Shown here: positions 1-58,277 of the stretch, piece by piece
How the letters are laid out: the number at the start of each line of letters is the position of its first letter
Position numbering within the stretch: the stretch's first letter is position 1
Source of the DNA: a virus
DNA: 58,277 bases
IMG/VR virus record: IMGVR_UViG_3300045988_058281
Location: 1-58,277 of that record
Direction: 5' to 3' (one strand)
Made by a program: the position numbers and the translations under genes
The notes under the pieces: model-generated
What the model was told of the DNA's origin: nothing
What the model saw: the letters and a program-made list of their open reading frames with translations, nothing else
Database searches by the model: none

Positions 1-396
1 ATGAGAGAAATCCTTTTCAAAGCCAAGCGGCTGGATAATGGAGAATGTGTAGATGGATTCTACTGCTGTATTGGGCCAGCCGGTCAAGAAAAGCACTACA
101 TTATTCCGGAATATGCCTCTGCGTTCTATGGAGTTGAGGTTGACCCCTCCACGGTCTGCCAGTACACCGGCCTGACCGACAAGAACAGGAAGAAGATTTT
201 TGAGGGAGACATCATCCGCTGGACGAACTGGAGGGGCGAACAAAAAGAAGCCCCTGTATGCTATGACCCAGAGTGGAATAGATTTTGCGTTTGGCTGAAT
301 GGCGCTGAAAGTATGGGCGTAAACAAGCATCTTTCAACTGGCGGAATTGAGATCATTGGTTCCATCCACGACGGGGAGGGCGACGACGATGATTAA
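1..396 (+). CDS. YopX-family phage protein
   Basis: 131-aa ORF. The REILFKAKR start and the QYTGLTDKNRKKIFEGDII motif are typical of YopX proteins. The first 119 nt recur at the window end. Confidence 0.8.
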   Translation: MREILFKAKRLDNGECVDGFYCCIGPAGQEKHYIIPEYASAFYGVEVDPSTVCQYTGLTDKNRKKIFEGDIIRWTNWRGEQKEAPVCYDPEWNRFCVWLNGAESMGVNKHLSTGGIEIIGSIHDGEGDDDD

Positions 397-598
397 ACTG
401 CTCCTTTTCCTGGGAATCATCCTGTCTATTGTCAAAGCAAATGGATGGTTTATAGTACCGATGCCTGTTTTGGTTTTCTGCTGGGTGATGAGTTTTGTTT
501 GTTGGCTCATTTATTCGTATGCTCTTGGTGTAGGCGAAGGAGCCGCAAAAGAGATGAAGAAGCAAATTCGAGACGGGGAGGGCGGACAGTGTGAGTGA
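389..598 (+). CDS. small membrane protein (2 predicted TM helices)
   Basis: ATG at 389 overlaps the upstream stop (ATGA). GGGGAGGG lies 8 nt upstream. Sequence is hydrophobic (MIKLLLFLGIILSIV...). Confidence 0.5.
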   Translation: MIKLLLFLGIILSIVKANGWFIVPMPVLVFCWVMSFVCWLIYSYALGVGEGAAKEMKKQIRDGEGGQCE

Positions 599-869
599 GT
601 GGATTAGCGTCAAGGAGAGACTGCCGCAAGCAACGGGGAAATATTTGTGCGCAGTAAAAGATAAAAGAGGGAATCTATGGACGATTGCCAGCGATTGGAG
701 CCTTGAAATGAAATCATGGTTTGGCGATTATGGGGAAATCAAAAATAAAGTCACCCACTGGATGCCACTCCCAGACCCGCCGAAGGAGGGATGCGATACG
801 AACGGAGAAGCAAAAAAATATACGGCGGAAGAAATTAAGGAATTAGCAAAGAAAGCATTTGAGGCTTGA
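591..869 (+). CDS. DUF551-like phage protein
   Basis: GTG start with a GGGGAGGG RBS. WISVKERLP and VTHWMPLPDPP motifs are typical of DUF551. Confidence 0.75.
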   Translation: MSEWISVKERLPQATGKYLCAVKDKRGNLWTIASDWSLEMKSWFGDYGEIKNKVTHWMPLPDPPKEGCDTNGEAKKYTAEEIKELAKKAFEA

Positions 870-894
870 CAAGCTGCTTGTTTTATATTATGAT
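866..894 (+). promoter_or_regulatory. sigma-A-type promoter upstream of the packaging module
   Basis: TTGACA (866..871), 17-nt spacer, TATGAT (889..894). Confidence 0.5.
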
Positions 895-936
895 ATAAAG
901 GGGATATATAGGTAAAATGAAATATAGTAATCCTAC

Positions 937-1371
937 ATGGGAGCCTTACTTCAAAGACATCGCTCCTATTCTATCAAAACTCTACTTTATGACCAACTCA
1001 GGAACTATCAAATACATTGTGGCGACTATGATTTTCAAGAAGATGTCCTTTCTCGAATGGAGGAACGAACATTGGACTTAACAAAATACGAAATGGAAAC
1101 TATCTATAACTACAATCAGGAAGAGCCTCTTGCCTCCTGCTACACGATGGACCGTGCCCTGATCCGCCGATTAGATGTACTTGCCGAAAAACACAAAGAA
1201 ATTACTTTACTTAGAAGTGGTGAAGGAATGAGGGAATATACTTTCCCAAAGAAGTGGATTAAAGTCCGCGTCCCAAAGAAACTATCGGACGAACAGCGTG
1301 AAAACATGGCAAAGAGAGCGAGAGAGAGGTTTGGGTTTGCGAAGGAAGGTGACAACTCTGAGCAAGAATGA
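937..1371 (+). CDS. hypothetical protein (start uncertain)
   Basis: 144-aa ORF with no clear RBS at 937. Alternative starts are at 1057, or an overlapping 55-aa ORF at 918..1085 in another frame. The C-terminal half looks protein-like. Confidence 0.45.
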   Translation: MGALLQRHRSYSIKTLLYDQLRNYQIHCGDYDFQEDVLSRMEERTLDLTKYEMETIYNYNQEEPLASCYTMDRALIRRLDVLAEKHKEITLLRSGEGMREYTFPKKWIKVRVPKKLSDEQRENMAKRARERFGFAKEGDNSEQE

Positions 1372-1378
1372 TACGACT

Positions 1379-1903
1379 ATGGAGCAAGGGAAAACTATCG
1401 TAAAGGCAAGGGGCCGTGGAGGCAAAGAGAACTTTCCAAGCGTCATATCTGGAGCAAAGGCAGAAGATATATCCCGCTGTATGGGTAACTGTATGATGTT
1501 CTATGATAGACCCATTGTTAAATCCGATGAAGAGTGCAGAGAGCGACTATATGAGTTCTTTGACACCTGCCAAAAAACAGGACAGTTGCCTACTGTTGAG
1601 AAGATGGTCATGGCATTAGGGACTATCAAGCAGACGGTTTGGAACTGGGAAAATGGGATTGGGTGCAGCTCTGTGCGCATGGACCTCATTAAAAAAGCCA
1701 AAGGATTTATTGCATCTTTTGAGTCTGAAATGGTCACAGAGGGCAAAATTAACCCCGTTGTTTACATTTTTAGGGCAAAGAACTATTTCGGCATGAAGGA
1801 TCAGCAAGAGGTCGTCCTGACACCAAATCAACCCCTCGGCGACTCTCCCGACCAAAAGCAGCTTGAAGAGCGGATCGCCGGGTCTGTGGTGGTGGAGGAA
1901 TAG
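1379..1903 (+). CDS. terS: terminase small subunit
   Basis: 174 aa from the internal ATG at 1379. PTVEKMVMALGTIKQTVWNW (HTH-like) and NPVVYIFRAKNYFGMKD motifs are typical of Firmicutes phage TerS. Confidence 0.75.
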   Translation: MEQGKTIVKARGRGGKENFPSVISGAKAEDISRCMGNCMMFYDRPIVKSDEECRERLYEFFDTCQKTGQLPTVEKMVMALGTIKQTVWNWENGIGCSSVRMDLIKKAKGFIASFESEMVTEGKINPVVYIFRAKNYFGMKDQQEVVLTPNQPLGDSPDQKQLEERIAGSVVVEE

Positions 1904-2005
1904 CGACTATGGCAACGACTATCGACTATGGTAGCGACTATGGCACAGATTCCATCGACTATCAAACGACTATGGCTGAAGATTCGCCAATGGCTATCGA
2001 CTATG
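1904..2005 (+). repeat. array of 7 CGACTAT(GG) repeats (candidate pac/TerS binding array)
   Basis: Copies start at 1904, 1916, 1923, 1935, 1956, 1967 and 1998. Isolated copies lie at 1023 and at 1374, the latter containing the terS ATG. Confidence 0.8.
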
Positions 2006-2217
2006 ACAGACTCTCGCGCGGGAAGCTGTGCCCGCTCAAAGCTACTGAGCCGCCCGATCTGGACGCAATACTGAGGGTTGGCGCGATAAAGTGCCGCACT
2101 GATGGCGAGCCGCCCCGCGTGGAGTATATCGGCGGGCAGTGTGACGGCCCCCGCTGCGCCTGGTGGGATGCGATGGCGGAGCGCTGCGCCGTCCTCTCCC
2201 TGGCCCGGAACAAATGA
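1909..2217 (+). CDS. hypothetical Cys-containing protein; N-terminus encoded by the repeat array
   Basis: 102-aa ORF. Repetitive IDY/DYG N-terminus and a CxxxxxC...C C-terminal half. Confidence 0.5.
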   Translation: MATTIDYGSDYGTDSIDYQTTMAEDSPMAIDYDRLSRGKLCPLKATEPPDLDAILRVGAIKCRTDGEPPRVEYIGGQCDGPRCAWWDAMAERCAVLSLARNK

Positions 2218-2221
2218 CAAC

Positions 2222-2261
2222 GCCCCGGCTTGCTCCTAGCGGAGTGGGCCGGGGTTGCTTT
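2222..2261 (+). terminator. stem-loop after the terS unit
   Basis: GCCCCGGC (2222..2229) pairs with GCCGGGGT (2248..2255), followed by TTGCTTT. The loop is large, so this is a weak call. Confidence 0.4.
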
Positions 2262-2489
2262 ATGACCTGCTGGCCGCTCTGTGGGACGCTGTAGGCCGTT
2301 TAGGGTCGCGGGAGTATAGGGATACTTCCAGACGCTAAAATCCGCTCTACGGGCCTGTAAATGGCCTTTACGGAGGTTTTACTTTTTTGCCTCTCCCCTG
2401 CCCCGCTGGACACGGGCACAAAAATGCCGCCTAGAGGCCATAGGATGCCACGCAAGCGGCGGGAAGCTATTGGAGGGTATAGGAAACAC

Positions 2490-2528
2490 GGGAAAAAGAA
2501 AACCCGCCCCAGGAAAGCCCAGGGCGGG
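2490..2528 (-). terminator. intrinsic terminator of the minus-strand cassette
   Basis: Minus strand reads CCCGCCCUGGGCUUUCCUGGGGCGGG followed by UUUUCUUUUU. Confidence 0.7.
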
Positions 2529-2601
2529 CGCTGTGGTACTCAAGATTTTTTCGCCGTCTCCCAGATCACCATAAATGGAAGAAGGACAATAAACAGGATA
2601 A

Positions 2602-2940
2602 TCAAGCGGGGGTCATCTCCTCCCACGTTTTGCCCATACGGCGCACAAAATAATAACTTGCGCCGTAGTCCTCTATGGTGTCTCCTGTCGGGGGCAAATC
2701 ATGCGCCAAAAATACCATGATAACCGCCTTGATCCATTCTCGGCGGGCCTCAAAATAATCTTCCCGTCTTACGTCAATATCATAGCCAACGACAAAACAG
2801 AGCGGGCAACGGTCATACAGGCCGGACAAATCAAAATCAATGTACGTTGTTCCGGGAATCGCTGTCAAATCGTTTTCCAACGCTTGCAGCCGGTCAAGCA
2901 GTCCAAAACGGGCCGCAGTGTCAATTTCTCTTTTCTTCAT
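2602..2940 (-). CDS. hypothetical protein
   Basis: Start MKKREI at 2940 is preceded by GGAGGAA with a 6-nt spacer. 112 aa. Confidence 0.6.
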   Translation of the reverse strand: MKKREIDTAARFGLLDRLQALENDLTAIPGTTYIDFDLSGLYDRCPLCFVVGYDIDVRREDYFEARREWIKAVIMVFLAHDLPPTGDTIEDYGASYYFVRRMGKTWEEMTPA

Positions 2941-2970
2941 GGTCATTTCCTCCATTCTCCGGCGGGCGGG

Positions 2971-3174
2971 TTAAGCCCGCGCCGCGTTGTCAATGTCGCT
3001 TTCCCTAACCGCCCACGTTTGGCGGCGGGGATCGTTTACAAGTTCGAAAGTATACCACCAGCCGCCCGCGTCGTAATGCTCAAACCGGACGTTGCGCACA
3101 AGGCCCGGGAATGTGCGGGATAACATTTTCCACAACTCAAGATCAGCCATTCGGCGGCGCTCCTCGAATGTCAT
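2971..3174 (-). CDS. hypothetical protein
   Basis: Start MTFEE at 3174 is preceded by GAGGAGGG with an 8-nt spacer. 67 aa. Confidence 0.55.
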   Translation of the reverse strand: MTFEERRRMADLELWKMLSRTFPGLVRNVRFEHYDAGGWWYTFELVNDPRRQTWAVRESDIDNAARA

Positions 3175-3188
3175 TTTTTCGGCCCTCC

Positions 3189-3623
3189 TCATGCGTACAT
3201 TTCTACGACGTAAACCGGGGCGGAATTGTCAATCAGCATTTCCCCGGCGGCCTGCACCGCGTCTTTCACACGCTCCCAGCCGCACCCGCCAACCTCTGAG
3301 TTGAACTTAATACCGGCGGCCCTAAACGCAGATTCTACAGCGGCGCTTCCCTTGTGATACCCATAGCCCCCAGCTGTTCCGCTCCCGCTGTTCCAGCACC
3401 CGCCCATGTCGTTTTTTGCAAATTCTCCGGGCTGATAGCACCAAACGCAAGCATAGGGCGTTCCGCTGCTGGTAAACGCAATTCTGAGATCTACCAGGTC
3501 AACGAGCTTCCCGGCGTCCATGTACACGGCCTTATATCCACGGGCAAGGCCGTTTTTCTCTTCCCGCTCACGGTGGGAAAGGCGGATTCCTTCGGCGTTT
3601 TGCTTAATCATGGTTGCATTCAT
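3189..3623 (-). CDS. hypothetical protein (GGYGYHKGSAA motif)
   Basis: Start MNATMIKQ at 3623 is preceded by AAGGGAG with an 8-nt spacer. 144 aa. Confidence 0.65.
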   Translation of the reverse strand: MNATMIKQNAEGIRLSHREREEKNGLARGYKAVYMDAGKLVDLVDLRIAFTSSGTPYACVWCYQPGEFAKNDMGGCWNSGSGTAGGYGYHKGSAAVESAFRAAGIKFNSEVGGCGWERVKDAVQAAGEMLIDNSAPVYVVEMYA

Positions 3624-3906
3624 TTTTATAACTCCCTTCTTGTATTCCGGGCCCGCCCGTGATACAATAGGGGCGCGCCCTGGTTCGTGGTTGTTCTGGG
3701 GTTTTCTTTGCCCTGGCCACTGTTGCAAGCGGTGGCCGGGGCTTTATTTTTTAGGACACGGGGGAAAATTTACGGCATTGCCCCCTCTGCGCTCCTGCTG
3801 CCCTGTCAGGTCGTTCTCTTAGACGATTTGTCCCAGTTTCAAATTTCATCGCGTACACTGGGAGTTCTACACGTCGCCGCTATTGCGCTACGTGTGGGTT
3901 TAGCTT

Positions 3907-3963
3907 CCCACGACGCCCTTTCGGGCGTTTCGGCCGGTTGCCGTCCGGCTCTCGTCAGGTGGG
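3907..3963 (-). ncRNA. hammerhead ribozyme, type I topology (stem I open)
   Basis: Minus strand reads CCCAC-CUGACGA-G(A)GCCGG-ACGGCAA-CCGGCC-GAAA-CGCCC-GAAA-GGGCG-UC/GUGGG. All conserved core nucleotides are present. Predicted cleavage is after C at 3912. Confidence 0.8.
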
Positions 3964-4104
3964 GATCGCAGCCTGCAGCGCGTTGTACAGCGCACAATAC
4001 GCGTCGTAACTGGCGGCGTGGATGTTGGCGGCGTCGTTGATCGCCTCGTCTCTGCGGATTCCGTGCTCCATTGCACACATAACCTCTCTAATGATGTTTT
4101 CCAT
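3955..4104 (-). CDS. small hypothetical protein (49 aa)
   Basis: Start MENIIREV at 4104 with a GGGAGGGAAAG RBS. Its UGA stop (3957..3955) is part of the hammerhead CUGA core. Confidence 0.5.
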   Translation of the reverse strand: MENIIREVMCAMEHGIRRDEAINDAANIHAASYDAYCALYNALQAAIPT

Positions 4105-4155
4105 TTTCTTTCCCTCCCGGCCTGTGGCCTGTCGTTGTTTGTTCCTTGTGAGTAT

Positions 4156-4184
4156 AATATAGCATATCATTTGGGTTGTGTCAA
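4156..4184 (-). promoter_or_regulatory. sigma-A-type promoter of the minus-strand cassette
   Basis: On the minus strand: TTGACA (4184..4179), 17-nt spacer, TATATT (4161..4156). Confidence 0.6.
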
Positions 4185-4476
4185 TATATTTTGAGATAAT
4201 TTAGTATCAGAATAACGCACAAATAACCCGTGTGCAATTTGTTTATATTGTATCATTAGATTATAACCTAAAGATACGGTTAAAGGAGAGGCCACGCTGG
4301 CCATAGCAGGCAACGGGCCGTGCAAGCCACACCGGCGGGGGATATTTGGCGGAATAATGTAGGTAGGTCAGTCCCATCAGCACCGAAAACAGAAAAAAGG
4401 CCTTGATGTATCAAAATTTATATTGACACAAAAGAAATGATATGATACCATTGATACAATGAAGGAGGCGAGACAA

Positions 4477-5067
4477 ATGAGAATTGGATATGTGCGGGTG
4501 TCCACAGAGGGGCAGAATACTGACCGGCAAGACGAGTTAATGCGAGAACTGAATGTTGAAAAGGTATATACTGATAAGCAGAGCGGGAAGAGCAAGGAGC
4601 GCCCCGGACTGAAAGACATGATGAATTTTGTCCGTGAGGGAGACACGGTTGTTGTTGAAAGCATTAGTAGGTTTGCGAGAAGTACGAAAGACCTTCTTAG
4701 TTTGTTGGATGATTTGAAGGTGAAGGGCGTAGAGTTTTACTCCAAGAAAGAGGCGTTTGACACCACTACTCCGCAGGGGAAATTTGTGTTGACGATGTTC
4801 GGCGCGCTGGCGGAGCTGGAGCGGGAACAGATTTTGCAGAGACAAGCCGAAGGGATTGCGGAGGCGAAAAAGAAAGGGAAGTACACTGGAAGAAAGCCTA
4901 TTGCCGTTGATGAAGATGCTTTCACGGAGCAGTATAGGGCGTGGAAGAATGGGGAGACTTCCCCGAAGTTTATTTGTAAGAAACTTGGGCTAAGCCACGC
5001 CACCTTCTATCGCAGGGTAAAGGCTTACGAGGAAAAGCACGGAATAGTTAAAACGGAGGATAACTGA
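4477..5067 (+). CDS. small serine recombinase (resolvase/invertase family)
   Basis: MRIGYVRVSTEGQNTDRQ catalytic N-terminus, a GKYTGRKP linker and a C-terminal HTH (LGLSHATFYRRV). GAAGGAGG RBS. Confidence 0.9.
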   Translation: MRIGYVRVSTEGQNTDRQDELMRELNVEKVYTDKQSGKSKERPGLKDMMNFVREGDTVVVESISRFARSTKDLLSLLDDLKVKGVEFYSKKEAFDTTTPQGKFVLTMFGALAELEREQILQRQAEGIAEAKKKGKYTGRKPIAVDEDAFTEQYRAWKNGETSPKFICKKLGLSHATFYRRVKAYEEKHGIVKTEDN

Positions 5068-5423
5068 TGGATGAAAAAGTGTTCAATCATGGCCTGTTAT
5101 CTTATCTTGAAGGAAAAGTTGTAGAGAATGGAACGATGCACATAGATTCTGTTTTTCGGTTTGAGAAAAATCCAGAAGATTTGCCTGCGTTCCTTTGGAT
5201 AGCAAAAGAGAAAAATTGCACTATTGTTTTTGAAAACGAGGGATACACATTCAAGCCGCAGTCAGAAAACGACATGGGCGATGCCACAGTTCTTTCTGGG
5301 CTGATGATTTACATGAATATGGGGAAAACATTGTTTGGAAAGCGGGTAAATTATCTGATGAACCTGCTGACAAATGAGAATTGGGTAAAGGGCGTACACG
5401 AGCCTATTTTGGGGGAGGGATAA
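5067..5423 (+). CDS. hypothetical protein
   Basis: 118-aa ORF. Its ATG overlaps the recombinase stop (TGATG). AT-rich like its neighbours. Confidence 0.6.
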   Translation: MDEKVFNHGLLSYLEGKVVENGTMHIDSVFRFEKNPEDLPAFLWIAKEKNCTIVFENEGYTFKPQSENDMGDATVLSGLMIYMNMGKTLFGKRVNYLMNLLTNENWVKGVHEPILGEG

Positions 5424-5425
5424 TC

Positions 5426-5953
5426 ATGCGGGGCAGGAAATCCACTACTGGTTTGATAATGCTGATTATCCTTATTGGGGTTCCGTTATATTTGTTGTCT
5501 GAATATCCGTGGGTCATACTGATACTTGTTGCAGTCGGTGCGGCTGTAATTGTAAGCGTTGTGTCGAGCGGGAAAAATGTCAGACAAGTAGATATGTCAG
5601 AAATTGATATAATGAGCGGAGAGGAATTTGAACGATATGTAGCGGCGCTTCTGAGGGCAAACGGTTTTTCCAATGTGCAGATGACAAAAGCAAGCGGGGA
5701 TTATGGCGTAGATGTTCTTGCAAGCAAAGATGGTGAGCGATATGCGATTCAATGCAAGAGATATGCAAAGAATGTGGGGGTAAAGTCGGTACAGGAAGTA
5801 TACGCCGGAGCACCCATGTATAAGGCGACACGGTGTGCTGTCATCACAAATATGTATTTTTCTGATAACGGAAGGACGCTTGCAAACAAACTTGGCGTTA
5901 AACTGTGGGATAGGACAGATTTAATGCGAATGATGGCAAATGTGCCAAACTAA
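5426..5953 (+). CDS. membrane-anchored restriction-endonuclease-like protein (Mrr_cat-type PD-(D/E)xK domain)
   Basis: Two N-terminal TM helices, then EEFERYVAALLRANGF...GDYGVDVLA...AIQCKRY, typical of the Mrr catalytic domain. Confidence 0.75.
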   Translation: MRGRKSTTGLIMLIILIGVPLYLLSEYPWVILILVAVGAAVIVSVVSSGKNVRQVDMSEIDIMSGEEFERYVAALLRANGFSNVQMTKASGDYGVDVLASKDGERYAIQCKRYAKNVGVKSVQEVYAGAPMYKATRCAVITNMYFSDNGRTLANKLGVKLWDRTDLMRMMANVPN

Positions 5954-5966
5954 AAAATTTTTCCAA

Positions 5967-6062
5967 ATGCAAAAAGACGGCTCCATCACAGTGGAGGCCG
6001 CCTGTAAGCAGATGGGTATTAGCAAAAGTCAGTGGTATGTGCTGGTAAGGAGAGGGGCCTAA
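5967..6062 (+). CDS. 31-aa HTH-like micro-ORF (possible gene fragment)
   Basis: MQKDGSITVEAACKQMGISKSQWYVLVRRGA resembles a recombinase/sigma-r4-type HTH. No good RBS. Confidence 0.25.
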   Translation: MQKDGSITVEAACKQMGISKSQWYVLVRRGA

Positions 6063-6093
6063 AAATCCGCCGCAGACAAAAAGGAGCGAAACA

Positions 6094-6414
6094 ATGAACA
6101 ACTTCAAGGTCATATATCGGATATTGAGGTACTTGGAAGCGGCACTTGACTGTGAGGAGTTTGATGTTGAGACGATCAGCCCGTTTCGACTGGGTGTGAC
6201 CCGTGAGCGTTGGGAACAGATTTTGATTATGATGCAGGACAGCGGGTACATTAAGGGAATTGTTGTGACGAAGAACCTGGGAGATATGAAGCGGCATATT
6301 ACGGAGCCGATTTGCCCAGAGATCACGATTATTGGATTGGAGTATCTGGAAGAAAACAGGTTTATGCGTAAGGCGGCCAATATGCTGAAGGGCGCAGTGG
6401 ATGTTGTAAAGTGA
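6094..6414 (+). CDS. YjcQ-like phage protein
   Basis: 106 aa. IYRILRYLE...QDSGYIKGI...ITIIGLEYLEEN pattern resembles the YjcQ family. Confidence 0.6.
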   Translation: MNNFKVIYRILRYLEAALDCEEFDVETISPFRLGVTRERWEQILIMMQDSGYIKGIVVTKNLGDMKRHITEPICPEITIIGLEYLEENRFMRKAANMLKGAVDVVK

Positions 6415-6429
6415 AAATTCCGCGAAAAA

Positions 6430-6455
6430 CAAAAAGACCTCCCCAGCAGGGAGAT
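6430..6455 (-). terminator. intrinsic terminator of toxin locus 1 mRNA
   Basis: Minus strand reads GAUCUCCCUGCUGGGGAGGUC followed by UUUUUGUUUUU. Confidence 0.6.
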
Positions 6456-6495
6456 CATCGTTGACAAAATCATATTGGGCGATTATACTGTAAAC

Positions 6496-6587
6496 AGAAA
6501 AGGGCGTTGCCGGTTCCGGTCAGCCCCTCAAATTACGTCGAAATGATCGCCGCTCTTGTCAGGACGCCGGCGGTCATTTCTTTTTGC
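6496..6587 (+). ncRNA. candidate antisense (antitoxin) RNA of locus 1
   Basis: Promoter is TTGACA (6461..6466), 17 nt, TATACT (6484..6489). A 10-bp terminator stem (6543..6552 / 6568..6577) is followed by TTCTTTTT. The RNA overlaps the toxin 3' end. Confidence 0.5.
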
Positions 6588-6660
6588 ATATCTGGTAGAC
6601 CAGACTGCAAATACCAACGATTAAAATGCCGATTTGAATCAGATCGGAATATGTAACCAT
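6574..6660 (-). CDS. 28-aa hydrophobic Lys-tailed peptide (Hol-Tox / type I toxin-like), locus 1
   Basis: MVTYSDLIQIGILIVGICSLVYQICKKK. The RBS GGAGGG has a 6-nt spacer and can be sequestered by the upstream CCCTCC. Below the ORF-track size cut-off. Confidence 0.6.
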   Translation of the reverse strand: MVTYSDLIQIGILIVGICSLVYQICKKK

Positions 6661-6787
6661 AGGCAGCCCTCCTCTCTGGAGGGCAAGGTCCCTCCGTCAT
6701 TCGTGAGAATGCTTTGGGCTGACCTTTGCCGACAACGCTTGAACTTAGGATACCATACCACTCGACAAGATGCAAGAATAATCGCCA

Positions 6788-6817
6788 TTGACAGGGAAGA
6801 TATAAATTATATATAAT
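6788..6817 (+). promoter_or_regulatory. sigma-A-type promoter upstream of DUF551/terL
   Basis: TTGACA (6788..6793), 18-nt spacer, TATAAT (6812..6817). Confidence 0.5.
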
Positions 6818-7031
6818 CAGACACGCGGGTATTTGAGGTTGGAAATGGCTCCCGACACTCCCTTGTATGAGGACGGAACGGGCAGCCGTCGCCCTAGTTG
6901 GAGATGCGTGAGTGCTGACACGCCGCAAGAGAACCTGAGATGCAGGATACGCCGCCCTGCCAAATATCCAGAGTAAGCCGGAGGTGTCTGAATGGATGCT
7001 TCCGGCTTGCTGCATGATTGGAGGGAACATA

Positions 7032-7253
7032 ATGGACTGGATCAAAGTAACGCCTGAGACTATGCCGCCGGATATGGAGCCGGTGATGGTGACGCTGATG
7101 TTTAGTGACGCTGATGGAAAGTTCGTGTGGGCGGATGCCCGATACAACGGCGTGAAATGGGAATATCTATCAAATAGCTGGGATAACGTGTGGAGCGACG
7201 TAGATGGGGAGGTAACTCACTGGATGCCGTACCCAGAACCGGCGGAAGATTGA
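7032..7253 (+). CDS. DUF551-like phage protein (second copy)
   Basis: Start MDWIKVTPE with a GGAGGGAA RBS. VTHWMPYPEP motif. Confidence 0.75.
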   Translation: MDWIKVTPETMPPDMEPVMVTLMFSDADGKFVWADARYNGVKWEYLSNSWDNVWSDVDGEVTHWMPYPEPAED

Positions 7254-7261
7254 ATAATTGT

Positions 7262-7305
7262 AGTGCCAAGTGCCTCTCCAGATGGAGCGAACAGTGCCAA
7301 GTGCC
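7262..7305 (+). promoter_or_regulatory. AGTGCCAAGTGCC motif pair A (terL leader)
   Basis: Exact 13-mers at 7262..7274 and 7293..7305. Confidence 0.75.
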
Positions 7306-7336
7306 TTTTATCTTACGGGATAGGAGGCACTTTTTT
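7299..7336 (+). terminator. terminator-like / RBS-sequestering hairpin
   Basis: AAGTGCCT (7299..7306) pairs with AGGCACTT (7325..7332). A T-run extends to 7336. The 3' arm overlaps the GGAGG RBS (7323..7327). Confidence 0.5.
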
Positions 7337-7337
7337 C

Positions 7338-8981
7338 GTGGAAATTCGAGAGTTAGTAGTGAGGGCATTTCAGAGAGATTTGTCCGACCCGTCTGCGCTA
7401 TCTGATGCGTTTGATTCAATTAGGCTGTTGGAGCCGGAAGATTTTTCGCTGGCACACGAGCGGAACAAGGAGGTGCGGCGGCTGTCTGCAAAATTCGCCG
7501 CAGAACAAAAAAGCCTCCGCATGTTCGAGCTAAACAAGCGGAGTCTGCTGTTTGATGCCCCGTATGATTTTGACTGTTTTCTTCGTTATATTGAGTGGAA
7601 TAGGCCAAATGACAAGCGGTTTTATTTGCCACGCAGAAAGGTTCTTCTCTCCATCGTAAATGCGTTTCAGCAAGTAGCGGATGGAGCGTTAGACTTGCTG
7701 ACAGTCAGCCAGCCTAAGAGAACTGGTAAGACCACGCTCGGATTGATGTTTGTTTTGTTCCGCGCAGGACAACATCCTGGAGGTTCTTCTATCTGTTCCG
7801 GTGCGGGCAATGATCTGGTAAAATCGTTTTACACTGGATGCCTGGATATTCTGCAAAAGCCGGAGGAGTATCTGTACTACGATGTGTTCCCGAAAGCGAG
7901 GCTTGCGGCTACCAACGCGGACGAAAAGACCATCCACCTCGAAAAGAAAAAGCGGTTTGCCACAATCACTTGCCGGAGTATCGACGGTGCTCTAACCGGT
8001 TCTACAGAGTCTACACCAGAAGGTGTAATGTACCTGGATGACCTTGTGTCTGACGAGCTGGAGGCGAACAACAGAAACCGCCTTGACACTTTGTGGGATA
8101 AAGTGCGCGGCGATTTGCTGGGCCGTCGTTTGGAAGGGTGCCCGATTGTAGCGCAGGGCACACGGTACAGTCTGTATGACCCCTTGGGCCGCTTACAGGA
8201 AATTGCACCTACAATGGGGTGGCGCACAAAGGTTGTTGAAATTCCGGCTCTTGACCCAGTTACCGATGAAAGCAATTTTGAGATTATCTTGAATGGGAAA
8301 CCAGCGTTTACGACGGAATATTACCGGCATGAGCGTGAACTGGTGACACCTGTTCAGTGGGCCAGTCAGTTTCAACAGGAGCCGTTTGAGGCAAAAGGCC
8401 TGCTATTCCCGGAAAATGAACTGAACAGATATTTTGAGTTGCCGGTAGATCAAGAGCCGGATGCCATTATCTCTGTATGCGATACGGCTGAAGGAGGCGG
8501 AGATAGCGTTATGATGCCGATTGCGTACATCTACGGTGAAGATGTATTTATTGAAGATTGTGTGTTTGACAACAGCACCCCGGAAGTCACAAAGCCACAG
8601 TGTGCTAAGAAGCTGGTAGAGCACAAGGTTTCGGTTGCCACCTTTGAGAGCAACAACGCAGGAACTTACTTTGCCCGTGACGTTGAAGAACTGGTCAAAA
8701 AAGTGGGCGGTCGAGTGAGCATAAGAACACGGCGTACTATCAGCAACAAACAGACACGCATTGAAATGGCCTCTGACGGAATTTTGAAGCACTTCTACTT
8801 CAAGGATAAGTCTCTATATAAACCGTCCGATCAATACGGACAGATGATGCGTGAGCTGGTGACATATACGAGAACAGGCAAGGTAAAACACGACGACAGC
8901 CCTGACGGATTAAGCCTTCTTGAAAATGAAATTCGCAACTTAACTTGGGGGAAAGCAGAAGTGTTTAAGCGTCCGTTTTAA
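7338..8981 (+). CDS. terL: terminase large subunit
   Basis: GTG at 7338 lies 10 nt after GGAGG. The track start at 7263 lies inside the motif and was rejected. Walker A is PKRTGKTT. The C-terminal nuclease region has KHDDSPD. Confidence 0.9.
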   Translation: MEIRELVVRAFQRDLSDPSALSDAFDSIRLLEPEDFSLAHERNKEVRRLSAKFAAEQKSLRMFELNKRSLLFDAPYDFDCFLRYIEWNRPNDKRFYLPRRKVLLSIVNAFQQVADGALDLLTVSQPKRTGKTTLGLMFVLFRAGQHPGGSSICSGAGNDLVKSFYTGCLDILQKPEEYLYYDVFPKARLAATNADEKTIHLEKKKRFATITCRSIDGALTGSTESTPEGVMYLDDLVSDELEANNRNRLDTLWDKVRGDLLGRRLEGCPIVAQGTRYSLYDPLGRLQEIAPTMGWRTKVVEIPALDPVTDESNFEIILNGKPAFTTEYYRHERELVTPVQWASQFQQEPFEAKGLLFPENELNRYFELPVDQEPDAIISVCDTAEGGGDSVMMPIAYIYGEDVFIEDCVFDNSTPEVTKPQCAKKLVEHKVSVATFESNNAGTYFARDVEELVKKVGGRVSIRTRRTISNKQTRIEMASDGILKHFYFKDKSLYKPSDQYGQMMRELVTYTRTGKVKHDDSPDGLSLLENEIRNLTWGKAEVFKRPF

Positions 8982-9061
8982 CATCACATACAATCCATAA
9001 TAAATATATAAATATTTGTAATACGAGAGGAATGTGGTACAATATATGTGAGGTGAGTGCA

Positions 9062-9865
9062 GTGGAAAAGAACAACGACAAAAAATGGATTGGTCAAAAA
9101 TTTGGGAGATTGACTGTCATCGGATTTGAGAAGAAAAAGGAGCCAAGTAGAGGATGGAATTGGGTGTGCAAGTGCGACTGTGGAAATAAAAAGGTAGTAT
9201 CGCCGCAAGATGTAAAATTAGGAAAAACAAAGTCGTGTGGGTGTTATCACGACGAGGTGTGTAAATCCCGTGCAACCAAATATAATCATTTAGTTAAAGA
9301 TTATCCAAGATTACATAGGATATATCACTGGATGAAACGAAGATGCTATGATCCTAAAACACCAAGATACGAAGATTATGGTGGGAGAGGGATTTCAGTT
9401 TCAAGAGAATGGATGGATAAAGCGCATGGATTTGATAATTTTGCGCAATGGTCAATAGATAATGGGTATTCAGATCAACTCACGCTTGATAGGATAGACG
9501 TAAACGGGGATTATTGCCCAGAAAATTGCAGGTGGATAACATATAAAGAACAGAACGGAAATAAGAGAGATACAAAATGGGTTGTTTATCAAGGAGAAAA
9601 AATTCAACTTAAAAAACTATGCGAGAAAATGGGCGTTTGCTATGACACTGTTCATAATCGCATATATTCTTTGGGGTGGGATGTCGAACGTGCTATTATG
9701 GAGCCATCACAACAAGAAAATTCTCTCAGGAAAAAATGCAAAGAAAAGGGTATGAATTATGGGACGGTAAGAAGCCGAATAAAGCAATTCGGATGGTCAG
9801 AAGAACGCGCACTAAACACACCATCTGTTGGACGTGGGGCAAGCAAAAAGACATATACGAAATGA
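9062..9865 (+). CDS. free-standing HNH-type homing endonuclease with tandem C-terminal HTH modules
   Basis: GRLTVIG...CKCDCGNKKVV...SCGC zinc module, YGGRGISV...LTLDRIDVNGDYCPENCRW HNH-like core, and two repeats of G..Y.TV..RI...GW..ERA. AT-rich. An alternative ATG lies at 9032. Confidence 0.75.
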   Translation: MEKNNDKKWIGQKFGRLTVIGFEKKKEPSRGWNWVCKCDCGNKKVVSPQDVKLGKTKSCGCYHDEVCKSRATKYNHLVKDYPRLHRIYHWMKRRCYDPKTPRYEDYGGRGISVSREWMDKAHGFDNFAQWSIDNGYSDQLTLDRIDVNGDYCPENCRWITYKEQNGNKRDTKWVVYQGEKIQLKKLCEKMGVCYDTVHNRIYSLGWDVERAIMEPSQQENSLRKKCKEKGMNYGTVRSRIKQFGWSEERALNTPSVGRGASKKTYTK

Positions 9866-9866
9866 C

Positions 9867-9950
9867 GCTTTTGATACTTGGGCAATGTTTGCTGAGTATG
9901 CCCAACAACTTGAAGGAAACAAGGTGGAGGTATTCCGGCGTCCGTTTTAA
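9867..9950 (+). pseudogene. orphan duplicate of the terL 3' end
   Basis: Encodes AFDTWAMFAEYAQQLEGNKVEVFRRPF*, compared with the terL end DGLSLLENEIRNLTWGKAEVFKRPF*. The last 13 nt, GCGTCCGTTTTAA, are identical. Confidence 0.6.
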
Positions 9951-9975
9951 AATACAAAATATTGCGCATAAACTA

Positions 9976-10004
9976 TTGATAAGCACTATATATTGTGATA
10001 TAAT
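9976..10004 (+). promoter_or_regulatory. near-consensus extended -10 sigma-A promoter of the large RNA
   Basis: TTGATA (9976..9981), 17-nt spacer, TGaTATAAT (9996..10004). Confidence 0.7.
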
Positions 10005-10010
10005 AAAACT

Positions 10011-10750
10011 GGTAGGTAGATTCCTACCACCTGTCCACCATCTTTTTTCTCACCTCCTTCACACGGATGGGGTGGCGGCGATAGTGTCGCTGCCCCTACT
10101 GTGTGAAATATATGCCGCACGAGTGAATCAGCCCAAGAATCCGGGCCGGAGGGTCGCCCCCTCCATGCGGCAAAGTAAGCTGTCTCAAAGTACACGAGGC
10201 TGACTGTGGAAAGACACTATACCGGAGGCTTACAGTGCCTAATTATGCACCGGAGAAGGGTAAAGGGCACCCGCCTGTCATGGAGGCGGAAGCGGTGGCA
10301 CTATGACGGCCACTGAGTGTGCCGACACTTGTAAAGCGGCTGCGCCCGGCGGAGCGTGTAGAGACGGAATCCGCCAACATGCAGGGGCCAGAAGCAGGGT
10401 AGCTCCCAGGCTGTGCAACTCAGTCCACCTGCTATATTGGGTCGCTCCCATCCGTGGAAGCCGGACGCTTGTGTAGGGCGATAGCTACCAGCGCTATCCT
10501 GCTGAAAACTGCCGTGTTTGCCTGTGCACGGGCCTCCCAATACGGTGTGACAATCTAAGCGGGAAGCGCATATATGCCTCTCCTCGCCGCATGAGGCGGG
10601 CGGTGGCACCATTGAGCGGTGGCGGAATAAGGTAGACGCTGACTGGTAGGGGGATACACTCGGTGGAAGTCCGGGGGGCCTGGTGGTTAGGTAAACACGC
10701 CCTATGGAACCACGCTGTGAGGTGCAAATCCTCACCCGCTCAAACAATAT
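10011..10750 (+). ncRNA. large structured noncoding RNA (class unassigned; ROOL/GOLLD-like context)
   Basis: No plus-strand ORF of 60 aa or more. Dense GC-rich helices, for example 10011..10028, 10074..10094, 10113..10119/10166..10172, 10148..10164, 10271..10289, 10717..10735. Directly followed by tRNAs. Confidence 0.6.
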
Positions 10751-10824
10751 ACGGGTGTAGCTCAATGGAGAGCGTCGGATTCCAAATCCGGAGGTTGGGG
10801 GAACAGAGCCTTCCACCCGTGCCA
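10751..10824 (+). tRNA. tRNA-like element, anticodon CCA (Trp), non-canonical T-loop
   Basis: Acceptor ACGGGTG/CACCCGT plus GCCA, D arm GCTC/GAGC, anticodon loop TTCCAAA. The T arm GGGGG-AACAGAG-CCTTC lacks TTC. Confidence 0.5.
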
Positions 10825-10910
10825 GGGCGCAAGTCCTGACAGAGTTTCTTGGCGAAAGGCAAGTGAGCAAAGCCGAAAAACTCACAACATACCCCGAAAG
10901 GGGTATATCT

Positions 10911-10984
10911 GGACCATTGGCCCGATGGTCGGGCGGGCCCCTCATAAGGGCTTGGTCTTGGTTCGATTCCAAGATGGTCCACCA
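10911..10984 (+). tRNA. tRNA-Met (anticodon CAT; could be Ile2 if lysidinylated), CCA encoded
   Basis: Full cloverleaf: GGACCAT/ATGGTCC acceptor, GCCC/GGGC D stem, CTCATAA loop, CTTGG-TTCGATT-CCAAG T arm. Confidence 0.85.
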
Positions 10985-11010
10985 GAATTAGAAAGGAGTC
11001 GCCCAACTGA

Positions 11011-11178
11011 ATGAAGATTGACATTTATTGTCCGGTCTGTGCCGCTGCTGGCATCAATCATGGAAAAGGGCGGCTTTTGATGCAGGTGGATAGCAAGGCA
11101 GTTGGTGTTGTTTACCCATACTGTAAGGCTTGCAAGAAGAACATCAAAATCGAATTGAAAGGCGAAAAGAGCGCCTGA
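11011..11178 (+). CDS. 55-aa zinc-ribbon protein (2x CxxC; Com-like topology)
   Basis: MKIDIYCPVCAAAG...YPYCKACKKNIKIEL. AAAGGAG RBS. Below the ORF-track size cut-off. Sits immediately upstream of motif pair B. Confidence 0.6.
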   Translation: MKIDIYCPVCAAAGINHGKGRLLMQVDSKAVGVVYPYCKACKKNIKIELKGEKSA

Positions 11179-11191
11179 AAATATATAGTTT

Positions 11192-11239
11192 AGTGCCAAG
11201 TGCCTCCGGGCAATGCCTGGACGAAGCGTGCCAAGTGCC
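11192..11239 (+). promoter_or_regulatory. AGTGCCAAGTGCC motif pair B (portal leader)
   Basis: AGTGCCAAGTGCC at 11192..11204 and CGTGCCAAGTGCC at 11227..11239. Confidence 0.75.
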
Positions 11240-11286
11240 GATCAGTTACCGAGAAATCCTCGGTAGTTGGTCGGCATTTTTGTTTG
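11236..11286 (+). terminator. strong intrinsic terminator immediately upstream of the portal RBS
   Basis: 18-bp stem (11236..11253 / 11259..11276, several G-U pairs), loop AAATC, then TTTTTGTTTG. The 5' arm starts inside the motif. Confidence 0.8.
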
Positions 11287-11301
11287 TCTGGAGGTGACAA
11301 G

Positions 11302-12792
11302 GTGACTGAAAACGATACTGTTCGAGCTATATCTGAGTGGCCGGTTGATGGGCTGACCGGTCGGCGTAAAATCTACACCACAAAAAAGCGAGTCACCCCG
11401 GAAAACGTGGTGGAGGTGCTGGGCAAGGCACTGGCCGTGCATCGCATCAACAGGGCGGAAATGTCCTATTTGTATGACTATTACAGAGGCAAACAGGACA
11501 TCCGGTTGAAAGATAAAATCGTCCGCCCGGAGATCAACAACAAGGTGATGATTAACCGGGCGAACGAAATCGTGGTCTTCAAGTCTGCTTACCTCCTGGA
11601 TGGCCCAATCCGCTATGTGTCCAACGGTGGAGAAGATGATATTTCCGCCAGTGTGAACACGCTCAACGAGTACATGCGATCTGAGAGTAAAGACACTCTC
11701 GACAAGGAGCTGGCCGACTGGATGCACATCTGCGGTGTAGCGGTTCGTATGGTACTTCCCGATGAGGCTGGGGAGGAAGATGGCTCTCCCGCCTCTATCT
11801 ACACCCTTGACCCGAGGGCGGCGTTTTGCATCTACCACAGTGGCGTAGGGCAGAAAAAGGTCGCTGGTGTTCTGGAACAGGTAGACGAGGAGGGCAAGCC
11901 CTACTTCTGCGTGTACACCCCCGAATGGTATTTTGAGGTGCAGAACGGCCAGATCACTAAGCAGGAAGCCCGTACCATCCCCTACATCCCCATTGTAGAG
12001 TATGTGAATAACGACGCCCGCATGGGTGCGTTTGAGCCAGTTATCCCCATTCTGAACGCGATCAATATGATTGAGTCCAATAGGTTGGACAGTATTCAGG
12101 ATTTTGTCAACGCATATGATGTGTTCCAAAACTGCGAACTAGAAGATGGCAAATACAAAGAACTGGCAAAGGGCGGCATGGCGATAAAAATAAGGAGTTT
12201 TGACCAGACCAAAGACGCCAAGGTCTACCGCATTGCTTCTGAACTGAACCAGACCAACACGCAGACCATTGTGGACGATCTGGAAGACGCATACCTGACG
12301 ATTTGTGGGATGCCGAACCGGAACGGCGGTTCCTCTACAAGCGACACCGGGCAGGCGGTCATTTACCGGGATGGTTGGTCTGCCGCAGAGAGCCGGGCAA
12401 AGGACACGGAAAAGACCTGGGAGCGGTCGGAGCGGGAGTTCCTGCGGCTGGTTCTGTATATCTGCCGTGAGACTGGCGTTTTGGGTTTGCAGTTGGCCGA
12501 CATCAAGCCGGAGTTTACCCGCAAGAACCTGTCCAACATCCAGTCCAAGGCCCAAGTGCTGGCGGAAATGCTGAACAACAGCAAGATTCATCCGAAGTTG
12601 GCGTTCCAGTACAGCGGGCTATTCAGCGACCCAGAGGACGCATACAGGATCAGCATGGAATATGCAGAAGAACAGCAACGCAAAATGGAGCGGAGTTTGA
12701 GGGATGAACTGAATGCCAACAGAAACGAATCCGTACAGACTGGCGGACAAAGCAATAGACCTCCTGAACAGCCGAGCAGTCAAGCGGTTTGA
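11302..12792 (+). CDS. portal protein (SPP1 gp6-like)
   Basis: GTG at 11302 follows GGAGGTG. YLYDYYRGKQDI...INNKVMINRANEIV motifs. Confidence 0.9.
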   Translation: MTENDTVRAISEWPVDGLTGRRKIYTTKKRVTPENVVEVLGKALAVHRINRAEMSYLYDYYRGKQDIRLKDKIVRPEINNKVMINRANEIVVFKSAYLLDGPIRYVSNGGEDDISASVNTLNEYMRSESKDTLDKELADWMHICGVAVRMVLPDEAGEEDGSPASIYTLDPRAAFCIYHSGVGQKKVAGVLEQVDEEGKPYFCVYTPEWYFEVQNGQITKQEARTIPYIPIVEYVNNDARMGAFEPVIPILNAINMIESNRLDSIQDFVNAYDVFQNCELEDGKYKELAKGGMAIKIRSFDQTKDAKVYRIASELNQTNTQTIVDDLEDAYLTICGMPNRNGGSSTSDTGQAVIYRDGWSAAESRAKDTEKTWERSEREFLRLVLYICRETGVLGLQLADIKPEFTRKNLSNIQSKAQVLAEMLNNSKIHPKLAFQYSGLFSDPEDAYRISMEYAEEQQRKMERSLRDELNANRNESVQTGGQSNRPPEQPSSQAV

Positions 12793-13333
12793 GGACGCAA
12801 AAGATGAAGCGGCGCAGAAGGGCTTTGACGAGCTCAATGTGCTGGAAGTCACCCGGACGCTATATGACCAGCTGCGCAAGGACAACCAAGATGTCTTTCT
12901 TGAACTGGCGCAAGAGCGGTATCAGGAAGCCGAACCGCACGGAGAGAAACCGCCTGATTTAGCCTGGCTGCTGGCTCTGCTGGCGGCGTACAACGCTGTG
13001 ACGAAATACCAGTATTCCCATGAATGGGAGCGAAAGCGTGACCGGACAGCGGAGGCTATTAACTCTACTACCGCAAAAGTTACAGAGTTCCGACGGGGCC
13101 TTTCATATTGGGCGCAGATGACGGAATGGTATGCGGTGGAAGTAACAGACCAGTCCACACTGAAAGCATTTCAAGACAGCGGTGTGCGCTATGTAAAATG
13201 GAACACTATGAATGATGGACGGGAGTGTTCCACTTGTAAGGAGCGAGACGGGAAGATTTATCCCATTCGCAGTATTCCACCCAAGCCCCATCCCGGTTGT
13301 CGGTGCTGGTATACACCGACGGAGAAAAAGTGA
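12713..13333 (+). CDS. head morphogenesis protein (SPP1 gp7 / Mu F-like)
   Basis: C-terminal VKWNTMNDGRECSTCKERDGKIY...HPGCRCW motif. Overlaps the portal 3' end by 80 nt. Confidence 0.8.
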   Translation: MPTETNPYRLADKAIDLLNSRAVKRFEDAKDEAAQKGFDELNVLEVTRTLYDQLRKDNQDVFLELAQERYQEAEPHGEKPPDLAWLLALLAAYNAVTKYQYSHEWERKRDRTAEAINSTTAKVTEFRRGLSYWAQMTEWYAVEVTDQSTLKAFQDSGVRYVKWNTMNDGRECSTCKERDGKIYPIRSIPPKPHPGCRCWYTPTEKK

Positions 13334-13426
13334 ATAAACGGGCGGCTATCCCGACGGGGAGAAAAGTGGAGTGCCTTGCCACCTGCCGCCTGTTCATTCA
13401 ACAAGGCTGACTATTGGAGGCGATAG

Positions 13427-14035
13427 TTGATGGAAGAAATTTGGAAAGATATTGACGGGTTTGAAGGGCTTTATCAGGTAAGTAATTTTGGAAATGTTAT
13501 GAGTCTTAATTATGGTAATAGAGGATATGCAAAAAAACTAACTCCGAAATGTAACAATAGCGGAAGGCTTTGGGTTGAATTACTGAAGGGCGGAAAAAGA
13601 AAGTGCATGTTAGTTCACCGGCTTGTTGCGCTTGCTTTTATACCGAATCCGAACAATTTCCCGCAAATAAACCACAAAGATGAAAATCCCAAAAATAATT
13701 TTGCTTTTAATTTGGAATGGTGTACTCAATCTTATAATAATCACTACTCTATTGAACGGCATCCGGAATATTCAATACATTTGAGGAGGAAAAAGAGGGC
13801 GCCAACAGGAGCGGAGTGGCACCGCATCCACGATGGAGAAAACCGAAACAATAGAAAGCCATCTAAATTGTCGTTCCCAGTATTGCAATATGATAAAGCA
13901 GGAAAGTTACTAAAAAAGTGGGAAACGCTATATTCCGCTTACAAGGAAAATAATTGGAATGCGTCTTCCATCAAAGAATGCTGTGAAATGAAGAGAAAAA
14001 CGGCATATGGTTTTATCTGGCGATACGTCAGTTAA
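13427..14035 (+). CDS. HNH homing endonuclease (NUMOD4 + HNH_3-like)
   Basis: WKDIDGFEGLYQVSNFGNV, then VHRLVALAFIPNPNNFPQINHKDENPKNN...LEW. AT-rich insert between head genes. Confidence 0.85.
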   Translation: MMEEIWKDIDGFEGLYQVSNFGNVMSLNYGNRGYAKKLTPKCNNSGRLWVELLKGGKRKCMLVHRLVALAFIPNPNNFPQINHKDENPKNNFAFNLEWCTQSYNNHYSIERHPEYSIHLRRKKRAPTGAEWHRIHDGENRNNRKPSKLSFPVLQYDKAGKLLKKWETLYSAYKENNWNASSIKECCEMKRKTAYGFIWRYVS

Positions 14036-14150
14036 ATATGAGGGGAAGAGAATCCGCTCATTAAAGAAATCTCGCAAGCTCACAGAGAAGTGAGAATAAT
14101 CAAACGCAAGAATAAGACGGAGATGTCTATAAGCGCAAAGGAGAGTTTAT

Positions 14151-14723
14151 ATGCCTACCATTGACACCAGTACGATTGAGGGTTTTGAGGGGATGAGCGC
14201 AGAGCAGAAGGTTGAGGCACTGCTGAAAGCGGAAATCCCTGAAAAGGTGGATTTGTCCCTGTATGTGTCCAAAGACACCGCAGACAAGTATGCGACAGAG
14301 GCGGCGGAACTGAAAAAGCAGCTCAAGTCCAGGATGACGGATGACGAGGCGGCCAAGGCCCAAGCCGATGCAGACCGCAAGGCGCTGGAGGACAAGTACA
14401 CCGAACTGCTGCGGAAGTCCACCATTGCCGAGCACACGGCCCGTTATATCGCCATGCCGGGCTATGACGAGAAGCTGGCCCGTGAGACAGCAGAGGCGTT
14501 GTTTGACGGAAAGATGGATGTGGTCTTTGCCAACCAGCAGAAAGCCAACGCTGCCTATGAGAAGAAGCTGCGGGCTGATCTGGTGAAACAGGACCCCAAG
14601 CCTGACGGTGCTGGTGGTGGAACCGAAGAGAAGGACGAGGCTGTTGAATTTGCCAAGAAGCTGGGAAAACAGCGGGCCGATGCCCTCAAAAACGCAAACG
14701 AAGGTTTGAAACACTATTTTTGA
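14151..14723 (+). CDS. scaffolding protein
   Basis: 190 aa, acidic, helical/coiled-coil. Lies directly upstream of the capsid genes. Confidence 0.65.
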   Translation: MPTIDTSTIEGFEGMSAEQKVEALLKAEIPEKVDLSLYVSKDTADKYATEAAELKKQLKSRMTDDEAAKAQADADRKALEDKYTELLRKSTIAEHTARYIAMPGYDEKLARETAEALFDGKMDVVFANQQKANAAYEKKLRADLVKQDPKPDGAGGGTEEKDEAVEFAKKLGKQRADALKNANEGLKHYF

Positions 14724-14742
14724 TTGAAAAGGAGAGAAACAG

Positions 14743-15075
14743 ATGAAGTTTACCAAGACTTCTGTTGGCGGCACCATTGAGATTCTGGCCGCTGACGATT
14801 TTGTGGCGATCCCCATTTGTGTCACGGAAGCCGCTGCTGTCCCTGCCGGTATGCCCATGACCGCTGCGGGAAAGAAAGTGGCAACCACCTCTTATGCTAC
14901 CGCTGTTGGTATGCTGCTGTATGATGTGGACCCGACCGAGAACCCCAATGGCGCTTTGCTGGTGCAGGGTGTGGTGGACAAGAAAAAGGTTGAATCTCAT
15001 GCGAGTATTACGCTGGACGCCACTTTCGACGTACCCGGCATTATCCTGCGGGACAACATTGGCGTGAACGAGTAA
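14743..15075 (+). CDS. putative head decoration/cement protein
   Basis: 110 aa between the scaffold and major capsid genes. Call is by position and size only. Confidence 0.4.
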   Translation: MKFTKTSVGGTIEILAADDFVAIPICVTEAAAVPAGMPMTAAGKKVATTSYATAVGMLLYDVDPTENPNGALLVQGVVDKKKVESHASITLDATFDVPGIILRDNIGVNE

Positions 15076-15088
15076 GGAGGGATACATA

Positions 15089-16159
15089 ATGGATTTGAGA
15101 GAAATTTTTACCCCTGCTGCGATTGCGGCAAACTGGACTGAGGTTGCCTCCAACCAGATTCCCTACTTGGGCGCTACGCTGTTCCCCGCCCGCAAGAAGG
15201 CTGGTCTTGACTTGTCCTGGCTGAAAGGCTCCCGTGGGCTGCCTGTCTCTCTGATGCCTTCTGCGTTTGACGCCAAGGCAACCTTCCGTGACCGTATCGG
15301 CTTTGAGAAATTGGAAACTGAAATGCCGTTCTTCCGTGAGGGATACAAGATCAAGGAGAAAGATCGCCAGGAGATGCTGCGGGTGCAGGAGTCTACCGAC
15401 CCCTATGCCGCTGAGGTGATTGCCCGTGTGTTTGACGATACCCGTGACCTGATTGACGGCGCGAACGTTGTTCCTGAGCGCATGATTATGCAGCTGCTGT
15501 TCCCGGAGGGCGGAGATGCGGGCATTGCAATCAAGGCAAACGGGGTGGACTACACCTGCAAGTATGATACGGACGGTTCCTGGAAGACCTCTAACTATAC
15601 CGCTCTGACCAGCACCGCCACCTGGGACAAGCCCTCTACGGCTGATCCATTTGCAGCGTTTAAGATGGTCAAGGATGCAATTCGCTCTAAAACTGGCACT
15701 GAGTTAACAGTTGCCATTATGAACTCCTATACCTTCAATCTTCTGGCAAAGACGGATGCGGTGAAGAACCGTTATCTGACCACCAATGCGATTTCCCTTG
15801 CTTATCTGACTGACACAGAGGTAAAGGCTGTTATCGAGTCTACAGCGGGGCTTCGTATTGCAATTTACGACAAGCAGTTCCGGGACGAGAGTAAAGTTGC
15901 ACATCCGTTTGTGCCCAATGGCTATGTTTGCCTGATTCCAGACGGTGCTCTTGGTAGTACTTGGTATGGCACCACTCCGGAAGAGGCAGATCTGCGCGGG
16001 GCGTCCAGCGCCGAGGTTTCCATCGTGAATACAGGTGTAGCAATTACCCGTATTCTTCAGGAGCATCCTGTAAACATCAACACCTTTGCGTCTGAAATCG
16101 TCCTGCCCTCCTTCGATCGTATGGACGAGGTGGCGGTGATCAACGTCCTGGGGGAATAA
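15089..16159 (+). CDS. major capsid protein (lambda gpE-like family)
   Basis: 356 aa with a TAAGGAGG RBS. The N-terminal FTPAAIAANWTEVASNQIPYLGATLFP pattern is typical of the capsid-E family. Confidence 0.8.
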   Translation: MDLREIFTPAAIAANWTEVASNQIPYLGATLFPARKKAGLDLSWLKGSRGLPVSLMPSAFDAKATFRDRIGFEKLETEMPFFREGYKIKEKDRQEMLRVQESTDPYAAEVIARVFDDTRDLIDGANVVPERMIMQLLFPEGGDAGIAIKANGVDYTCKYDTDGSWKTSNYTALTSTATWDKPSTADPFAAFKMVKDAIRSKTGTELTVAIMNSYTFNLLAKTDAVKNRYLTTNAISLAYLTDTEVKAVIESTAGLRIAIYDKQFRDESKVAHPFVPNGYVCLIPDGALGSTWYGTTPEEADLRGASSAEVSIVNTGVAITRILQEHPVNINTFASEIVLPSFDRMDEVAVINVLGE

Positions 16160-16161
16160 TT

Positions 16162-16201
16162 GGGTCTGACACTCTAACCCTTTTCCCCGGCAGTCAGACC
16201 C
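16162..16201 (+). terminator. stem-loop after the capsid gene (possible attenuator)
   Basis: GGGTCTGAC (16162..16170) pairs with GTCAGACCC (16193..16201). No clear U-tract. Confidence 0.35.
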
Positions 16202-16203
16202 TA

Positions 16204-16527
16204 TTGAGGAAGCAAGTGTCCGAGCTGGTAGGAGATGACCTGACGGTCAAGGCCGATGGCTCCGTGACCGGTACATTTCATCATGTGACAGGATATACCG
16301 AGTTCAGTTCCGAGCCGGACGAGCAGGAAGGTTATTACTTCCCATTCCACTTGACCAAGACCGGGACCAAGATGACATTTAAGAAAAACGGTTCTCCGAC
16401 CAAGCAGGGCATTACATTTGACCCGGACATTATTTTCCGGGTAACAAAGGATGACACCTTTGAAGTCCTTGTGGATGACAGCAGTGTTGTGAAGTTCAAT
16501 TTTGCTGGGGCCACATTTGAGAGCTAA
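16204..16527 (+). CDS. hypothetical head-associated protein
   Basis: 107-aa ORF. TTG start at 16204, or GTG at 16216. Confidence 0.5.
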   Translation: MRKQVSELVGDDLTVKADGSVTGTFHHVTGYTEFSSEPDEQEGYYFPFHLTKTGTKMTFKKNGSPTKQGITFDPDIIFRVTKDDTFEVLVDDSSVVKFNFAGATFES

Positions 16528-16543
16528 AAAAGCGGGAGGCAGC

Positions 16544-16759
16544 ATGAAGTTTATTCCAAATTACCGCGTGTGCTACGATGGCCGATTTTATGAGGCTGGT
16601 GTTCAGTTCCCTATCAAGGCCGACGACGCGGATATGATGAAGCGGCACGGGACGGTGTTGGATGAACCGACGCCGCCTCCCGCCGCACCTAAAAAGCCGG
16701 GCAGACCTAGGAGGGCGGACAATGGACAATCTGGCGAGGTTGAAACTCCGCACGAATGA
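16544..16759 (+). CDS. hypothetical protein
   Basis: ATG at 16544 follows GGGAGG. 71 aa with a Pro/Lys-rich tail. Confidence 0.5.
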   Translation: MKFIPNYRVCYDGRFYEAGVQFPIKADDADMMKRHGTVLDEPTPPPAAPKKPGRPRRADNGQSGEVETPHE

Positions 16760-17027
16760 GCCGGACGATGCTATCCTGGAGGACTGCCTAGAAAGCGCAA
16801 AAGCGGCGATCATGGCGAGGCGATATCCTTTCCAGGAGTGGCCGGACGAACTGGAAAGCCGGTATCTGGATTTGCAGTTCCGGGTGGCTCTTGCAATTTA
16901 CAACAAGCAGGGCGGTGAATTTGAAACTGCTCACACTGAAAACGGCGTGTCCAGGTCTTACGGTTCGGAGGGGATTCCACAGGAACTTCTTTTAGAAGTG
17001 ACACCGCTTGCAAAGACCATGCAGTAG
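16722..17027 (+). CDS. head-tail connector (gp6-like)
   Basis: ATG at 16722 follows TAGGAGGG. LKLRTNEPDDAILEDCLESAKAAI is typical of gp6-like connectors. Confidence 0.65.
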   Translation: MDNLARLKLRTNEPDDAILEDCLESAKAAIMARRYPFQEWPDELESRYLDLQFRVALAIYNKQGGEFETAHTENGVSRSYGSEGIPQELLLEVTPLAKTMQ

Positions 17028-17093
17028 GGGGCGATTATCTTCCGCAATTTTTTAGCAAATACACAGCCTATTTTTTTCAAAAACCTTGTTGGT

Positions 17094-17540
17094 ATGGAAG
17101 AGCTGGTTGATGAATTCGGGAACAGTCTCGGAAGTTACCTCCCCATTTACAGCGCATTGAAATCCGCTATGCTGTGTGTCTCCCCAAACAAGGGAAATTC
17201 CGAAGTGGAGCAGTTTGGCTCTTTGGAAGATTACGATCGGACGGCAACCACCGCAGACACGGCCTGCCAAATTGACGAGGATTCTGTTTTGTGGGTAGAT
17301 GGGGCCGATACTGACGGCCCGTATAACTACATTGTGAAGCGGAAAGCACCGTGGAAGAACAGTATTCAATACGCTATCAAAAAGGTTTCTGTATCCGAGT
17401 ACGAAGCGGAACAAAAACTGTTTGATAGAAAAGCAGAGATTGAGGCGGCGATGCTAAGTGCCAAAGATCAAACTGAAGCTGAGCACGGACTCGATCAACC
17501 AAGCGTTGAAGGAAGTCAAGGCGTATCAGAAGAAGGTTGA
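17094..17540 (+). CDS. putative head-closure protein (N-terminus uncertain)
   Basis: The frame is open from the upstream TAG (17025..17027). The first canonical start is ATG at 17094. Call is mainly by position. Confidence 0.45.
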   Translation: MEELVDEFGNSLGSYLPIYSALKSAMLCVSPNKGNSEVEQFGSLEDYDRTATTADTACQIDEDSVLWVDGADTDGPYNYIVKRKAPWKNSIQYAIKKVSVSEYEAEQKLFDRKAEIEAAMLSAKDQTEAEHGLDQPSVEGSQGVSEEG

Positions 17541-17940
17541 AAAAGCCGCTGATGATCTGGTGAGAAGGCTCACAGAGCAAGGCGTATCCCTGGCCCAATT
17601 GAATGCATCCTATATGGATATCTATGACACTGGAGAACTGATGCGTGGCATTGAAAGCCAGTACAAAGGAAAGATTGGATTTGTTGTGTCCACAGCTACA
17701 CACTCCATCTTCTGTGAGTTCGGAACGGGCATCGTTGGAGCACAGAACCCGCATCCAGAGGTTGCGATTGCTGGATGGAGATACGATGTGAACGAGCATG
17801 GGCAACTAGGCTGGTGGTACATTGGTCGAGACGGAAAATCCCACTGGACAAAGGGAATGCCAAGCCGACCGTACATGTACGAGACCGCTAAGATGTTACG
17901 TAGCATGGTTGTGCCACTGGCAAAGGAGGTAATGTGTTGA
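17458..17940 (+). CDS. HK97 gp10-family tail-completion protein
   Basis: GTG start. IFCEFGTG motif and size are typical of the family. Confidence 0.7.
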   Translation: MPKIKLKLSTDSINQALKEVKAYQKKVEKAADDLVRRLTEQGVSLAQLNASYMDIYDTGELMRGIESQYKGKIGFVVSTATHSIFCEFGTGIVGAQNPHPEVAIAGWRYDVNEHGQLGWWYIGRDGKSHWTKGMPSRPYMYETAKMLRSMVVPLAKEVMC

Positions 17941-18344
17941 TAGACATTGAATCGTTCCTTTTCAGTCAAATCGCAGGGGCGCTTCGTTCCACTTATGATG
18001 GAATTTTTGTGTCTGGCGAATATGTAGACAGCCCCGCAAAATTTCCGGCCGTCACCATCGTTGAAAGCGACAACAACGTGCTTCAAAAAATGAGAACGGC
18101 AGCGCCAAATCTGGAAAACGCCGTATCGCTGATGTACGAGGTAAACGTCTACACGAACAGTGTAGGGTACAAGAAGTCCGAGGCAAAGGATATCATGGAG
18201 ACCATCGACAATGAGTTTTCCAAGATTGGCTTCACAAGAACCATGTGCAATCCAGTGTCCAACTTGCAGGACGCCACTATTTACCGCATTGTCGCCCGGT
18301 ATGAGGGCGTAGCGGACAAGAATTTTAGAATCTACACAAAATAA
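17934..18344 (+). CDS. putative tail terminator protein
   Basis: GTG/TTG start after AGGAGG. 136 aa immediately upstream of the major tail gene. Confidence 0.5.
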   Translation: MLIDIESFLFSQIAGALRSTYDGIFVSGEYVDSPAKFPAVTIVESDNNVLQKMRTAAPNLENAVSLMYEVNVYTNSVGYKKSEAKDIMETIDNEFSKIGFTRTMCNPVSNLQDATIYRIVARYEGVADKNFRIYTK

Positions 18345-18355
18345 AAAGGGCTGAC

Positions 18356-18383
18356 AGTGCCGAGTGCCTTTGTGCCAAGTGCC
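18356..18383 (+). promoter_or_regulatory. AGTGCCAAGTGCC motif pair C (major tail leader)
   Basis: AGTGCCGAGTGCC at 18356..18368 and TGTGCCAAGTGCC at 18371..18383. Confidence 0.75.
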
Positions 18384-18412
18384 TCCCTAAAAAATTAGGA
18401 GGTACTATTTTT
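18378..18412 (+). terminator. terminator-like hairpin that sequesters the RBS
   Basis: 12-bp stem with one bulge (18378..18390 / 18395..18406), AAAA loop, then ATTTTT. The 3' arm contains AGGAGG (18397..18402). ATG is at 18413. Confidence 0.7.
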
Positions 18413-18931
18413 ATGGCTGGAATCCAACTTAGCACCGCGGGCGTGAAACTCCTTTATGCGGCTGAGGCCACGGCTGGCACCCGCCCTACTACGGGCTATA
18501 AAGAGATTAGCGAAATCAAGAGCATCCCGGAACTGAACCCAGAGCCTGATAACCTGGAGACAACCACGCTGGCGGAAACCGAATGGAAAACCTACATCCC
18601 GGGCCTGAAGGATATTGGAGGTGCGCTGTCCTTTACGGCAAACCTGACCGAAAAGTCTATGGAGGAATGGGAGGGAGTTGTTGATGCCTATGATACGGCG
18701 GCTGCTGATAATAAGGCAACCTGGTTCTGTATCTTGATTCCTGGTCTGACTAAGGTCCTGTATTTTACCGGGAAGCCCTCCCCGATGGGTATGCCCGGTA
18801 TGGAGGTTTCCGCTGTCCTGGAGACGACCCTTTACATCACCCCGACCGGTGCGCCTCAGTGGGAGGCTAAGCCTACTGATCTGGAGACAATGAGTCTCAA
18901 GTCCGCGAGAAGTAAGACTGTAGAAGTTTAA
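18413..18931 (+). CDS. major tail protein
   Basis: 172 aa. The MAGIQLSTAGVKLLYA...TTTL pattern is typical of siphovirus major tail proteins. Confidence 0.8.
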   Translation: MAGIQLSTAGVKLLYAAEATAGTRPTTGYKEISEIKSIPELNPEPDNLETTTLAETEWKTYIPGLKDIGGALSFTANLTEKSMEEWEGVVDAYDTAAADNKATWFCILIPGLTKVLYFTGKPSPMGMPGMEVSAVLETTLYITPTGAPQWEAKPTDLETMSLKSARSKTVEV

Positions 18932-18943
18932 GGAGGAAAAGAC

Positions 18944-19315
18944 ATGAGCGATAAGATCATTGATATGAAGGACCGAGTTAATCCTGCCCGTGTAACTGAC
19001 CATGATACTGGAACGGTTTATGAACTGGACTTCACTAGAGAGAGCGTAAAGTTTGCGGAGAACCGTGGATTCAAGGTTGACGAACTGACGGTTTTCCCCG
19101 TGACCAGAATCCCGGAGCTGTTCTACTATGCGTTCAGAAAGAACCATAAGAATGTGTCCCGGTCCCAGACCGATGATCTTCTGGAAGGTATGGGAGGTAT
19201 GACAACTGCCCTGCTGGAGAGGCTGATGCAGCTTTACAATCAGGCCGCTCTTACACATCTTATCGCCACTGACGAGGATGCCGTAAAAAACGCGAAGGTG
19301 ACTGTGGAGCTGTAA
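18944..19315 (+). CDS. tail assembly chaperone (gpG-like)
   Basis: 123 aa between the major tail and tape measure genes. GGAGGAAAAG RBS. Confidence 0.7.
   Translation: MSDKIIDMKDRVNPARVTDHDTGTVYELDFTRESVKFAENRGFKVDELTVFPVTRIPELFYYAFRKNHKNVSRSQTDDLLEGMGGMTTALLERLMQLYNQAALTHLIATDEDAVKNAKVTVEL
19285..19291 (+). promoter_or_regulatory. programmed -1 frameshift slippery heptamer A_AAA_AAC
   Basis: In-frame GTA AAA AAC in the chaperone ORF. The -1 frame is open from 19273 through 19701. Confidence 0.6.
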
Positions 19316-19701
19316 AAGGCCCACAGTCCTTCACGGATCTATTTGAAGCGGAGTGCCCCTACTATCTGTCCATCGGCATGACTTGGGAACAGTATTGGTA
19401 TGGCGATGTATGGATGGTAGAGGGATTCCGTGAGGCAGATAAGCTTAATCGGAGAAGGACAAATGCGGCGGCCCACATGATGGGAATGTACATTTATGAA
19501 GCCTTCTGTGATGTAGCTCCAGTTCTCCATGCTTTTGCAAAGAAGGGCACGAAGCCTATTCCCTATAGAACAGAGCCGTATCCAATGAGAGGAGAAGAAA
19601 AGACAAAGCTGGAATCAAGTCAAGAGATTGAAAACGAGCGTTTGAAAGCACAGCTTTTCTTCAGAAATTGGGCTAGATCTGCCCAAAAGAAATTCGGATA
19701 G
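19291..19701 (+). CDS. -1 frame extension of the tail chaperone (gpGT-like C-terminal part)
   Basis: The -1 frame relative to 18944..19315 encodes ...DLFEAECPYYLSIGMTWEQYWYGD... An internal ATG at 19378 has no RBS. Confidence 0.6.
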   Translation, partial: REGDCGAVKGPQSFTDLFEAECPYYLSIGMTWEQYWYGDVWMVEGFREADKLNRRRTNAAAHMMGMYIYEAFCDVAPVLHAFAKKGTKPIPYRTEPYPMRGEEKTKLESSQEIENERLKAQLFFRNWARSAQKKFG

Positions 19702-19724
19702 TTCTCCGGTTTGTACCTTGAAAA

Positions 19725-19752
19725 CTTTATATTGAGATAGCGGAGATTTTGA
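19725..19752 (+). repeat. repeat copy 1 (CTTTATATTGAGATAGCGGAGATTTTGA)
   Basis: 19725..19743 is the exact reverse complement of 20946..20964. 19731..19752 matches 20338..20359 at 20 of 22 positions. Confidence 0.85.
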
Positions 19753-19787
19753 AAAAAGAATTTCTGTAAAAATTATATCGACAGAAT

Positions 19788-19816
19788 TTGATAGCGGGAA
19801 AAATGGAGTATATAAT
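19788..19816 (+). promoter_or_regulatory. consensus sigma-A promoter of toxin locus 2
   Basis: TTGATA (19788..19793), 17 nt, TATAAT (19811..19816). 6 nt further downstream is the G of GTGGAAACCC. Confidence 0.7.
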
Positions 19817-19951
19817 GATAACGTGGAAACCCGCTGTCGCAATAGAGAGAGACAGCGACGGTTAAAAGGACGGTTGCCTGACATCCCGCGAGTGCGGAAT
19901 GGAGGCGTGTATAGAGCCCTCGCGGGAAATTTTCCTGGGGAGGTGATATAC

Positions 19952-20038
19952 ATAACTCTTCAAAATTTGTTTTGGATCGTTTCTATCATCTGGATCATTA
20001 TCCAGGTGTGGGATAAATTCCGAGACAAAAAGAAGTGA
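19952..20038 (+). CDS. 28-aa hydrophobic Lys-tailed peptide, locus 2 (no AUG; putative AUA start)
   Basis: ITLQNLFWIVSIIWIIIQVWDKFRDKKK. ATA lies 8 nt after GGAGG (19939..19943). The alternative GTG at 19943 overlaps the RBS. Confidence 0.5.
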   Translation: MTLQNLFWIVSIIWIIIQVWDKFRDKKK

Positions 20039-20141
20039 GCCGTCTGCCGCAAACAGAAGGCTCACTGCGTGGTTGGGGCTGACACCCCGGCTATGTATGG
20101 AGTAGCTTATGTACTGTGGCAACCGTCTTTAGGGTTTCCAC
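20025..20141 (-). ncRNA. candidate antisense (antitoxin) RNA of locus 2
   Basis: Minus-strand promoter is TTGATT (20175..20170), 16 nt, TATAAT (20153..20148). Terminator hairpin at 20065..20035, with a U-tract templated by the Lys codons. Confidence 0.55.
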
Positions 20142-20195
20142 ACTTTTATTATAGTATTTTAGGGAAAAAAATCAAGCGATTTTGAAAAAAATATC

Positions 20196-20224
20196 TTGCA
20201 ATCTTAGCGAGCGAATAGTATAAT
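20196..20224 (+). promoter_or_regulatory. sigma-A promoter of the moron ORF
   Basis: TTGCAA (20196..20201), 17 nt, TATAAT (20219..20224). Confidence 0.6.
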
Positions 20225-20337
20225 ATTTCCCTGCTTTCAAATGGTCTTAAAAATTATCTCTCAACTTTATCACAAGTAAATTCTTTTGTCAACTGAAAAT
20301 GGAGATTTGACGAAAATAAATTCGATGTCTTAAGTTA

Positions 20338-20359
20338 ATTGGGATAGCAGAGATTTTGA
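20338..20359 (+). repeat. repeat copy 2 (direct; ATTGGGATAGCAGAGATTTTGA)
   Basis: Matches 19731..19752 at 20 of 22 positions. Lies about 50 nt upstream of ORF 20410. Confidence 0.8.
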
Positions 20360-20409
20360 TTGCTTCCTCCCTCGAATTATGGTAAGATTTGGGGGGGAGG
20401 GGATATTTT

Positions 20410-20859
20410 ATGAGATGCCCTGTAATAGTACAAAGAGAAAGTAAAAGTGCTGGAGCATTGGGTGGAATAATAATTAAAATAGACTCTTCTGAGGTTGCAA
20501 AAATTCAAAACGGAAAAAGTGTAAAATTATTTGTAGAAGAGGGAAATCACACAATTTCGTTTTGCGTTGGTCGGAAAGCAATCAAAACGTTGAATTTTTC
20601 GGCCTTCCCCGATCAGGATGAAATATTTATCAAATGTTATATAAAATCGAATTGGGGAATTACGCCTGTTATAGAAGCTTATATATCGAATGTTGTTGTA
20701 GCAACAGACAGAACAAATGACAATGGTACACAAACAAACAATAAGTCCGCATGGAAGCAAATTCCTTTGTTAGTTCGTATTGTTATTTGGATTTTTGCTA
20801 TTGGATTTCTATGGCAATTCATTGTCGGATTTTTCTGGGGAATGTCCATTGGGCTTTAA
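20410..20859 (+). CDS. moron-encoded C-terminally membrane-anchored protein
   Basis: 149 aa with a GGGGGGAGGGG RBS. AT-rich, with its own promoter and terminator. The C-terminal TM region is IPLLVRIVIWIFAIGFLWQFIVGFFWG. Confidence 0.7.
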   Translation: MRCPVIVQRESKSAGALGGIIIKIDSSEVAKIQNGKSVKLFVEEGNHTISFCVGRKAIKTLNFSAFPDQDEIFIKCYIKSNWGITPVIEAYISNVVVATDRTNDNGTQTNNKSAWKQIPLLVRIVIWIFAIGFLWQFIVGFFWGMSIGL

Positions 20860-20868
20860 TAAATTTAT

Positions 20869-20908
20869 TTACCCTCCGCTTAGAAATAGGCGGAGGGTAA
20901 AATTTTTT
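20869..20908 (+). terminator. intrinsic terminator
   Basis: TTACCCTCCGC pairs with GCGGAGGGTAA (11 bp), followed by AATTTTTT. Confidence 0.85.
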
Positions 20909-20945
20909 GGAAATCTTGAAAAGATAACTAAATAACTCGAAGTCC

Positions 20946-20964
20946 CCGCTATCTCAATATAAAG
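20946..20964 (-). repeat. repeat copy 3 (inverted)
   Basis: CCGCTATCTCAATATAAAG is the reverse complement of 19725..19743. Confidence 0.85.
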
Positions 20965-20990
20965 GAGGCAGCGGGGATCTTTATATTTTC

Positions 20991-21018
20991 AGTGCCAAGT
21001 GCCACAGTGCCAAGTGCC
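20991..21018 (+). promoter_or_regulatory. AGTGCCAAGTGCC motif pair D (tape measure leader)
   Basis: Exact 13-mers at 20991..21003 and 21006..21018. Confidence 0.75.
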
Positions 21019-21040
21019 ATACTTAAAAAGGTGGTGGCAC
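21014..21040 (+). promoter_or_regulatory. hairpin enclosing the tape-measure RBS
   Basis: GTGCCA (21014..21019) pairs with TGGCAC (21035..21040). The loop contains AAGGTGG. ATG is at 21042. No U-tract. Confidence 0.45.
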
Positions 21041-21041
21041 C

Positions 21042-24000
21042 ATGGCCGTTGACATTGATAGTCTGCAAATTGAAATAGAGGCAACTTCGAGTGATGCGGC
21101 GGCAAAAATCGACGCATTGGCTACCGCTCTGACCAACTTGAAAGCAGCGGCTAAAGGCGGAGCAGGGCTGACTACGGTCTCTAAGCAAATGCAGGCACTT
21201 GCATCGGCCGCAGCCAGCTTAAATAACACGGGCATAGGCAAGCTAAGAAAAATTGCGCCAGCATTAAATGCCTTATCCAGTGTTCAGAAGTCAAGTGGAC
21301 TGTCTTCGACTGTAAATGCGTTATCAAAATTATCTTCTGTTAGCGAATCTTTGAAAGGAAATTCCATCAAAGAATTTGCATCACAAATGAACCAAGTCGC
21401 CTCTGCTATGCGTCCGCTAGCAACGGAGATGCAGAAGGTATCTAATGGATTCTCAGCTTTCCCAATAAGGATTCAGAAGATCATCCAGAGCAATACCGGA
21501 CTCTCCGCCTCGAACAATAAAGCAGCAAAGAGCTTCGGAGTTCTTGGAACGGGAATTAGTTCCACAACCGCAAAATTAGGGATATATTATTTAGCCTTTC
21601 AGCGTGTAGCAAATATGGCGTCAGATTGGATAAAGTCTGCAAATGACTACATAGAAAATGTAAACCTGTTTCAAGTTTCTATGGGGGAGTTTTATGATGA
21701 GGCATTTGCTTACGCAGAACTACTTAATGATAGGCTAGGTATAGACCCATCGGAGTGGATGCGGGCACAGGGCGTATTTATGTCCATGGCAAACGGTTTC
21801 GGACTTGCCCGCCAGCAGGCGTACGATCTGAGTGAGGGATTGACTGAACTGGCATATGACCTGAGTTCTCTCTACAACGAGGATGTAAGCGAATCTATTT
21901 TGCGGTTACAGTCCGCACTATCTGGTGAAATCGAACCAATTCGAAGGCTTGGTATCTCCATTAGTCAAGCGACGTTGCAGGAATATGCATTAGCACATGG
22001 TATTGATGAAAGTGTTATCTCCATGACAGAACAGGAGAAAGCACTTCTTCGGAGCCTTGTCCTGATGGAAGGTGCAGGTCGCATCGGGGCGATTGGTGAT
22101 TTTGCCAAAACTTTGGAGAGTCCAGCAAACGCCCTCCGTGTTTTGCGGCAGCAAATAACACAGTTGGGACGAGCTATCGGAACCGCCCTTCTCCCTATCA
22201 TTATTCAAATTATACCGTGGGTACAGGCTTTTGTAGAGGTCTTGACAGATGCCATTAGAGCTCTTGCTACCTTTCTTGGATTCACAATGCCAGAATGGGA
22301 GACGAGCGATTGGGCAACTGGAATTACTGATGGAGCATCAGATGCTGAGGACGCTATTGGAGGGGCGACCAGCGCCGCAAAGGAAATGAAAAAAGCCCTC
22401 CTCGGTATTGATGAACTGACTATTTTAGAGCCATCTAATGCTGGTGGATCTGGTGGCATGAGCGGCGGCTCTGGATGGGCAAGCAATTTGGAAATACCTA
22501 ATATTTGGGATAAAAATGCGATACTAGAAATTCAGACAAAAGCTGATGAGGTTAAAAAAGTTTTAGAGGAAGTTCTTTATGATTACGTACTGCCAATCGG
22601 AACGGCATTGGCCGCATGGAAAATAGCCAAAACACTGTCGCCAGAGCTGAAAGCATTAAACGCTTTACTTAGTGGCCTCATGATCTACACGGGAATCTCG
22701 TTGATAGTTGATGGAATTACAGAAGTTTTATTCGGTGATGGATTAACGTGGGAAAGTATTCTCAATGGTGGTGCTGGTGGTCTACTAACAGGGGCAGGTG
22801 TTGGTTCTCTTCTTGCAAAGAAGCTTGGGTTGACCTGGGCAGGTGGGATGCTGGTAGGTGGTCTAGTCGGGCTTGGATTGACCCTTACAGTCATGTCTAT
22901 TATTGCGCAAATCAAAGATGGGCTTAATTTGGGAAATACGATGCTCAATGCCATAGGTGGGGCCTTAGCCGGTGGTGCGCTTGGCGGGTATTTTGCATTT
23001 AGGAGAAACTTAAATCCTGCCCAAGGAGTCATCGGAGGACTGACTGCTGGAATCGGCATATCTCTCCTGATTTCTTCGATAATTTCTATCGCAAAAGACG
23101 GGTTGAACATTGTAAACGGAATTATGGGGGCAATCGGTGGGGCACTTGCCGGATTTGGTATCGGAATGATTTTTGGAGGTGGCGCTGGAGCAGCCATCGG
23201 ACTTGTTATAGGTGTTGGGGTGTCTCTCGTCATAGAGGGTATTACTGCACAAATCGGCGGTGGTGCTCCAAGCCTATCTGGAGGACTTATGACCATTCTC
23301 GGATCTGCATTAGCTGGGGCTGGGATTGGCTCTTTGGTCCCTGTTGTTGGAACCGCAGCTGGAGCAGTAATTGGATTTGGGGTCGGCGTTGTTCTGGAAA
23401 TCATAGGAATCAAAGAGGCCGCAAAAGTAGCTTATGAAGCATCTGAAGATTTCCAAATTATGCAAGACATTCTGGATAGATGTACAGATGCATCTAGCAG
23501 AACAAGCTCAGCTATGGACAGCCTAAAAAATGAAATTGCTGACCTGGATGCCACGGTGGCTAACTATGGAATTGCTAGACAACTTGCGGACGATATCTTT
23601 GATATCAACGAAAATGCAAATGCATCTGCATATGAACTCCAGCAAATGGCAGTAAAAGTTGATGTACTGAACGGCTTAAACATTAGTGGACTTAGGTTAT
23701 CCATTGATGAAACAAACGGACGTGTCATCGAAACAAGAGCCAGTGTTGAGCAACTAATTGAATCCTTAGAGCAAGAGGCCAGATATGAGGCTATGCGAGA
23801 CATTCTGGTGCAAACCTACAAAGATCAATACCAAGCCATGCTGGATGTAAAACAGGCAACGCAAGATTATAATGCCGCAAATGAGGCGCTTATGAACACC
23901 ACGCAAGAGTTAAATGATACACCTTGGTATAACTTATCAAGACGTGAAGAATTAAAACTTGCGCAAGAAAAAGAGACGGAGGCATTAGAGGCTGCCAATA

Positions 24001-24689
24001 GAGTACGTGAAGAGGCTAATGAACTAATTGATATCTCCTGGGGGAAATCTGAGAATTTGATTCAAATGATGCTTGAGCTAAAAGAAAGTGAGGCAGGAAT
24101 CGGAGACGGAACCGTTGAAGGTCTTGTTAATGCTAGAGCAGAAATGGATGACTTTCTCGATGAATATAAGCAGAGTAGTAAGTGGTCGAGCATTGGAGAG
24201 GGAATTGGAACCGGAGTTTCAAATGGGATTGCCAAAAAGAAATCTGCTATTCGAGGGGCGCTAGACAGTGCCCTTTCTGGGATGAAATCAATCTTTAGCT
24301 CCAGTTCGCCACAGAAAAAAAGTGGTCGAATTTTTTCTGAAATGCCAGAAGTAAAGACAATTAACCTAAATGCGTATGCAACTGGCGGCTTCCCTAATTA
24401 TGGCGAAATGTTTATTGCCAGAGAACAAGGCCCGGAGTTGGTCGGCCGCATCGGGAACCGGACAGCGGTAGCAAACAACGACCAGATTGTGGAGGGCGTT
24501 GCCGCTGGTGTGACATCCGCCAACAATGGAGTCATCAATGCTATCTATGCTATGGCTCAGCAAATCATAGCCGCAATCGAAGAGAATGGCGGAGATGTCT
24601 ATCTGGATGGTGATAAGGTAGGAAAACAGGTAACAGCATACCAGAACAGACAAAATCGGATGTACGGAAAGACCCTACAGCGTATATAA
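21042..24689 (+). CDS. tape measure protein
   Basis: 1215 aa, with a helical N-terminus, a Gly-rich multi-TM central region and coiled coils. Lies downstream of the chaperone genes. Confidence 0.9.
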   Translation: MAVDIDSLQIEIEATSSDAAAKIDALATALTNLKAAAKGGAGLTTVSKQMQALASAAASLNNTGIGKLRKIAPALNALSSVQKSSGLSSTVNALSKLSSVSESLKGNSIKEFASQMNQVASAMRPLATEMQKVSNGFSAFPIRIQKIIQSNTGLSASNNKAAKSFGVLGTGISSTTAKLGIYYLAFQRVANMASDWIKSANDYIENVNLFQVSMGEFYDEAFAYAELLNDRLGIDPSEWMRAQGVFMSMANGFGLARQQAYDLSEGLTELAYDLSSLYNEDVSESILRLQSALSGEIEPIRRLGISISQATLQEYALAHGIDESVISMTEQEKALLRSLVLMEGAGRIGAIGDFAKTLESPANALRVLRQQITQLGRAIGTALLPIIIQIIPWVQAFVEVLTDAIRALATFLGFTMPEWETSDWATGITDGASDAEDAIGGATSAAKEMKKALLGIDELTILEPSNAGGSGGMSGGSGWASNLEIPNIWDKNAILEIQTKADEVKKVLEEVLYDYVLPIGTALAAWKIAKTLSPELKALNALLSGLMIYTGISLIVDGITEVLFGDGLTWESILNGGAGGLLTGAGVGSLLAKKLGLTWAGGMLVGGLVGLGLTLTVMSIIAQIKDGLNLGNTMLNAIGGALAGGALGGYFAFRRNLNPAQGVIGGLTAGIGISLLISSIISIAKDGLNIVNGIMGAIGGALAGFGIGMIFGGGAGAAIGLVIGVGVSLVIEGITAQIGGGAPSLSGGLMTILGSALAGAGIGSLVPVVGTAAGAVIGFGVGVVLEIIGIKEAAKVAYEASEDFQIMQDILDRCTDASSRTSSAMDSLKNEIADLDATVANYGIARQLADDIFDINENANASAYELQQMAVKVDVLNGLNISGLRLSIDETNGRVIETRASVEQLIESLEQEARYEAMRDILVQTYKDQYQAMLDVKQATQDYNAANEALMNTTQELNDTPWYNLSRREELKLAQEKETEALEAANRVREEANELIDISWGKSENLIQMMLELKESEAGIGDGTVEGLVNARAEMDDFLDEYKQSSKWSSIGEGIGTGVSNGIAKKKSAIRGALDSALSGMKSIFSSSSPQKKSGRIFSEMPEVKTINLNAYATGGFPNYGEMFIAREQGPELVGRIGNRTAVANNDQIVEGVAAGVTSANNGVINAIYAMAQQIIAAIEENGGDVYLDGDKVGKQVTAYQNRQNRMYGKTLQRI

Positions 24690-24701
24690 GGAGGCGATCA
24701 G

Positions 24702-25067
24702 ATGGTACTAAAAATAGATGGGACCGACATCGTTCCTTATATCGCTTATGGGGGAGTAAAGTGGCAGAGATCAGACGTGGATGGAGAAGGGGCAGGGCGC
24801 ATGCTGGACGGTACGCTGGAGCGTAACCGCATGGCGACAAAAATCCGTTTGGATGTGACCTGCCGCCCCCTCAAATCAGCTGAGGCAAGCATTGTACTTT
24901 CGGCTATTATGCCAGAATGGGTCTCTGTTACATACTTCGACCCTCAAAAGGGGAGCACAGTTACAAAGACCATGTACGCCAATAACAACCCAGCATCCTA
25001 CCTTATCAAACACCCGGACGGAACGGAATGGTGGAGCGGGATAACATTTCCACTGATTGAGAAGTGA
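24702..25067 (+). CDS. tail component (distal-tail-like, small)
   Basis: 121 aa immediately after the tape measure gene. Call is by position. Confidence 0.5.
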   Translation: MVLKIDGTDIVPYIAYGGVKWQRSDVDGEGAGRMLDGTLERNRMATKIRLDVTCRPLKSAEASIVLSAIMPEWVSVTYFDPQKGSTVTKTMYANNNPASYLIKHPDGTEWWSGITFPLIEK

Positions 25068-25070
25068 GCC

Positions 25071-25685
25071 ATGAAATATAAAGTTTTAATTGACAATGAG
25101 GAATATATAGATGCGGATATCAGGTCTGCCAATATAGAGCGACCGCTGTTCGACCAGCTTAGTATTGGAAATGCATGTGAAGCTACATTAAAAATTGTGT
25201 TTCGGAAGAAAACGGTCATTCCAACAACGGCAAAAATGATTCCTTATGCGTTAGTTAATAATCAGTGGGAACAGCTCGGCGTGTTCTACCTGGATGAGCG
25301 GTCTATAAAGCCGACGGGGATCATGACGGTAGTAGCCTATGACTCCATGCTAAAGGCTGACAAGGTGTGGGTTCCGGATCAATCGTTGGAGTTCCCCATG
25401 CCAATGGATGATGCGGTGGACATCATTGCCGAACTGATGGGCATTACCGTTGACCCTCGGACGAATGTAAGCCACGCCTATACCATTGACTATCCAGCCA
25501 ATGACTACACCCTGCGGGATGTGTTGAAATTCATTGCTGTGGCGAACGGCGGGAACTGGACGATCACCAGAAACGACCAGCTTTTGTTGGTCCCTCTGGT
25601 TGGCAGTATGCCGCCTGAGACACATTACCTGATTGAAGAAAACGGATTCGCTATCACCTTTGGTGGAGACAGGATTTTGGTATGA
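25071..25685 (+). CDS. tail/baseplate component
   Basis: 204-aa ORF in the tail module. Call is by position. Confidence 0.5.
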   Translation: MKYKVLIDNEEYIDADIRSANIERPLFDQLSIGNACEATLKIVFRKKTVIPTTAKMIPYALVNNQWEQLGVFYLDERSIKPTGIMTVVAYDSMLKADKVWVPDQSLEFPMPMDDAVDIIAELMGITVDPRTNVSHAYTIDYPANDYTLRDVLKFIAVANGGNWTITRNDQLLLVPLVGSMPPETHYLIEENGFAITFGGDRILV

Positions 25686-26920
25686 ACGGAAAAGTTTTTG
25701 TAGGGCAGAAAGCTCTATCACTAACTGAATACGAAAAGAAGGCCCCCATCAGCGGCGTTATCCTTTGGGTGGATGATGAAAACTGCTATGAAGCTGGAGA
25801 CGAGACGGGGACTGTCATAGAGCAGGATTGCCCGTATGCCTCACAGCAGATGGCCGATAATCTTCTGGCTACCTTGCAGGGATATTCCTATCAGGGACTA
25901 GAAGCAAATGGGGCCAAAATGTCACCGATTGCAGAGCTCGGAGATGGAATGACGGTGGCCGGGTTGTACACCCAGCTTGCCTATCAGAATATCCGATTCT
26001 CTACTGGAGAAGTCATGGATATGGCGGCTCCTGGAAGCGATGAAACCCTTCATGAGTACAAAACTGAGGGAGAGACAACAAAGAATTTTAACCACCAGAT
26101 AGCCCAGACCCGATCTCTGATCTCAAAAACCTCAGAAGAGATATTGCTGAAGGTGGAGAATGAGCTGGAAGGGTTATCGGCATCCATCGACGTAAAGCTG
26201 GAAGGCATCACATCTCAGGTCTCCGGTTTGGATGGCCGAGTCACCACTGTTGAGCAGACAGCAAATGGGCTGACAACCACCATCACAGGGTTAGATGGAA
26301 AAGTAACTACGATTTCCCAGACGCTGGACGGATTGACGGTGACAGACTCTGGAGGGACAACAAAAATCAAGGGATCAGTAATCGAGACTGGTAGTCTGGT
26401 GCTCACAGGAATCATCTCGTGGGGAGACCTTGACAGCGGAGTTCAGGGAGACATCAATGAAGCGGTCAACACAGCAAACGATGCCTATGATTTGGCCTAT
26501 GACAATCAACTACCAAGTTACATCAAGAGTACATATATCAGTTCCACGGAGGTCAGAAGCCCGACCATTTCAGGCGGGACCATTATAGGGTCAGAGATCT
26601 ACGCCACCGAGGACGGAGACACTTACGCAATGATGGACGGAGACTCCTTTATGCTAATGCGGACAGGCAGTTCTCAGCCCAGAGCCGTCCTTGAGGCAAC
26701 AGACCGAAATGTAACGCTGGCACTCGGAACGGGCAGTGGCACCAGCCGTGAATCTGGACGCTTTTTTGTTGCGAAGAGTTATAGCGCTGGAACCGGAAAT
26801 ACAGGGGGCATATATCTTATAAATGACCGGGAAGAAGAAATCGGGATCGTCTTTTTTGAGGATGGAACTATTGGTTTCTCTGCGGACAATGTTACAGGTG
26901 TCCCGGTCAGATTCGGATAA
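25682..26920 (+). CDS. tail-associated structural protein with coiled-coil repeats
   Basis: 412 aa. Repeats GLDGRVTTVEQTANGLTTTITGLDGKVTTISQTLDGLTVT. Confidence 0.6.
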   Translation: MNGKVFVGQKALSLTEYEKKAPISGVILWVDDENCYEAGDETGTVIEQDCPYASQQMADNLLATLQGYSYQGLEANGAKMSPIAELGDGMTVAGLYTQLAYQNIRFSTGEVMDMAAPGSDETLHEYKTEGETTKNFNHQIAQTRSLISKTSEEILLKVENELEGLSASIDVKLEGITSQVSGLDGRVTTVEQTANGLTTTITGLDGKVTTISQTLDGLTVTDSGGTTKIKGSVIETGSLVLTGIISWGDLDSGVQGDINEAVNTANDAYDLAYDNQLPSYIKSTYISSTEVRSPTISGGTIIGSEIYATEDGDTYAMMDGDSFMLMRTGSSQPRAVLEATDRNVTLALGTGSGTSRESGRFFVAKSYSAGTGNTGGIYLINDREEEIGIVFFEDGTIGFSADNVTGVPVRFG

Positions 26921-26931
26921 GGAGAACAAGC

Positions 26932-27633
26932 ATGGCCTTTTCTGCATCCTTTAGCTCTATTACTGAGACCTCCGCCCGATTTAGAGCATCGTTTACAGGA
27001 GGAGATTCAGGTTTTTCTTATTACAGATATGTCAGGCTTGACATTGATAGAGATACCTATGAGATCCGGAGTGATTCAGTCGGAGGCGCTTCATCTTCCT
27101 TTTCTGAAACAATTAGGGGACTGGACCCTGGAACTACTTATGACTGGGAAGCACAGCTTGGATATGAGGATGCGTCAGGGTCCATTACATGGCTGAGCAT
27201 TTATGACAGCGGTTCTTTTACTACAGATTCAACGGCACCAGCTATTGATCTATGGTCCTGGAGTTCGTCTAATGGCGAGGCTAGTTCAAGCCAGACAAGA
27301 GCGGCCAGAAATGCCATGGATAATGAAGAGCCAGCAGAGAATTTTCCACATGAGGTCTGGAACGATATTGTAAATAAAGTGCAAGAGGCGCTTGATGCCT
27401 CTGGACTTAGCTGGGAGCGAAGCAGCTCTCAAGGCGCTACATTATCACGCTCCGGCTGCTTGATGTCTTCTGGGGACACATTGTTGACTGCTGCCATGTA
27501 CAACTCCGTCAAATATCAAATTGGTCAAGGGAACGGATCGGACGGTATCTATGTAGATTCGGAAGATGAATTTACATGGTCTCATATTGAAAGCCTGACG
27601 GATTATCTCAACCTTTGGATCGAAAGTATATAG
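26932..27633 (+). CDS. hypothetical tail-associated protein (FN3-like N-terminus)
   Basis: 233-aa ORF. IRGLDPGTTYDWEAQL motif. Confidence 0.5.
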   Translation: MAFSASFSSITETSARFRASFTGGDSGFSYYRYVRLDIDRDTYEIRSDSVGGASSSFSETIRGLDPGTTYDWEAQLGYEDASGSITWLSIYDSGSFTTDSTAPAIDLWSWSSSNGEASSSQTRAARNAMDNEEPAENFPHEVWNDIVNKVQEALDASGLSWERSSSQGATLSRSGCLMSSGDTLLTAAMYNSVKYQIGQGNGSDGIYVDSEDEFTWSHIESLTDYLNLWIESI

Positions 27634-27641
27634 GAGGACCT

Positions 27642-27800
27642 ATGAAGGAAGTTAGTGAAAAACTAAACAAAGTGTTTAAGTGGCTATCCGCCATTCCAGT
27701 CAGTGGAGAATCAGTGGACCTCATGTTTGCGGCCAAGCAAGAGCTGAGGGCAGCATATAAAATCCTGAACGAGATGTCCAAGGAGGATACCGATGGCTGA
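27642..27800 (+). CDS. small hypothetical protein
   Basis: ATG at 27642 follows TAGGAGGA. 52 aa. Confidence 0.4.
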   Translation: MKEVSEKLNKVFKWLSAIPVSGESVDLMFAAKQELRAAYKILNEMSKEDTDG

Positions 27801-29811
27801 TAAGAACATAGGGTCCCTCCCTGCGGCATCCACAGTAGACGATGATTCGCTGCTTGTTGCAGAACAGCAAGGGCAGGCGGTAAAGGTCACTGGGGCGCAG
27901 TTCAAAGGATTTGCCCAGCAGGCAGTCCGGCAGTATGTTGAGCAGGCCCAGGAAGCGGCAAGCGATGCGCTGGAAGCCTCTGAACAGGCACTTGAGGCCG
28001 TGGCTGGTATTGGTACTGCGGTGGAGGATACCAAGGCAAACAAGGAAGCCGCAGAGGCCGCTCAAGCAGCCGCAGAGCAGGCGAAGGCCGGGGCCGAAGC
28101 TGCCGCCCAGGGTGCAGCGGAAGAGGTCAAAGAAGAGCTCCAGGGGCTTGTAGATCAGGCGGAGACCGCAAAGACTGGAGCAGAGACTGCGAAGAGCGGA
28201 GCGGAAGCGGCAAGGACTGCAATCGAAAATATGCTGGTAGAGGCCATCACACTGGAGACTGGACAGCCGGCCACGGTCAGCAAGTCTCTGGTAGATGAGG
28301 TCGTAAAGCTGACATTTGGGCTCCCAGCCGGTCCTGTTGGCCCCAAAGGTGAGACCGGAGACCCTGGCTCCAGCATTGACCGTATCGAGCGAACGAGCGG
28401 TACTGGGGCGGCAGGGACTACAGACACTTACACCATCTATCTGACTGACGGGAAAAGCAGTACATTCCAGGTCTACAATGGCGCTGATGGTATTGGATCT
28501 GGCGACATGCTGAAAAGCATCTATGACCCGCAGGGAATGAACACAGATGTTTTTAAGTATGTAGACGATAAGATTGCGGATATTGACATCCCCACGCCTG
28601 AGAACATCGTCACTGTCCCCGGTGGTGGTCAGCTGGAAATGGCGGAAAGTCTGGGAAGCGGTCCGTACACCATCACTTTCTCGGAAGATGAGGGTGGAAT
28701 TGATGGCTTTTCCGCTTCTGATGTGGATTACAGCAACACCACCAGCGGTTTGGCGGCAACTGATGTTCAGGGGGCTATTGATGAGTTGGCGGGGCGTCCT
28801 TCAAGCGGTCTAACTCAGGAGCAGGCAGACCAGAGATATTTGAAGCTGTCTGGTGGGACAATGGAAGATAGCGCCGAAATCATAGGAAAGAATTTGGTTA
28901 TTAGCTCAAATACAATTGAAAATAACGATTTTGGCGCATTTTCCGTCAGCGGTACAAGCGCAATAATGCAAACCCAAAACCAAAATTCCGTTTCATATGT
29001 GGAAGCAATGAGAGCAAGGGCACAGATGCTTGCTCAAAATGACACAAATTCCAGTGCCTATTCTTCGGTCATGGCCGATGGAGGAAAAGTCACACTTGAA
29101 AGCGTCCAAGACGATTCCCACAAGGCGTATATGGAGTTAAAGCATGACGGTCAGATAGGTTTTGCATTTTCCAGCGGGGAGACAGTGCACATGCTCACGG
29201 TAGATGCAAGCGGAGTAAACGTGTTCGATCCTCCAACGGAAGGCACCAATGTGGTCAATAAGGATTATCTGGAACAAGCGATTTCAGATGCCGGGGGCAC
29301 AGAAGTTGAAACGACATTAACTGTACTCACGGCGTCTGGGTGGGATTCCAATTCCAAGACACAAAGAGCCGAAGTGACGGGAATATTGGCGGATGAAACT
29401 AAGCAGCTTATACAGCCAGTGCCAGCCATCTCATCTCAGCAGGAATACATGGCAGCAGGAATTATGGCAACAGAGCAAAGCGATGGGGCGTTGATTTTTA
29501 CTGCAAAGACTGTTCCGAATACAGACCTACGAGTATATATAAACATACAATCCGTAAAGTATTCCGTAAACCTGATTTCATTTTCCATCGATGATGCACC
29601 ATTTCAAGCGGAGAGTGGTATGACATGGTACCAATGGGTTGGAAGCCAGTACAATACTGCTGGATTTACATGCAGCAGTACCAGCAGCTTTGTTTATGAT
29701 TCTCAGGGAACAAAAACAGTTATGAAGGGAAGTAGCAAAGTAACTGGATCAGAGTTGATTGAATCTGAACAGGCATACACCACACAAAGAGACAGTGGTG
29801 GGATAGATTGA
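27793..29811 (+). CDS. tail fiber protein with Ala/Glu coiled coil and a short collagen-like segment
   Basis: 672 aa. AEAAQAAAEQAKAGAEAAAQ repeats and GPVGPKGETGDPG. Confidence 0.7.
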   Translation: MADKNIGSLPAASTVDDDSLLVAEQQGQAVKVTGAQFKGFAQQAVRQYVEQAQEAASDALEASEQALEAVAGIGTAVEDTKANKEAAEAAQAAAEQAKAGAEAAAQGAAEEVKEELQGLVDQAETAKTGAETAKSGAEAARTAIENMLVEAITLETGQPATVSKSLVDEVVKLTFGLPAGPVGPKGETGDPGSSIDRIERTSGTGAAGTTDTYTIYLTDGKSSTFQVYNGADGIGSGDMLKSIYDPQGMNTDVFKYVDDKIADIDIPTPENIVTVPGGGQLEMAESLGSGPYTITFSEDEGGIDGFSASDVDYSNTTSGLAATDVQGAIDELAGRPSSGLTQEQADQRYLKLSGGTMEDSAEIIGKNLVISSNTIENNDFGAFSVSGTSAIMQTQNQNSVSYVEAMRARAQMLAQNDTNSSAYSSVMADGGKVTLESVQDDSHKAYMELKHDGQIGFAFSSGETVHMLTVDASGVNVFDPPTEGTNVVNKDYLEQAISDAGGTEVETTLTVLTASGWDSNSKTQRAEVTGILADETKQLIQPVPAISSQQEYMAAGIMATEQSDGALIFTAKTVPNTDLRVYINIQSVKYSVNLISFSIDDAPFQAESGMTWYQWVGSQYNTAGFTCSSTSSFVYDSQGTKTVMKGSSKVTGSELIESEQAYTTQRDSGGID

Positions 29812-29829
29812 GTAATTAGGTGATGCAAT

Positions 29830-30687
29830 ATGATTTTCAATCAAAATGTGACAGGAGGCGGCACCGATACCAGCGATGCCACTGCGACGGCTGGGGACAT
29901 CCTCTCTGGCAAGACAGCTTATGTGGCCGCAGGAAAGGTGACGGGGACCATTGCCAGCAAGAGCTCCAGCAACCTGACCGCCAGCGGGGCCACTGTGACA
30001 GTCCCCGCCGGCTACTACCCCAGTCAAGCCAGTAAGTCGGTGGCAACTGCCACCCAGGCCACGCCCAGCATAACGGTGTCCAGCGCCGGACTCATTACTG
30101 CAAAATCGACTCAGAGCGCCGGGTATGTGAGTTCCGGGACTAAGTCTGCGACCAAACAGCTGACTACCCAGGGGGCGCAGACCATCACGCCGGGGACCTC
30201 TAATAAGACCATTGCCAGCGGGCGGTATCTGACCGGCACCCAGACCATCAAGGGAGACGCCAATCTCGTGGCCGCCAACATCAAGAAGGGCGTGAGCATC
30301 TTCGGTGTTGCGGGGAGCAACGAGGGAGAAGATATCGTTCAGAAGGTGATGAACGAGGGAACAAAAGCAAATGGGGCGGAAGATAGGATAACTATTTCAG
30401 TTTCTCCAGGAACAATAGTCCATTTTGTGATTGAAGACCACTCAACGTTTGCCTCCTATGATGAGACTGTATATTTCAAATTCAATGTAGAAGCAGACAC
30501 GAAAAAAAGTTATGCCTTCCTAAAATCACCGACTGGGTCCGGACGACCAGATAGAGATGACTGGAGTGCTGTTATATTTAACCAGCCGGAAGCGGCGGAA
30601 GAGATCAGAGTCTCTGTTCGGGATCAAGATGGAACACTTTGGAGTTTTGACGATGCAAACACCGAGCTCTGGTATCTCGTAGAGTAA
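29830..30687 (+). CDS. tail fiber-associated protein
   Basis: 285 aa. The N-terminal SDATATAGDILSGKTAYVAAGKVTGT motif is common in Clostridia phage fiber proteins. Confidence 0.55.
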   Translation: MIFNQNVTGGGTDTSDATATAGDILSGKTAYVAAGKVTGTIASKSSSNLTASGATVTVPAGYYPSQASKSVATATQATPSITVSSAGLITAKSTQSAGYVSSGTKSATKQLTTQGAQTITPGTSNKTIASGRYLTGTQTIKGDANLVAANIKKGVSIFGVAGSNEGEDIVQKVMNEGTKANGAEDRITISVSPGTIVHFVIEDHSTFASYDETVYFKFNVEADTKKSYAFLKSPTGSGRPDRDDWSAVIFNQPEAAEEIRVSVRDQDGTLWSFDDANTELWYLVE

Positions 30688-30701
30688 GGAGTGGTGACGC
30701 C

Positions 30702-31010
30702 ATGATATACGTCAACGGAAAACCAGTAGCCGGATTTGGCTCCGGGAAGTCCCGGCAGTTTTCGGTCTCACTCCCTGCCAGTGGGTGGATCGAGAATGAG
30801 CAGATTGTGAGCAACGACCTGTTCAAATCCAGTGGCTACGCATATCTGGCAAACCCTGATTCGGATTCCTATCTAGCGTGGGTCTCTTCGCAAGTTCGTC
30901 CGGAGGATGAGGTCACAGCGAATGGATATGCGGTGTTTATCTGTGCGGAGGCCCCTGCGTCAGATATCACAGTCAACATCATCCGCATGGAGGTAAAAAA
31001 TGGGCAGTAA
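30702..31010 (+). CDS. hypothetical protein
   Basis: 102-aa ORF in the fiber module. Confidence 0.45.
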   Translation: MIYVNGKPVAGFGSGKSRQFSVSLPASGWIENEQIVSNDLFKSSGYAYLANPDSDSYLAWVSSQVRPEDEVTANGYAVFICAEAPASDITVNIIRMEVKNGQ

Positions 31011-33426
31011 ATTTTTTACAATGGTTGGCGGCGGAGCAGGAGGCGAAGGCATCAAGCTGGAGAGCATTGCCATCACCACACCGCCTGATAATATCACATA
31101 TCTCCCCGGAGAGGTCTTTGACCCTGCGGGGATGGTGGTCACGGCGTCGTACTCCAACGGGGCCACCCTGACGGCCACCGGCTGGACCTACTCTCCCAGC
31201 GGAGCACTGCCGGAGGGGACGAGTGAGGTGGAGATCATCTACACCGAGGCTGGGGTAACAAAGACCGCCGTGCAGGCCATCACTGTGGAGCGTGGGACCA
31301 TCTCTGTGCCCACGGTATCTGGGAGCCTTACATACAATGGACAAGCCCAGAGCCCTACCCTGACGGGATACGATGCAGACAAGATGGTCCTATCCGGCGA
31401 CACGTCCGGCACGAATGCTGGGAGCTATACGGCGGTGGTCACCCCAACAGAGCAGTACAAGTGGGCGGACGGAAGCACGGAGGCGAAGGATATCCAGTGG
31501 TCTATTGCTAAGGCCACCCCCAGCATCACGTTTGACCCGGCATCTGTGAGCCTGGATACCTCCACCACATCTCAGGCGGTGTCTGTCACCTACACGGGGG
31601 ATGGAACGCTGTCCGCACAGTCTGATAACTCCGGCGTTGCTACGGCGTCCCTGGAGGGGACCACCCTGACAGTAACAGGTGTGGAGACCGGCAATACGGC
31701 CATCCAGGTATCAGCCAGCGAGGGGACAAACTACACAGCGGCCAGTGCCTCTCTGAGCGTGGCGGTGCAGTTTGCGATTATCATTCCGGTGGTTCCAAGC
31801 CAAAAGGGTACACTTACTTATAATGGCGAAGCACAAATGGCAGAGTGGAACGACCTTAACACAGAAGAACTTACTTTGGTTGGGGCATCATACCAAACAA
31901 ACGCCGGGACTTATACTATGGGATTTCAACCGAAGCCCGGATATCAGTGGTGGGACGGGACTACGGAGACGAAAAATGCGACGTGGACGATTAGGAAGGC
32001 AATGAACAACGTCTCGTTATTACCTAGTGGCAAAGTTACCCTTAACGCAAATAATAAATCCGTTACCTATACAGCGAGCACACGATTTGGTGGGGACATA
32101 AGCGTATCGTGGAGCAATCCAGATTACTCACAATATGCAAGCTTTTCGTTCAATAACGAAAATAAAACGGTGACCGTACTGGCAAAAAAAGAACTACCAA
32201 ATAATCTAAACTATATTTCTTTGATTTTTTTATCTGAAGAATCCGAAAATTGGGATTCTTCGACCAATTCACGAATGATAGATATCGAATCCCTCACCTC
32301 CGTCTTCGGCGTCTCCTGGGACAGCTCCAACCCATCCACCGCCCTGACCCGTCTGACCAAAGCCAACGATCCCAACAAGCTGGTCACTGTGGACATCACA
32401 ACCGAGCCAGTACCCGCAGTTGGGACAGGCTCAGGCTCCTCACCATTCGACAGCTATATGCCGTGGATGGGGATGGAGGAATATACCTTAAATAATGAAA
32501 CCGGACGAGTTTCAGCCAAGAAAGGTGACCCTGGATTTACAAGGACGAACATTAATTTGCCCGTAATGGTAAAAATCCCGGAGTTTTACTACAAAATCGA
32601 AAGGGTAGGAAGCATATTCCGATATTACGTTGCGGATGGGCCAGTAGACGAATTTCACCTTCATCCGGGCAGCGGGTGCTATGTAGCAAGGTATGAAGCT
32701 ATTGGTTCAAACAATAGCTCTCTTGGAAGTTTTTTGGGATCGTACTCATCTACGCTTGCTCCCAGCACAAGACAAACTAGGTACACCTACAGGACCCGTG
32801 CTCGAAACATGGCTTCCGGCTTCCAGCTCTACGACTTCGCAGCATGGTGCGCTGTTGGTCTGCTGTATTTGGTCGAATTTGCCGATTGGGATAGTCAAAA
32901 GAAGATGGGTCAGGGGATCGTCAACGACGCAGACTCCCACAAAACCGGCGAGACTGACTCTATGGTCTACCACACCGGCAGGGCAGCGGGTACTGATGGA
33001 AAGACTGCGGTTCAATACCGTGGAATTGAGAACCCGTGGGGGAATGTATTGGAGTTTGTTGATGGAATTAACTTCAAGAACTATGCCCCCTACATCTGTA
33101 CCGATCCTACCAAGTATGCCGATGACATCACCACCAACTATACCATTACTGGAGTCTCTTTGGGAGGCAACGGATGGACCAAAGGATTGGGCCTATCCAC
33201 AAATTTTCCGTGGGCTTATCTGCCGAATGAGGTGGGGGGAAGTGGATCTACCTTCATTCCAGATTACGTAACCCACTCTTCCCAGGGGTGGCAGGTTCTC
33301 GTTGTCGGGGGTTACTATAGTGACGGCTCCTATGCCGGACTCTTTCGCTTTGGTAGCAATTACACTTCATTGGAATCGAACTCAACTATTGGTGCCCGTC
33401 TCCAGTTCCGGGAGGTGAAAGCATGA
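31000..33426 (+). CDS. putative receptor-binding protein (Ig-like repeats + C-type-lectin/FGE-like C-terminal domain)
   Basis: 808 aa. Big-like LESIAITTPPDNITYLPGEVFDPAGMVVTASYSNG, repeated LTYNG.AQ modules, and the C-terminus GGYYSDGSYAGLFRF...IGARLQF. Confidence 0.65.
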   Translation: MGSKFFTMVGGGAGGEGIKLESIAITTPPDNITYLPGEVFDPAGMVVTASYSNGATLTATGWTYSPSGALPEGTSEVEIIYTEAGVTKTAVQAITVERGTISVPTVSGSLTYNGQAQSPTLTGYDADKMVLSGDTSGTNAGSYTAVVTPTEQYKWADGSTEAKDIQWSIAKATPSITFDPASVSLDTSTTSQAVSVTYTGDGTLSAQSDNSGVATASLEGTTLTVTGVETGNTAIQVSASEGTNYTAASASLSVAVQFAIIIPVVPSQKGTLTYNGEAQMAEWNDLNTEELTLVGASYQTNAGTYTMGFQPKPGYQWWDGTTETKNATWTIRKAMNNVSLLPSGKVTLNANNKSVTYTASTRFGGDISVSWSNPDYSQYASFSFNNENKTVTVLAKKELPNNLNYISLIFLSEESENWDSSTNSRMIDIESLTSVFGVSWDSSNPSTALTRLTKANDPNKLVTVDITTEPVPAVGTGSGSSPFDSYMPWMGMEEYTLNNETGRVSAKKGDPGFTRTNINLPVMVKIPEFYYKIERVGSIFRYYVADGPVDEFHLHPGSGCYVARYEAIGSNNSSLGSFLGSYSSTLAPSTRQTRYTYRTRARNMASGFQLYDFAAWCAVGLLYLVEFADWDSQKKMGQGIVNDADSHKTGETDSMVYHTGRAAGTDGKTAVQYRGIENPWGNVLEFVDGINFKNYAPYICTDPTKYADDITTNYTITGVSLGGNGWTKGLGLSTNFPWAYLPNEVGGSGSTFIPDYVTHSSQGWQVLVVGGYYSDGSYAGLFRFGSNYTSLESNSTIGARLQFREVKA

Positions 33427-33776
33427 GAGTGAGAGGCGATAACAACCCCGGCACGTTCTCCATCGAGGCAATGCCCAATAAACCCGGCTGGTGTCTGGTG
33501 CGGTTCTACGAAAACGCCCAGGAATATACCGAGGAGCTGGACGAGACCACCATCACGGGATGGGAATACGACGAGTATCACCTGGAACAGCCCACCATCT
33601 CCCAGGAGGATATCGAGGGCAACCTTGAGGTCTATCTGAGGGCGGCGAAGGAGGCCGAGGTCACCCCAGAGAGCCGTCTGGAGGATGTGGAGCAAAACAA
33701 GGCAGACAAGCAGGAGGTCGCCGCAGTATGGGACAGCATGGCGGTGGCGTACCAGGAAGGGGTGCAGGAGGCATGA
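33423..33776 (+). CDS. hypothetical protein
   Basis: 117-aa acidic ORF. Confidence 0.5.
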   Translation: MRVRGDNNPGTFSIEAMPNKPGWCLVRFYENAQEYTEELDETTITGWEYDEYHLEQPTISQEDIEGNLEVYLRAAKEAEVTPESRLEDVEQNKADKQEVAAVWDSMAVAYQEGVQEA

Positions 33777-34231
33777 TGACGAATCAGGAACTCATTCTGG
33801 GCGTAATGCGCGCCCAGGGCAAGGCCGACGCACTGGATCTCCGCGCCCGAGCGCCGGAGCTGGACGGAACGGCCATTATCGCAGAGGAGGCCAAGGTGCC
33901 GCAGTTCGACGGCACGAAGGATTACTCCGGCTGGGCCATCGGCTCCCCCGTGTGGGAGGAGGTCAACGGAGAGCGGCAGGTATTCACCCTGCTCCAGCCC
34001 CACAACGCCAGCCACTACCCCGGGAGCACCCCGTCCAATACGCCGGCGCTGTGGTCGATCCGACACACCAAAGACCCCTCTAAGGCAAAGGAGTGGCTGG
34101 CACCCAACGGCACCAGTGGCATGTACATGTCTGGGGAGTGCTGCGTGGACGGCGGCGTGGTATATCGATGCCTGACGGACAACACCGTACATAGTCCAAC
34201 AGATTACCCGCAGGCGTGGGAAAGGGTATAA
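33773..34231 (+). CDS. hypothetical protein with carbohydrate-binding-like C-terminus
   Basis: ATGATGA overlap with the upstream stop. The C-terminus CCVDGGVVYRCLTDNTVHSPTDYPQAW resembles CBM5/12-type motifs. Confidence 0.5.
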   Translation: MMTNQELILGVMRAQGKADALDLRARAPELDGTAIIAEEAKVPQFDGTKDYSGWAIGSPVWEEVNGERQVFTLLQPHNASHYPGSTPSNTPALWSIRHTKDPSKAKEWLAPNGTSGMYMSGECCVDGGVVYRCLTDNTVHSPTDYPQAWERV

Positions 34232-34376
34232 AAAATCCCCCTGTAGGAGCTTAACTACAGGGGGGCGCATCCGATTGTCGAAAAAAGGGGGTAACCTTTT
34301 CAGAGTTGGTCGGATGTGGCGTCATTATAGCACATCAAAAGAGGGCCCGCAAGAGGAGAGCAAAAATTTTGTCGAA

Positions 34377-34724
34377 ATGGAGGTCAATACTTACCTGATG
34401 GATGATAAATGCTTGATTGACCCACAGAGGGATTGCCTTGGACTCCAAAAGGCAAACATGCTGGAGCGGCAGATGGAGAAAATGCAGGAGCAGGCAAGAG
34501 ATACCCACAATAAGCTGTTTGACCGAATAAGAGACCTGGAAAAAGCGGAAGCAGCCAGGAACGAGCAGTACGAGAACATCATGGGGAAACTGGACAAGTT
34601 GATCGCTTGGCAGGAGGCAGAACAAGCGGCCCCAAAGAAGAGATGGGATTCCATCAAGGATAAGGCCATCTGGGCTGTATTGGCCGCAGTGATTGCTTTC
34701 CTGCTGGGAAGGATCGGCCTATGA
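34377..34724 (+). CDS. XhlA-like coiled-coil protein with C-terminal TM (lysis-associated)
   Basis: Coiled coil plus IWAVLAAVIAFLLGRIGL. Start is uncertain (34275, 34377 or 34398). Confidence 0.5.
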   Translation: MEVNTYLMDDKCLIDPQRDCLGLQKANMLERQMEKMQEQARDTHNKLFDRIRDLEKAEAARNEQYENIMGKLDKLIAWQEAEQAAPKKRWDSIKDKAIWAVLAAVIAFLLGRIGL

Positions 34725-35062
34725 GCACGCAGATGATCCTGGCCGTTGTAGCGGCGTTCTCGCTGGCCTGCGTGTTCTGTCTGGGGCTGTGGTGGCTGTC
34801 CACCCACCGGTCCAAAAGGGGGTGCATGGAGACCATGAAAGCCGCCGTCTGGCTGTGCCTGTTCAATGGCTGCGCCTGGGTGTGGTGCTCCTATCTGCTG
34901 GCCTATCTGGGCCGTGAGCAGATCGCAGAACAGCTATCCGGGAAAGCTGTCACAGAGATCATTGCCGTGATCCTGGCTTATGCCATCAAATCACTGGTGG
35001 AGAATCTGAGCAAGAATAATAATTGGCCCGATAAGGCCAGAAAGGATGAAAAAGATGCCTGA
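34721..35062 (+). CDS. holin-like membrane protein (3 TM)
   Basis: 113 aa, three hydrophobic segments and a charged C-terminal tail. Upstream of the endolysin. Confidence 0.6.
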   Translation: MSTQMILAVVAAFSLACVFCLGLWWLSTHRSKRGCMETMKAAVWLCLFNGCAWVWCSYLLAYLGREQIAEQLSGKAVTEIIAVILAYAIKSLVENLSKNNNWPDKARKDEKDA

Positions 35063-35330
35063 ATCTATTTTGAAGCGTTTAGCTGCCCTAATGTCCGTCA
35101 AGTCCGTGGTCACGCTGGTCTTGACCGGTGTGTTCGCCTATCTGGCCGTCACCGGACAGATCGCCCAGGACTTCATGACCGTCTATGCGGTGGTCATTGC
35201 CTTCTATTTCGGGACCCAGTCCCAGAAGGTGCAGGATGTGTTGACAGATAGAACGGACGATAGCCCTACGACCATCACAAACTACTACCAGCTTCCCACT
35301 GAGGAGGGAGAAAATGTCGACAGAAAATGA
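35046..35330 (+). CDS. holin (2 TM)
   Basis: 94 aa. VVTLVLTGVFAYLAV...VYAVVIAFYFG. Adjacent to the endolysin. Confidence 0.6.
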   Translation: MKKMPESILKRLAALMSVKSVVTLVLTGVFAYLAVTGQIAQDFMTVYAVVIAFYFGTQSQKVQDVLTDRTDDSPTTITNYYQLPTEEGENVDRK

Positions 35331-35976
35331 TATTCTGGAGATCGCCCGGTCGCAGATTGGGACCAAAGAATCCCCGGCCAAAAGTGATAATGTGAAATAC
35401 AACACTGCCTACTATGGCAGGGAGGTATCCGATGGCAAACACCCCTGGTGTGCCGTGTTCGTCTGGTGGGTGTTCCGGGAGGCCGGGGCTCCCGAGTTGT
35501 ACTACGGCGGCGGAGAGACCGCCTACTGTCCCACGCTGATGTCCTTCCACAAGAATCAGAAGGTGACTGACTACCGGCCAGGAGACATCGTGTTCTTCAA
35601 CTTCTCCGGCAGAAGCTCCGCCGGACATGTTGGCATCTGTGAGAGCTGGGACGGGACCTACATCACCACCATTGACGGCAACACCGGAAGTGCCAGTGAG
35701 GACAACGGCGGTGCAGTACTGCGCCGCCGGAGACACAAGAAATTCATTGTGGGCGCATATCGCCCCGAATATCAGGAGGATGATGATATGACTCAGGATC
35801 AGTTTGATGCAATGATGGAAAACTGGATGTCCAGGCAGGCCAAGAAGAAACCGACCCAGCAGTGGGAAATTGAAGGGCTGGAAAGAGTGGTTAAGGCTGG
35901 CGTTACAGATGGGTCCAGGCCCATGGGTTTGTGTACTCGACTGGAGGCTGCTATGATGGCGGCTGCAAATAAGTAA
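35314..35976 (+). CDS. endolysin, CHAP-domain peptidase
   Basis: PWCAVFVWWVF (catalytic Cys) and AGHVGICES (His) motifs. Confidence 0.85.
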   Translation: MSTENDILEIARSQIGTKESPAKSDNVKYNTAYYGREVSDGKHPWCAVFVWWVFREAGAPELYYGGGETAYCPTLMSFHKNQKVTDYRPGDIVFFNFSGRSSAGHVGICESWDGTYITTIDGNTGSASEDNGGAVLRRRRHKKFIVGAYRPEYQEDDDMTQDQFDAMMENWMSRQAKKKPTQQWEIEGLERVVKAGVTDGSRPMGLCTRLEAAMMAAANK

Positions 35977-35991
35977 TAAGGACGTGACCAA

Positions 35992-36252
35992 ATGAGTGCA
36001 AGAGTAAAACTTCCAGAACCGTTGGACAGGCTCTTGCGCTCAGAGCTTAAAATAGCAATCGAGGAAGCTGCGCTTCATCGTGACGATGACATCATCGCCA
36101 GAAGGTATATCATTGAGAAGATGCCACAGGCAGATATAGCGGCTGAGTTGGGCTGGGATAGGTCAACAGTGTCTCACCACCTTTCGTACATAATGGATGA
36201 AGTGAAGCGGTCCGCAAGTAGAATTGCACAAAAAGAAGGAGTCGGGAATTGA
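35992..36252 (+). CDS. sigma-70 region-4-like HTH protein
   Basis: 86 aa. IIARRYIIEKMPQADIAAELGWDRSTVSHHL. Confidence 0.6.
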   Translation: MSARVKLPEPLDRLLRSELKIAIEEAALHRDDDIIARRYIIEKMPQADIAAELGWDRSTVSHHLSYIMDEVKRSASRIAQKEGVGN

Positions 36253-36266
36253 CCCGGCTCCTTTTT
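36238..36266 (+). terminator. intrinsic terminator ending the late region
   Basis: GGAGTCGGG pairs with CCCGGCTCC, followed by TTTTT. Overlaps the locus 3 promoter. Confidence 0.7.
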
Positions 36267-36277
36267 ATTGGTATAAT
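36249..36277 (+). promoter_or_regulatory. sigma-A promoter of toxin locus 3
   Basis: TTGACC (36249..36254), 17 nt, TATAAT (36272..36277). 6 nt further downstream is GTGGAAACCC. Confidence 0.7.
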
Positions 36278-36432
36278 TCGGCTGTGGAAACCCACCGTCT
36301 ACTGTCGAGTTTTATCCGCCTTTGTAGATGGTGTGCGGTTAAAAAAGACGGTTGCCTGACCATCCCGCGAGAGCGGAAAGGAAGGCGAAATATGTAGCCT
36401 CGCGGGAAATAATTCCTCGGGAGGTGATACAT

Positions 36433-36531
36433 ATTACTTTGACTTTCACCTTTGCAGTTTTGGGTGCCATTGGCTCCATTGCAAGCATTGTGTCCCTCGT
36501 GCTCTATGTGCGCGATAGAAAGAAGAAGTGA
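36433..36531 (+). CDS. 32-aa hydrophobic Lys-tailed peptide, locus 3 (no AUG; putative AUU start)
   Basis: ITLTFTFAVLGAIGSIASIVSLVLYVRDRKKK. ATT lies 8 nt after GGAGG. The alternative GTG at 36424 overlaps the RBS. Confidence 0.5.
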   Translation: MTLTFTFAVLGAIGSIASIVSLVLYVRDRKKK

Positions 36532-36625
36532 GCCGTCTGCTGCAACAGAACGGCTCATGGATGTTTGAGGGCTAAGCCCTCGGCCCTGTAAGTCTTATGT
36601 ATGTGGCAACCGTCTGGGTTTCCAC
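36517..36625 (-). ncRNA. candidate antisense (antitoxin) RNA of locus 3
   Basis: Minus-strand promoter is TTGACA (36659..36654), 16 nt, TATAAT (36637..36632). Terminator hairpin at 36556..36530, with a U-tract templated by the Lys codons. Confidence 0.55.
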
Positions 36626-36860
36626 ACTTTTATTATACCCCAAAGAAAACGAATGTCAACTATGCAGAGTAACGAAGTTACGTCGTTACGTATTTCACAT
36701 AAATCCCACATAACTCCCACACAACTCCCGCATGGATGCCACCCATGCGGGCTTATTCTATGCGACAATATATCCATGGAGGACGTGGGGATCAAGGGTT
36801 GGTACACGTCGCCGCCCTCCTCACGGACTCCATTATTTTTATACAAAGGACGTGTGATAT

Positions 36861-37022
36861 ATGACCCCGGTAGAAAGGCTGGTGGCCGCCGGCATCCGAC
36901 CGGACTGTGCCGCCGAGAGTGTGATGTGGTATCAGGCCCAGGGGGATGACTATGGGCTCCAAAAATACTTGGATGAAGTAGAAGCGAGGAAGGAGGCGCT
37001 GGACAATGGCCGGATTTCCTAA
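36861..37022 (+). CDS. small hypothetical protein (53 aa)
   Basis: MTPVERLVAAGIRPDCAAESVMWYQAQGDDYGLQKYLDEVEARKEALDNGRIS. Below the track size cut-off. Weak AAGGA RBS. Confidence 0.35.
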   Translation: MTPVERLVAAGIRPDCAAESVMWYQAQGDDYGLQKYLDEVEARKEALDNGRIS

Positions 37023-37497
37023 TTATACATACCCCGCTTATGGCGGATACAACCCAGTAACTCCGTTTGCGCCCGCTCCACAGATCTACCAGCCTATGCA
37101 GCAGCCCTCTCCGCAACCCGTACAGGCCGCACAGACGGTTGGGAATACAAACACACAGCCTAACTTTTTCTGCCGTCCTGTGGCCTCCAGAGAGGAGGCG
37201 CTTGGGGTCCCGGTAGACTTTATGGGTGCTCCAATGTTCTTCCCGGACCTAGCCCATAATGTGGTCTACATGAAACGATTCAACACCAACACCGGCGCGG
37301 CGGATGTGTTTGAGTTCCACAGCCAGCAGCAGGCAAGGGAACAGCCGGCGGAGAATGTTGCCCCTGCTTTCGCGCCTCTGGATGAATTTATGGACATGAA
37401 AGATACCATCAACAATCTGAAAGACGAGATAGAGCGGCTGAAAAAGCCTGTTTCCAGCGGAAAGGCGGGGAAAAAGAATGATGCCTCCGATGAATAA
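37006..37497 (+). CDS. cargo protein A: Pro/Gln/Tyr-rich N-terminus, globular core, coiled C-terminus
   Basis: 163-aa ORF. FFCRPVASREEALGVPVDFMGAPMFFPD core. No family recognised. Confidence 0.6.
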   Translation: MAGFPNYTYPAYGGYNPVTPFAPAPQIYQPMQQPSPQPVQAAQTVGNTNTQPNFFCRPVASREEALGVPVDFMGAPMFFPDLAHNVVYMKRFNTNTGAADVFEFHSQQQAREQPAENVAPAFAPLDEFMDMKDTINNLKDEIERLKKPVSSGKAGKKNDASDE

Positions 37498-37714
37498 TCC
37501 CATGATGGCCATGCTCCAAATGGCGCGGAACGGCGGAAATCCTATGCAAATGCTCCAGCAAATGGCCGGGCAAAACCCACAGGCCGCCCAGGCTATGCGG
37601 CTCATCCAGGGAAAAAACCCGCAGCAGCTCCGCCAAACTGCGGAGAACATGGCAAAGCAGAGAGGGACCTCAGTTGAGGAGATTGCAAGACAACTTGGGC
37701 TTCCGATGAAATAA
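37478..37714 (+). CDS. cargo protein B: Met/Gln/Asn/Pro-rich small protein
   Basis: 78-aa ORF, MMPPMNNPMMAMLQMARNGGNPMQMLQQMAGQNPQ... Confidence 0.5.
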   Translation: MMPPMNNPMMAMLQMARNGGNPMQMLQQMAGQNPQAAQAMRLIQGKNPQQLRQTAENMAKQRGTSVEEIARQLGLPMK

Positions 37715-37820
37715 AATAGCGCACTCTTTATCAGTTTTCGGGTCTTGATAAAAACCGCTCTTTGGAAACATCCGGGGAGCGTACGGCCCCGATGTAATAA
37801 CTGATAAAGGAGTATATACA

Positions 37821-38582
37821 ATGGATAACGATTTTGCGACTGGCTATGCGCTGGGCAGCGATTCCAACGGCGGAAACTGTAACAACGGCGGCTTCTGGGG
37901 CGGTGACGGCTGGTGGGCTATCATCATCTTTGCCATGATCTTCGGCTGGGGCCGCGGTGGTTTCGGCGGCTTCGGTGGTGGCGGTGCCAGCACTGATCCC
38001 GGACTCCAGGGCCTCGCCACCCGCGCAGATGTAAACGAGGCCATTGCCTTCAACGGTGTGGAGCGCGGCATCTCTGCTATCCAGCAGGGCATTTGCGATA
38101 GTACCTATGCCCTGAACAACAGCATCACCAGCGGCTTCAACAACACCAATGTGGCTCTGCTTCAGGGCTTCAACGGTGTCCAGTCTCAGATGTGCAACAT
38201 GGCCGCTCAGGCTCAGGATTGCTGCTGCCAGACCCAGCGGGCCATCGATGGTGTGAATTACAACATGGCGACCAATACCTGCGCCATCCAGAACACCATC
38301 CAGGGCAGCACCCGCGATATCCTGGAGAATAACAACTCCAACACCCGCGCCATTCTGGACTTCCTGACTCAGAGCAAGATCGATTCCCTCCAGGCGGAGA
38401 ATCAGTCTCTGAAGCTGGCTGCCTCCCAGGCCAACCAGAACAGCTACCTGACCGCTACTCTGGATGCCCAGACCTCTGAGCTGATCCGCCGGATCAACCC
38501 CATGCCCGTGCCCGCCTATCAGGTGCCCGCCCCTTATCCCTACTGCGGGGCCTATAACAACGGCTGCGGCTGTGGCTGCTAA
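37821..38582 (+). CDS. cargo protein C: Gly-rich single-TM protein, Gln/Asn-rich domain, Cys-rich tail
   Basis: 253 aa. WWAIIIFAMIFGWGRGGFGGFGGGG, a CCC triplet, and the C-terminus CGAYNNGCGCGC. Confidence 0.65.
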   Translation: MDNDFATGYALGSDSNGGNCNNGGFWGGDGWWAIIIFAMIFGWGRGGFGGFGGGGASTDPGLQGLATRADVNEAIAFNGVERGISAIQQGICDSTYALNNSITSGFNNTNVALLQGFNGVQSQMCNMAAQAQDCCCQTQRAIDGVNYNMATNTCAIQNTIQGSTRDILENNNSNTRAILDFLTQSKIDSLQAENQSLKLAASQANQNSYLTATLDAQTSELIRRINPMPVPAYQVPAPYPYCGAYNNGCGCGC

Positions 38583-38685
38583 ATTGCATCAAAATCGAGG
38601 CAATTAAATTTCCGGCTCTGCCGTGACTACTTCGGGGCGGTGGGCTGAGTGTCTGCCGCCCCTGATTTTTTGGAGGTAAACCTAT

Positions 38686-38907
38686 ATGCACACTATTGAT
38701 GAAGTAAAACAAGAACTCATTGAGCACCTCTATAGCCTAGATAAAACGAAAATGAGTGTTTCAGAGCTGCGGACTTATGCTGATACCGTTCAGGTGGCCT
38801 GCAATATCGCTAAATCAGACAAAGACGATATGTTTTTGGAAATATTCAAGACAATCAATTCTGGTGCTGGATTCAACCGGGCTGCCGCAACAAAGGAGGA
38901 TGGCTGA
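38686..38907 (+). CDS. cargo protein D (hypothetical)
   Basis: 73-aa ORF. RBS GGAGGTAAACC. Confidence 0.5.
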   Translation: MHTIDEVKQELIEHLYSLDKTKMSVSELRTYADTVQVACNIAKSDKDDMFLEIFKTINSGAGFNRAAATKEDG

Positions 38908-38909
38908 CC

Positions 38910-39305
38910 ATGGCATGTAAACCTGTATGCAGACTTTGCGACCGGCTCGTGCTTTCTCAGGCGGTCGCCTTTACCGGCGGGAACCTGGAGATCAACCTGC
39001 CTGCTGGAGCCTACAAAAACGGAGAGAAGTATTGCGTGGTCGTGGCTCAGGCCATCCCCGACACCACCACCATCAATGCTCCGGTGTATTTTACCATCGG
39101 GACCGGAACCACTCTCTATCCCATGACGAAGCGGAATTGCGCTCAGGTCACCGCCTGCGGCATCCGTACCCGGACCAAATACTCTTTCTGTGTCGTGACC
39201 ACCCCCACCGGCGGCTCGTTCCGTATGCTGGGCACTCCCTGCTGCTCCCCCAGCAACAACCTCACCAGCATTGACGGGGGCGCTGCTCCCGCCCCTACGG
39301 CGTAA
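38910..39305 (+). CDS. cargo protein E: Cys-rich (10 Cys) small protein
   Basis: 131-aa ORF, MACKPVCRLCDR...CCSPSNN. Confidence 0.6.
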   Translation: MACKPVCRLCDRLVLSQAVAFTGGNLEINLPAGAYKNGEKYCVVVAQAIPDTTTINAPVYFTIGTGTTLYPMTKRNCAQVTACGIRTRTKYSFCVVTTPTGGSFRMLGTPCCSPSNNLTSIDGGAAPAPTA

Positions 39306-39317
39306 GGAGGGATCAAG

Positions 39318-40100
39318 ATGAAACGATCCACACGGATGATGCTCATGTCCAGTGGCAGCAATCGCCGCTACAACGACGGACGGAGCTATGATAATTATGA
39401 TGTCGATGATAAATTCCGTGACCGCCGTGGCCGGGAGCATTATGACAACGGTCGATATGCGCCCCGTTCTGAGATGATGGAACCGGAGGACCGGGGATAT
39501 CGTCGATACTCCGATGGCCGTTTTGCTCCCCGTAATGATGGCGGGATGTGGGTAGAGAGTAACTATTGGGATGACCGTATGACCGGCCCTCAGTCCCACT
39601 ACCCATACTATATGCCTCCGGCCTATACTGATAGACGGGAGATGACTAGGCCCATGAATAAGATCGGATTCGCCATTTCCGGTGAGGGTGAAATGAAGAC
39701 CCCCAGGGAGTTTGAGCACGACTACCGAATGAACGAAATGGAATACCGGAGAGGTGGAGAGCGAATGAGTGGCTATGGAGCCGCTTCCGGGCACATGCCC
39801 TTCGACCGCCGTATGGCGGAGGAATGGACTGCCAATATGGAAAATGAGGACGGCACAAAGGGGCCTCATTGGTCCTTTGAGCAGGCCAAGCAGGTTATGG
39901 CCCAGCGCGGGATCGAGTGCGACCCTGCGGAGTTCTGGGCGGCCCTCAACATGATCTACAGCGATTATGTCAAGGTCGCCAAAAAGTTCAACGTGGGGAG
40001 CAATATCGACTTCTACGTGGACATGGCGAAAGCGTTTCTGGACGACAAGGACGCCGGACCGGACAAGCTCGCCAAGTATTATCAATACGTCGTGAGATGA
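39318..40100 (+). CDS. cargo protein F: Arg/Tyr/Asp-rich low-complexity N-terminus plus globular C-terminal domain
   Basis: 260 aa. TAAGGAGGGA RBS. C-terminus HWSFEQAKQVMAQRGIECDPAEFWAALNMIYSDY. Confidence 0.65.
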   Translation: MKRSTRMMLMSSGSNRRYNDGRSYDNYDVDDKFRDRRGREHYDNGRYAPRSEMMEPEDRGYRRYSDGRFAPRNDGGMWVESNYWDDRMTGPQSHYPYYMPPAYTDRREMTRPMNKIGFAISGEGEMKTPREFEHDYRMNEMEYRRGGERMSGYGAASGHMPFDRRMAEEWTANMENEDGTKGPHWSFEQAKQVMAQRGIECDPAEFWAALNMIYSDYVKVAKKFNVGSNIDFYVDMAKAFLDDKDAGPDKLAKYYQYVVR

Positions 40101-40103
40101 CAG

Positions 40104-40129
40104 ATCCGCCCTCAGAAATGGGGGCGGAT
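40104..40129 (+). terminator. stem-loop after the cargo module
   Basis: ATCCGCCC pairs with GGGCGGAT. The U-tract is weak. Confidence 0.45.
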
Positions 40130-40144
40130 TCATTCTGCAATAGA
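40123..40144 (+). repeat. direct repeat 1 flanking the attP core
   Basis: TTCTGCAATAGATTAGCAATAG matches 40325..40346 at 21 of 22 positions. Confidence 0.85.
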
Positions 40145-40238
40145 TTAGCAATAGACAAAATTTTTGGGACACTTTCAAAAATTTATCAAACGAAAAAGTG
40201 ATGGAAACTAGCCAATCAAGCCAAAATCCATCACTTTT

Positions 40239-40288
40239 TGGTGGAGATAAGCGGGATCGAACCGCTGACCTCTTGAATGCCATTCAAA
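40239..40288 (-). other. 3' fragment of a tRNA gene (candidate attP core)
   Basis: Minus strand carries an anticodon arm (loop ATGGCAT, GGC = Ala if intact), the T arm AGCGG-TTCGATC-CCGCT, and acceptor 3' strand TATCTCC-A-CCA. The 5' acceptor strand and D arm are absent. Confidence 0.7.
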
Positions 40289-40324
40289 GAAAAATCCAGT
40301 AATATCAATACTTTCCGGGATTTT

Positions 40325-40346
40325 TTCTGCAATAGATTAGTAATAG
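40325..40346 (+). repeat. direct repeat 2 flanking the attP core
   Basis: TTCTGCAATAGATTAGTAATAG. Abuts the integrase 3' end. Confidence 0.85.
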
Positions 40347-40347
40347 G

Positions 40348-41481
40348 CTAAATTGCATCAGTCACCTTTCTGAGGTCTTCAAAGGAGACATCTTGATAAT
40401 GTCGGAGCATTTCGGGGGAGGTGTGGCCCATCAATTCCAGCTTGTCCTTATCGGAGCCAGCCACCCGCTTCATCATCGTTGCAAAGGTGTGGCGGCAGCT
40501 GTGTGGAGTGTATTTCCTCCTCTTGACACCATCGACCTCTAGTATTGGATTGTCGATCCCGCAATTATCCAGAACAGAATAAAAGAGAGACCGATATGAG
40601 GCTATACTCATTTGGCTACCATCGGAAGAGCAGAAGACCGGACCAGAGAGCTTGTCTTTTGTAAGTCGGTCCACAATAGGCTGGATCTTCGGAGATACTG
40701 TGACGATACGGTCCTTTCCGGCGTCTGTTTTTGCACCACCAATAAATGCACGTTCTTTTCGATTATAGTTGATGGCGTCCAATGCAAGAAACTCAGATGG
40801 ACGGAATCCTAAATAACACTGACATAGAACATAGTCCGCACCTACGACCGATGAGATATGAGCCTCTATGGACCTGACAGCAGCCTCAGGTAGTGCATCC
40901 TTTCCAGAACCAGCCTCTCCCCCAACGATCAGATACTGGCCCATATTGATTTTTGCCATATTGCGCGGGATCGCATACTTATAGATAAGCCCGGCCAGAG
41001 CTTTCATATTTTCCTGCGTTCGCTTTCCCTTCCCACAGGAGTCTAAACACTCCTGAAGATCATCCACTGTAATGTCTGCCAGCTTCTGATGCCAAATGGG
41101 CCTGAAATACTTTTTAGCAGCCCGGTAGCAGTCCATTGTTGACTTTCCGGCTCGGTGGGTCGGCTCCCACGAATCATAGAGTTCGATGAAAGTGGTGGGA
41201 CGTGTTTTGTCTTCTCGCCCAACCAATGGAAGATACTCCACAGCCTCTTTTTTCGTCCTGAATCCAGATTTTGAGCGGGTGATCCTCCGCATAGTTCCAT
41301 CTGCTGCGGGCTCATAGCCGATGGTCCTTACGGCGATCCACTTTTTGTTGGGAAGCTGATACACGGAGCCCTGACCATTTCCGCGGCCTTTTGGATTTTG
41401 CCTGATATTTTGTGCAACTCCGCAGAGCATACAGAACCGGCTTCCATCTGGTATTTCTCCCCTGCATTTTCTGCATTTCAT
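40348..41481 (-). CDS. int: tyrosine integrase with N-terminal zinc ribbon
   Basis: Start MKCRKCRGEIPDGSRFCMLCG with an AGGAGGGAAA RBS. C-terminal HSCRHTFAT...LMGHTS...RHY catalytic motifs. Confidence 0.9.
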   Translation of the reverse strand: MKCRKCRGEIPDGSRFCMLCGVAQNIRQNPKGRGNGQGSVYQLPNKKWIAVRTIGYEPAADGTMRRITRSKSGFRTKKEAVEYLPLVGREDKTRPTTFIELYDSWEPTHRAGKSTMDCYRAAKKYFRPIWHQKLADITVDDLQECLDSCGKGKRTQENMKALAGLIYKYAIPRNMAKINMGQYLIVGGEAGSGKDALPEAAVRSIEAHISSVVGADYVLCQCYLGFRPSEFLALDAINYNRKERAFIGGAKTDAGKDRIVTVSPKIQPIVDRLTKDKLSGPVFCSSDGSQMSIASYRSLFYSVLDNCGIDNPILEVDGVKRRKYTPHSCRHTFATMMKRVAGSDKDKLELMGHTSPEMLRHYQDVSFEDLRKVTDAI

Positions 41482-41582
41482 TGACAGTTTCCCTCCTATC
41501 ATGTAAAATAGAAGGGCAGATCGCCGACCATAGCTTCTGCCCCCCTTCCCTGCCCGGTGTTGGTAGCGCCGGGTGGGGATTT

Positions 41583-42407
41583 TTATTTATCAAGTTCCTT
41601 TATGTCTTTTGCTGTATGCTTGGAAATTGCAGATTTCCCTGTTTTCTCCTCTAGTTCTTGCCGGGCGTTTTTGGCGATGGCACCACCTTGTTGTGCAACC
41701 TTTTTGCTTGGCTCGAGTCCTTGTGGGTTGGTAGCTCTTGAAATTTCGGTTGTGGATACTTCCGCAAGCATATTAAGGACTAATTCAGTATTTGTCATAT
41801 TGTCTCGGAGGCTTTCCTTTTTCAGTCCCTTGTATGCTTTATATTCCCCTGTAGTCATTCCAGCCCATGCTTTTGTTAATTCGTTGGTGAGAATTGCATA
41901 CTCTAAGTCTTTAATCCCGGCCCGGTCCCACTCATCGGTAAGCTCCTTGCGAAATTCAATAGATTTAAGACGTTGTGTGATCCATTTGTCGGAATACCCT
42001 TTTTTCTTGTAATTATAAAGGGCCCTTTGAATTGCCAATTCAGGATCAGCGGTTTCATCCAACCGTTGGCTACCTACCATGGCAAGCCACTGCTTAAAGG
42101 GTTCAGCTTTCGGAGACGGAATGGATTGAATCAGGCGGAGTAGTTGAGTGGTATCCGCCACATCCGTCAACCGCATTTTCCCATCGGCACCTGGCATTTT
42201 CAACTGTCCGATTTTTTCGGACAGTTCACTACCTTCAACTTGAAGTTTCTTTTTCAAGTCATTCCAGTATTTTCTTGGCCTATCGGTTTCAGCCAAAACA
42301 GCACAAGTATCGACAATGGAAAAATACCATTCCTCTTTTTCAGAATCCCAAGCTGTTCTGATTTCCTTACTTTCAAACAACTTGATTGCTGTCTTTTTAT
42401 CTCCCAT
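41583..42407 (-). CDS. BRO-N/DinD-like DNA-binding protein
   Basis: 274 aa. EWYFSIVDTCAVL...IPSPKAEPFKQWLAMVG motif. Confidence 0.65.
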   Translation of the reverse strand: MGDKKTAIKLFESKEIRTAWDSEKEEWYFSIVDTCAVLAETDRPRKYWNDLKKKLQVEGSELSEKIGQLKMPGADGKMRLTDVADTTQLLRLIQSIPSPKAEPFKQWLAMVGSQRLDETADPELAIQRALYNYKKKGYSDKWITQRLKSIEFRKELTDEWDRAGIKDLEYAILTNELTKAWAGMTTGEYKAYKGLKKESLRDNMTNTELVLNMLAEVSTTEISRATNPQGLEPSKKVAQQGGAIAKNARQELEEKTGKSAISKHTAKDIKELDK

Positions 42408-42455
42408 ACAATTATCCTTTCTAGTTTCTCATCCTCGCCCACTCGGGCGGGGCTT

Positions 42456-42704
42456 TTATTTCCCCCAAAACCCAAACAGCCCCTTCCTCCTCTTCTCTCT
42501 CCTGTCCAGCTCTTCGTTGATCTGCTCAGTCTGCTGGATGATATGCCGCAGACCCTCCTCTGACATTCCCTTCCGGTGCGCCTGGGCGTACATCAGAAAC
42601 GCACGAGCTTCAGCGCAGAACGAGTCATCGTCAAGGGACTTGATGCGCTCTACCGTCCATGAGGTGATATTTTCGGGGTTGAGATGGTTCATAGACATCT
42701 TCAC
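42456..42704 (-). CDS. hypothetical protein
   Basis: 82-aa ORF in the lysogeny-strand operon. Confidence 0.5.
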   Translation of the reverse strand: MKMSMNHLNPENITSWTVERIKSLDDDSFCAEARAFLMYAQAHRKGMSEEGLRHIIQQTEQINEELDRREKRRKGLFGFWGK

Positions 42705-43420
42705 TCGAGCCCAAACTGCGCTTTAGCCGAAACCTTTCCGCCCTGGAAAGTAATATTGGCGTTAGCTCCCAAGCTACCCTCACCGTCCCAGTAGTAGACC
42801 GCAGTGTAGTATTCATCCCCCAAACCAACATCAACTTCAGATAGGACGGTCCCCCTGGAACCTACAATATCAAAAACTTCTTGATAGGACATTCCCGTCT
42901 GAATCGCCTCAAACTCCTCAAGGCTGATTGTGGGGGGATTGTCTGTAGCACTGGCATACTCGCCTCCAAAAGCGTCATATCCGATTTTCCCATTCATGAC
43001 AGTTAGGAGGTTGTTTTCCTCGGAATCAATGAAATATAGGATCGCCGTCTGGATGTCAAACTCTGCCATACTGGACTGAAGATCAGAGCAAGCCTGCTGC
43101 AAAGTTGATTGTATAGTAGCCCAATCCTCCGGCGCACTGTCAGACGCCGAATAGGGAGACATTATCTCAACCTCTATTTTCGTTCCGTTGATGGATGTAG
43201 AATAGATATCTTCCCCGGAGTAATAAGCAGAAAGGCAGTCAATGGCAGACTGTTCTGCCAAATCTTCTTCGGATGGAGCGCTTGTACTGCTAGAAGATGC
43301 TGATGCGGGAGTGGGCTCTTGAGAAACGTCAGGCGAAGAAACGGAGGATGTCCCGCCCCTTGGTGCGCAGGAAGTGAGAAGAGCAAGCACAGACACAATA
43401 CAAACTAGCTTGATTTTCAT
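42701..43420 (-). CDS. lipoprotein with DUF3862-like C-terminal domain
   Basis: Signal peptide plus lipobox MKIKLVCIVSVLALLTSC. C-terminus EEFEAIQTGMSYQEVFDIVG... Confidence 0.8.
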   Translation of the reverse strand: MKIKLVCIVSVLALLTSCAPRGGTSSVSSPDVSQEPTPASASSSSTSAPSEEDLAEQSAIDCLSAYYSGEDIYSTSINGTKIEVEIMSPYSASDSAPEDWATIQSTLQQACSDLQSSMAEFDIQTAILYFIDSEENNLLTVMNGKIGYDAFGGEYASATDNPPTISLEEFEAIQTGMSYQEVFDIVGSRGTVLSEVDVGLGDEYYTAVYYWDGEGSLGANANITFQGGKVSAKAQFGLE

Positions 43421-43516
43421 TTTTCTCTCTCCTAACATACAAAATGTCCAATTTTTTGGACTTTCTGGAAGGCACTAATGGAAAAAATCTGCACTAAAAT
43501 TTAGGTAAAATATGTA

Positions 43517-43545
43517 TTGCAAAACTAGAACACAAGTTCTATAAT
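43517..43545 (+). promoter_or_regulatory. consensus sigma-A promoter with an embedded LexA (Cheo) box
   Basis: TTGCAA (43517..43522), 17 nt, TATAAT (43540..43545). The spacer contains AGAACACAAGTTCT (43527..43540), which is GAAC-N4-GTTC. Confidence 0.7.
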
Positions 43546-43580
43546 TGAGCCATGCAAAAAAGATGACGGGAGGGCACTTC

Positions 43581-43715
43581 ATGGAACAAAAGAACGAGAA
43601 TGTAGATATACTCAAAAAAGAAATAGAACTTGTCCTAGATAGAAACAAAGATGAAAATTATTTAAAATCCCTGCTTACACGGGCCCTCATCCTTGAAAAG
43701 ATATATAAGAAGTGA
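43581..43715 (+). CDS. 44-aa SOS-controlled ORF (candidate antirepressor)
   Basis: MEQKNENVDILKKEIELVLDRNKDENYLKSLLTRALILEKIYKK. GGGAGGG RBS. Below the track size cut-off. Confidence 0.45.
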   Translation: MEQKNENVDILKKEIELVLDRNKDENYLKSLLTRALILEKIYKK

Positions 43716-43719
43716 TTAA

Positions 43720-43751
43720 AAGGCTCCGGGAAACCGGGGCCTTATTTTTTT
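43720..43751 (+). terminator. intrinsic terminator between convergent genes
   Basis: AAGGCTCCGG-GAAA-CCGGGGCCTT followed by ATTTTTTT. Overlaps the repressor stop codon. Confidence 0.75.
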
Positions 43752-44110
43752 GTAAAGCCGTCTATCAGTTTTCTGATGGCGGCTTTTTCTTCATCCTCCA
43801 TAAACCAATATGCCTTGATGATCCGCTTGATGAGCTCATCGTCTGACATATGAATCTGTTCCATAACCTCAAGGAACTCTTCATCCTCATCTCGCTGAAT
43901 ATGAGGTTCACCTTCTCCAGTTCGCAGCCATAGTTCGGAAATATTAAACTCACGGCAAATATCGGCAATAGTGCGGTCGCTGGGCATTTTTGCGCCAGAA
44001 CACAACTGAGAAATAAATGCTTGAGAAACATTTAGTTTTTCAGAAAATGCAGTTTTTGTGAGTTTGCTGTCCTTTACACACCACGCAATTCGATCATTGA
44101 TGGTCTCCAC
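43742..44110 (-). CDS. CI-like repressor (XRE-family HTH, no S24 peptidase domain)
   Basis: 122 aa. LTKTAFSEKLNVSQAFISQLCSGAKMPSDRTIADICREF. Divergent from the early operon. Confidence 0.85.
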   Translation of the reverse strand: METINDRIAWCVKDSKLTKTAFSEKLNVSQAFISQLCSGAKMPSDRTIADICREFNISELWLRTGEGEPHIQRDEDEEFLEVMEQIHMSDDELIKRIIKAYWFMEDEEKAAIRKLIDGFTKK

Positions 44111-44261
44111 TTTTTACACCTCCTGTCTGATACATATTAAATCACAAAGATAAAAAGAAGTCAAGAAAAAATTTAACTGAGTTATAAAAATGACTTGACA
44201 TTCTAGCTAAGTTATGTTATTTTATAACCGAGCTAGAAAACTAAGTGTAGGAGGTGAACCA

Positions 44262-44486
44262 ATGAGCATAAACCTTGATAGAGTGTCAGACGCCCAGACT
44301 GTGGCCGAGAAGTTGACCGGACTACCCAAAGAAGCCCTCCTTTATATCGCTGGATATGCGGAGGGGTGCCGGGACAAACCCACCCGGAAGCGAAGGAAAG
44401 CGGAGAAGACCAACGGAGAAAAAGAGGCCCACCTCCGACGGGGCGGGAATAAAGGAGGTGAAAAGGATGAACAATCAGCAGATTAA
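44262..44486 (+). CDS. first early-operon protein (hypothetical, basic C-terminus)
   Basis: ATG at 44262 follows TAGGAGGTGAA. 74 aa. Confidence 0.5.
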   Translation: MSINLDRVSDAQTVAEKLTGLPKEALLYIAGYAEGCRDKPTRKRRKAEKTNGEKEAHLRRGGNKGGEKDEQSAD

Positions 44487-44613
44487 AGAAACGCTCGAAA
44501 AGCAGTTGCAGCTACTTTCCGAGCGTTCAGAGAAATCAGCAGAGGATCGAGACCTCTATCAATTGACAAATGCGATGGTCAGTCTTTCAGCACTTCTTCT
44601 CTCTTTTGGCTAA
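44467..44613 (+). CDS. small hypothetical protein
   Basis: ATG at 44467 follows AAAGGAGGTGAAAAGG. 48 aa. Confidence 0.45.
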   Translation: MNNQQIKETLEKQLQLLSERSEKSAEDRDLYQLTNAMVSLSALLLSFG

Positions 44614-44782
44614 ACCAGTCTTCGTTCTTCTTTTGGTTCCGGTCTTTCAGTATCTGATAATAGGCATCAAGATACATTTCATAGATCTGAACGGGTGTTT
44701 TCCCAGTTAAATCTTGTGTTTGGACATAAAGATATGCGATTGCCTCAACAGGAGCACTGGGGAAAGTATTAAAGTCAGACAT
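44579..44782 (-). CDS. hypothetical protein (opposite strand within the early region)
   Basis: 67 aa. Strong AGGAGGGAGGTGAGAAA RBS and an extended -10 (TGaTAAAAT) upstream. Confidence 0.6.
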   Translation of the reverse strand: MSDFNTFPSAPVEAIAYLYVQTQDLTGKTPVQIYEMYLDAYYQILKDRNQKKNEDWFSQKREEVLKD

Positions 44783-44873
44783 TTTCTCACCTCCCTCCTA
44801 ACCACTTATATTTTATCACAGAAGGGGGAGGCGGACAACCAAAACGCCGCATCTGCGGCAGAAAGGAGACGTT

Positions 44874-45137
44874 ATGACGCTGGCAGAAATCAAAGCCATG
44901 AACAAAGATGTCCTTCTTCCATCAGAAGCCGCGGGCCCACTTGGTTGTGATCCACACTATATCCGAGTGGCGGCGAAGAAGAGGCCGGAGCTACTTGGGT
45001 TCCCTGTAACACTGATTGGGAACCGGGTAAAGATCCCTCGCCTTGCTTTCATCCAGTACATGGAGGGGACCTTGGAAAATGAGGATGCCCCCGCCCGTGG
45101 TGGCACACGGGAGAGGGCAAGAACCGATGACCAGTGA
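44874..45137 (+). CDS. excisionase-family (HTH_17-like) DNA-binding protein
   Basis: 87 aa. LLPSEAAGPLGCDPHYIRVAAKK...RVKIPRLAFIQYM. Confidence 0.55.
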   Translation: MTLAEIKAMNKDVLLPSEAAGPLGCDPHYIRVAAKKRPELLGFPVTLIGNRVKIPRLAFIQYMEGTLENEDAPARGGTRERARTDDQ

Positions 45138-45194
45138 AATCATCCTGTCCCTTGTATTGTAACACGAGGGCGGGAGGAATACAAGGAGGATCAC

Positions 45195-45542
45195 ATGACA
45201 ATAGATGAAAAGGTAGAGGCGTATAGAATGTATCTTGAAGGCGCTTCGTGCGATGAAATCGGGAAGCATTTCGGAGTTTCCAGACAATGTATTCGACAAC
45301 ATCTTCCGGAACCAAAAATAAGCCGTATAGAAATGAGCGCAAATTCTTGCGTTTATAAGGGCGTTTCAAAATGGATGTTAGAAAATAAAATTTCTTGTTC
45401 AAAATTGGCCCGTTATTCAGGCGTTTCTGTTGCCTGCCTTTACAGATTTTTAACTGGGAAAGGTACGGCTAATAAGACCACAATAGATAAACTTTTGAAT
45501 GTCACCAAAATGAGTTACGAAGAGGCATTTTCGGCCAAATAA
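45195..45542 (+). CDS. HTH DNA-binding protein (two HTH-like segments)
   Basis: 115 aa. ASCDEIGKHFGVSRQCIRQHL and CSKLARYSGVSVACLYRFL. Confidence 0.55.
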   Translation: MTIDEKVEAYRMYLEGASCDEIGKHFGVSRQCIRQHLPEPKISRIEMSANSCVYKGVSKWMLENKISCSKLARYSGVSVACLYRFLTGKGTANKTTIDKLLNVTKMSYEEAFSAK

Positions 45543-45666
45543 AAGCGCCCCGGCCAGCGAACCACCGCCGACCAGGGCTGGCAAACCTGATTGAAAGCGG
45601 CAGTCAGGCTTGATAGAACAAATGTACCATGTTCTTTCGAGCCTGTCAAGAGGAAGGAGAAAGAAT

Positions 45667-45813
45667 ATGGATGAGAAAAGTACAATAAAAGACCTTGAGC
45701 GTCAGGCCAGCAACACTAAGCTTCTGATGGACCGCTTGACCCGGGCGGCCTATGGCATGACGTTTGATGAGCTGATCCGGTATATGGGGAGGCGTGACGA
45801 TGACGCCGAATGA
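45667..45813 (+). CDS. small hypothetical protein
   Basis: ATG at 45667 follows GGAAGGAGAAAG. 48 aa. Confidence 0.45.
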   Translation: MDEKSTIKDLERQASNTKLLMDRLTRAAYGMTFDELIRYMGRRDDDAE

Positions 45814-45994
45814 GGCTATCCGCCGGATCACCCAGCGAGCTATGGAGCGGCACCGGCTCTCACAAATGGGCCTTGCCCATGAGATCGGATGCGGCGAAGG
45901 CTCTATTGCAAAGATCTTGGACGAGCAGGAGGTTCGTCTCACTCAGGAGCAGTGGTTTTATTTGATGACATTGGGAGGGAAACAGCTTGCGTGA
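45800..45994 (+). CDS. small HTH-like protein
   Basis: ATG at 45800 lies 7 nt after GGAGG. LSQMGLAHEIGCGEGSIAKIL. Confidence 0.5.
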   Translation: MTPNEAIRRITQRAMERHRLSQMGLAHEIGCGEGSIAKILDEQEVRLTQEQWFYLMTLGGKQLA

Positions 45995-46078
45995 TTGGAT
46001 GCTCGTGGGCGCATACGCCTGCATTATTGTAGCAATGGCGCTGATAATTTGGGACATATGGGACAGGAGAAAGAAGAA

Positions 46079-46678
46079 ATGAAGAAATATGAGCTTACCT
46101 CTGAGACGAAAAACGTTTTTGGACACATCTTATATCGCATCAAGGCGCTTTCCTCGTTTGGCTGTGTTTCCGCTGGAGATTTAGGAGGTTTTTTGGAAAG
46201 CGAGAAAAACCTAAGCCAAAATGGCGACGCCTGGGTGTACGGCAATGCCGAGGTGTACGGCGACGCCTGGGTGTACGGCAATGCCAGGGTGTACGGCAAT
46301 GCCGAGGTGTACGGCGACGCCTGGGTGTACGGCGACGCCAGGGTGTACGGCGACGCCTGGGTGTCCGGCAACGCCGAGGTGTACGGCGACGCCAGGGTGT
46401 ACGGCGACGCCAGGGTGTACGGCAATGCCGAGGTGTCAGAAATCGGCGCTATATTTTGGATCGGGGCTATTGGATCTCGAAACGATACGGCAACATTTTT
46501 TCGTTGCAGGGATGGATCTATTAAAGTCGTTTGCGGCTGCTTCTTTGGAAATCTTGATGAGTTTGCGAAGAAGGTCCGTAAGACTCATGGGGATAACGAC
46601 CATGCAAAGGTCTATATGCTGGCTATTGAGATGGCAAAGATCCGCATCGGCGATAAAAAGGAGAAAACAGAAGAATGA
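46079..46678 (+). CDS. hexapeptide-repeat (beta-helix-like) protein
   Basis: 199 aa with 12 consecutive G[DN]A[WER]VY units followed by a globular C-terminal domain. Confidence 0.7.
   Translation: MKKYELTSETKNVFGHILYRIKALSSFGCVSAGDLGGFLESEKNLSQNGDAWVYGNAEVYGDAWVYGNARVYGNAEVYGDAWVYGDARVYGDAWVSGNAEVYGDARVYGDARVYGNAEVSEIGAIFWIGAIGSRNDTATFFRCRDGSIKVVCGCFFGNLDEFAKKVRKTHGDNDHAKVYMLAIEMAKIRIGDKKEKTEE
46223..46438 (+). repeat. 12 x 18-bp in-frame tandem repeat
   Basis: GGCGACGCCTGGGTGTAC / GGCAATGCCGAGGTGTAC variants, head to tail. Confidence 0.9.
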
Positions 46679-46797
46679 GAACACGAGAAGAGCGCCGCCA
46701 GAGGGTCCGAGAGGTCCGGTGGATGATCGGAGTAGGAGCAATACTCTGCTTGACCTTCTGGGGCGGTATGGCATTTGCTTTTTGGGTCATGGGGTGA
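46675..46797 (+). CDS. 40-aa membrane peptide
   Basis: ATGA overlap with the upstream stop. MRTREERRQRVREVRWMIGVGAILCLTFWGGMAFAFWVMG. Confidence 0.4.
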   Translation: MRTREERRQRVREVRWMIGVGAILCLTFWGGMAFAFWVMG

Positions 46798-46801
46798 TGA
46801 A

Positions 46802-46957
46802 ATGGAGAACATCGAACATCCAGACATCACCGCTGCCATGCGGACGGGGTATCCATCGTGGGACAATCCCTATTTGATGGCGAAGTGTGATGAACTGTTA
46901 GATTACATTGAAGATGAGAAGTGGGGAGACAGAATCCCTGGAGGTTGGAATGGATAA
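46802..46957 (+). CDS. small hypothetical protein
   Basis: 51 aa starting at MENIEHPD. Confidence 0.4.
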   Translation: MENIEHPDITAAMRTGYPSWDNPYLMAKCDELLDYIEDEKWGDRIPGGWNG

Positions 46958-47141
46958 GAAAATTATTTTGACCGTCCACCGACCAGAGCCGTCTTTCTGT
47001 GGTGTGGTCAAGCTAGACAGACAGGCGGAAGCGCTGGTAAAACAGCTTCAACGTGAAACTGGAATGACAGCAAAATACATTGTTTCTCAGATTATAATCC
47101 AGGGGTTTGACTTGGTAGAAATCAAGGAGGATAAAGAGTAA
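46950..47141 (+). CDS. small hypothetical protein
   Basis: ATG at 46950 follows GGAGGTTGGA. 63 aa. Confidence 0.5.
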   Translation: MDKKIILTVHRPEPSFCGVVKLDRQAEALVKQLQRETGMTAKYIVSQIIIQGFDLVEIKEDKE

Positions 47142-48070
47142 TGATTGTAAAACCTGAAAACATGGATTTTTCCAACAAGAACATCATCATGATTATCAGC
47201 GGGTTGCCTGGAGTCGGCAAAACTACGCTGTCCCTATCCGCACCGGATGTGGTTCTGGTAGATGCTGATGAAGGTATGGCCCGTGTCAAGCCAGAGCATC
47301 GAAAGGACAGTTCTATGGTCAAGACCTACGAGGAGTTGCTGGATGACATCAGGAGTTTTGAAGGGCACTACAAGACGGTAGTCATCGATACCTGTGGGGC
47401 ACTCATCGACTTGATGAAAGACTGGGCCATGAGAAATGAACCCTCTGCCAGTAAGAAATCTGGAGGATTTTCCCAACAGGGTTATGGCTTTGTAAAGACT
47501 GAGTTCCTGCGTCTCTCCGCCGATCTTCGTAAAAAGTTCAATGTTATATTCCTCTTTCACGCCGCCAAGGATCGGCAAGGAGACGATATCTTCTATGACA
47601 TCGTATGCGAAGGCTCTGCCAAGACATTGGTCTGGCAGCCCGCCGACCTGGGTGCTTACCTCCATATCGTCAACGGGGAGAGATATCTGGGGTTCACCCC
47701 CACCATGAACTATAACGCCAAGGCAGCCTATGGTATCAAGGGGCTTATCAAGGTCCCAGAGTTGAAGGATGGAGAGCCCAATGACTTCTTGACTCGTTTG
47801 TTCTTCCAGGTCAAAGCGAATATTGCAGCTGAAAAGGCGGCTCTTCAGCCCCAGCAGGAACAGTATGAGGAGACGATGGCGGCCGGCCGGCTCGCCATAG
47901 AGGCGATTGAAAAGCCGGAAGATGTGAGCGAAGCCATGAGTGCTATCAAGGGCTTGACCCATGCATTGACCAGCGAACGGGAACTAAAAGCGGCCCTTTT
48001 TGAGCGGCTGAAAGCACTTGGGATCGTTTACAGCAAGGAGAGCAAAACCTATGAGTGGGCAAAGCAATAA
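47141..48070 (+). CDS. AAA_24/Sak4-like RecA-fold ATPase
   Basis: Walker A is ISGLPGVGKTT. VVIDT is Walker B-like. Genomic context includes an SSB-like protein and a nuclease. Confidence 0.8.
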   Translation: MIVKPENMDFSNKNIIMIISGLPGVGKTTLSLSAPDVVLVDADEGMARVKPEHRKDSSMVKTYEELLDDIRSFEGHYKTVVIDTCGALIDLMKDWAMRNEPSASKKSGGFSQQGYGFVKTEFLRLSADLRKKFNVIFLFHAAKDRQGDDIFYDIVCEGSAKTLVWQPADLGAYLHIVNGERYLGFTPTMNYNAKAAYGIKGLIKVPELKDGEPNDFLTRLFFQVKANIAAEKAALQPQQEQYEETMAAGRLAIEAIEKPEDVSEAMSAIKGLTHALTSERELKAALFERLKALGIVYSKESKTYEWAKQ

Positions 48071-48653
48071 GTTCCTGCTGACGCAGAGCTTGTTGTCCTC
48101 ATGGCAATATGCAATCAAGGGCGGGGGGATGGATGAATTTTTATCCACTCTCCGCCGGGAGAAAAAGCCCCAATCAAAGGCCATGCTGGACGGCATACGC
48201 TTTGAAAACATGGTCCACGCAGTTAGTGAAGGGGCTGAAATCGGACCGGAGCAGGAGTGGTACAAGCCGGTGCTGGAAATCTGCCAAATTATCGCCCAGG
48301 GTCAGTATCAAGTTAAGGCATCCCGCCCGCTGGTAGTGGACGGCGTAGAGTTTATCTGTTACGGAATCCTAGACTTTTTGAAGGCTGGGGTCATTTATGA
48401 TACCAAGTTTAGCCGGACATACCATGTGGGGAAATATCTTGACAGTCCACAGCACCCTATGTATTTCTACCTCTGCCCGGAGGTCCAGCGCTTTGAGTAC
48501 ATTATCAGCGATGGGAACTATATATACCGGGAGGCGTACAGCCCGGAAGATACGGTCCCTATTGAAAACACTGTCCGGCAGTTTATGCGTTGGATGGATA
48601 AGACAAGTCTGGTGGACCTGTACTGCCAGAACTGGAGGAGCAGATATGCCTAA
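48051..48653 (+). CDS. PD-(D/E)xK (Cas4/RecB-like) nuclease
   Basis: 200 aa. GILDFLK...IYDTKF motif. Confidence 0.6.
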   Translation: MSGQSNKFLLTQSLLSSWQYAIKGGGMDEFLSTLRREKKPQSKAMLDGIRFENMVHAVSEGAEIGPEQEWYKPVLEICQIIAQGQYQVKASRPLVVDGVEFICYGILDFLKAGVIYDTKFSRTYHVGKYLDSPQHPMYFYLCPEVQRFEYIISDGNYIYREAYSPEDTVPIENTVRQFMRWMDKTSLVDLYCQNWRSRYA

Positions 48654-48745
48654 ATTCATCATTCATTTCATCAAGAGCCGCAAAACATGTAAAGGGCTTT
48701 GTGTTATCTGTAAACATTATAAGAAGTGCAAGGAGGACTTGAGAT

Positions 48746-49183
48746 ATGAGTAACTGGGACAGCTATCAGCGTGAGGAGCGCACCCGTCTAACGCCCGGGG
48801 ATTACCGGGTTGAGATCGTCAGCGTAGATGAAAAAGAGAGCAAAGCCGGAAACCCCATGCTGGTGATTGGGATTCGGCCCAATGGAAGCAGCATTACGAT
48901 CAACCATTATATCGTGCAAGGGAATGAATGGACTAATAGGAATCTGACGGAGTTTTTTGACTCCTTTAATATCGATGATGGAGACTTCACCTTGCCTACC
49001 TGGATCGGGGCTGTTGGAGCTGCCCGGCTAAAAGAGGACGATAAGGGGTATCTGAAAGTTCAGTATTTCATCAGCAAAGACCGTGCAGAAAAGCTCCCTC
49101 CTTGGGACGGGAAACTGCCAGAGCGGCAAGAACTGACCAGACTGTCCGATCTTGAAGATGAATCCGAACTGCCGTGGAACTGA
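48746..49183 (+). CDS. DUF669-like single-strand DNA-binding protein
   Basis: LTPGDYRVEIVSVDEKESKAGNPML pattern and an acidic tail DLEDESELPWN. Confidence 0.65.
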   Translation: MSNWDSYQREERTRLTPGDYRVEIVSVDEKESKAGNPMLVIGIRPNGSSITINHYIVQGNEWTNRNLTEFFDSFNIDDGDFTLPTWIGAVGAARLKEDDKGYLKVQYFISKDRAEKLPPWDGKLPERQELTRLSDLEDESELPWN

Positions 49184-49192
49184 GGTGGTTCA

Positions 49193-49702
49193 ATGATGAC
49201 CCACTACACAGACGCGGAGATCAAGCAAAAGCTGAAAGAGCTGGTAGTTATTACTGACAGCCGGGAACAGGTTCACCAGCACATTATTTCTTGGCTAGAC
49301 AAGCACAACATCCAGCACAAGAGCCGGGCTTTGGAGACCGGAGACTACTCCGTTATGCTGGGTGACACTACTTTTGAGGACGAGGTTGTGGTGGAGCGCA
49401 AGGCTAACCTGGACGAGATTGCGGGGAACTTTACATCAGGCCGTGAGAGGTTCGAGCGGGAAATGATCCGGGCAAAGGCCGGAGGCATCAAGATCTTTCT
49501 GATCGTGGAGAACGCCTCCTGGACTGACATCTTCTTGCATAATTATCGGTCAGATCTAAAACCGCAGAGTTTCGCCGCTACGCTCCTGTCCTGGCAGGCC
49601 CGGTTCAACCTGACAATCACTTTCTGCAAGCCCTCTGAGACAGCTCAAATCCTTTACAGTACCCTCTATTACTGGGTCAGAGATCGTTTGAAGCGGGGGT
49701 GA
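49193..49702 (+). CDS. ERCC4/Mus81-type structure-specific nuclease
   Basis: ITDSREQ...LETGDY...VVERKANLDEI...RERFEREM motifs. Confidence 0.7.
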   Translation: MMTHYTDAEIKQKLKELVVITDSREQVHQHIISWLDKHNIQHKSRALETGDYSVMLGDTTFEDEVVVERKANLDEIAGNFTSGRERFEREMIRAKAGGIKIFLIVENASWTDIFLHNYRSDLKPQSFAATLLSWQARFNLTITFCKPSETAQILYSTLYYWVRDRLKRG

Positions 49703-49706
49703 GGGT

Positions 49707-50279
49707 ATGGACATGGCCTCTGATATCCGCAGCATGCTTACCGCCCAGCAGGTGGCGGAGCACTATGGGTTTGAGGTCAACCGCTCTGGCTTTATGAAGT
49801 GCCCCTTCCACACAGGGGACCGCACCGCCAGTCTGAAACTGTACGATGGAGAGAGCGGATTTCATTGCTTTGGCTGCGGAGCACACGGCTCCATCATTGA
49901 CTTCGTAATGCGCCTCTTTGACCTGAATTTCCGTCAGGCGGTGCTCCGGATCAACGCAGACTTTCACCTGGGCCTTACCTCCAGTAAGCCGGACCGTGCA
50001 GCCCGTTCAGCGGCCCTGGAGGCCCGGCGGGAGGAAAGGCGCAAAAAGGATCAGGCTGACGAGAACTTTCGCTACATGGCCTATGAACTGCACTACTGGA
50101 AGGATGTTCTGGAGATTTTCCCACCAGTCCGTCAAGGCGATGATGCTTACTATCATCCATTATATGTCGAGGCCGTCAAGCGCCTCCCGTATATCGAATA
50201 CTGGCTTGACGACTTTATTGAGAAGGGAGGCAAGGAGCATTGGATGAAGTGCCCGCTTATACCCGCGATGACTATTTGA
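49707..50279 (+). CDS. CHC2 zinc-finger (DnaG-type) protein
   Basis: MKCPFHTGDRTASLKLY...FHCFGCGAHGSIIDFV. Confidence 0.8.
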   Translation: MDMASDIRSMLTAQQVAEHYGFEVNRSGFMKCPFHTGDRTASLKLYDGESGFHCFGCGAHGSIIDFVMRLFDLNFRQAVLRINADFHLGLTSSKPDRAARSAALEARREERRKKDQADENFRYMAYELHYWKDVLEIFPPVRQGDDAYYHPLYVEAVKRLPYIEYWLDDFIEKGGKEHWMKCPLIPAMTI

Positions 50280-52081
50280 CGACCACCAAGCCGTTTGAAT
50301 ATTTATACGCACACAAAGAAAATAAATTTGAGATGAAACAGCTCTTGGGCCGCATGTCCGCTCAGGCACAGACTGTTGGCATTCGCAATCTGGCCGCGCT
50401 GTTCAAGGCATACATGGAAACCGTCAGCGGTACAGTCACCCCAGGATACAACAAAACGGACTTTTCCGGTCAGGAAATGGAACTGGACTGCGGCGGGTGG
50501 TCAGCCTCGGACACCGGCATTTACGGCACCGACAAAATGGGCTTCGAGGTGGTGGCCTGCTATCACCCCATCATGCCGGTTCAGCGTCTTGTGAACATTG
50601 ACACAGGTATCCACAAGGTTAAGCTAGCGTTCAGCCTGGGCCGCCGGTGGGGAAGTGTGATTGAAGATAGGAACGTGATTTCTGATAGCCGATCCATCAT
50701 CGGCCTTTCTAAGTACGGAATTATGGTCAACAGCGAGACGAGTAAGCCGTTGGTTCGATATCTGGCCGACGTGGAACAGCTTAATTACGAACAAATCCCA
50801 GAGGTTTCCAGTGTTGGCCGGCTGGGATGGATCGATGACTATGGTTTTTCCCCTTACGTTGAAGACTTAGTTTTTGATGGAGAGGAGGAGTACCGGACCC
50901 GGTTTGAGAGCATCCAGGAGCACGGGAGACGTGACGTGTGGCTGGATATTGTCAAGGCGGTGCGTTCCGGAAAGACGCCGGGAAACGTGATTGCTCGGAT
51001 CGTACTGGCTGCCTCTTTCGCCTCCGTTTTAGTAAAGCCTTGCAACTGCCTCCCATTTTTTGTCCACCTATGGGGCGGTACGGAAACGGGCAAGACCGTT
51101 GGTTTGTTATTGGCGGCCAGTGTATGGGCAGACCCGGAAGTCGGAAAGTACATCCAGACATTCAACGCAACAGAGGTTGGCAAAGAACTTGGGGCCGCTT
51201 TCTGCAACTCCATCCCGCTTATCATCGATGAACTGCAACTAATCAAGGACAACCGAAAAGACTTCGACCGGATGATTTACCAGTTGTCTGAAGGCGTGGG
51301 ACGTGCCAGGGGACGGAAACAGGGTGGACTTCAGAAAACCCCGACTTGGCGCAACTGCATCATCACAACAGGTGAGTTCCCTATCATATCTCCCAACAGT
51401 GGAGCAGGGGCGGTGAACCGGACCATTGAGATCGATTGCCATGCAGAGCACTTGTTTGATGATCCTAAGCTGGTTGCGACCACACTTTACAGCAACTATG
51501 GATTTGCTGGAAAAGAGTTTGTGTCGTGGCTTATGGAGGATGGAGCTTTTGAGCGTGTACAAGCCCTTCAAAACGATATGCAGGAGCATCTTAAAACTGG
51601 AGACACGATGGACAAGCAGACGGCCTCCGCAGCTCTCATTTTGGCGGCTGACAGACTTACCGAGGAATTGATTTTCCAGGATGGCATTCTGCTCCGTCCA
51701 GAGGATATACAACCATATCTCGTTTCCAAAGAGACAGTCAACCAGAATGGGAGAGCCCTTCAATACCTCTATGATTTTATCAATATCAATCAATCCCGGT
51801 TCAGCCAGGACGCAGACCGGCAGGGCGAGGTATGGGGCAGCATTGATGATGATTATGTCTATATTATTCGGTCTAAATTCGATCAGATTATGTCTGAAGA
51901 AGGATACAATGCCTCCGCATTTCTAGGATGGGCGAGAAACACGGGTAACATCAAAGTCGGGAAGGACGGAAAGCCAACCATCGTAAAAAAGATAAATGGA
52001 CACTCATGTCGCCTTGTTGCTATCAAATTGAATGAAAATGACAACATTTTTGAAGAATATAGCGATGAACTGCTTCCTTGA
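50240..52081 (+). CDS. replicative primase-associated/helicase protein (DUF927-like, P-loop)
   Basis: 613 aa. Walker A is WGGTETGKT. The IIDELQ segment is Walker B-like. Start is TTG at 50240, which is uncertain. Confidence 0.7.
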   Translation: MDEVPAYTRDDYLTTTKPFEYLYAHKENKFEMKQLLGRMSAQAQTVGIRNLAALFKAYMETVSGTVTPGYNKTDFSGQEMELDCGGWSASDTGIYGTDKMGFEVVACYHPIMPVQRLVNIDTGIHKVKLAFSLGRRWGSVIEDRNVISDSRSIIGLSKYGIMVNSETSKPLVRYLADVEQLNYEQIPEVSSVGRLGWIDDYGFSPYVEDLVFDGEEEYRTRFESIQEHGRRDVWLDIVKAVRSGKTPGNVIARIVLAASFASVLVKPCNCLPFFVHLWGGTETGKTVGLLLAASVWADPEVGKYIQTFNATEVGKELGAAFCNSIPLIIDELQLIKDNRKDFDRMIYQLSEGVGRARGRKQGGLQKTPTWRNCIITTGEFPIISPNSGAGAVNRTIEIDCHAEHLFDDPKLVATTLYSNYGFAGKEFVSWLMEDGAFERVQALQNDMQEHLKTGDTMDKQTASAALILAADRLTEELIFQDGILLRPEDIQPYLVSKETVNQNGRALQYLYDFININQSRFSQDADRQGEVWGSIDDDYVYIIRSKFDQIMSEEGYNASAFLGWARNTGNIKVGKDGKPTIVKKINGHSCRLVAIKLNENDNIFEEYSDELLP

Positions 52082-52083
52082 AA

Positions 52084-52270
52084 GGTTACCCGGTTACCCA
52101 AGTTACCCTATTTTTGATATGTTTTCTAAAAAAAATATTTTGCGAAAACAAAAAATATTTTTTCTAAGTGTAAATTTTTCGGGTAACCGGGTAACCGAAC
52201 CTTGAAACCGTTGGGAGAGTAAGCGTTGAGCGGTTACCCTATGTTGGTAACCTTCGGTAACATGGGTAAC
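52084..52270. promoter_or_regulatory. candidate replication origin: 9 GGTWACC(C) iterons flanking an AT-rich core
   Basis: GGTTACCC at 52084, 52092, (A)52101 and 52232. GGGTAACC at 52181 and 52189. GGTAAC(C) at 52246, 52256 and 52264. The segment 52109..52180 is a long A/T run. Confidence 0.6.
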
Positions 52271-52281
52271 GAGGAGGAGAA

Positions 52282-52617
52282 ATGATGGTTTTCCCATATG
52301 AGACAGAAGCGGCTAACGGAGAGCCGATGCCTGATGGATTATCATTGGTGGATCAATGCGCATTTTATTTTCTCCAGACAATGTATCGAGGATTACGTAC
52401 AGGATCAAAGGATAGAGATCAGGCTATCAAAGAGAAGGGACAAATGACTTATCAATATAACAAGGAAAAATGCATTATGGAAAGTTGGAGGAAGATGGGC
52501 GATTTCTGGGCAGAGACATACAGACAGGTTGAAGCCGCCCAAACTGCTTACCGAAAAAACCGTACATTAGCGAATGCTGACAGATTGATTGCAGCGCTGG
52601 ATGGAGTACGGGTATGA
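52282..52617 (+). CDS. hypothetical protein
   Basis: 111-aa ORF. GAGGAGGAGAA RBS. Confidence 0.55.
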   Translation: MMVFPYETEAANGEPMPDGLSLVDQCAFYFLQTMYRGLRTGSKDRDQAIKEKGQMTYQYNKEKCIMESWRKMGDFWAETYRQVEAAQTAYRKNRTLANADRLIAALDGVRV

Positions 52618-53132
52618 CCTGGAGGCAGATCAACGGCTATCAATACCCTTACCGCATTAACGAGGAGGCCCAGGTCCAGAAGTGGGACGGAAAACAGTGG
52701 ATCGATATCAGGGCAAGAATCAGCGGAAACCGGGCGGTGGTCTACCTGCGGACAGTGGAAGGGAAACAGTACAAGGCGGCTCTTGTGCGGCTAATGGATG
52801 ATGCCTTTTGGGAAGGCCGGGCAAAGCGGGATGGACTACATATCACACACCGAAACGGCGTCAAGCTGGATTGTGAGCTGAGAAATCTTGTTGCGGTCAA
52901 ACCAGGACAGGCTGGGCGAAAATATCATGGACGGCCCCATAAAAGGCCCGTTATTCGCCTGGACCTGCACGGGAATGAAGTGATATATCCAAGCGTCACC
53001 GATGCGGCCAGGAAGAACAGCTTGTCTATCTCTGCTATGGACAGGAGGCTATACCATGGTGTGCTAGACCCCAGAGGATATCGGTTCGAGCTTTTGAATC
53101 AGCGTAGAAAACGAAAGGAGAAAACAGCATGA
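52614..53132 (+). CDS. HNH-like homing endonuclease (divergent NUMOD4/HNH_3-like)
   Basis: WRQINGYQYPYRINEEAQV, LHITHRNGVKLDCELRNL and a C-terminal DNA-binding-like module. Confidence 0.55.
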   Translation: MTWRQINGYQYPYRINEEAQVQKWDGKQWIDIRARISGNRAVVYLRTVEGKQYKAALVRLMDDAFWEGRAKRDGLHITHRNGVKLDCELRNLVAVKPGQAGRKYHGRPHKRPVIRLDLHGNEVIYPSVTDAARKNSLSISAMDRRLYHGVLDPRGYRFELLNQRRKRKEKTA

Positions 53133-53443
53133 TCGAGGACGTTCGGGCTGCCCTCCTGGGCGACCACGAGGCGGCGAAGCGGCTGACGGAGGCGGGGGTG
53201 CTGGTGCCGTGTATGTGTGGCGGAAAAGCCGGAATTGTTTGTTTTGAAAAGCGCGGAGCCCTGTCTGGAGATATGGGATATTTGGCATCAATTAAATGCC
53301 GGGATTGCTGGATGGAACTGAGACGGTGGGCGTTGAAAAAGAAGTGGGCAAAGGATTCAGCCCTCCTCGCCTGGAACACCCGCGCGCCGATCCTGAGCGC
53401 GGAGGAGATGGAGATGCTGGAGGGAATGAAAAGTGGCGATTAA
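53129..53443 (+). CDS. Lar-family restriction-alleviation-like protein
   Basis: PCMCGGKAGIV...IKCRDC...ALLAWNTRAP matches the Lar zinc-ribbon pattern. Confidence 0.65.
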   Translation: MIEDVRAALLGDHEAAKRLTEAGVLVPCMCGGKAGIVCFEKRGALSGDMGYLASIKCRDCWMELRRWALKKKWAKDSALLAWNTRAPILSAEEMEMLEGMKSGD

Positions 53444-53864
53444 GAATTATACGACCACCATTGATGTCTATAAAAGCCTGGGGGAAATCCAAGGGGCACT
53501 TGCCAGCCATGGGGCACGGAAGATCATGGTAGACTATGACGCGGCGGGGCATCCCATTGGTGTTATGTTTGGCATTGAGACACAGGACGGGCCACGCGGG
53601 TTCGCACTCCCGGCCAATGTGGAGGGCGTTCGAGCGGTATTCGCCCGACAGAAAGTGAAAGCAACTCCGGGGCAGGCCGAGCGCACAGCCTGGCGCAACG
53701 TGCGGGACTGGATTATGGCACAGATGGCGATTATCGAGGCCGGACAAGTCCAGCTCGACGAGGTGTTTTTGCCTTATTTGACAGACGGGAAGGGCCGGAC
53801 GCTGTACCAGCTCTATCAAGGCGGATACTTGGCGCTTGGGGATGGAAAGGAGGCCCAGCCATGA
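53433..53864 (+). CDS. hypothetical protein
   Basis: 143-aa ORF with a GTG start. Confidence 0.55.
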   Translation: MAIKNYTTTIDVYKSLGEIQGALASHGARKIMVDYDAAGHPIGVMFGIETQDGPRGFALPANVEGVRAVFARQKVKATPGQAERTAWRNVRDWIMAQMAIIEAGQVQLDEVFLPYLTDGKGRTLYQLYQGGYLALGDGKEAQP

Positions 53865-54121
53865 CGCGGGAAGAAGCGGTTGAGATTCTGATGACAGCAA
53901 GGGAGATGTATCCTGGAAAATCGGTAATCAGGGACGCATTTACGCTGGCCCTCTCTGCCCTCCGCCCCGTCAGCCGGGAGCAGTTATCTGAGTTTAAGAC
54001 TTGCGATCTGGTAGACGAACTAAGAAAGCGTGAGGGCGTAGAAACACACATCGCAGAGCCGTACCAAGATGTGACAGTCTCAGTAAACGGCCCTGCGGTG
54101 GTGCTGGTAGTTATAGATTAG
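53861..54121 (+). CDS. hypothetical protein
   Basis: 86-aa ORF. ATGA overlap with the upstream gene. Confidence 0.55.
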   Translation: MTREEAVEILMTAREMYPGKSVIRDAFTLALSALRPVSREQLSEFKTCDLVDELRKREGVETHIAEPYQDVTVSVNGPAVVLVVID

Positions 54122-54321
54122 ACCCTGGAATATCCATACCTACCCTTGATAAATGAGTGGAAGTATTTTCCGTGGGACCCTGCGGACATGAGCCCAGCAT
54201 ATACAGACTGCGGGACACCGAAATAGGCGTAGGTGCCACCCTTATGAAATGAGATGTAGAGAGTCCCATTTTCATATCCGATACTGGCTATGTCCGTTGA
54301 GGAAACTGGATGCATGACCAT
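54118..54321 (-). CDS. KTSC-domain protein
   Basis: VSSTDIASIGYENGTLYISFHKGGTYAYFGVPQSVYAGLMSAGSHGKYF matches the KTSC pattern. Confidence 0.8.
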   Translation of the reverse strand: MVMHPVSSTDIASIGYENGTLYISFHKGGTYAYFGVPQSVYAGLMSAGSHGKYFHSFIKGRYGYSRV

Positions 54322-54383
54322 GAAATCACCTCACTTTCCGCGCAGTTAAATAATACTACACAGAATGGAGGATTTGTAGATAT

Positions 54384-54605
54384 ATGGGGAAAATCAGCCG
54401 GGAGCAGGTGGAGAAGATGTGGAGGGGAGAATGGAAACGGGATAAATGGCCCAGCGGAACACACCGAATTATTTGTAACAGATGTGGAGAATGAAACGGG
54501 AAAACTACAAACTTTTGCTCTCATTGCGGCGCTCCCATGACGGACGAGGCCGTGGAGATGGTGATGGAGAGATTGGAGGCGTTGAAAGATGGACCGGAAC
54601 AATAA
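54384..54605 (+). CDS. zinc-ribbon protein interrupted by an in-frame TGA (54492..54494)
   Basis: The reading ...IICNRCGE*NGKTTNFCSHCGAPMTDEAVEMVMERLEAL... forms a CxxCG-N11-FCxxCG zinc ribbon only if the TGA is read through. Confidence 0.4.
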
Positions 54606-54852
54606 AACTATTCAGTTAGCAAAGAAAGCTGCTGATGCATGGAGGAGCACTGACACATATCATCAAGCGGCTCAAATCATTGATATGCTGATCTCTGCAT
54701 TGGAGGGAGATCCCACCCTCACACCGCCGAACGAGCCGCTGACGTGCGTGGGGTGTATATATGAGCCTGATTGCCCATCTGAAATTCATTGTCATGGGTG
54801 TGCAAGGATATTTGTAGATCATTACCGCCGCCCGCCGGAGGGAGAGGCATGA
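54589..54852 (+). CDS. hypothetical Cys-containing protein
   Basis: 87-aa ORF. Confidence 0.5.
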   Translation: MDRNNKTIQLAKKAADAWRSTDTYHQAAQIIDMLISALEGDPTLTPPNEPLTCVGCIYEPDCPSEIHCHGCARIFVDHYRRPPEGEA

Positions 54853-55223
54853 ACGAAAATATTCGAGTTTTATTTGAGATGGGCAAAATTGAAGAGCCTA
54901 ACGAGGAGTTGGCAAGGAATTTTTGCAGAGCCAGTAAAATCGGGACATACAAGTGCGCTGTGACGACTCGTTTTGGTTTTTCCTGCGATCTATGCCTCGA
55001 AGAAGAGCTATTATATCTAAAATCCGTTGGAGTACATACAGTCGCGTCCTGTTGTGGGCATGGGAACTCAGAGCTTGCCTCAATTCTAAGCGCTGGGGAG
55101 ACCAGCAGGGAGGCCATGCAGAATATGGGCTATGAGTTGATAGGTAATCTCTATGGGCGTGATAACTGGAGACCGAAATCAATGCTATTATATGACCCGC
55201 CGGAGGGAGAGGAGGAACCCTGA
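54849..55223 (+). CDS. hypothetical protein
   Basis: ATGA overlap with the upstream gene. 124 aa starting at MNENIRVLF. Confidence 0.55.
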   Translation: MNENIRVLFEMGKIEEPNEELARNFCRASKIGTYKCAVTTRFGFSCDLCLEEELLYLKSVGVHTVASCCGHGNSELASILSAGETSREAMQNMGYELIGNLYGRDNWRPKSMLLYDPPEGEEEP

Positions 55224-55225
55224 TG

Positions 55226-55582
55226 TCAAAAGAAAGAACTGATCCAAGCGGTGATGCCAGAAATCCTCTCAATCAACAGGCCAATAATCGCACCAAGAAA
55301 AACCAGAAGCACTTGAAATATGCGCTCTCGCTTATTTTCGGAGTCGTTCTTGGACTCTTGCTTGGCGCGATACTCGAACTCCGCTAAAGCATCTTCGCCG
55401 CGTGGAGTGAGACGCCAGGATGTGGGATTGATGGATAAATCGTCTGGGGAACCTTCTGTACGATAACTGTTTGGCTCGATATATTTTTGTTCCCGAAAAT
55501 ATCTCATACGACTATCCATTTTCCCGCTGACTGGTCCGGAGCGAAATTTAAGAAGCGCATTGTAATTTTCGTCTGACAGCAT
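55226..55582 (-). CDS. C-terminally membrane-anchored protein (opposite strand)
   Basis: 118 aa starting at MLSDENY, with a GAGGTG RBS and 6-nt spacer. The rest of the 330-aa track ORF was rejected. Confidence 0.6.
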   Translation of the reverse strand: MLSDENYNALLKFRSGPVSGKMDSRMRYFREQKYIEPNSYRTEGSPDDLSINPTSWRLTPRGEDALAEFEYRAKQESKNDSENKRERIFQVLLVFLGAIIGLLIERISGITAWISSFF

Positions 55583-55622
55583 ATATATCACCTCGCGCCG
55601 ATTATACCACAAGGAGGAAGAG

Positions 55623-55910
55623 ATGGACATTGAGAAGCTGATTGAGCAGTTAAAGAGCGCCGCAGGAGGACCAGAAGGCATTAAGATGTGCCACGCCGCC
55701 GCCACCGCCCTCTCCACGCTCCAGGCCGAAAACGAGCGATTGAAAAACAAATTGTCCGAATTGGCACACTTTCCGTTTGACGAGCCTGGGATCGGAGAGC
55801 GAACAAGGCTGATGGCCGAAAATGCAGAACTGCGGGCCGAGCTGGAGCAGGTGAAGCGGGAGAATGAGACCCTAAAACATGCATTACAAAATTGGCACGA
55901 GGAGGTCTGA
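55623..55910 (+). CDS. coiled-coil protein
   Basis: 95-aa ORF. AGGAGGAAGAG RBS. Confidence 0.55.
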   Translation: MDIEKLIEQLKSAAGGPEGIKMCHAAATALSTLQAENERLKNKLSELAHFPFDEPGIGERTRLMAENAELRAELEQVKRENETLKHALQNWHEEV

Positions 55911-55911
55911 C

Positions 55912-56421
55912 ATGGAACGCGCAACACAGAAAGATGAACGCGGCTATTATCTTGTTGGGGATGGCATTTACAGTGATGAGGGAACTCCAGAGAAATTCCG
56001 GGGTGACGATGTTGACCGCCTCGCCGCCTACGAGGACACGGGCCTGGAGCCTTGCGACTATTCCGCCATGGCCCACGCTCTGGAGCAGGCGGAACGAGCC
56101 AGAGAAGATCTGACAGAAATGATCCGCCAGATTGGGGCAACGGGGCTTGACCGCCTCCGCGAACTGGCTCAGGCGGACCAGGAGGGGAAAATCCCGAAGT
56201 ACACCATAGACGATACAATTTATGACCGCTTTGGCGATGCCTGGGAGGTTAGAACGGCAGAACTCCATCTCCTTGGTGAAAAGCCTGACTGGATGTACAG
56301 GTGTGGTCACGCGGGAACAGATGATTACCGCGCTCTGTGGTCATTTGAGATTTTGACCAGCGAGGAGGCCCAGGCCGCACTACGGAGGGAGCAGGATGAA
56401 AAAGGAGGAAGCTCAGAATGA
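55912..56421 (+). CDS. hypothetical protein
   Basis: ATG at 55912 follows GGAGGT. 169 aa. Confidence 0.55.
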   Translation: MERATQKDERGYYLVGDGIYSDEGTPEKFRGDDVDRLAAYEDTGLEPCDYSAMAHALEQAERAREDLTEMIRQIGATGLDRLRELAQADQEGKIPKYTIDDTIYDRFGDAWEVRTAELHLLGEKPDWMYRCGHAGTDDYRALWSFEILTSEEAQAALRREQDEKGGSSE

Positions 56422-56582
56422 TATTTTTCGCTGGCCTGAATTTCTTTCTGGCGGCACTGAATGTTTACTATGGGATAAACGGAACTGGTAATACCGCGCT
56501 GAATTGGGCCGCAGCAGTTTTTATTTTTGGGTTTGGCCTTATTCAAATCGCATTTTACATTGTAAGGGAGAATAAGCGATGA
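56418..56582 (+). CDS. 54-aa membrane protein
   Basis: ATGA overlaps at both ends. MIFFAGLNFFLAALNVYYG... Confidence 0.45.
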   Translation: MIFFAGLNFFLAALNVYYGINGTGNTALNWAAAVFIFGFGLIQIAFYIVRENKR

Positions 56583-56836
56583 AAGAGTACATCGAGAGGG
56601 CGGTCGCGCTGGATGTGGTCAAGCGAACCAGCGGGGATTATGTTGCGGCGTGGTCAGAGATTGTACACCTCCCCGCCGCCGACGTTGCGGAGGTCAGGCA
56701 CGGGAGATGGATTTTTGAACCAGGGAAAATCCCGTATTGTTCGGAGTGCAAAGAGTACAGCGATGATGGAGACAAGGGTGCTGCTTTCTGCCCGTGGTGC
56801 GGCACTCGCATGAACAAGGAGGCCGCTCATGACTAA
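56579..56836 (+). CDS. hypothetical protein with C-terminal zinc ribbon
   Basis: 85 aa. CSECKEY...FCPWCG. Confidence 0.55.
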   Translation: MKEYIERAVALDVVKRTSGDYVAAWSEIVHLPAADVAEVRHGRWIFEPGKIPYCSECKEYSDDGDKGAAFCPWCGTRMNKEAAHD

Positions 56837-57083
56837 GTGCTGCGCCACCTGCCAATGGTGGGACGGAGATCGCTTTTGTGATTGCCCTGACAACGGGGTA
56901 TTTTTAACACATGGAAATGACACCTGTGCCAACTGGAAAGCTGAGGAATGCGCCACCTGCGCCTGGTACGAGGACTTCCAGGGCGTGTGCTGTAACGGAG
57001 ATTCCACACACCGCGCCGACTTCATAGAACCGGATCAGCGGTGCAGGGAATGGGAAAGGAAGGAGGACGGCCATGAGCAGTGA
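56829..57083 (+). CDS. Cys-rich hypothetical protein
   Basis: 84 aa with 13 Cys. Confidence 0.55.
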   Translation: MTKCCATCQWWDGDRFCDCPDNGVFLTHGNDTCANWKAEECATCAWYEDFQGVCCNGDSTHRADFIEPDQRCREWERKEDGHEQ

Positions 57084-57579
57084 ACTGTGGCTTGGCTATG
57101 TGGTGGAGGATGATATGCCGGAGACGGCAAAACATAAGGAGGAGGCCAACATGGACAAACCGAGAATTTGTGAGGTGCTGGGTGACGAATTTGAAAAAAT
57201 CTGTGAGGCAGTACATAACGAATGGTGGGAAGAGAAGAAACGCCAGGGAATTGATGACCATCCCGATATGCTCCCGTACCAAGAACTGCCGGAGAATGTC
57301 AAAGAGTATGACCGCGTGACTGTACGACGTGTTTTGGAGGCACTGGGCATCAAGTATCCACGCAAGCCCCACTTCACCCAGCAGGAGGTGGAATCAGCAA
57401 AGATAATTAGCGTGCTGTTCCCCGAAGCAACACACATTGAGCGGTTGCGAGGCAGTAAAGTTTTAGGCATAACTGGAGCCGAAGATGGGTGGATTGCAGA
57501 TATTGAAAGCTCGCTATTTCCAGAAATCAAGTCAGGTCAGTCCGTCACCCTTGACGAGATCATCGGAGGTGTGGAATGA
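57073..57579 (+). CDS. RyR-domain-like protein
   Basis: ICEAVHNEWWEEKKRQGI...HPDMLPYQELPENVKEYDR resembles the RyR domain. Confidence 0.55.
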   Translation: MSSELWLGYVVEDDMPETAKHKEEANMDKPRICEVLGDEFEKICEAVHNEWWEEKKRQGIDDHPDMLPYQELPENVKEYDRVTVRRVLEALGIKYPRKPHFTQQEVESAKIISVLFPEATHIERLRGSKVLGITGAEDGWIADIESSLFPEIKSGQSVTLDEIIGGVE

Positions 57580-57857
57580 GCGAAGAAAATTTTGCAGTGC
57601 CAGACGAATATTTGGTCAGCGTTTTTGGAGATCGGCCAGACATGGTCCAACACCCGCCCCACTACACCGCCGGGTCTGTCGAGTGCATAGACGCGCTAGA
57701 GAGCATGGTCATGGGATACCAGGACACAGTGCAGGCCGGTCTGGCATGGCAGGCGGTCAAGTATATCTGGAGGTCTCCGCTCAAAGGAAATCAAGCACAG
57801 GACCTGGACAAAGCACTGTTTTATCTGAATAGGCTGAGAGAGAAGGTGAAGGAATGA
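57576..57857 (+). CDS. DUF3310-like protein
   Basis: PPHYTAGSVECIDALE...AVKYIWRSPLKGN...DLDKALFYL pattern. Confidence 0.7.
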   Translation: MSEENFAVPDEYLVSVFGDRPDMVQHPPHYTAGSVECIDALESMVMGYQDTVQAGLAWQAVKYIWRSPLKGNQAQDLDKALFYLNRLREKVKE

Positions 57858-58162
57858 ACGTTATCGAAAACGACGTCCGAGCCCTGGTGGACAAGGAGCT
57901 TACCGCCGCCAACGAGCGGTTCCCGCAGTTCCGTAGCCAACACGAGGGCTATGCTGTGATCCTGGAAGAGTTCGACGAAGCAAAAGAACAGTTAGAAGCC
58001 GCAGAGCTTTTTTTGGACCATATGTGGGACAGCGTCAGGCACGACAGCCCAGCGAAACTGTCGGCAGAAAGTATGATGATGTTTTCCATCAACGCCGCTT
58101 GTGAGGCCATCCAGGTTGCGGCCATGTGCCGGAAGTTTATGGGGATGGAGGGAAAGAGATGA
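57854..58162 (+). CDS. hypothetical protein
   Basis: 102-aa ORF. ATGA overlap with YopX across the circular junction. Confidence 0.55.
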   Translation: MNVIENDVRALVDKELTAANERFPQFRSQHEGYAVILEEFDEAKEQLEAAELFLDHMWDSVRHDSPAKLSAESMMMFSINAACEAIQVAAMCRKFMGMEGKR

Positions 58163-58277
58163 GAGAAATCCTTTTCAAAGCCAAGCGGCTGGATAATGGA
58201 GAATGTGTAGATGGATTCTACTGCTGTATTGGGCCAGCCGGTCAAGAAAAGCACTACATTATTCCGGAATATGCCTC
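58159..58277 (+). repeat. terminal duplicate of bases 1..119 (circular assembly overlap)
   Basis: Checked base by base: identical to 1..119. Confidence 0.95.

Follow-up and report, generated by a model that had tools for sequence, protein, structure and literature searches.

What is encoded at positions 19788 to 20175 of this viral DNA, where two promoters face each other across a strongly folded transcript that carries a micro-ORF without an AUG? The window, that is the whole stretch of 58 277 nt that was analysed, is a temperate siphovirus-like phage, and besides this locus (locus 2) the arrangement is found at 36249 to 36659 (locus 3) and, with the same design, on the minus strand at 6461 to 6739 (locus 1). 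We suggest that each locus is an autonomous type I toxin-antitoxin-like module of a temperate phage and that the modules represent new 3'-overlapping families with a hok-like fold-back. To this reading, which draws on sequence analysis, we assign a probability of about 0.7.

At locus 2 there is a sense promoter (TTGATA-17-TATAAT, 11/12, 19788 to 19816) whose -10 box ends 6 nt before GUGGAAACCC. The predicted toxin mRNA is about 330 nt long (19823 to 20152) and has a minimum free energy (MFE) of -155.8 kcal/mol (z -11.0). In the MFE structure it is closed by two helices, 19823-19832 with 20132-20141 (closing helix 1) and 19869-19878 with 20118-20127 (closing helix 2), and there is a 5' hairpin at 19833-19857. 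Inside the transcript there is a helix between CCCGCGAG and CUCGCGGG (19885-19892 with 19919-19926), a segment able to pair with the Shine-Dalgarno and start region (19907-19921) and a local 3' hairpin with a U-tract (20116-20152). The extended Shine-Dalgarno sequence, GGAGGUGAU (19939 to 19947), is followed by a micro-ORF of 28 codons plus TGA (19952 to 20038) with an ATA start (19952-19954), encoding the peptide (M/I)TLQNLFWIVSIIWIIIQVWDKFRDKKK, which ends in KKK. All of these features are on the plus strand. A hairpin at the stop codon, AGTGAGCCGTCTG / CAGAAGGCTCACT (20034 to 20066), forms on the minus strand the terminator stem of a predicted antisense RNA of about 115 nt (20026 to 20141, minus strand), and the Lys codons at 20027-20035 template its U-tract. 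This RNA would be complementary to the entire 3' UTR of the toxin mRNA and folds (z -3.3) into three hairpins, one at the 5' end, one in the middle and, at the 3' end, a strong one that precedes ACUUCUUUUUG. Its promoter (TTGATT-16-TATAAT, 10/12) lies at 20148 to 20175 on the minus strand.

Locus 3 is organized in the same way. The sense promoter (TTGACC-17-TATAAT with TG, 11/12, 36249 to 36277, plus strand) overlaps the terminator hairpin of the upstream gene, and the predicted toxin mRNA of about 350 nt (36284 to 36636, plus strand; MFE -139.8 kcal/mol, z -6.5) is again closed in its MFE structure, by 36284-36293 with 36616-36625 and by 36347-36356 with 36605-36614. There is a GGAGG at 36420-36424 with an ATT 8 nt downstream (36433-36435), which starts a micro-ORF of 32 codons plus TGA (36433 to 36531, plus strand) for the peptide (M/I)TLTFTFAVLGAIGSIASIVSLVLYVRDRKKK, also ending in KKK. 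On the minus strand, a promoter that matches the consensus at 12/12 positions (TTGACA-16-TATAAT, 36632 to 36659) precedes a predicted antisense RNA of about 114 nt (36512 to 36625), which has a terminator hairpin followed by ACUUCUUCUUUCU (z -3.5).

The original prediction had described loci 2 and 3 as sharing 5' and 3' segments around diverged coding cores, with a promoter on each strand placed 6 nt before GTGGAAACCC, two long-range closing helices, an internal CCCGCGAG/CUCGCGGG helix and a GGAGG 8 nt before the ATA or ATT of an ORF ending in KKK-TGA. All of these elements are present. When the two loci are aligned their 5' and 3' blocks are identical and the ORF core is diverged; the untranslated regions are the more conserved part. 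The -10 boxes of both loci each end 6 nt before GTGGAAACCC, and the window has exactly four copies each of GTGGAAACCC and GACGGTTGCC, all of them at loci 2 and 3 and arranged as inverted pairs. This pattern is far beyond chance.

Locus 1 lies on the minus strand. Its predicted toxin mRNA of about 250 nt (6492 to 6739; MFE -103.8 kcal/mol, z -6.2) has closing helices at 6738-6729 with 6513-6504 and at 6724-6716 with 6526-6518, and a hairpin in which CCCUCC (6683-6678) pairs with GGAGGG (6672-6667) to sequester the Shine-Dalgarno sequence. Here the micro-ORF does have an ATG start; it runs for 28 codons plus TGA (6574 to 6660, minus strand) and encodes MVTYSDLIQIGILIVGICSLVYQICKKK. A plus-strand antisense promoter (TTGACA-17-TATACT, 11/12, 6461-6489) precedes a predicted antisense RNA of about 97 nt (6496-6592, plus strand) that ends in a hairpin and AUUUCUUUUUG, templated by the Lys codons. 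The peptide, the anti-Shine-Dalgarno hairpin, a long-range GCGTTGTCGG/CCGGCAACGC helix and the antisense promoter are all as first described. The claim that the three loci form one family stands only in part: loci 2 and 3 belong to one family and locus 1 has the same design, but locus 1 has no detectable homology to them (hhalign probability 14%). On sequence comparison, locus 1 is a separate family with the architecture of loci 2 and 3 and with no demonstrable homology to them. In 17 relatives of locus 1 the complementarity of the 5' and 3' arms is better within than between sequences (z -4.2, kinship ignored). The locus 1 peptide family weakly resembles Pfam Hol_Tox (PF16935, putative holin-like toxins): the window peptide scores 16.6 bits (E = 0.007) against a curated cut-off of 23.3 bits, each of 12 relatives tested gives a match at E<=1, the best with E = 2.5e-5, and the family aligns to positions 1-26 of the 34 in the profile. 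The locus 1 peptide shares an N-terminal xTYxxL motif with TxpA and BsrG. The window copies of the locus 2 and 3 peptides do not match Hol_Tox, and three of 24 peptides of their family reach E about 0.09; no toxin family was matched by loci 2 and 3 peptides in profile searches, and the locus 2 peptide gives E = 0.03 with a T7 holin family.

A search for relatives and a check of covariation in the closing helices had been proposed with the original prediction. We gathered relatives by degenerate DNA patterns and exact peptide look-ups, and a profile search of the fetched viral, genome and metagenome loci gave 237 full-length copies of the locus 2/3 RNA/peptide family. The 3' motif of the family is matched on 61 viral contigs, about 85 members come from genome-collection loci and 107 metagenome loci were gathered with an independently chosen pattern; the conservation statistics refer to 78 diverse members. 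Named hosts are Oscillospiraceae, Ruminococcaceae and other Clostridia, and members of the family are present in Hominicoprocola fusiformis CLA-AA-H188, Ruminococcaceae bacterium AM07-15 and Pseudoflavonifractor sp. 60. One module peptide is found on 308 contigs, and some phages have several copies of the module, or copies in tandem. A blastn search with locus 3 gave no match in the GenBank phage collection or among PLSDB plasmids, and neither did tblastn of two peptides against the GenBank phage collection; such phages are probably absent from these collections, and the low-complexity filter may also hide the peptides from tblastn. A collection of 15 billion proteins does not contain the peptides, as expected if gene callers miss them. 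At gathering score the window has no Rfam match at any of the three loci, permissive Rfam scans of each locus listed no type I toxin or antitoxin family and only matches far below the cut-offs, and no relevant description of the locus 2/3 family came up in literature searches. The modules of the window match no described Rfam family, paper or protein record, in agreement with the first reading, which did not recognize the RNA family.

Both promoters are conserved. The sense promoter matches at least 11/12 consensus positions in 71 of the 78 members, and its -10 box is 6-7 nt from GUGG in 67; the antisense promoter reaches at least 11/12 in 65. The predicted antisense RNA has 100-115 nt of perfect complementarity to the toxin mRNA, and there is a subclass in the locus 2/3 family in which this RNA has an extra 5' hairpin and is longer by about 35 nt. 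A simple terminator scan did not call the antisense terminators of loci 2 and 3, and the U-tracts of both (ACUUCUUUUUG, ACUUCUUCUUUCU) are broken by a C. In the stop-codon hairpin, A.C cells, which are G.U on the antisense strand, number 28 and G.U cells 16. This hairpin is nearly invariant, so covariation says little about it. The profile search gave 12 internal matches to the 3' part only, compared with one internal match to the 5' part only, and one stand-alone antisense unit was read directly and adjoins a complete module. These stand-alone copies fit orphan antitoxins. At the level of sequence there is an antisense RNA gene with its own promoter and terminator overlapping the toxin mRNA, and the antisense unit appears to be a gene in its own right; its transcript is predicted.

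The modules might instead encode a non-toxic small phage membrane protein, acting in superinfection exclusion or as a modulator of holin function or lysis timing, with its dose set by a cis-antisense RNA (an antisense-regulated moron). The setting suits this, as the modules are in positions typical of morons, downstream of the endolysin in the window and, in relatives, between the lysis module and the integrase (one relative has the lysis module on one side and the integrase or host lysS on the other); so do the weak holin-like resemblances of the locus 1 and locus 2 peptides given above, and the toxicity of the peptides is itself something that we infer. Such an accessory protein would not be expected to be so heavily suppressed, however. 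A fold-back, a sequestered initiation region, a near-cognate start and a consensus antisense promoter together form a layered suppression that is a hallmark of harmful products. The stand-alone antisense copies beside complete modules resemble orphan antitoxins, and multiple copies per phage, or in tandem, are a feature of known type I toxin-antitoxin systems. We consider this alternative unlikely, although it is the one to be taken most seriously.

A second alternative concerns the micro-ORF. The locus could produce a purely non-coding structured RNA with an antisense partner, of which the micro-ORF is an untranslated by-product; the absence of an AUG would then be accounted for. At loci 2 and 3 the window copies indeed have no canonical start codon, the RNA is strongly structured and the untranslated regions are better conserved than the ORF core. 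The ORF itself argues against it. A hydrophobic micro-ORF of 27-34 aa with a Lys/Arg tail is kept in about 160 distinct variants and in all of the four or more diverged peptide types, and its frame, its length (27-34 codons), the hydrophobic-plus-Lys design and the position of the stop are maintained despite complete divergence of the nucleotides. The pN/pS ratio is 0.38 in the ORF frame and 0.94 and 1.01 in the other two, and the third codon position is the most variable. The micro-ORF evolves as a coding sequence under purifying selection, and relatives in which the RNA is conserved and the micro-ORF lost, the case named in the original prediction as pointing to a pure non-coding RNA, were not what we found. 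A non-coding RNA is accordingly very improbable. As in type I systems, there is a conserved small hydrophobic ORF with a coding signature, and its product is a putative toxin.

The start codon was assigned from position and homology. The ATA of locus 2 and the ATT of locus 3 are 8 nt downstream of GGAGG and in frame with the ORF, and relatives carry ATG at the homologous position, in line with the suggestion that AUA and AUU mark the start. In the representative set this position holds ATT in about 27 members, ATG in about 21, ATA in about 16, ATC in 5, ACG in 4, TTG in 3 and GTG in 2 (start codons were assigned by script, 8 of the 78 being set by eye). In the independent metagenome set the counts are ATA 33, ATT 13, ATG 10, ATC 5, ACG 3, GTG 1 and TTG 1. 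About a quarter of members have ATG; in the others the codon differs from ATG by a single base and stands at a fixed distance from a strong Shine-Dalgarno sequence, the near-cognate codon being placed 7-10 nt downstream of it. Pairing of the Shine-Dalgarno with the anti-Shine-Dalgarno sequence is stronger in near-cognate members than in ATG members (-15.3 compared with -13.0 kcal/mol, p = 0.005, kinship ignored), and the full 9-nt Shine-Dalgarno is present in 18 of 46 members with a near-cognate start but in none of 19 with ATG. Initiation would therefore be at AUU, AUA, AUC or ACG in most members. Two other candidates were rejected. A GTG within the Shine-Dalgarno sequence has no spacing for initiation, and in the commonest variant there is an in-frame TGA directly before the ORF; a TTG farther downstream is not conserved and is at least 14 nt from the Shine-Dalgarno. 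In-frame stops upstream of the start differ among members, and there was no sign of a conserved leader ORF.

The fold of the mRNA is also under selection. Among the 78 diverse members there are compensatory changes in both closing helices, the 5' hairpin and the CCCGCGAG/CUCGCGGG helix; 96.1% of cells in the helices of the family are paired and 19 pairs have changed on both sides. None of 500 shuffles reached the observed values, and slid controls were 32-45% paired. Both arms of closing helix 2 had been fixed by the genome search pattern behind alignment A2, so its covariation was judged on a metagenome sample selected without this helix, in which it shows compensatory changes that include a paired deletion. 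G.U pairs outnumber A.C both in closing helix 1 (34 compared with 6) and in the CCCGCGAG/CUCGCGGG helix (32 compared with 9), which indicates that both helices act on the sense RNA. In the predicted folds of the locus 2/3 family the Shine-Dalgarno and start codon are sequestered, and the duplex responsible (mean -16.5 kcal/mol) is stronger within than between sequences (kinship ignored). The 3' arm of the CCCGCGAG/CUCGCGGG helix overlaps this alternative stem, in which the loop of the helix pairs with the Shine-Dalgarno and start codon. An alternative fold is available to the sense mRNAs of loci 2 and 3, a local 3' hairpin (GUGGcAACC/GGUUuCCAC) with ACUUUUAUUAU after it. It is likely to be the sense terminator and competes with the closing helices. 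Separately, we noticed a possible third long-range pairing, of AUACAU in the start region with AUGUAU in the 3' UTR (-9.1 compared with -8.5 kcal/mol, p ~0.004, kinship ignored), which we do not claim.

These data leave next to no room for a MITE-like mobile DNA cassette whose terminal inverted repeats (TATAAT..GTGGAAACCC / GGGTTTCCAC..ATTATA) work as DNA, with incidental RNA features: the 22-nt terminal inverted repeats are there, as are a 22-nt direct repeat (91% identical) around locus 2 plus about 160 nt of extra sequence and multiple, sometimes tandem copies, but the arms keep pairing through compensatory changes and through G.U, which is a mismatch in DNA, the outer parts of the repeat are two -10 boxes of consensus sequence, selection acts on the interior for both coding and structure, and there is no associated transposase. 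Spread as a cassette by recombination would be compatible with a toxin-antitoxin module.

For the toxin-antitoxin module that we favour, the anatomy, conservation, coding signature and covariation are direct observations; transcription, toxicity, the involvement of an RNase and the biological role we infer, and the following mechanism is proposed. A constitutive-type sigma-70 promoter would give a toxin mRNA of 250-350 nt, which would be closed by pairing of its first 55-75 nt or so with its last 25 nt or so, through two helices flanking a variable 5' hairpin. An upstream segment inside the mRNA would pair with the Shine-Dalgarno and start codon, and this sequestration of the initiation region would be the first brake on translation. 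In most locus 2/3 members a near-cognate start (AUU, AUA, AUC or ACG) after a very strong Shine-Dalgarno would be the second. The peptide of 27-34 aa, one hydrophobic helix and then a Lys/Arg tail, would insert into the membrane and be toxic. The convergent consensus promoter would yield an antisense RNA that is about 100-115 nt long and complementary to the entire 3' UTR; its terminator would be the complement of the hairpin overlapping the toxin stop codon, with the U-tract templated by the terminal Lys codons of the toxin. Pairing would start at complementary hairpin loops and extend to a long duplex that would be cleaved by RNase III, by analogy with txpA/RatA, bsrG/SR4 and yonT/SR6. The 5' end of the antisense RNA is the same in sequence as the 5' end of the mRNA, so full pairing must displace the mRNA 5' end from the closing helices, and the displaced end could become open to a 5' exonuclease. 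Full pairing would also open the fold-back, and if cleavage were not fast this could in principle promote translation instead of blocking it. The phage would probably benefit through retention of the prophage or exclusion of other phages.

More tentatively, these features may be parts of one device, although we think this doubtful. Translation of a lethal peptide would be deliberately tied to near-cognate initiation (AUU, AUA, AUC, ACG) beside a near-perfect Shine-Dalgarno, and hence dependent on start-codon fidelity (IF3 activity or ribosome state) and responsive to translational stress or takeover by another phage. The antisense RNA, its 5' end mimicking that of the mRNA, would do more than block: it would invade the fold-back by strand exchange, and an mRNA that had been stable and silent would become a target of RNase III and of a 5' exonuclease. 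The shared Lys-codon/U-tract segment would force the C-terminus of the toxin and the terminator of the antitoxin to co-evolve.

Most known type I toxin-antitoxin systems come from Proteobacteria, Bacilli and C. difficile, and Rfam has models for the RNAs of par/Fst, RatA, SR4 and Sok. The modules resemble txpA/RatA, bsrG/SR4 and yonT/SR6 of Bacillus subtilis in their location on a prophage or mobile element, in convergent units overlapping at their 3' ends, in an antisense RNA of about 100 nt (here predicted) to the toxin 3' UTR, in the small hydrophobic peptide and in a partly sequestered Shine-Dalgarno. BsrG likewise ends in KKK. The known toxins of these B. subtilis systems are 38-59 aa long. 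In contrast, the module peptides are shorter (27-34 aa), the module mRNA is closed by long-range 5'-3' helices, most locus 2/3 members have AUU, AUA, AUC or ACG instead of AUG or GUG, and the hosts are Oscillospiraceae and other Clostridia, not Bacilli. In the B. subtilis systems very strong ribosome-binding sites combined with rare start codons damp translation, and RNase III cleaves the toxin mRNA/antisense duplex (PMC6562991). There is no sequence or Rfam match of the modules to the txpA/RatA, bsrG/SR4 or yonT/SR6 RNAs.

As in hok/Sok of plasmid R1, the 5' and 3' ends of the mRNA are paired and the translation initiation region is sequestered; the fold-back pairing of hok has been proposed to hold the mRNA inert. 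Sok pairs with the 5' leader and acts via the overlapping mok reading frame, whereas in the modules it is the 3' UTR that the antisense RNA overlaps, and there is no evident leader ORF. Neither an Rfam match to hok/Sok at the loci nor any homology was detected. The likeness of the fold-back is a resemblance in how the mRNA works, not membership. The CD toxin/RCd systems of C. difficile, compared here by description only, share clostridial hosts, a prophage location and a hydrophobic N-terminal part with a Lys-rich C-terminal tail (PMC6563280), and their role in maintenance of mobile elements has been shown (PMC6563280, PMC7699646). Their toxins are 30-56 aa compared with 27-34 aa here, predominant near-cognate starts are not reported for them (PMC6563280, PMC7699646), and no Rfam or Pfam link to the modules was found. 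An earlier homology search recovered almost no type I systems in Clostridia other than C. difficile (PMC6563280).

Taken together, the data point to two undescribed families that prophages of Oscillospiraceae and of related Clostridia of the gut carry in abundance. Gene callers overlook the modules because their ORFs are shorter than 30 codons or have no canonical start, and Rfam does not detect them either. It is unusual that AUU, AUA, AUC and ACG predominate at a position where relatives have AUG, and the family offers a natural set of variants with which near-cognate initiation in Firmicutes and the limits on toxin dose can be studied. The modules mark sites of moron insertion in gut phage genomes and, as compact, self-contained units of about 400 bp with two strong promoters, they are candidate tools for stabilization or counter-selection in gut anaerobes that are difficult to engineer.

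The end blocks of locus 2 (19788 to 20175, plus strand) and locus 3 (36249 to 36659, plus strand) are identical in alignment around a diverged core, as the original prediction had it. Within the window GTGGAAACCC and GACGGTTGCC are confined to these two loci, each as an inverted pair. Neither locus matches an Rfam family, permissive thresholds included, and nothing similar turned up in the GenBank phage or PLSDB plasmid collections. Three samples were obtained by pattern scans: 61 viral contigs; 120 genome contigs, found with a single palindromic pattern, about 85 of which are true members by profile search; and 120 metagenome contigs, found with a pattern avoiding both closing helices (the long-range pairings between the 5' and 3' parts of the toxin mRNA), 107 of which have flanks sufficient for helix analysis. 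The genome scan also matched Mycobacterium, Mesorhizobium and similar genomes by chance palindromes, which the profile did not recover. A profile search of all fetched loci (numbered with the prefix L) found 237 full-length copies, and 78 mutually diverse members were aligned with both window copies placed first (alignment A2). The named hosts are Oscillospiraceae, Ruminococcaceae and Clostridia metagenome-assembled genomes, and isolates with members include Pseudoflavonifractor sp. 60, Hominicoprocola fusiformis and Ruminococcaceae bacterium AM07-15. Two complete modules are present per contig in L152 and L159 (tandem, same strand) and in L095 (about 3.6 kb apart, opposite strands), with a partial extra copy in L159 and L095.

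The micro-ORF of this family is a gene. Every member has an ORF of 27-34 codons at the same place, encoding a hydrophobic stretch and then a Lys/Arg-rich tail, which is KKK in 30 and RKK in 15 of 61 distinct metagenome peptides. The peptides fall into at least four types whose nucleotide sequences are unrelated (TLQxxFW.., TSTILxVLGALGSIAS.., MDILxxxGSICSI.. and TLLxxAAIC..). For 21 'TLQ' members that align without gaps, the ORF frame has a pN/pS of 0.38 and the other two frames have 0.94 and 1.01; the most variable positions are third codon positions. An RNA that is kept while its ORF is lost, the opposing case named beforehand, is excluded by the maintained ORF and these pN/pS values. Some loci look like decayed members: in L080 (Pseudoflavonifractor sp. 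60) a frameshift makes the ORF read past the usual TGA, in L218 the ORF is interrupted by an in-frame stop, and in L237 and L313 the usual ATT or ATA is not in frame with the usual stop. Loci L207-L213 are prophages carrying an MDIL-type module, and about 4-6 kb from it there is a reverse transcriptase (RVT_1) beside DUF4376 and DUF6273 genes, an arrangement suggesting what we take to be a diversity-generating retroelement.

An ATA in locus 2 (19952) and an ATT in locus 3 (36433) had been predicted to lie 8 nt past GGAGG, and this distance was found at both loci; the frames they open are 28 and 32 codons long, respectively, and both end in Lys-Lys-Lys-TGA. Start codons were counted 7-10 nt past GGAGG (up to 12 nt in a few ATG, GTG and TTG members) in the 78 A2 representatives, eight of them placed by eye from sequence context, and in an independent metagenome set in which the start was placed in 66 of 80 variants. 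The counts (representatives, then metagenome) are ATT, about 27 and 13; ATG, about 21 and 10; ATA, about 16 and 33; ATC, 5 and 5; ACG, 4 and 3; TTG, 3 and 1; and GTG, 2 and 1. Thus, wherever it could be placed (78/78 and 66/80), the start codon is ATG or a one-base neighbour. ATG peptides like MTLQDFFCC.. are directly homologous to ATT/ATA peptides like (I)TLQDFF... A GTG within the Shine-Dalgarno sequence is excluded as the start by an in-frame TGA before the ORF in the commonest variant. Predicted Shine-Dalgarno/anti-SD pairing, calculated with a 16S rRNA tail whose sequence we assumed from general knowledge, is -15.3 kcal/mol in near-cognate members versus -13.0 kcal/mol in ATG members (Mann-Whitney p = 0.005, kinship ignored), and the full GGAGGUGAU is present in 18 of 46 near-cognate versus 0 of 19 ATG members (kinship again ignored). 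We read this pattern in the sequences as real near-cognate initiation, which would keep toxin output low.

Both closing helices proposed for loci 2 and 3 are in the minimum-free-energy structure of each transcript folded alone (locus 2, -155.8 kcal/mol, z -11.0 against shuffles; locus 3, -139.8 kcal/mol, z -6.5). On A2, 96.1% of cells are paired in the named structure and 19 pairs change on both sides, in 98 cells; none of 500 column shuffles matched any observed structure value, and in a control with the 3' partners slid by 1-3 columns only 32-45% of cells are paired. Changes on both sides affect 5 of 9 pairs in closing helix 1, 5 of 5 in the 5' hairpin, 6 of 8 in the CCCGCGAG/CUCGCGGG helix and 0 of 10 in closing helix 2, which does not vary in A2, solely because both of its arms were fixed by the pattern of the genome search. 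Among the 107 metagenome loci both arms of closing helix 2 are canonical in 65, and there are variants GACGGTCGCC/GGCGACCGTC (3 loci) and GACGGCTGCC/GGCAGCCGTC (2 loci), a deletion of one base in each arm that keeps the pairing, GACGGTGCC/GGCACCGTC (2 loci), and 19 G.U wobble variants. The covariation check proposed for the closing helices therefore supports both, helix 1 being compensatory in A2 and helix 2 in metagenome loci chosen without it.

We judged which strand folds from the counts of G.U versus A.C. These are 34 to 6 in closing helix 1, 32 to 9 in the CCCGCGAG/CUCGCGGG helix and 26 to 12 in the 5' hairpin, and the G.U excess indicates that these elements act on the sense RNA. The stop-codon hairpin (16 to 28) leans towards the antisense strand, as expected of an antisense terminator. 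In the CCCGCGAG/CUCGCGGG helix the loop (GUGUAUAGAGCCCUC in locus 2, AAUAUGUAGCCUC in locus 3) complements the Shine-Dalgarno and start region with a mean duplex energy of -16.5 kcal/mol, and this pairing is stronger within than between sequences (p about 0.01).

A promoter scan called all four predicted promoters of loci 2 and 3 where they had been placed (10-12 of 12), and the distance from the sense -10 box to GTGGAAACCC is the expected 6 nt at both loci. Within A2, a score of 11/12 or better is reached by the sense promoter in 71 of 78 members and by the antisense promoter, which is never below 9/12, in 65 of 78; GUGG lies 6-7 nt downstream of the sense -10 box in 67 of 78. The antisense -10 box abuts the closing-helix sequence in about 47 members, window copies alike, and lies about 35 nt further out, past an extra G+C-rich hairpin, in about 25. 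On the sense strand UUGUGUUAUUAUUAU comes after this hairpin, which would thus act as the sense terminator in the longer arrangement. In the window arrangement the sense RNA can fold a local hairpin, GUGGcAACC/GGUUuCCAC, followed by ACUUUUAUUAU; as modelled, this is a plausible sense terminator that would later yield to the long-range helices.

The predicted antisense RNAs (116 nt in locus 2, 114 nt in locus 3, as folded) each fold into three hairpins, a 5', a middle and a strong 3' one; the last is followed by ACUUCUUUUUG (locus 2) or ACUUCUUCUUUCU (locus 3). The claim that the antisense terminator sits at the toxin stop with its U-tract drawn from the lysine codons was borne out in the sequence and the predicted folds: the stem complements the stop-codon hairpin and the U-rich tail complements the Lys codons. 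AAGAAGTGAGCCGTCTG is almost invariant in nucleotides, because this segment also supplies the terminator stem and tail, while the remainder of the ORF drifts. The antisense half also occurs alone, internal matches in the profile search being 3'-only in 12 cases versus 5'-only in one.

In L146 (2308-2457, minus strand), which we read directly, a second unit immediately follows the complete module. It lacks a toxin ORF and consists of a Lys-codon remnant, the hairpin, in which GGGCC/GGCCC is a compensatory change, the 3' arms and an antisense promoter of its own. The profile gave further stand-alone copies in L016, L066, L095, L120 and L159, which by coordinates directly follow a complete module in L066 and L159. 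These stand-alone halves look like orphan antitoxin genes. The 3'-only matches L260, L280 and L302 may instead be complete modules with a diverged 5' part.

Locus 1 (6430 to 6830, minus strand) had been grouped with the other two as a family of three. The shared design stands, without detectable sequence homology (profile-profile probability of 14% against the locus 2/3 peptides); locus 1 is a second family of the same design. All the features predicted for it are present, and its fold (z -6.2) has two 5'-3' closing helices and a CCCUCC/GGAGGG hairpin. A degenerate pattern for its peptide matched 21 viral contigs. The relatives encode MVTYSDLIQIGILIVGI..(K/R)K peptides with ATG starts and have the same layout of Shine-Dalgarno-sequestering hairpin, stop-codon hairpin, 3' arms and convergent promoter. 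The 5' and 3' arms vary among variants with complementarity retained (-30.8 kcal/mol within a sequence versus -26.1 kcal/mol with partners permuted; z -4.2, 0/5000 permutations). All 12 distinct family peptides match Pfam Hol_Tox at E<=1 (best E 2.5e-5), the window peptide scoring 16.6 bits against a cut-off of 23.3 bits. The family may represent short relatives of the TxpA/BsrG toxin type.

The window is a temperate siphovirus-like phage or prophage, with genes for terminase (7263-8981), an SPP1-type portal (11200-12792), major capsid protein (15089-16159), a 1215 aa tape measure protein (21042-24689), endolysin (35314-35976), a tyrosine integrase (40348-41502, minus strand) and a DUF927 primase-like protein (50240-52081). 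All three loci are in intergenic gaps: locus 1 directly upstream of the terminase region, locus 2 within the tail module directly before the tape measure gene, and locus 3 downstream of the endolysin and a small sigma-like ORF, a classical moron position. Gene callers had been expected to miss all three peptides, which are absent in any start form from a 15-billion-protein collection. The ATG-type peptide MDILTIVGSICSIVGLAFAIHVYIKSKNEKK is on 308 contigs in public collections, unnamed or 'hypothetical' in Bacteriophage sp. records, between the integrase, or host lysS, and the prophage lysis module, a site of the kind occupied by locus 3.

There are other elements in the window. A skipping-rope RNA (Rfam RF02924, 60.8 bits) is at 6828-6968 (plus strand) behind a 12/12 promoter at 6788-6817 (plus strand); it is divergent from locus 1, so both promoter regions lie back to back directly upstream of the terminase gene. 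A RAGATH-31 RNA (RF03101, 83.2 bits, 36778-36831, plus strand) lies about 120 nt past the locus 3 antisense promoter with a terminator-like hairpin (36727-36751) ahead of it, and the sequence downstream of the related locus L062 resembles that of locus 3 at this site. An int-alpA RNA (RF02996, 57.5 bits) is at 13339-13406 (plus strand) within the head-morphogenesis region. Rfam calls two plus-strand tRNAs, at 10751-10821 (52.0 bits) and 10911-10984 (57.8 bits); ARAGORN calls only the latter, as tRNA-Met (CAT), and the former may be degenerate or unusual. A 22-nt direct repeat, 91% identical and 607 nt apart (ATTGAGATAGCGGAGATTTTGA, 19731-19752; ATTGGGATAGCAGAGATTTTGA, 20338-20359), encloses locus 2 and a further promoter-like site (20196-20224). 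This bracketing suggests that the locus 2 module came into the tail operon as a cassette. The 23-nt motif GGAGATTTTGAAAAAAGAATTTC is present three times (19742, 20175 and 20301). Between locus 2 and the tape measure gene, a 156-aa ORF (20389-20859, plus strand), with a TTG start preceded by the Shine-Dalgarno sequence GGGGGGGAGG and a weak match to a lipoprotein (phrog_890, E = 2e-4), is possibly a second moron at this site.

In the 3'-overlapping systems of B. subtilis, pairing is initiated loop-loop and extends to a full duplex that RNase III cleaves (PMC6562991). By analogy, antisense and mRNA would pair in the same way here. The locus 2/3 family has one feature of its own: antisense RNA and mRNA share the same 5' end sequence, since each of these ends pairs with one and the same 3' segment. 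An antisense RNA that pairs along its whole length must consequently displace the mRNA 5' end from the fold-back, which could either expose the mRNA to decay or transiently open it for translation. In the literature on B. subtilis, the translation-damping logic of the near-cognate starts is found in a milder form: txpA and yonT have perfect ribosome-binding sites, and yonT and fst have GUG starts (PMC6562991).

According to reviews, homology searches yielded hardly any type I toxins in Clostridia besides C. difficile (PMC6563280). Our literature searches found no paper on type I systems in Oscillospiraceae phages, nor one on a toxin family in which near-cognate start codons prevail. Systems of this kind are well known, and both families are new. 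The new combination is a fold-back within a 3'-overlap system, an antisense terminator made of the toxin stop-codon hairpin and Lys codons and, as read from the sequences, a putative AUU, AUA, AUC or ACG start in most members, and it is relevant to RNA, toxin-antitoxin and phage researchers.
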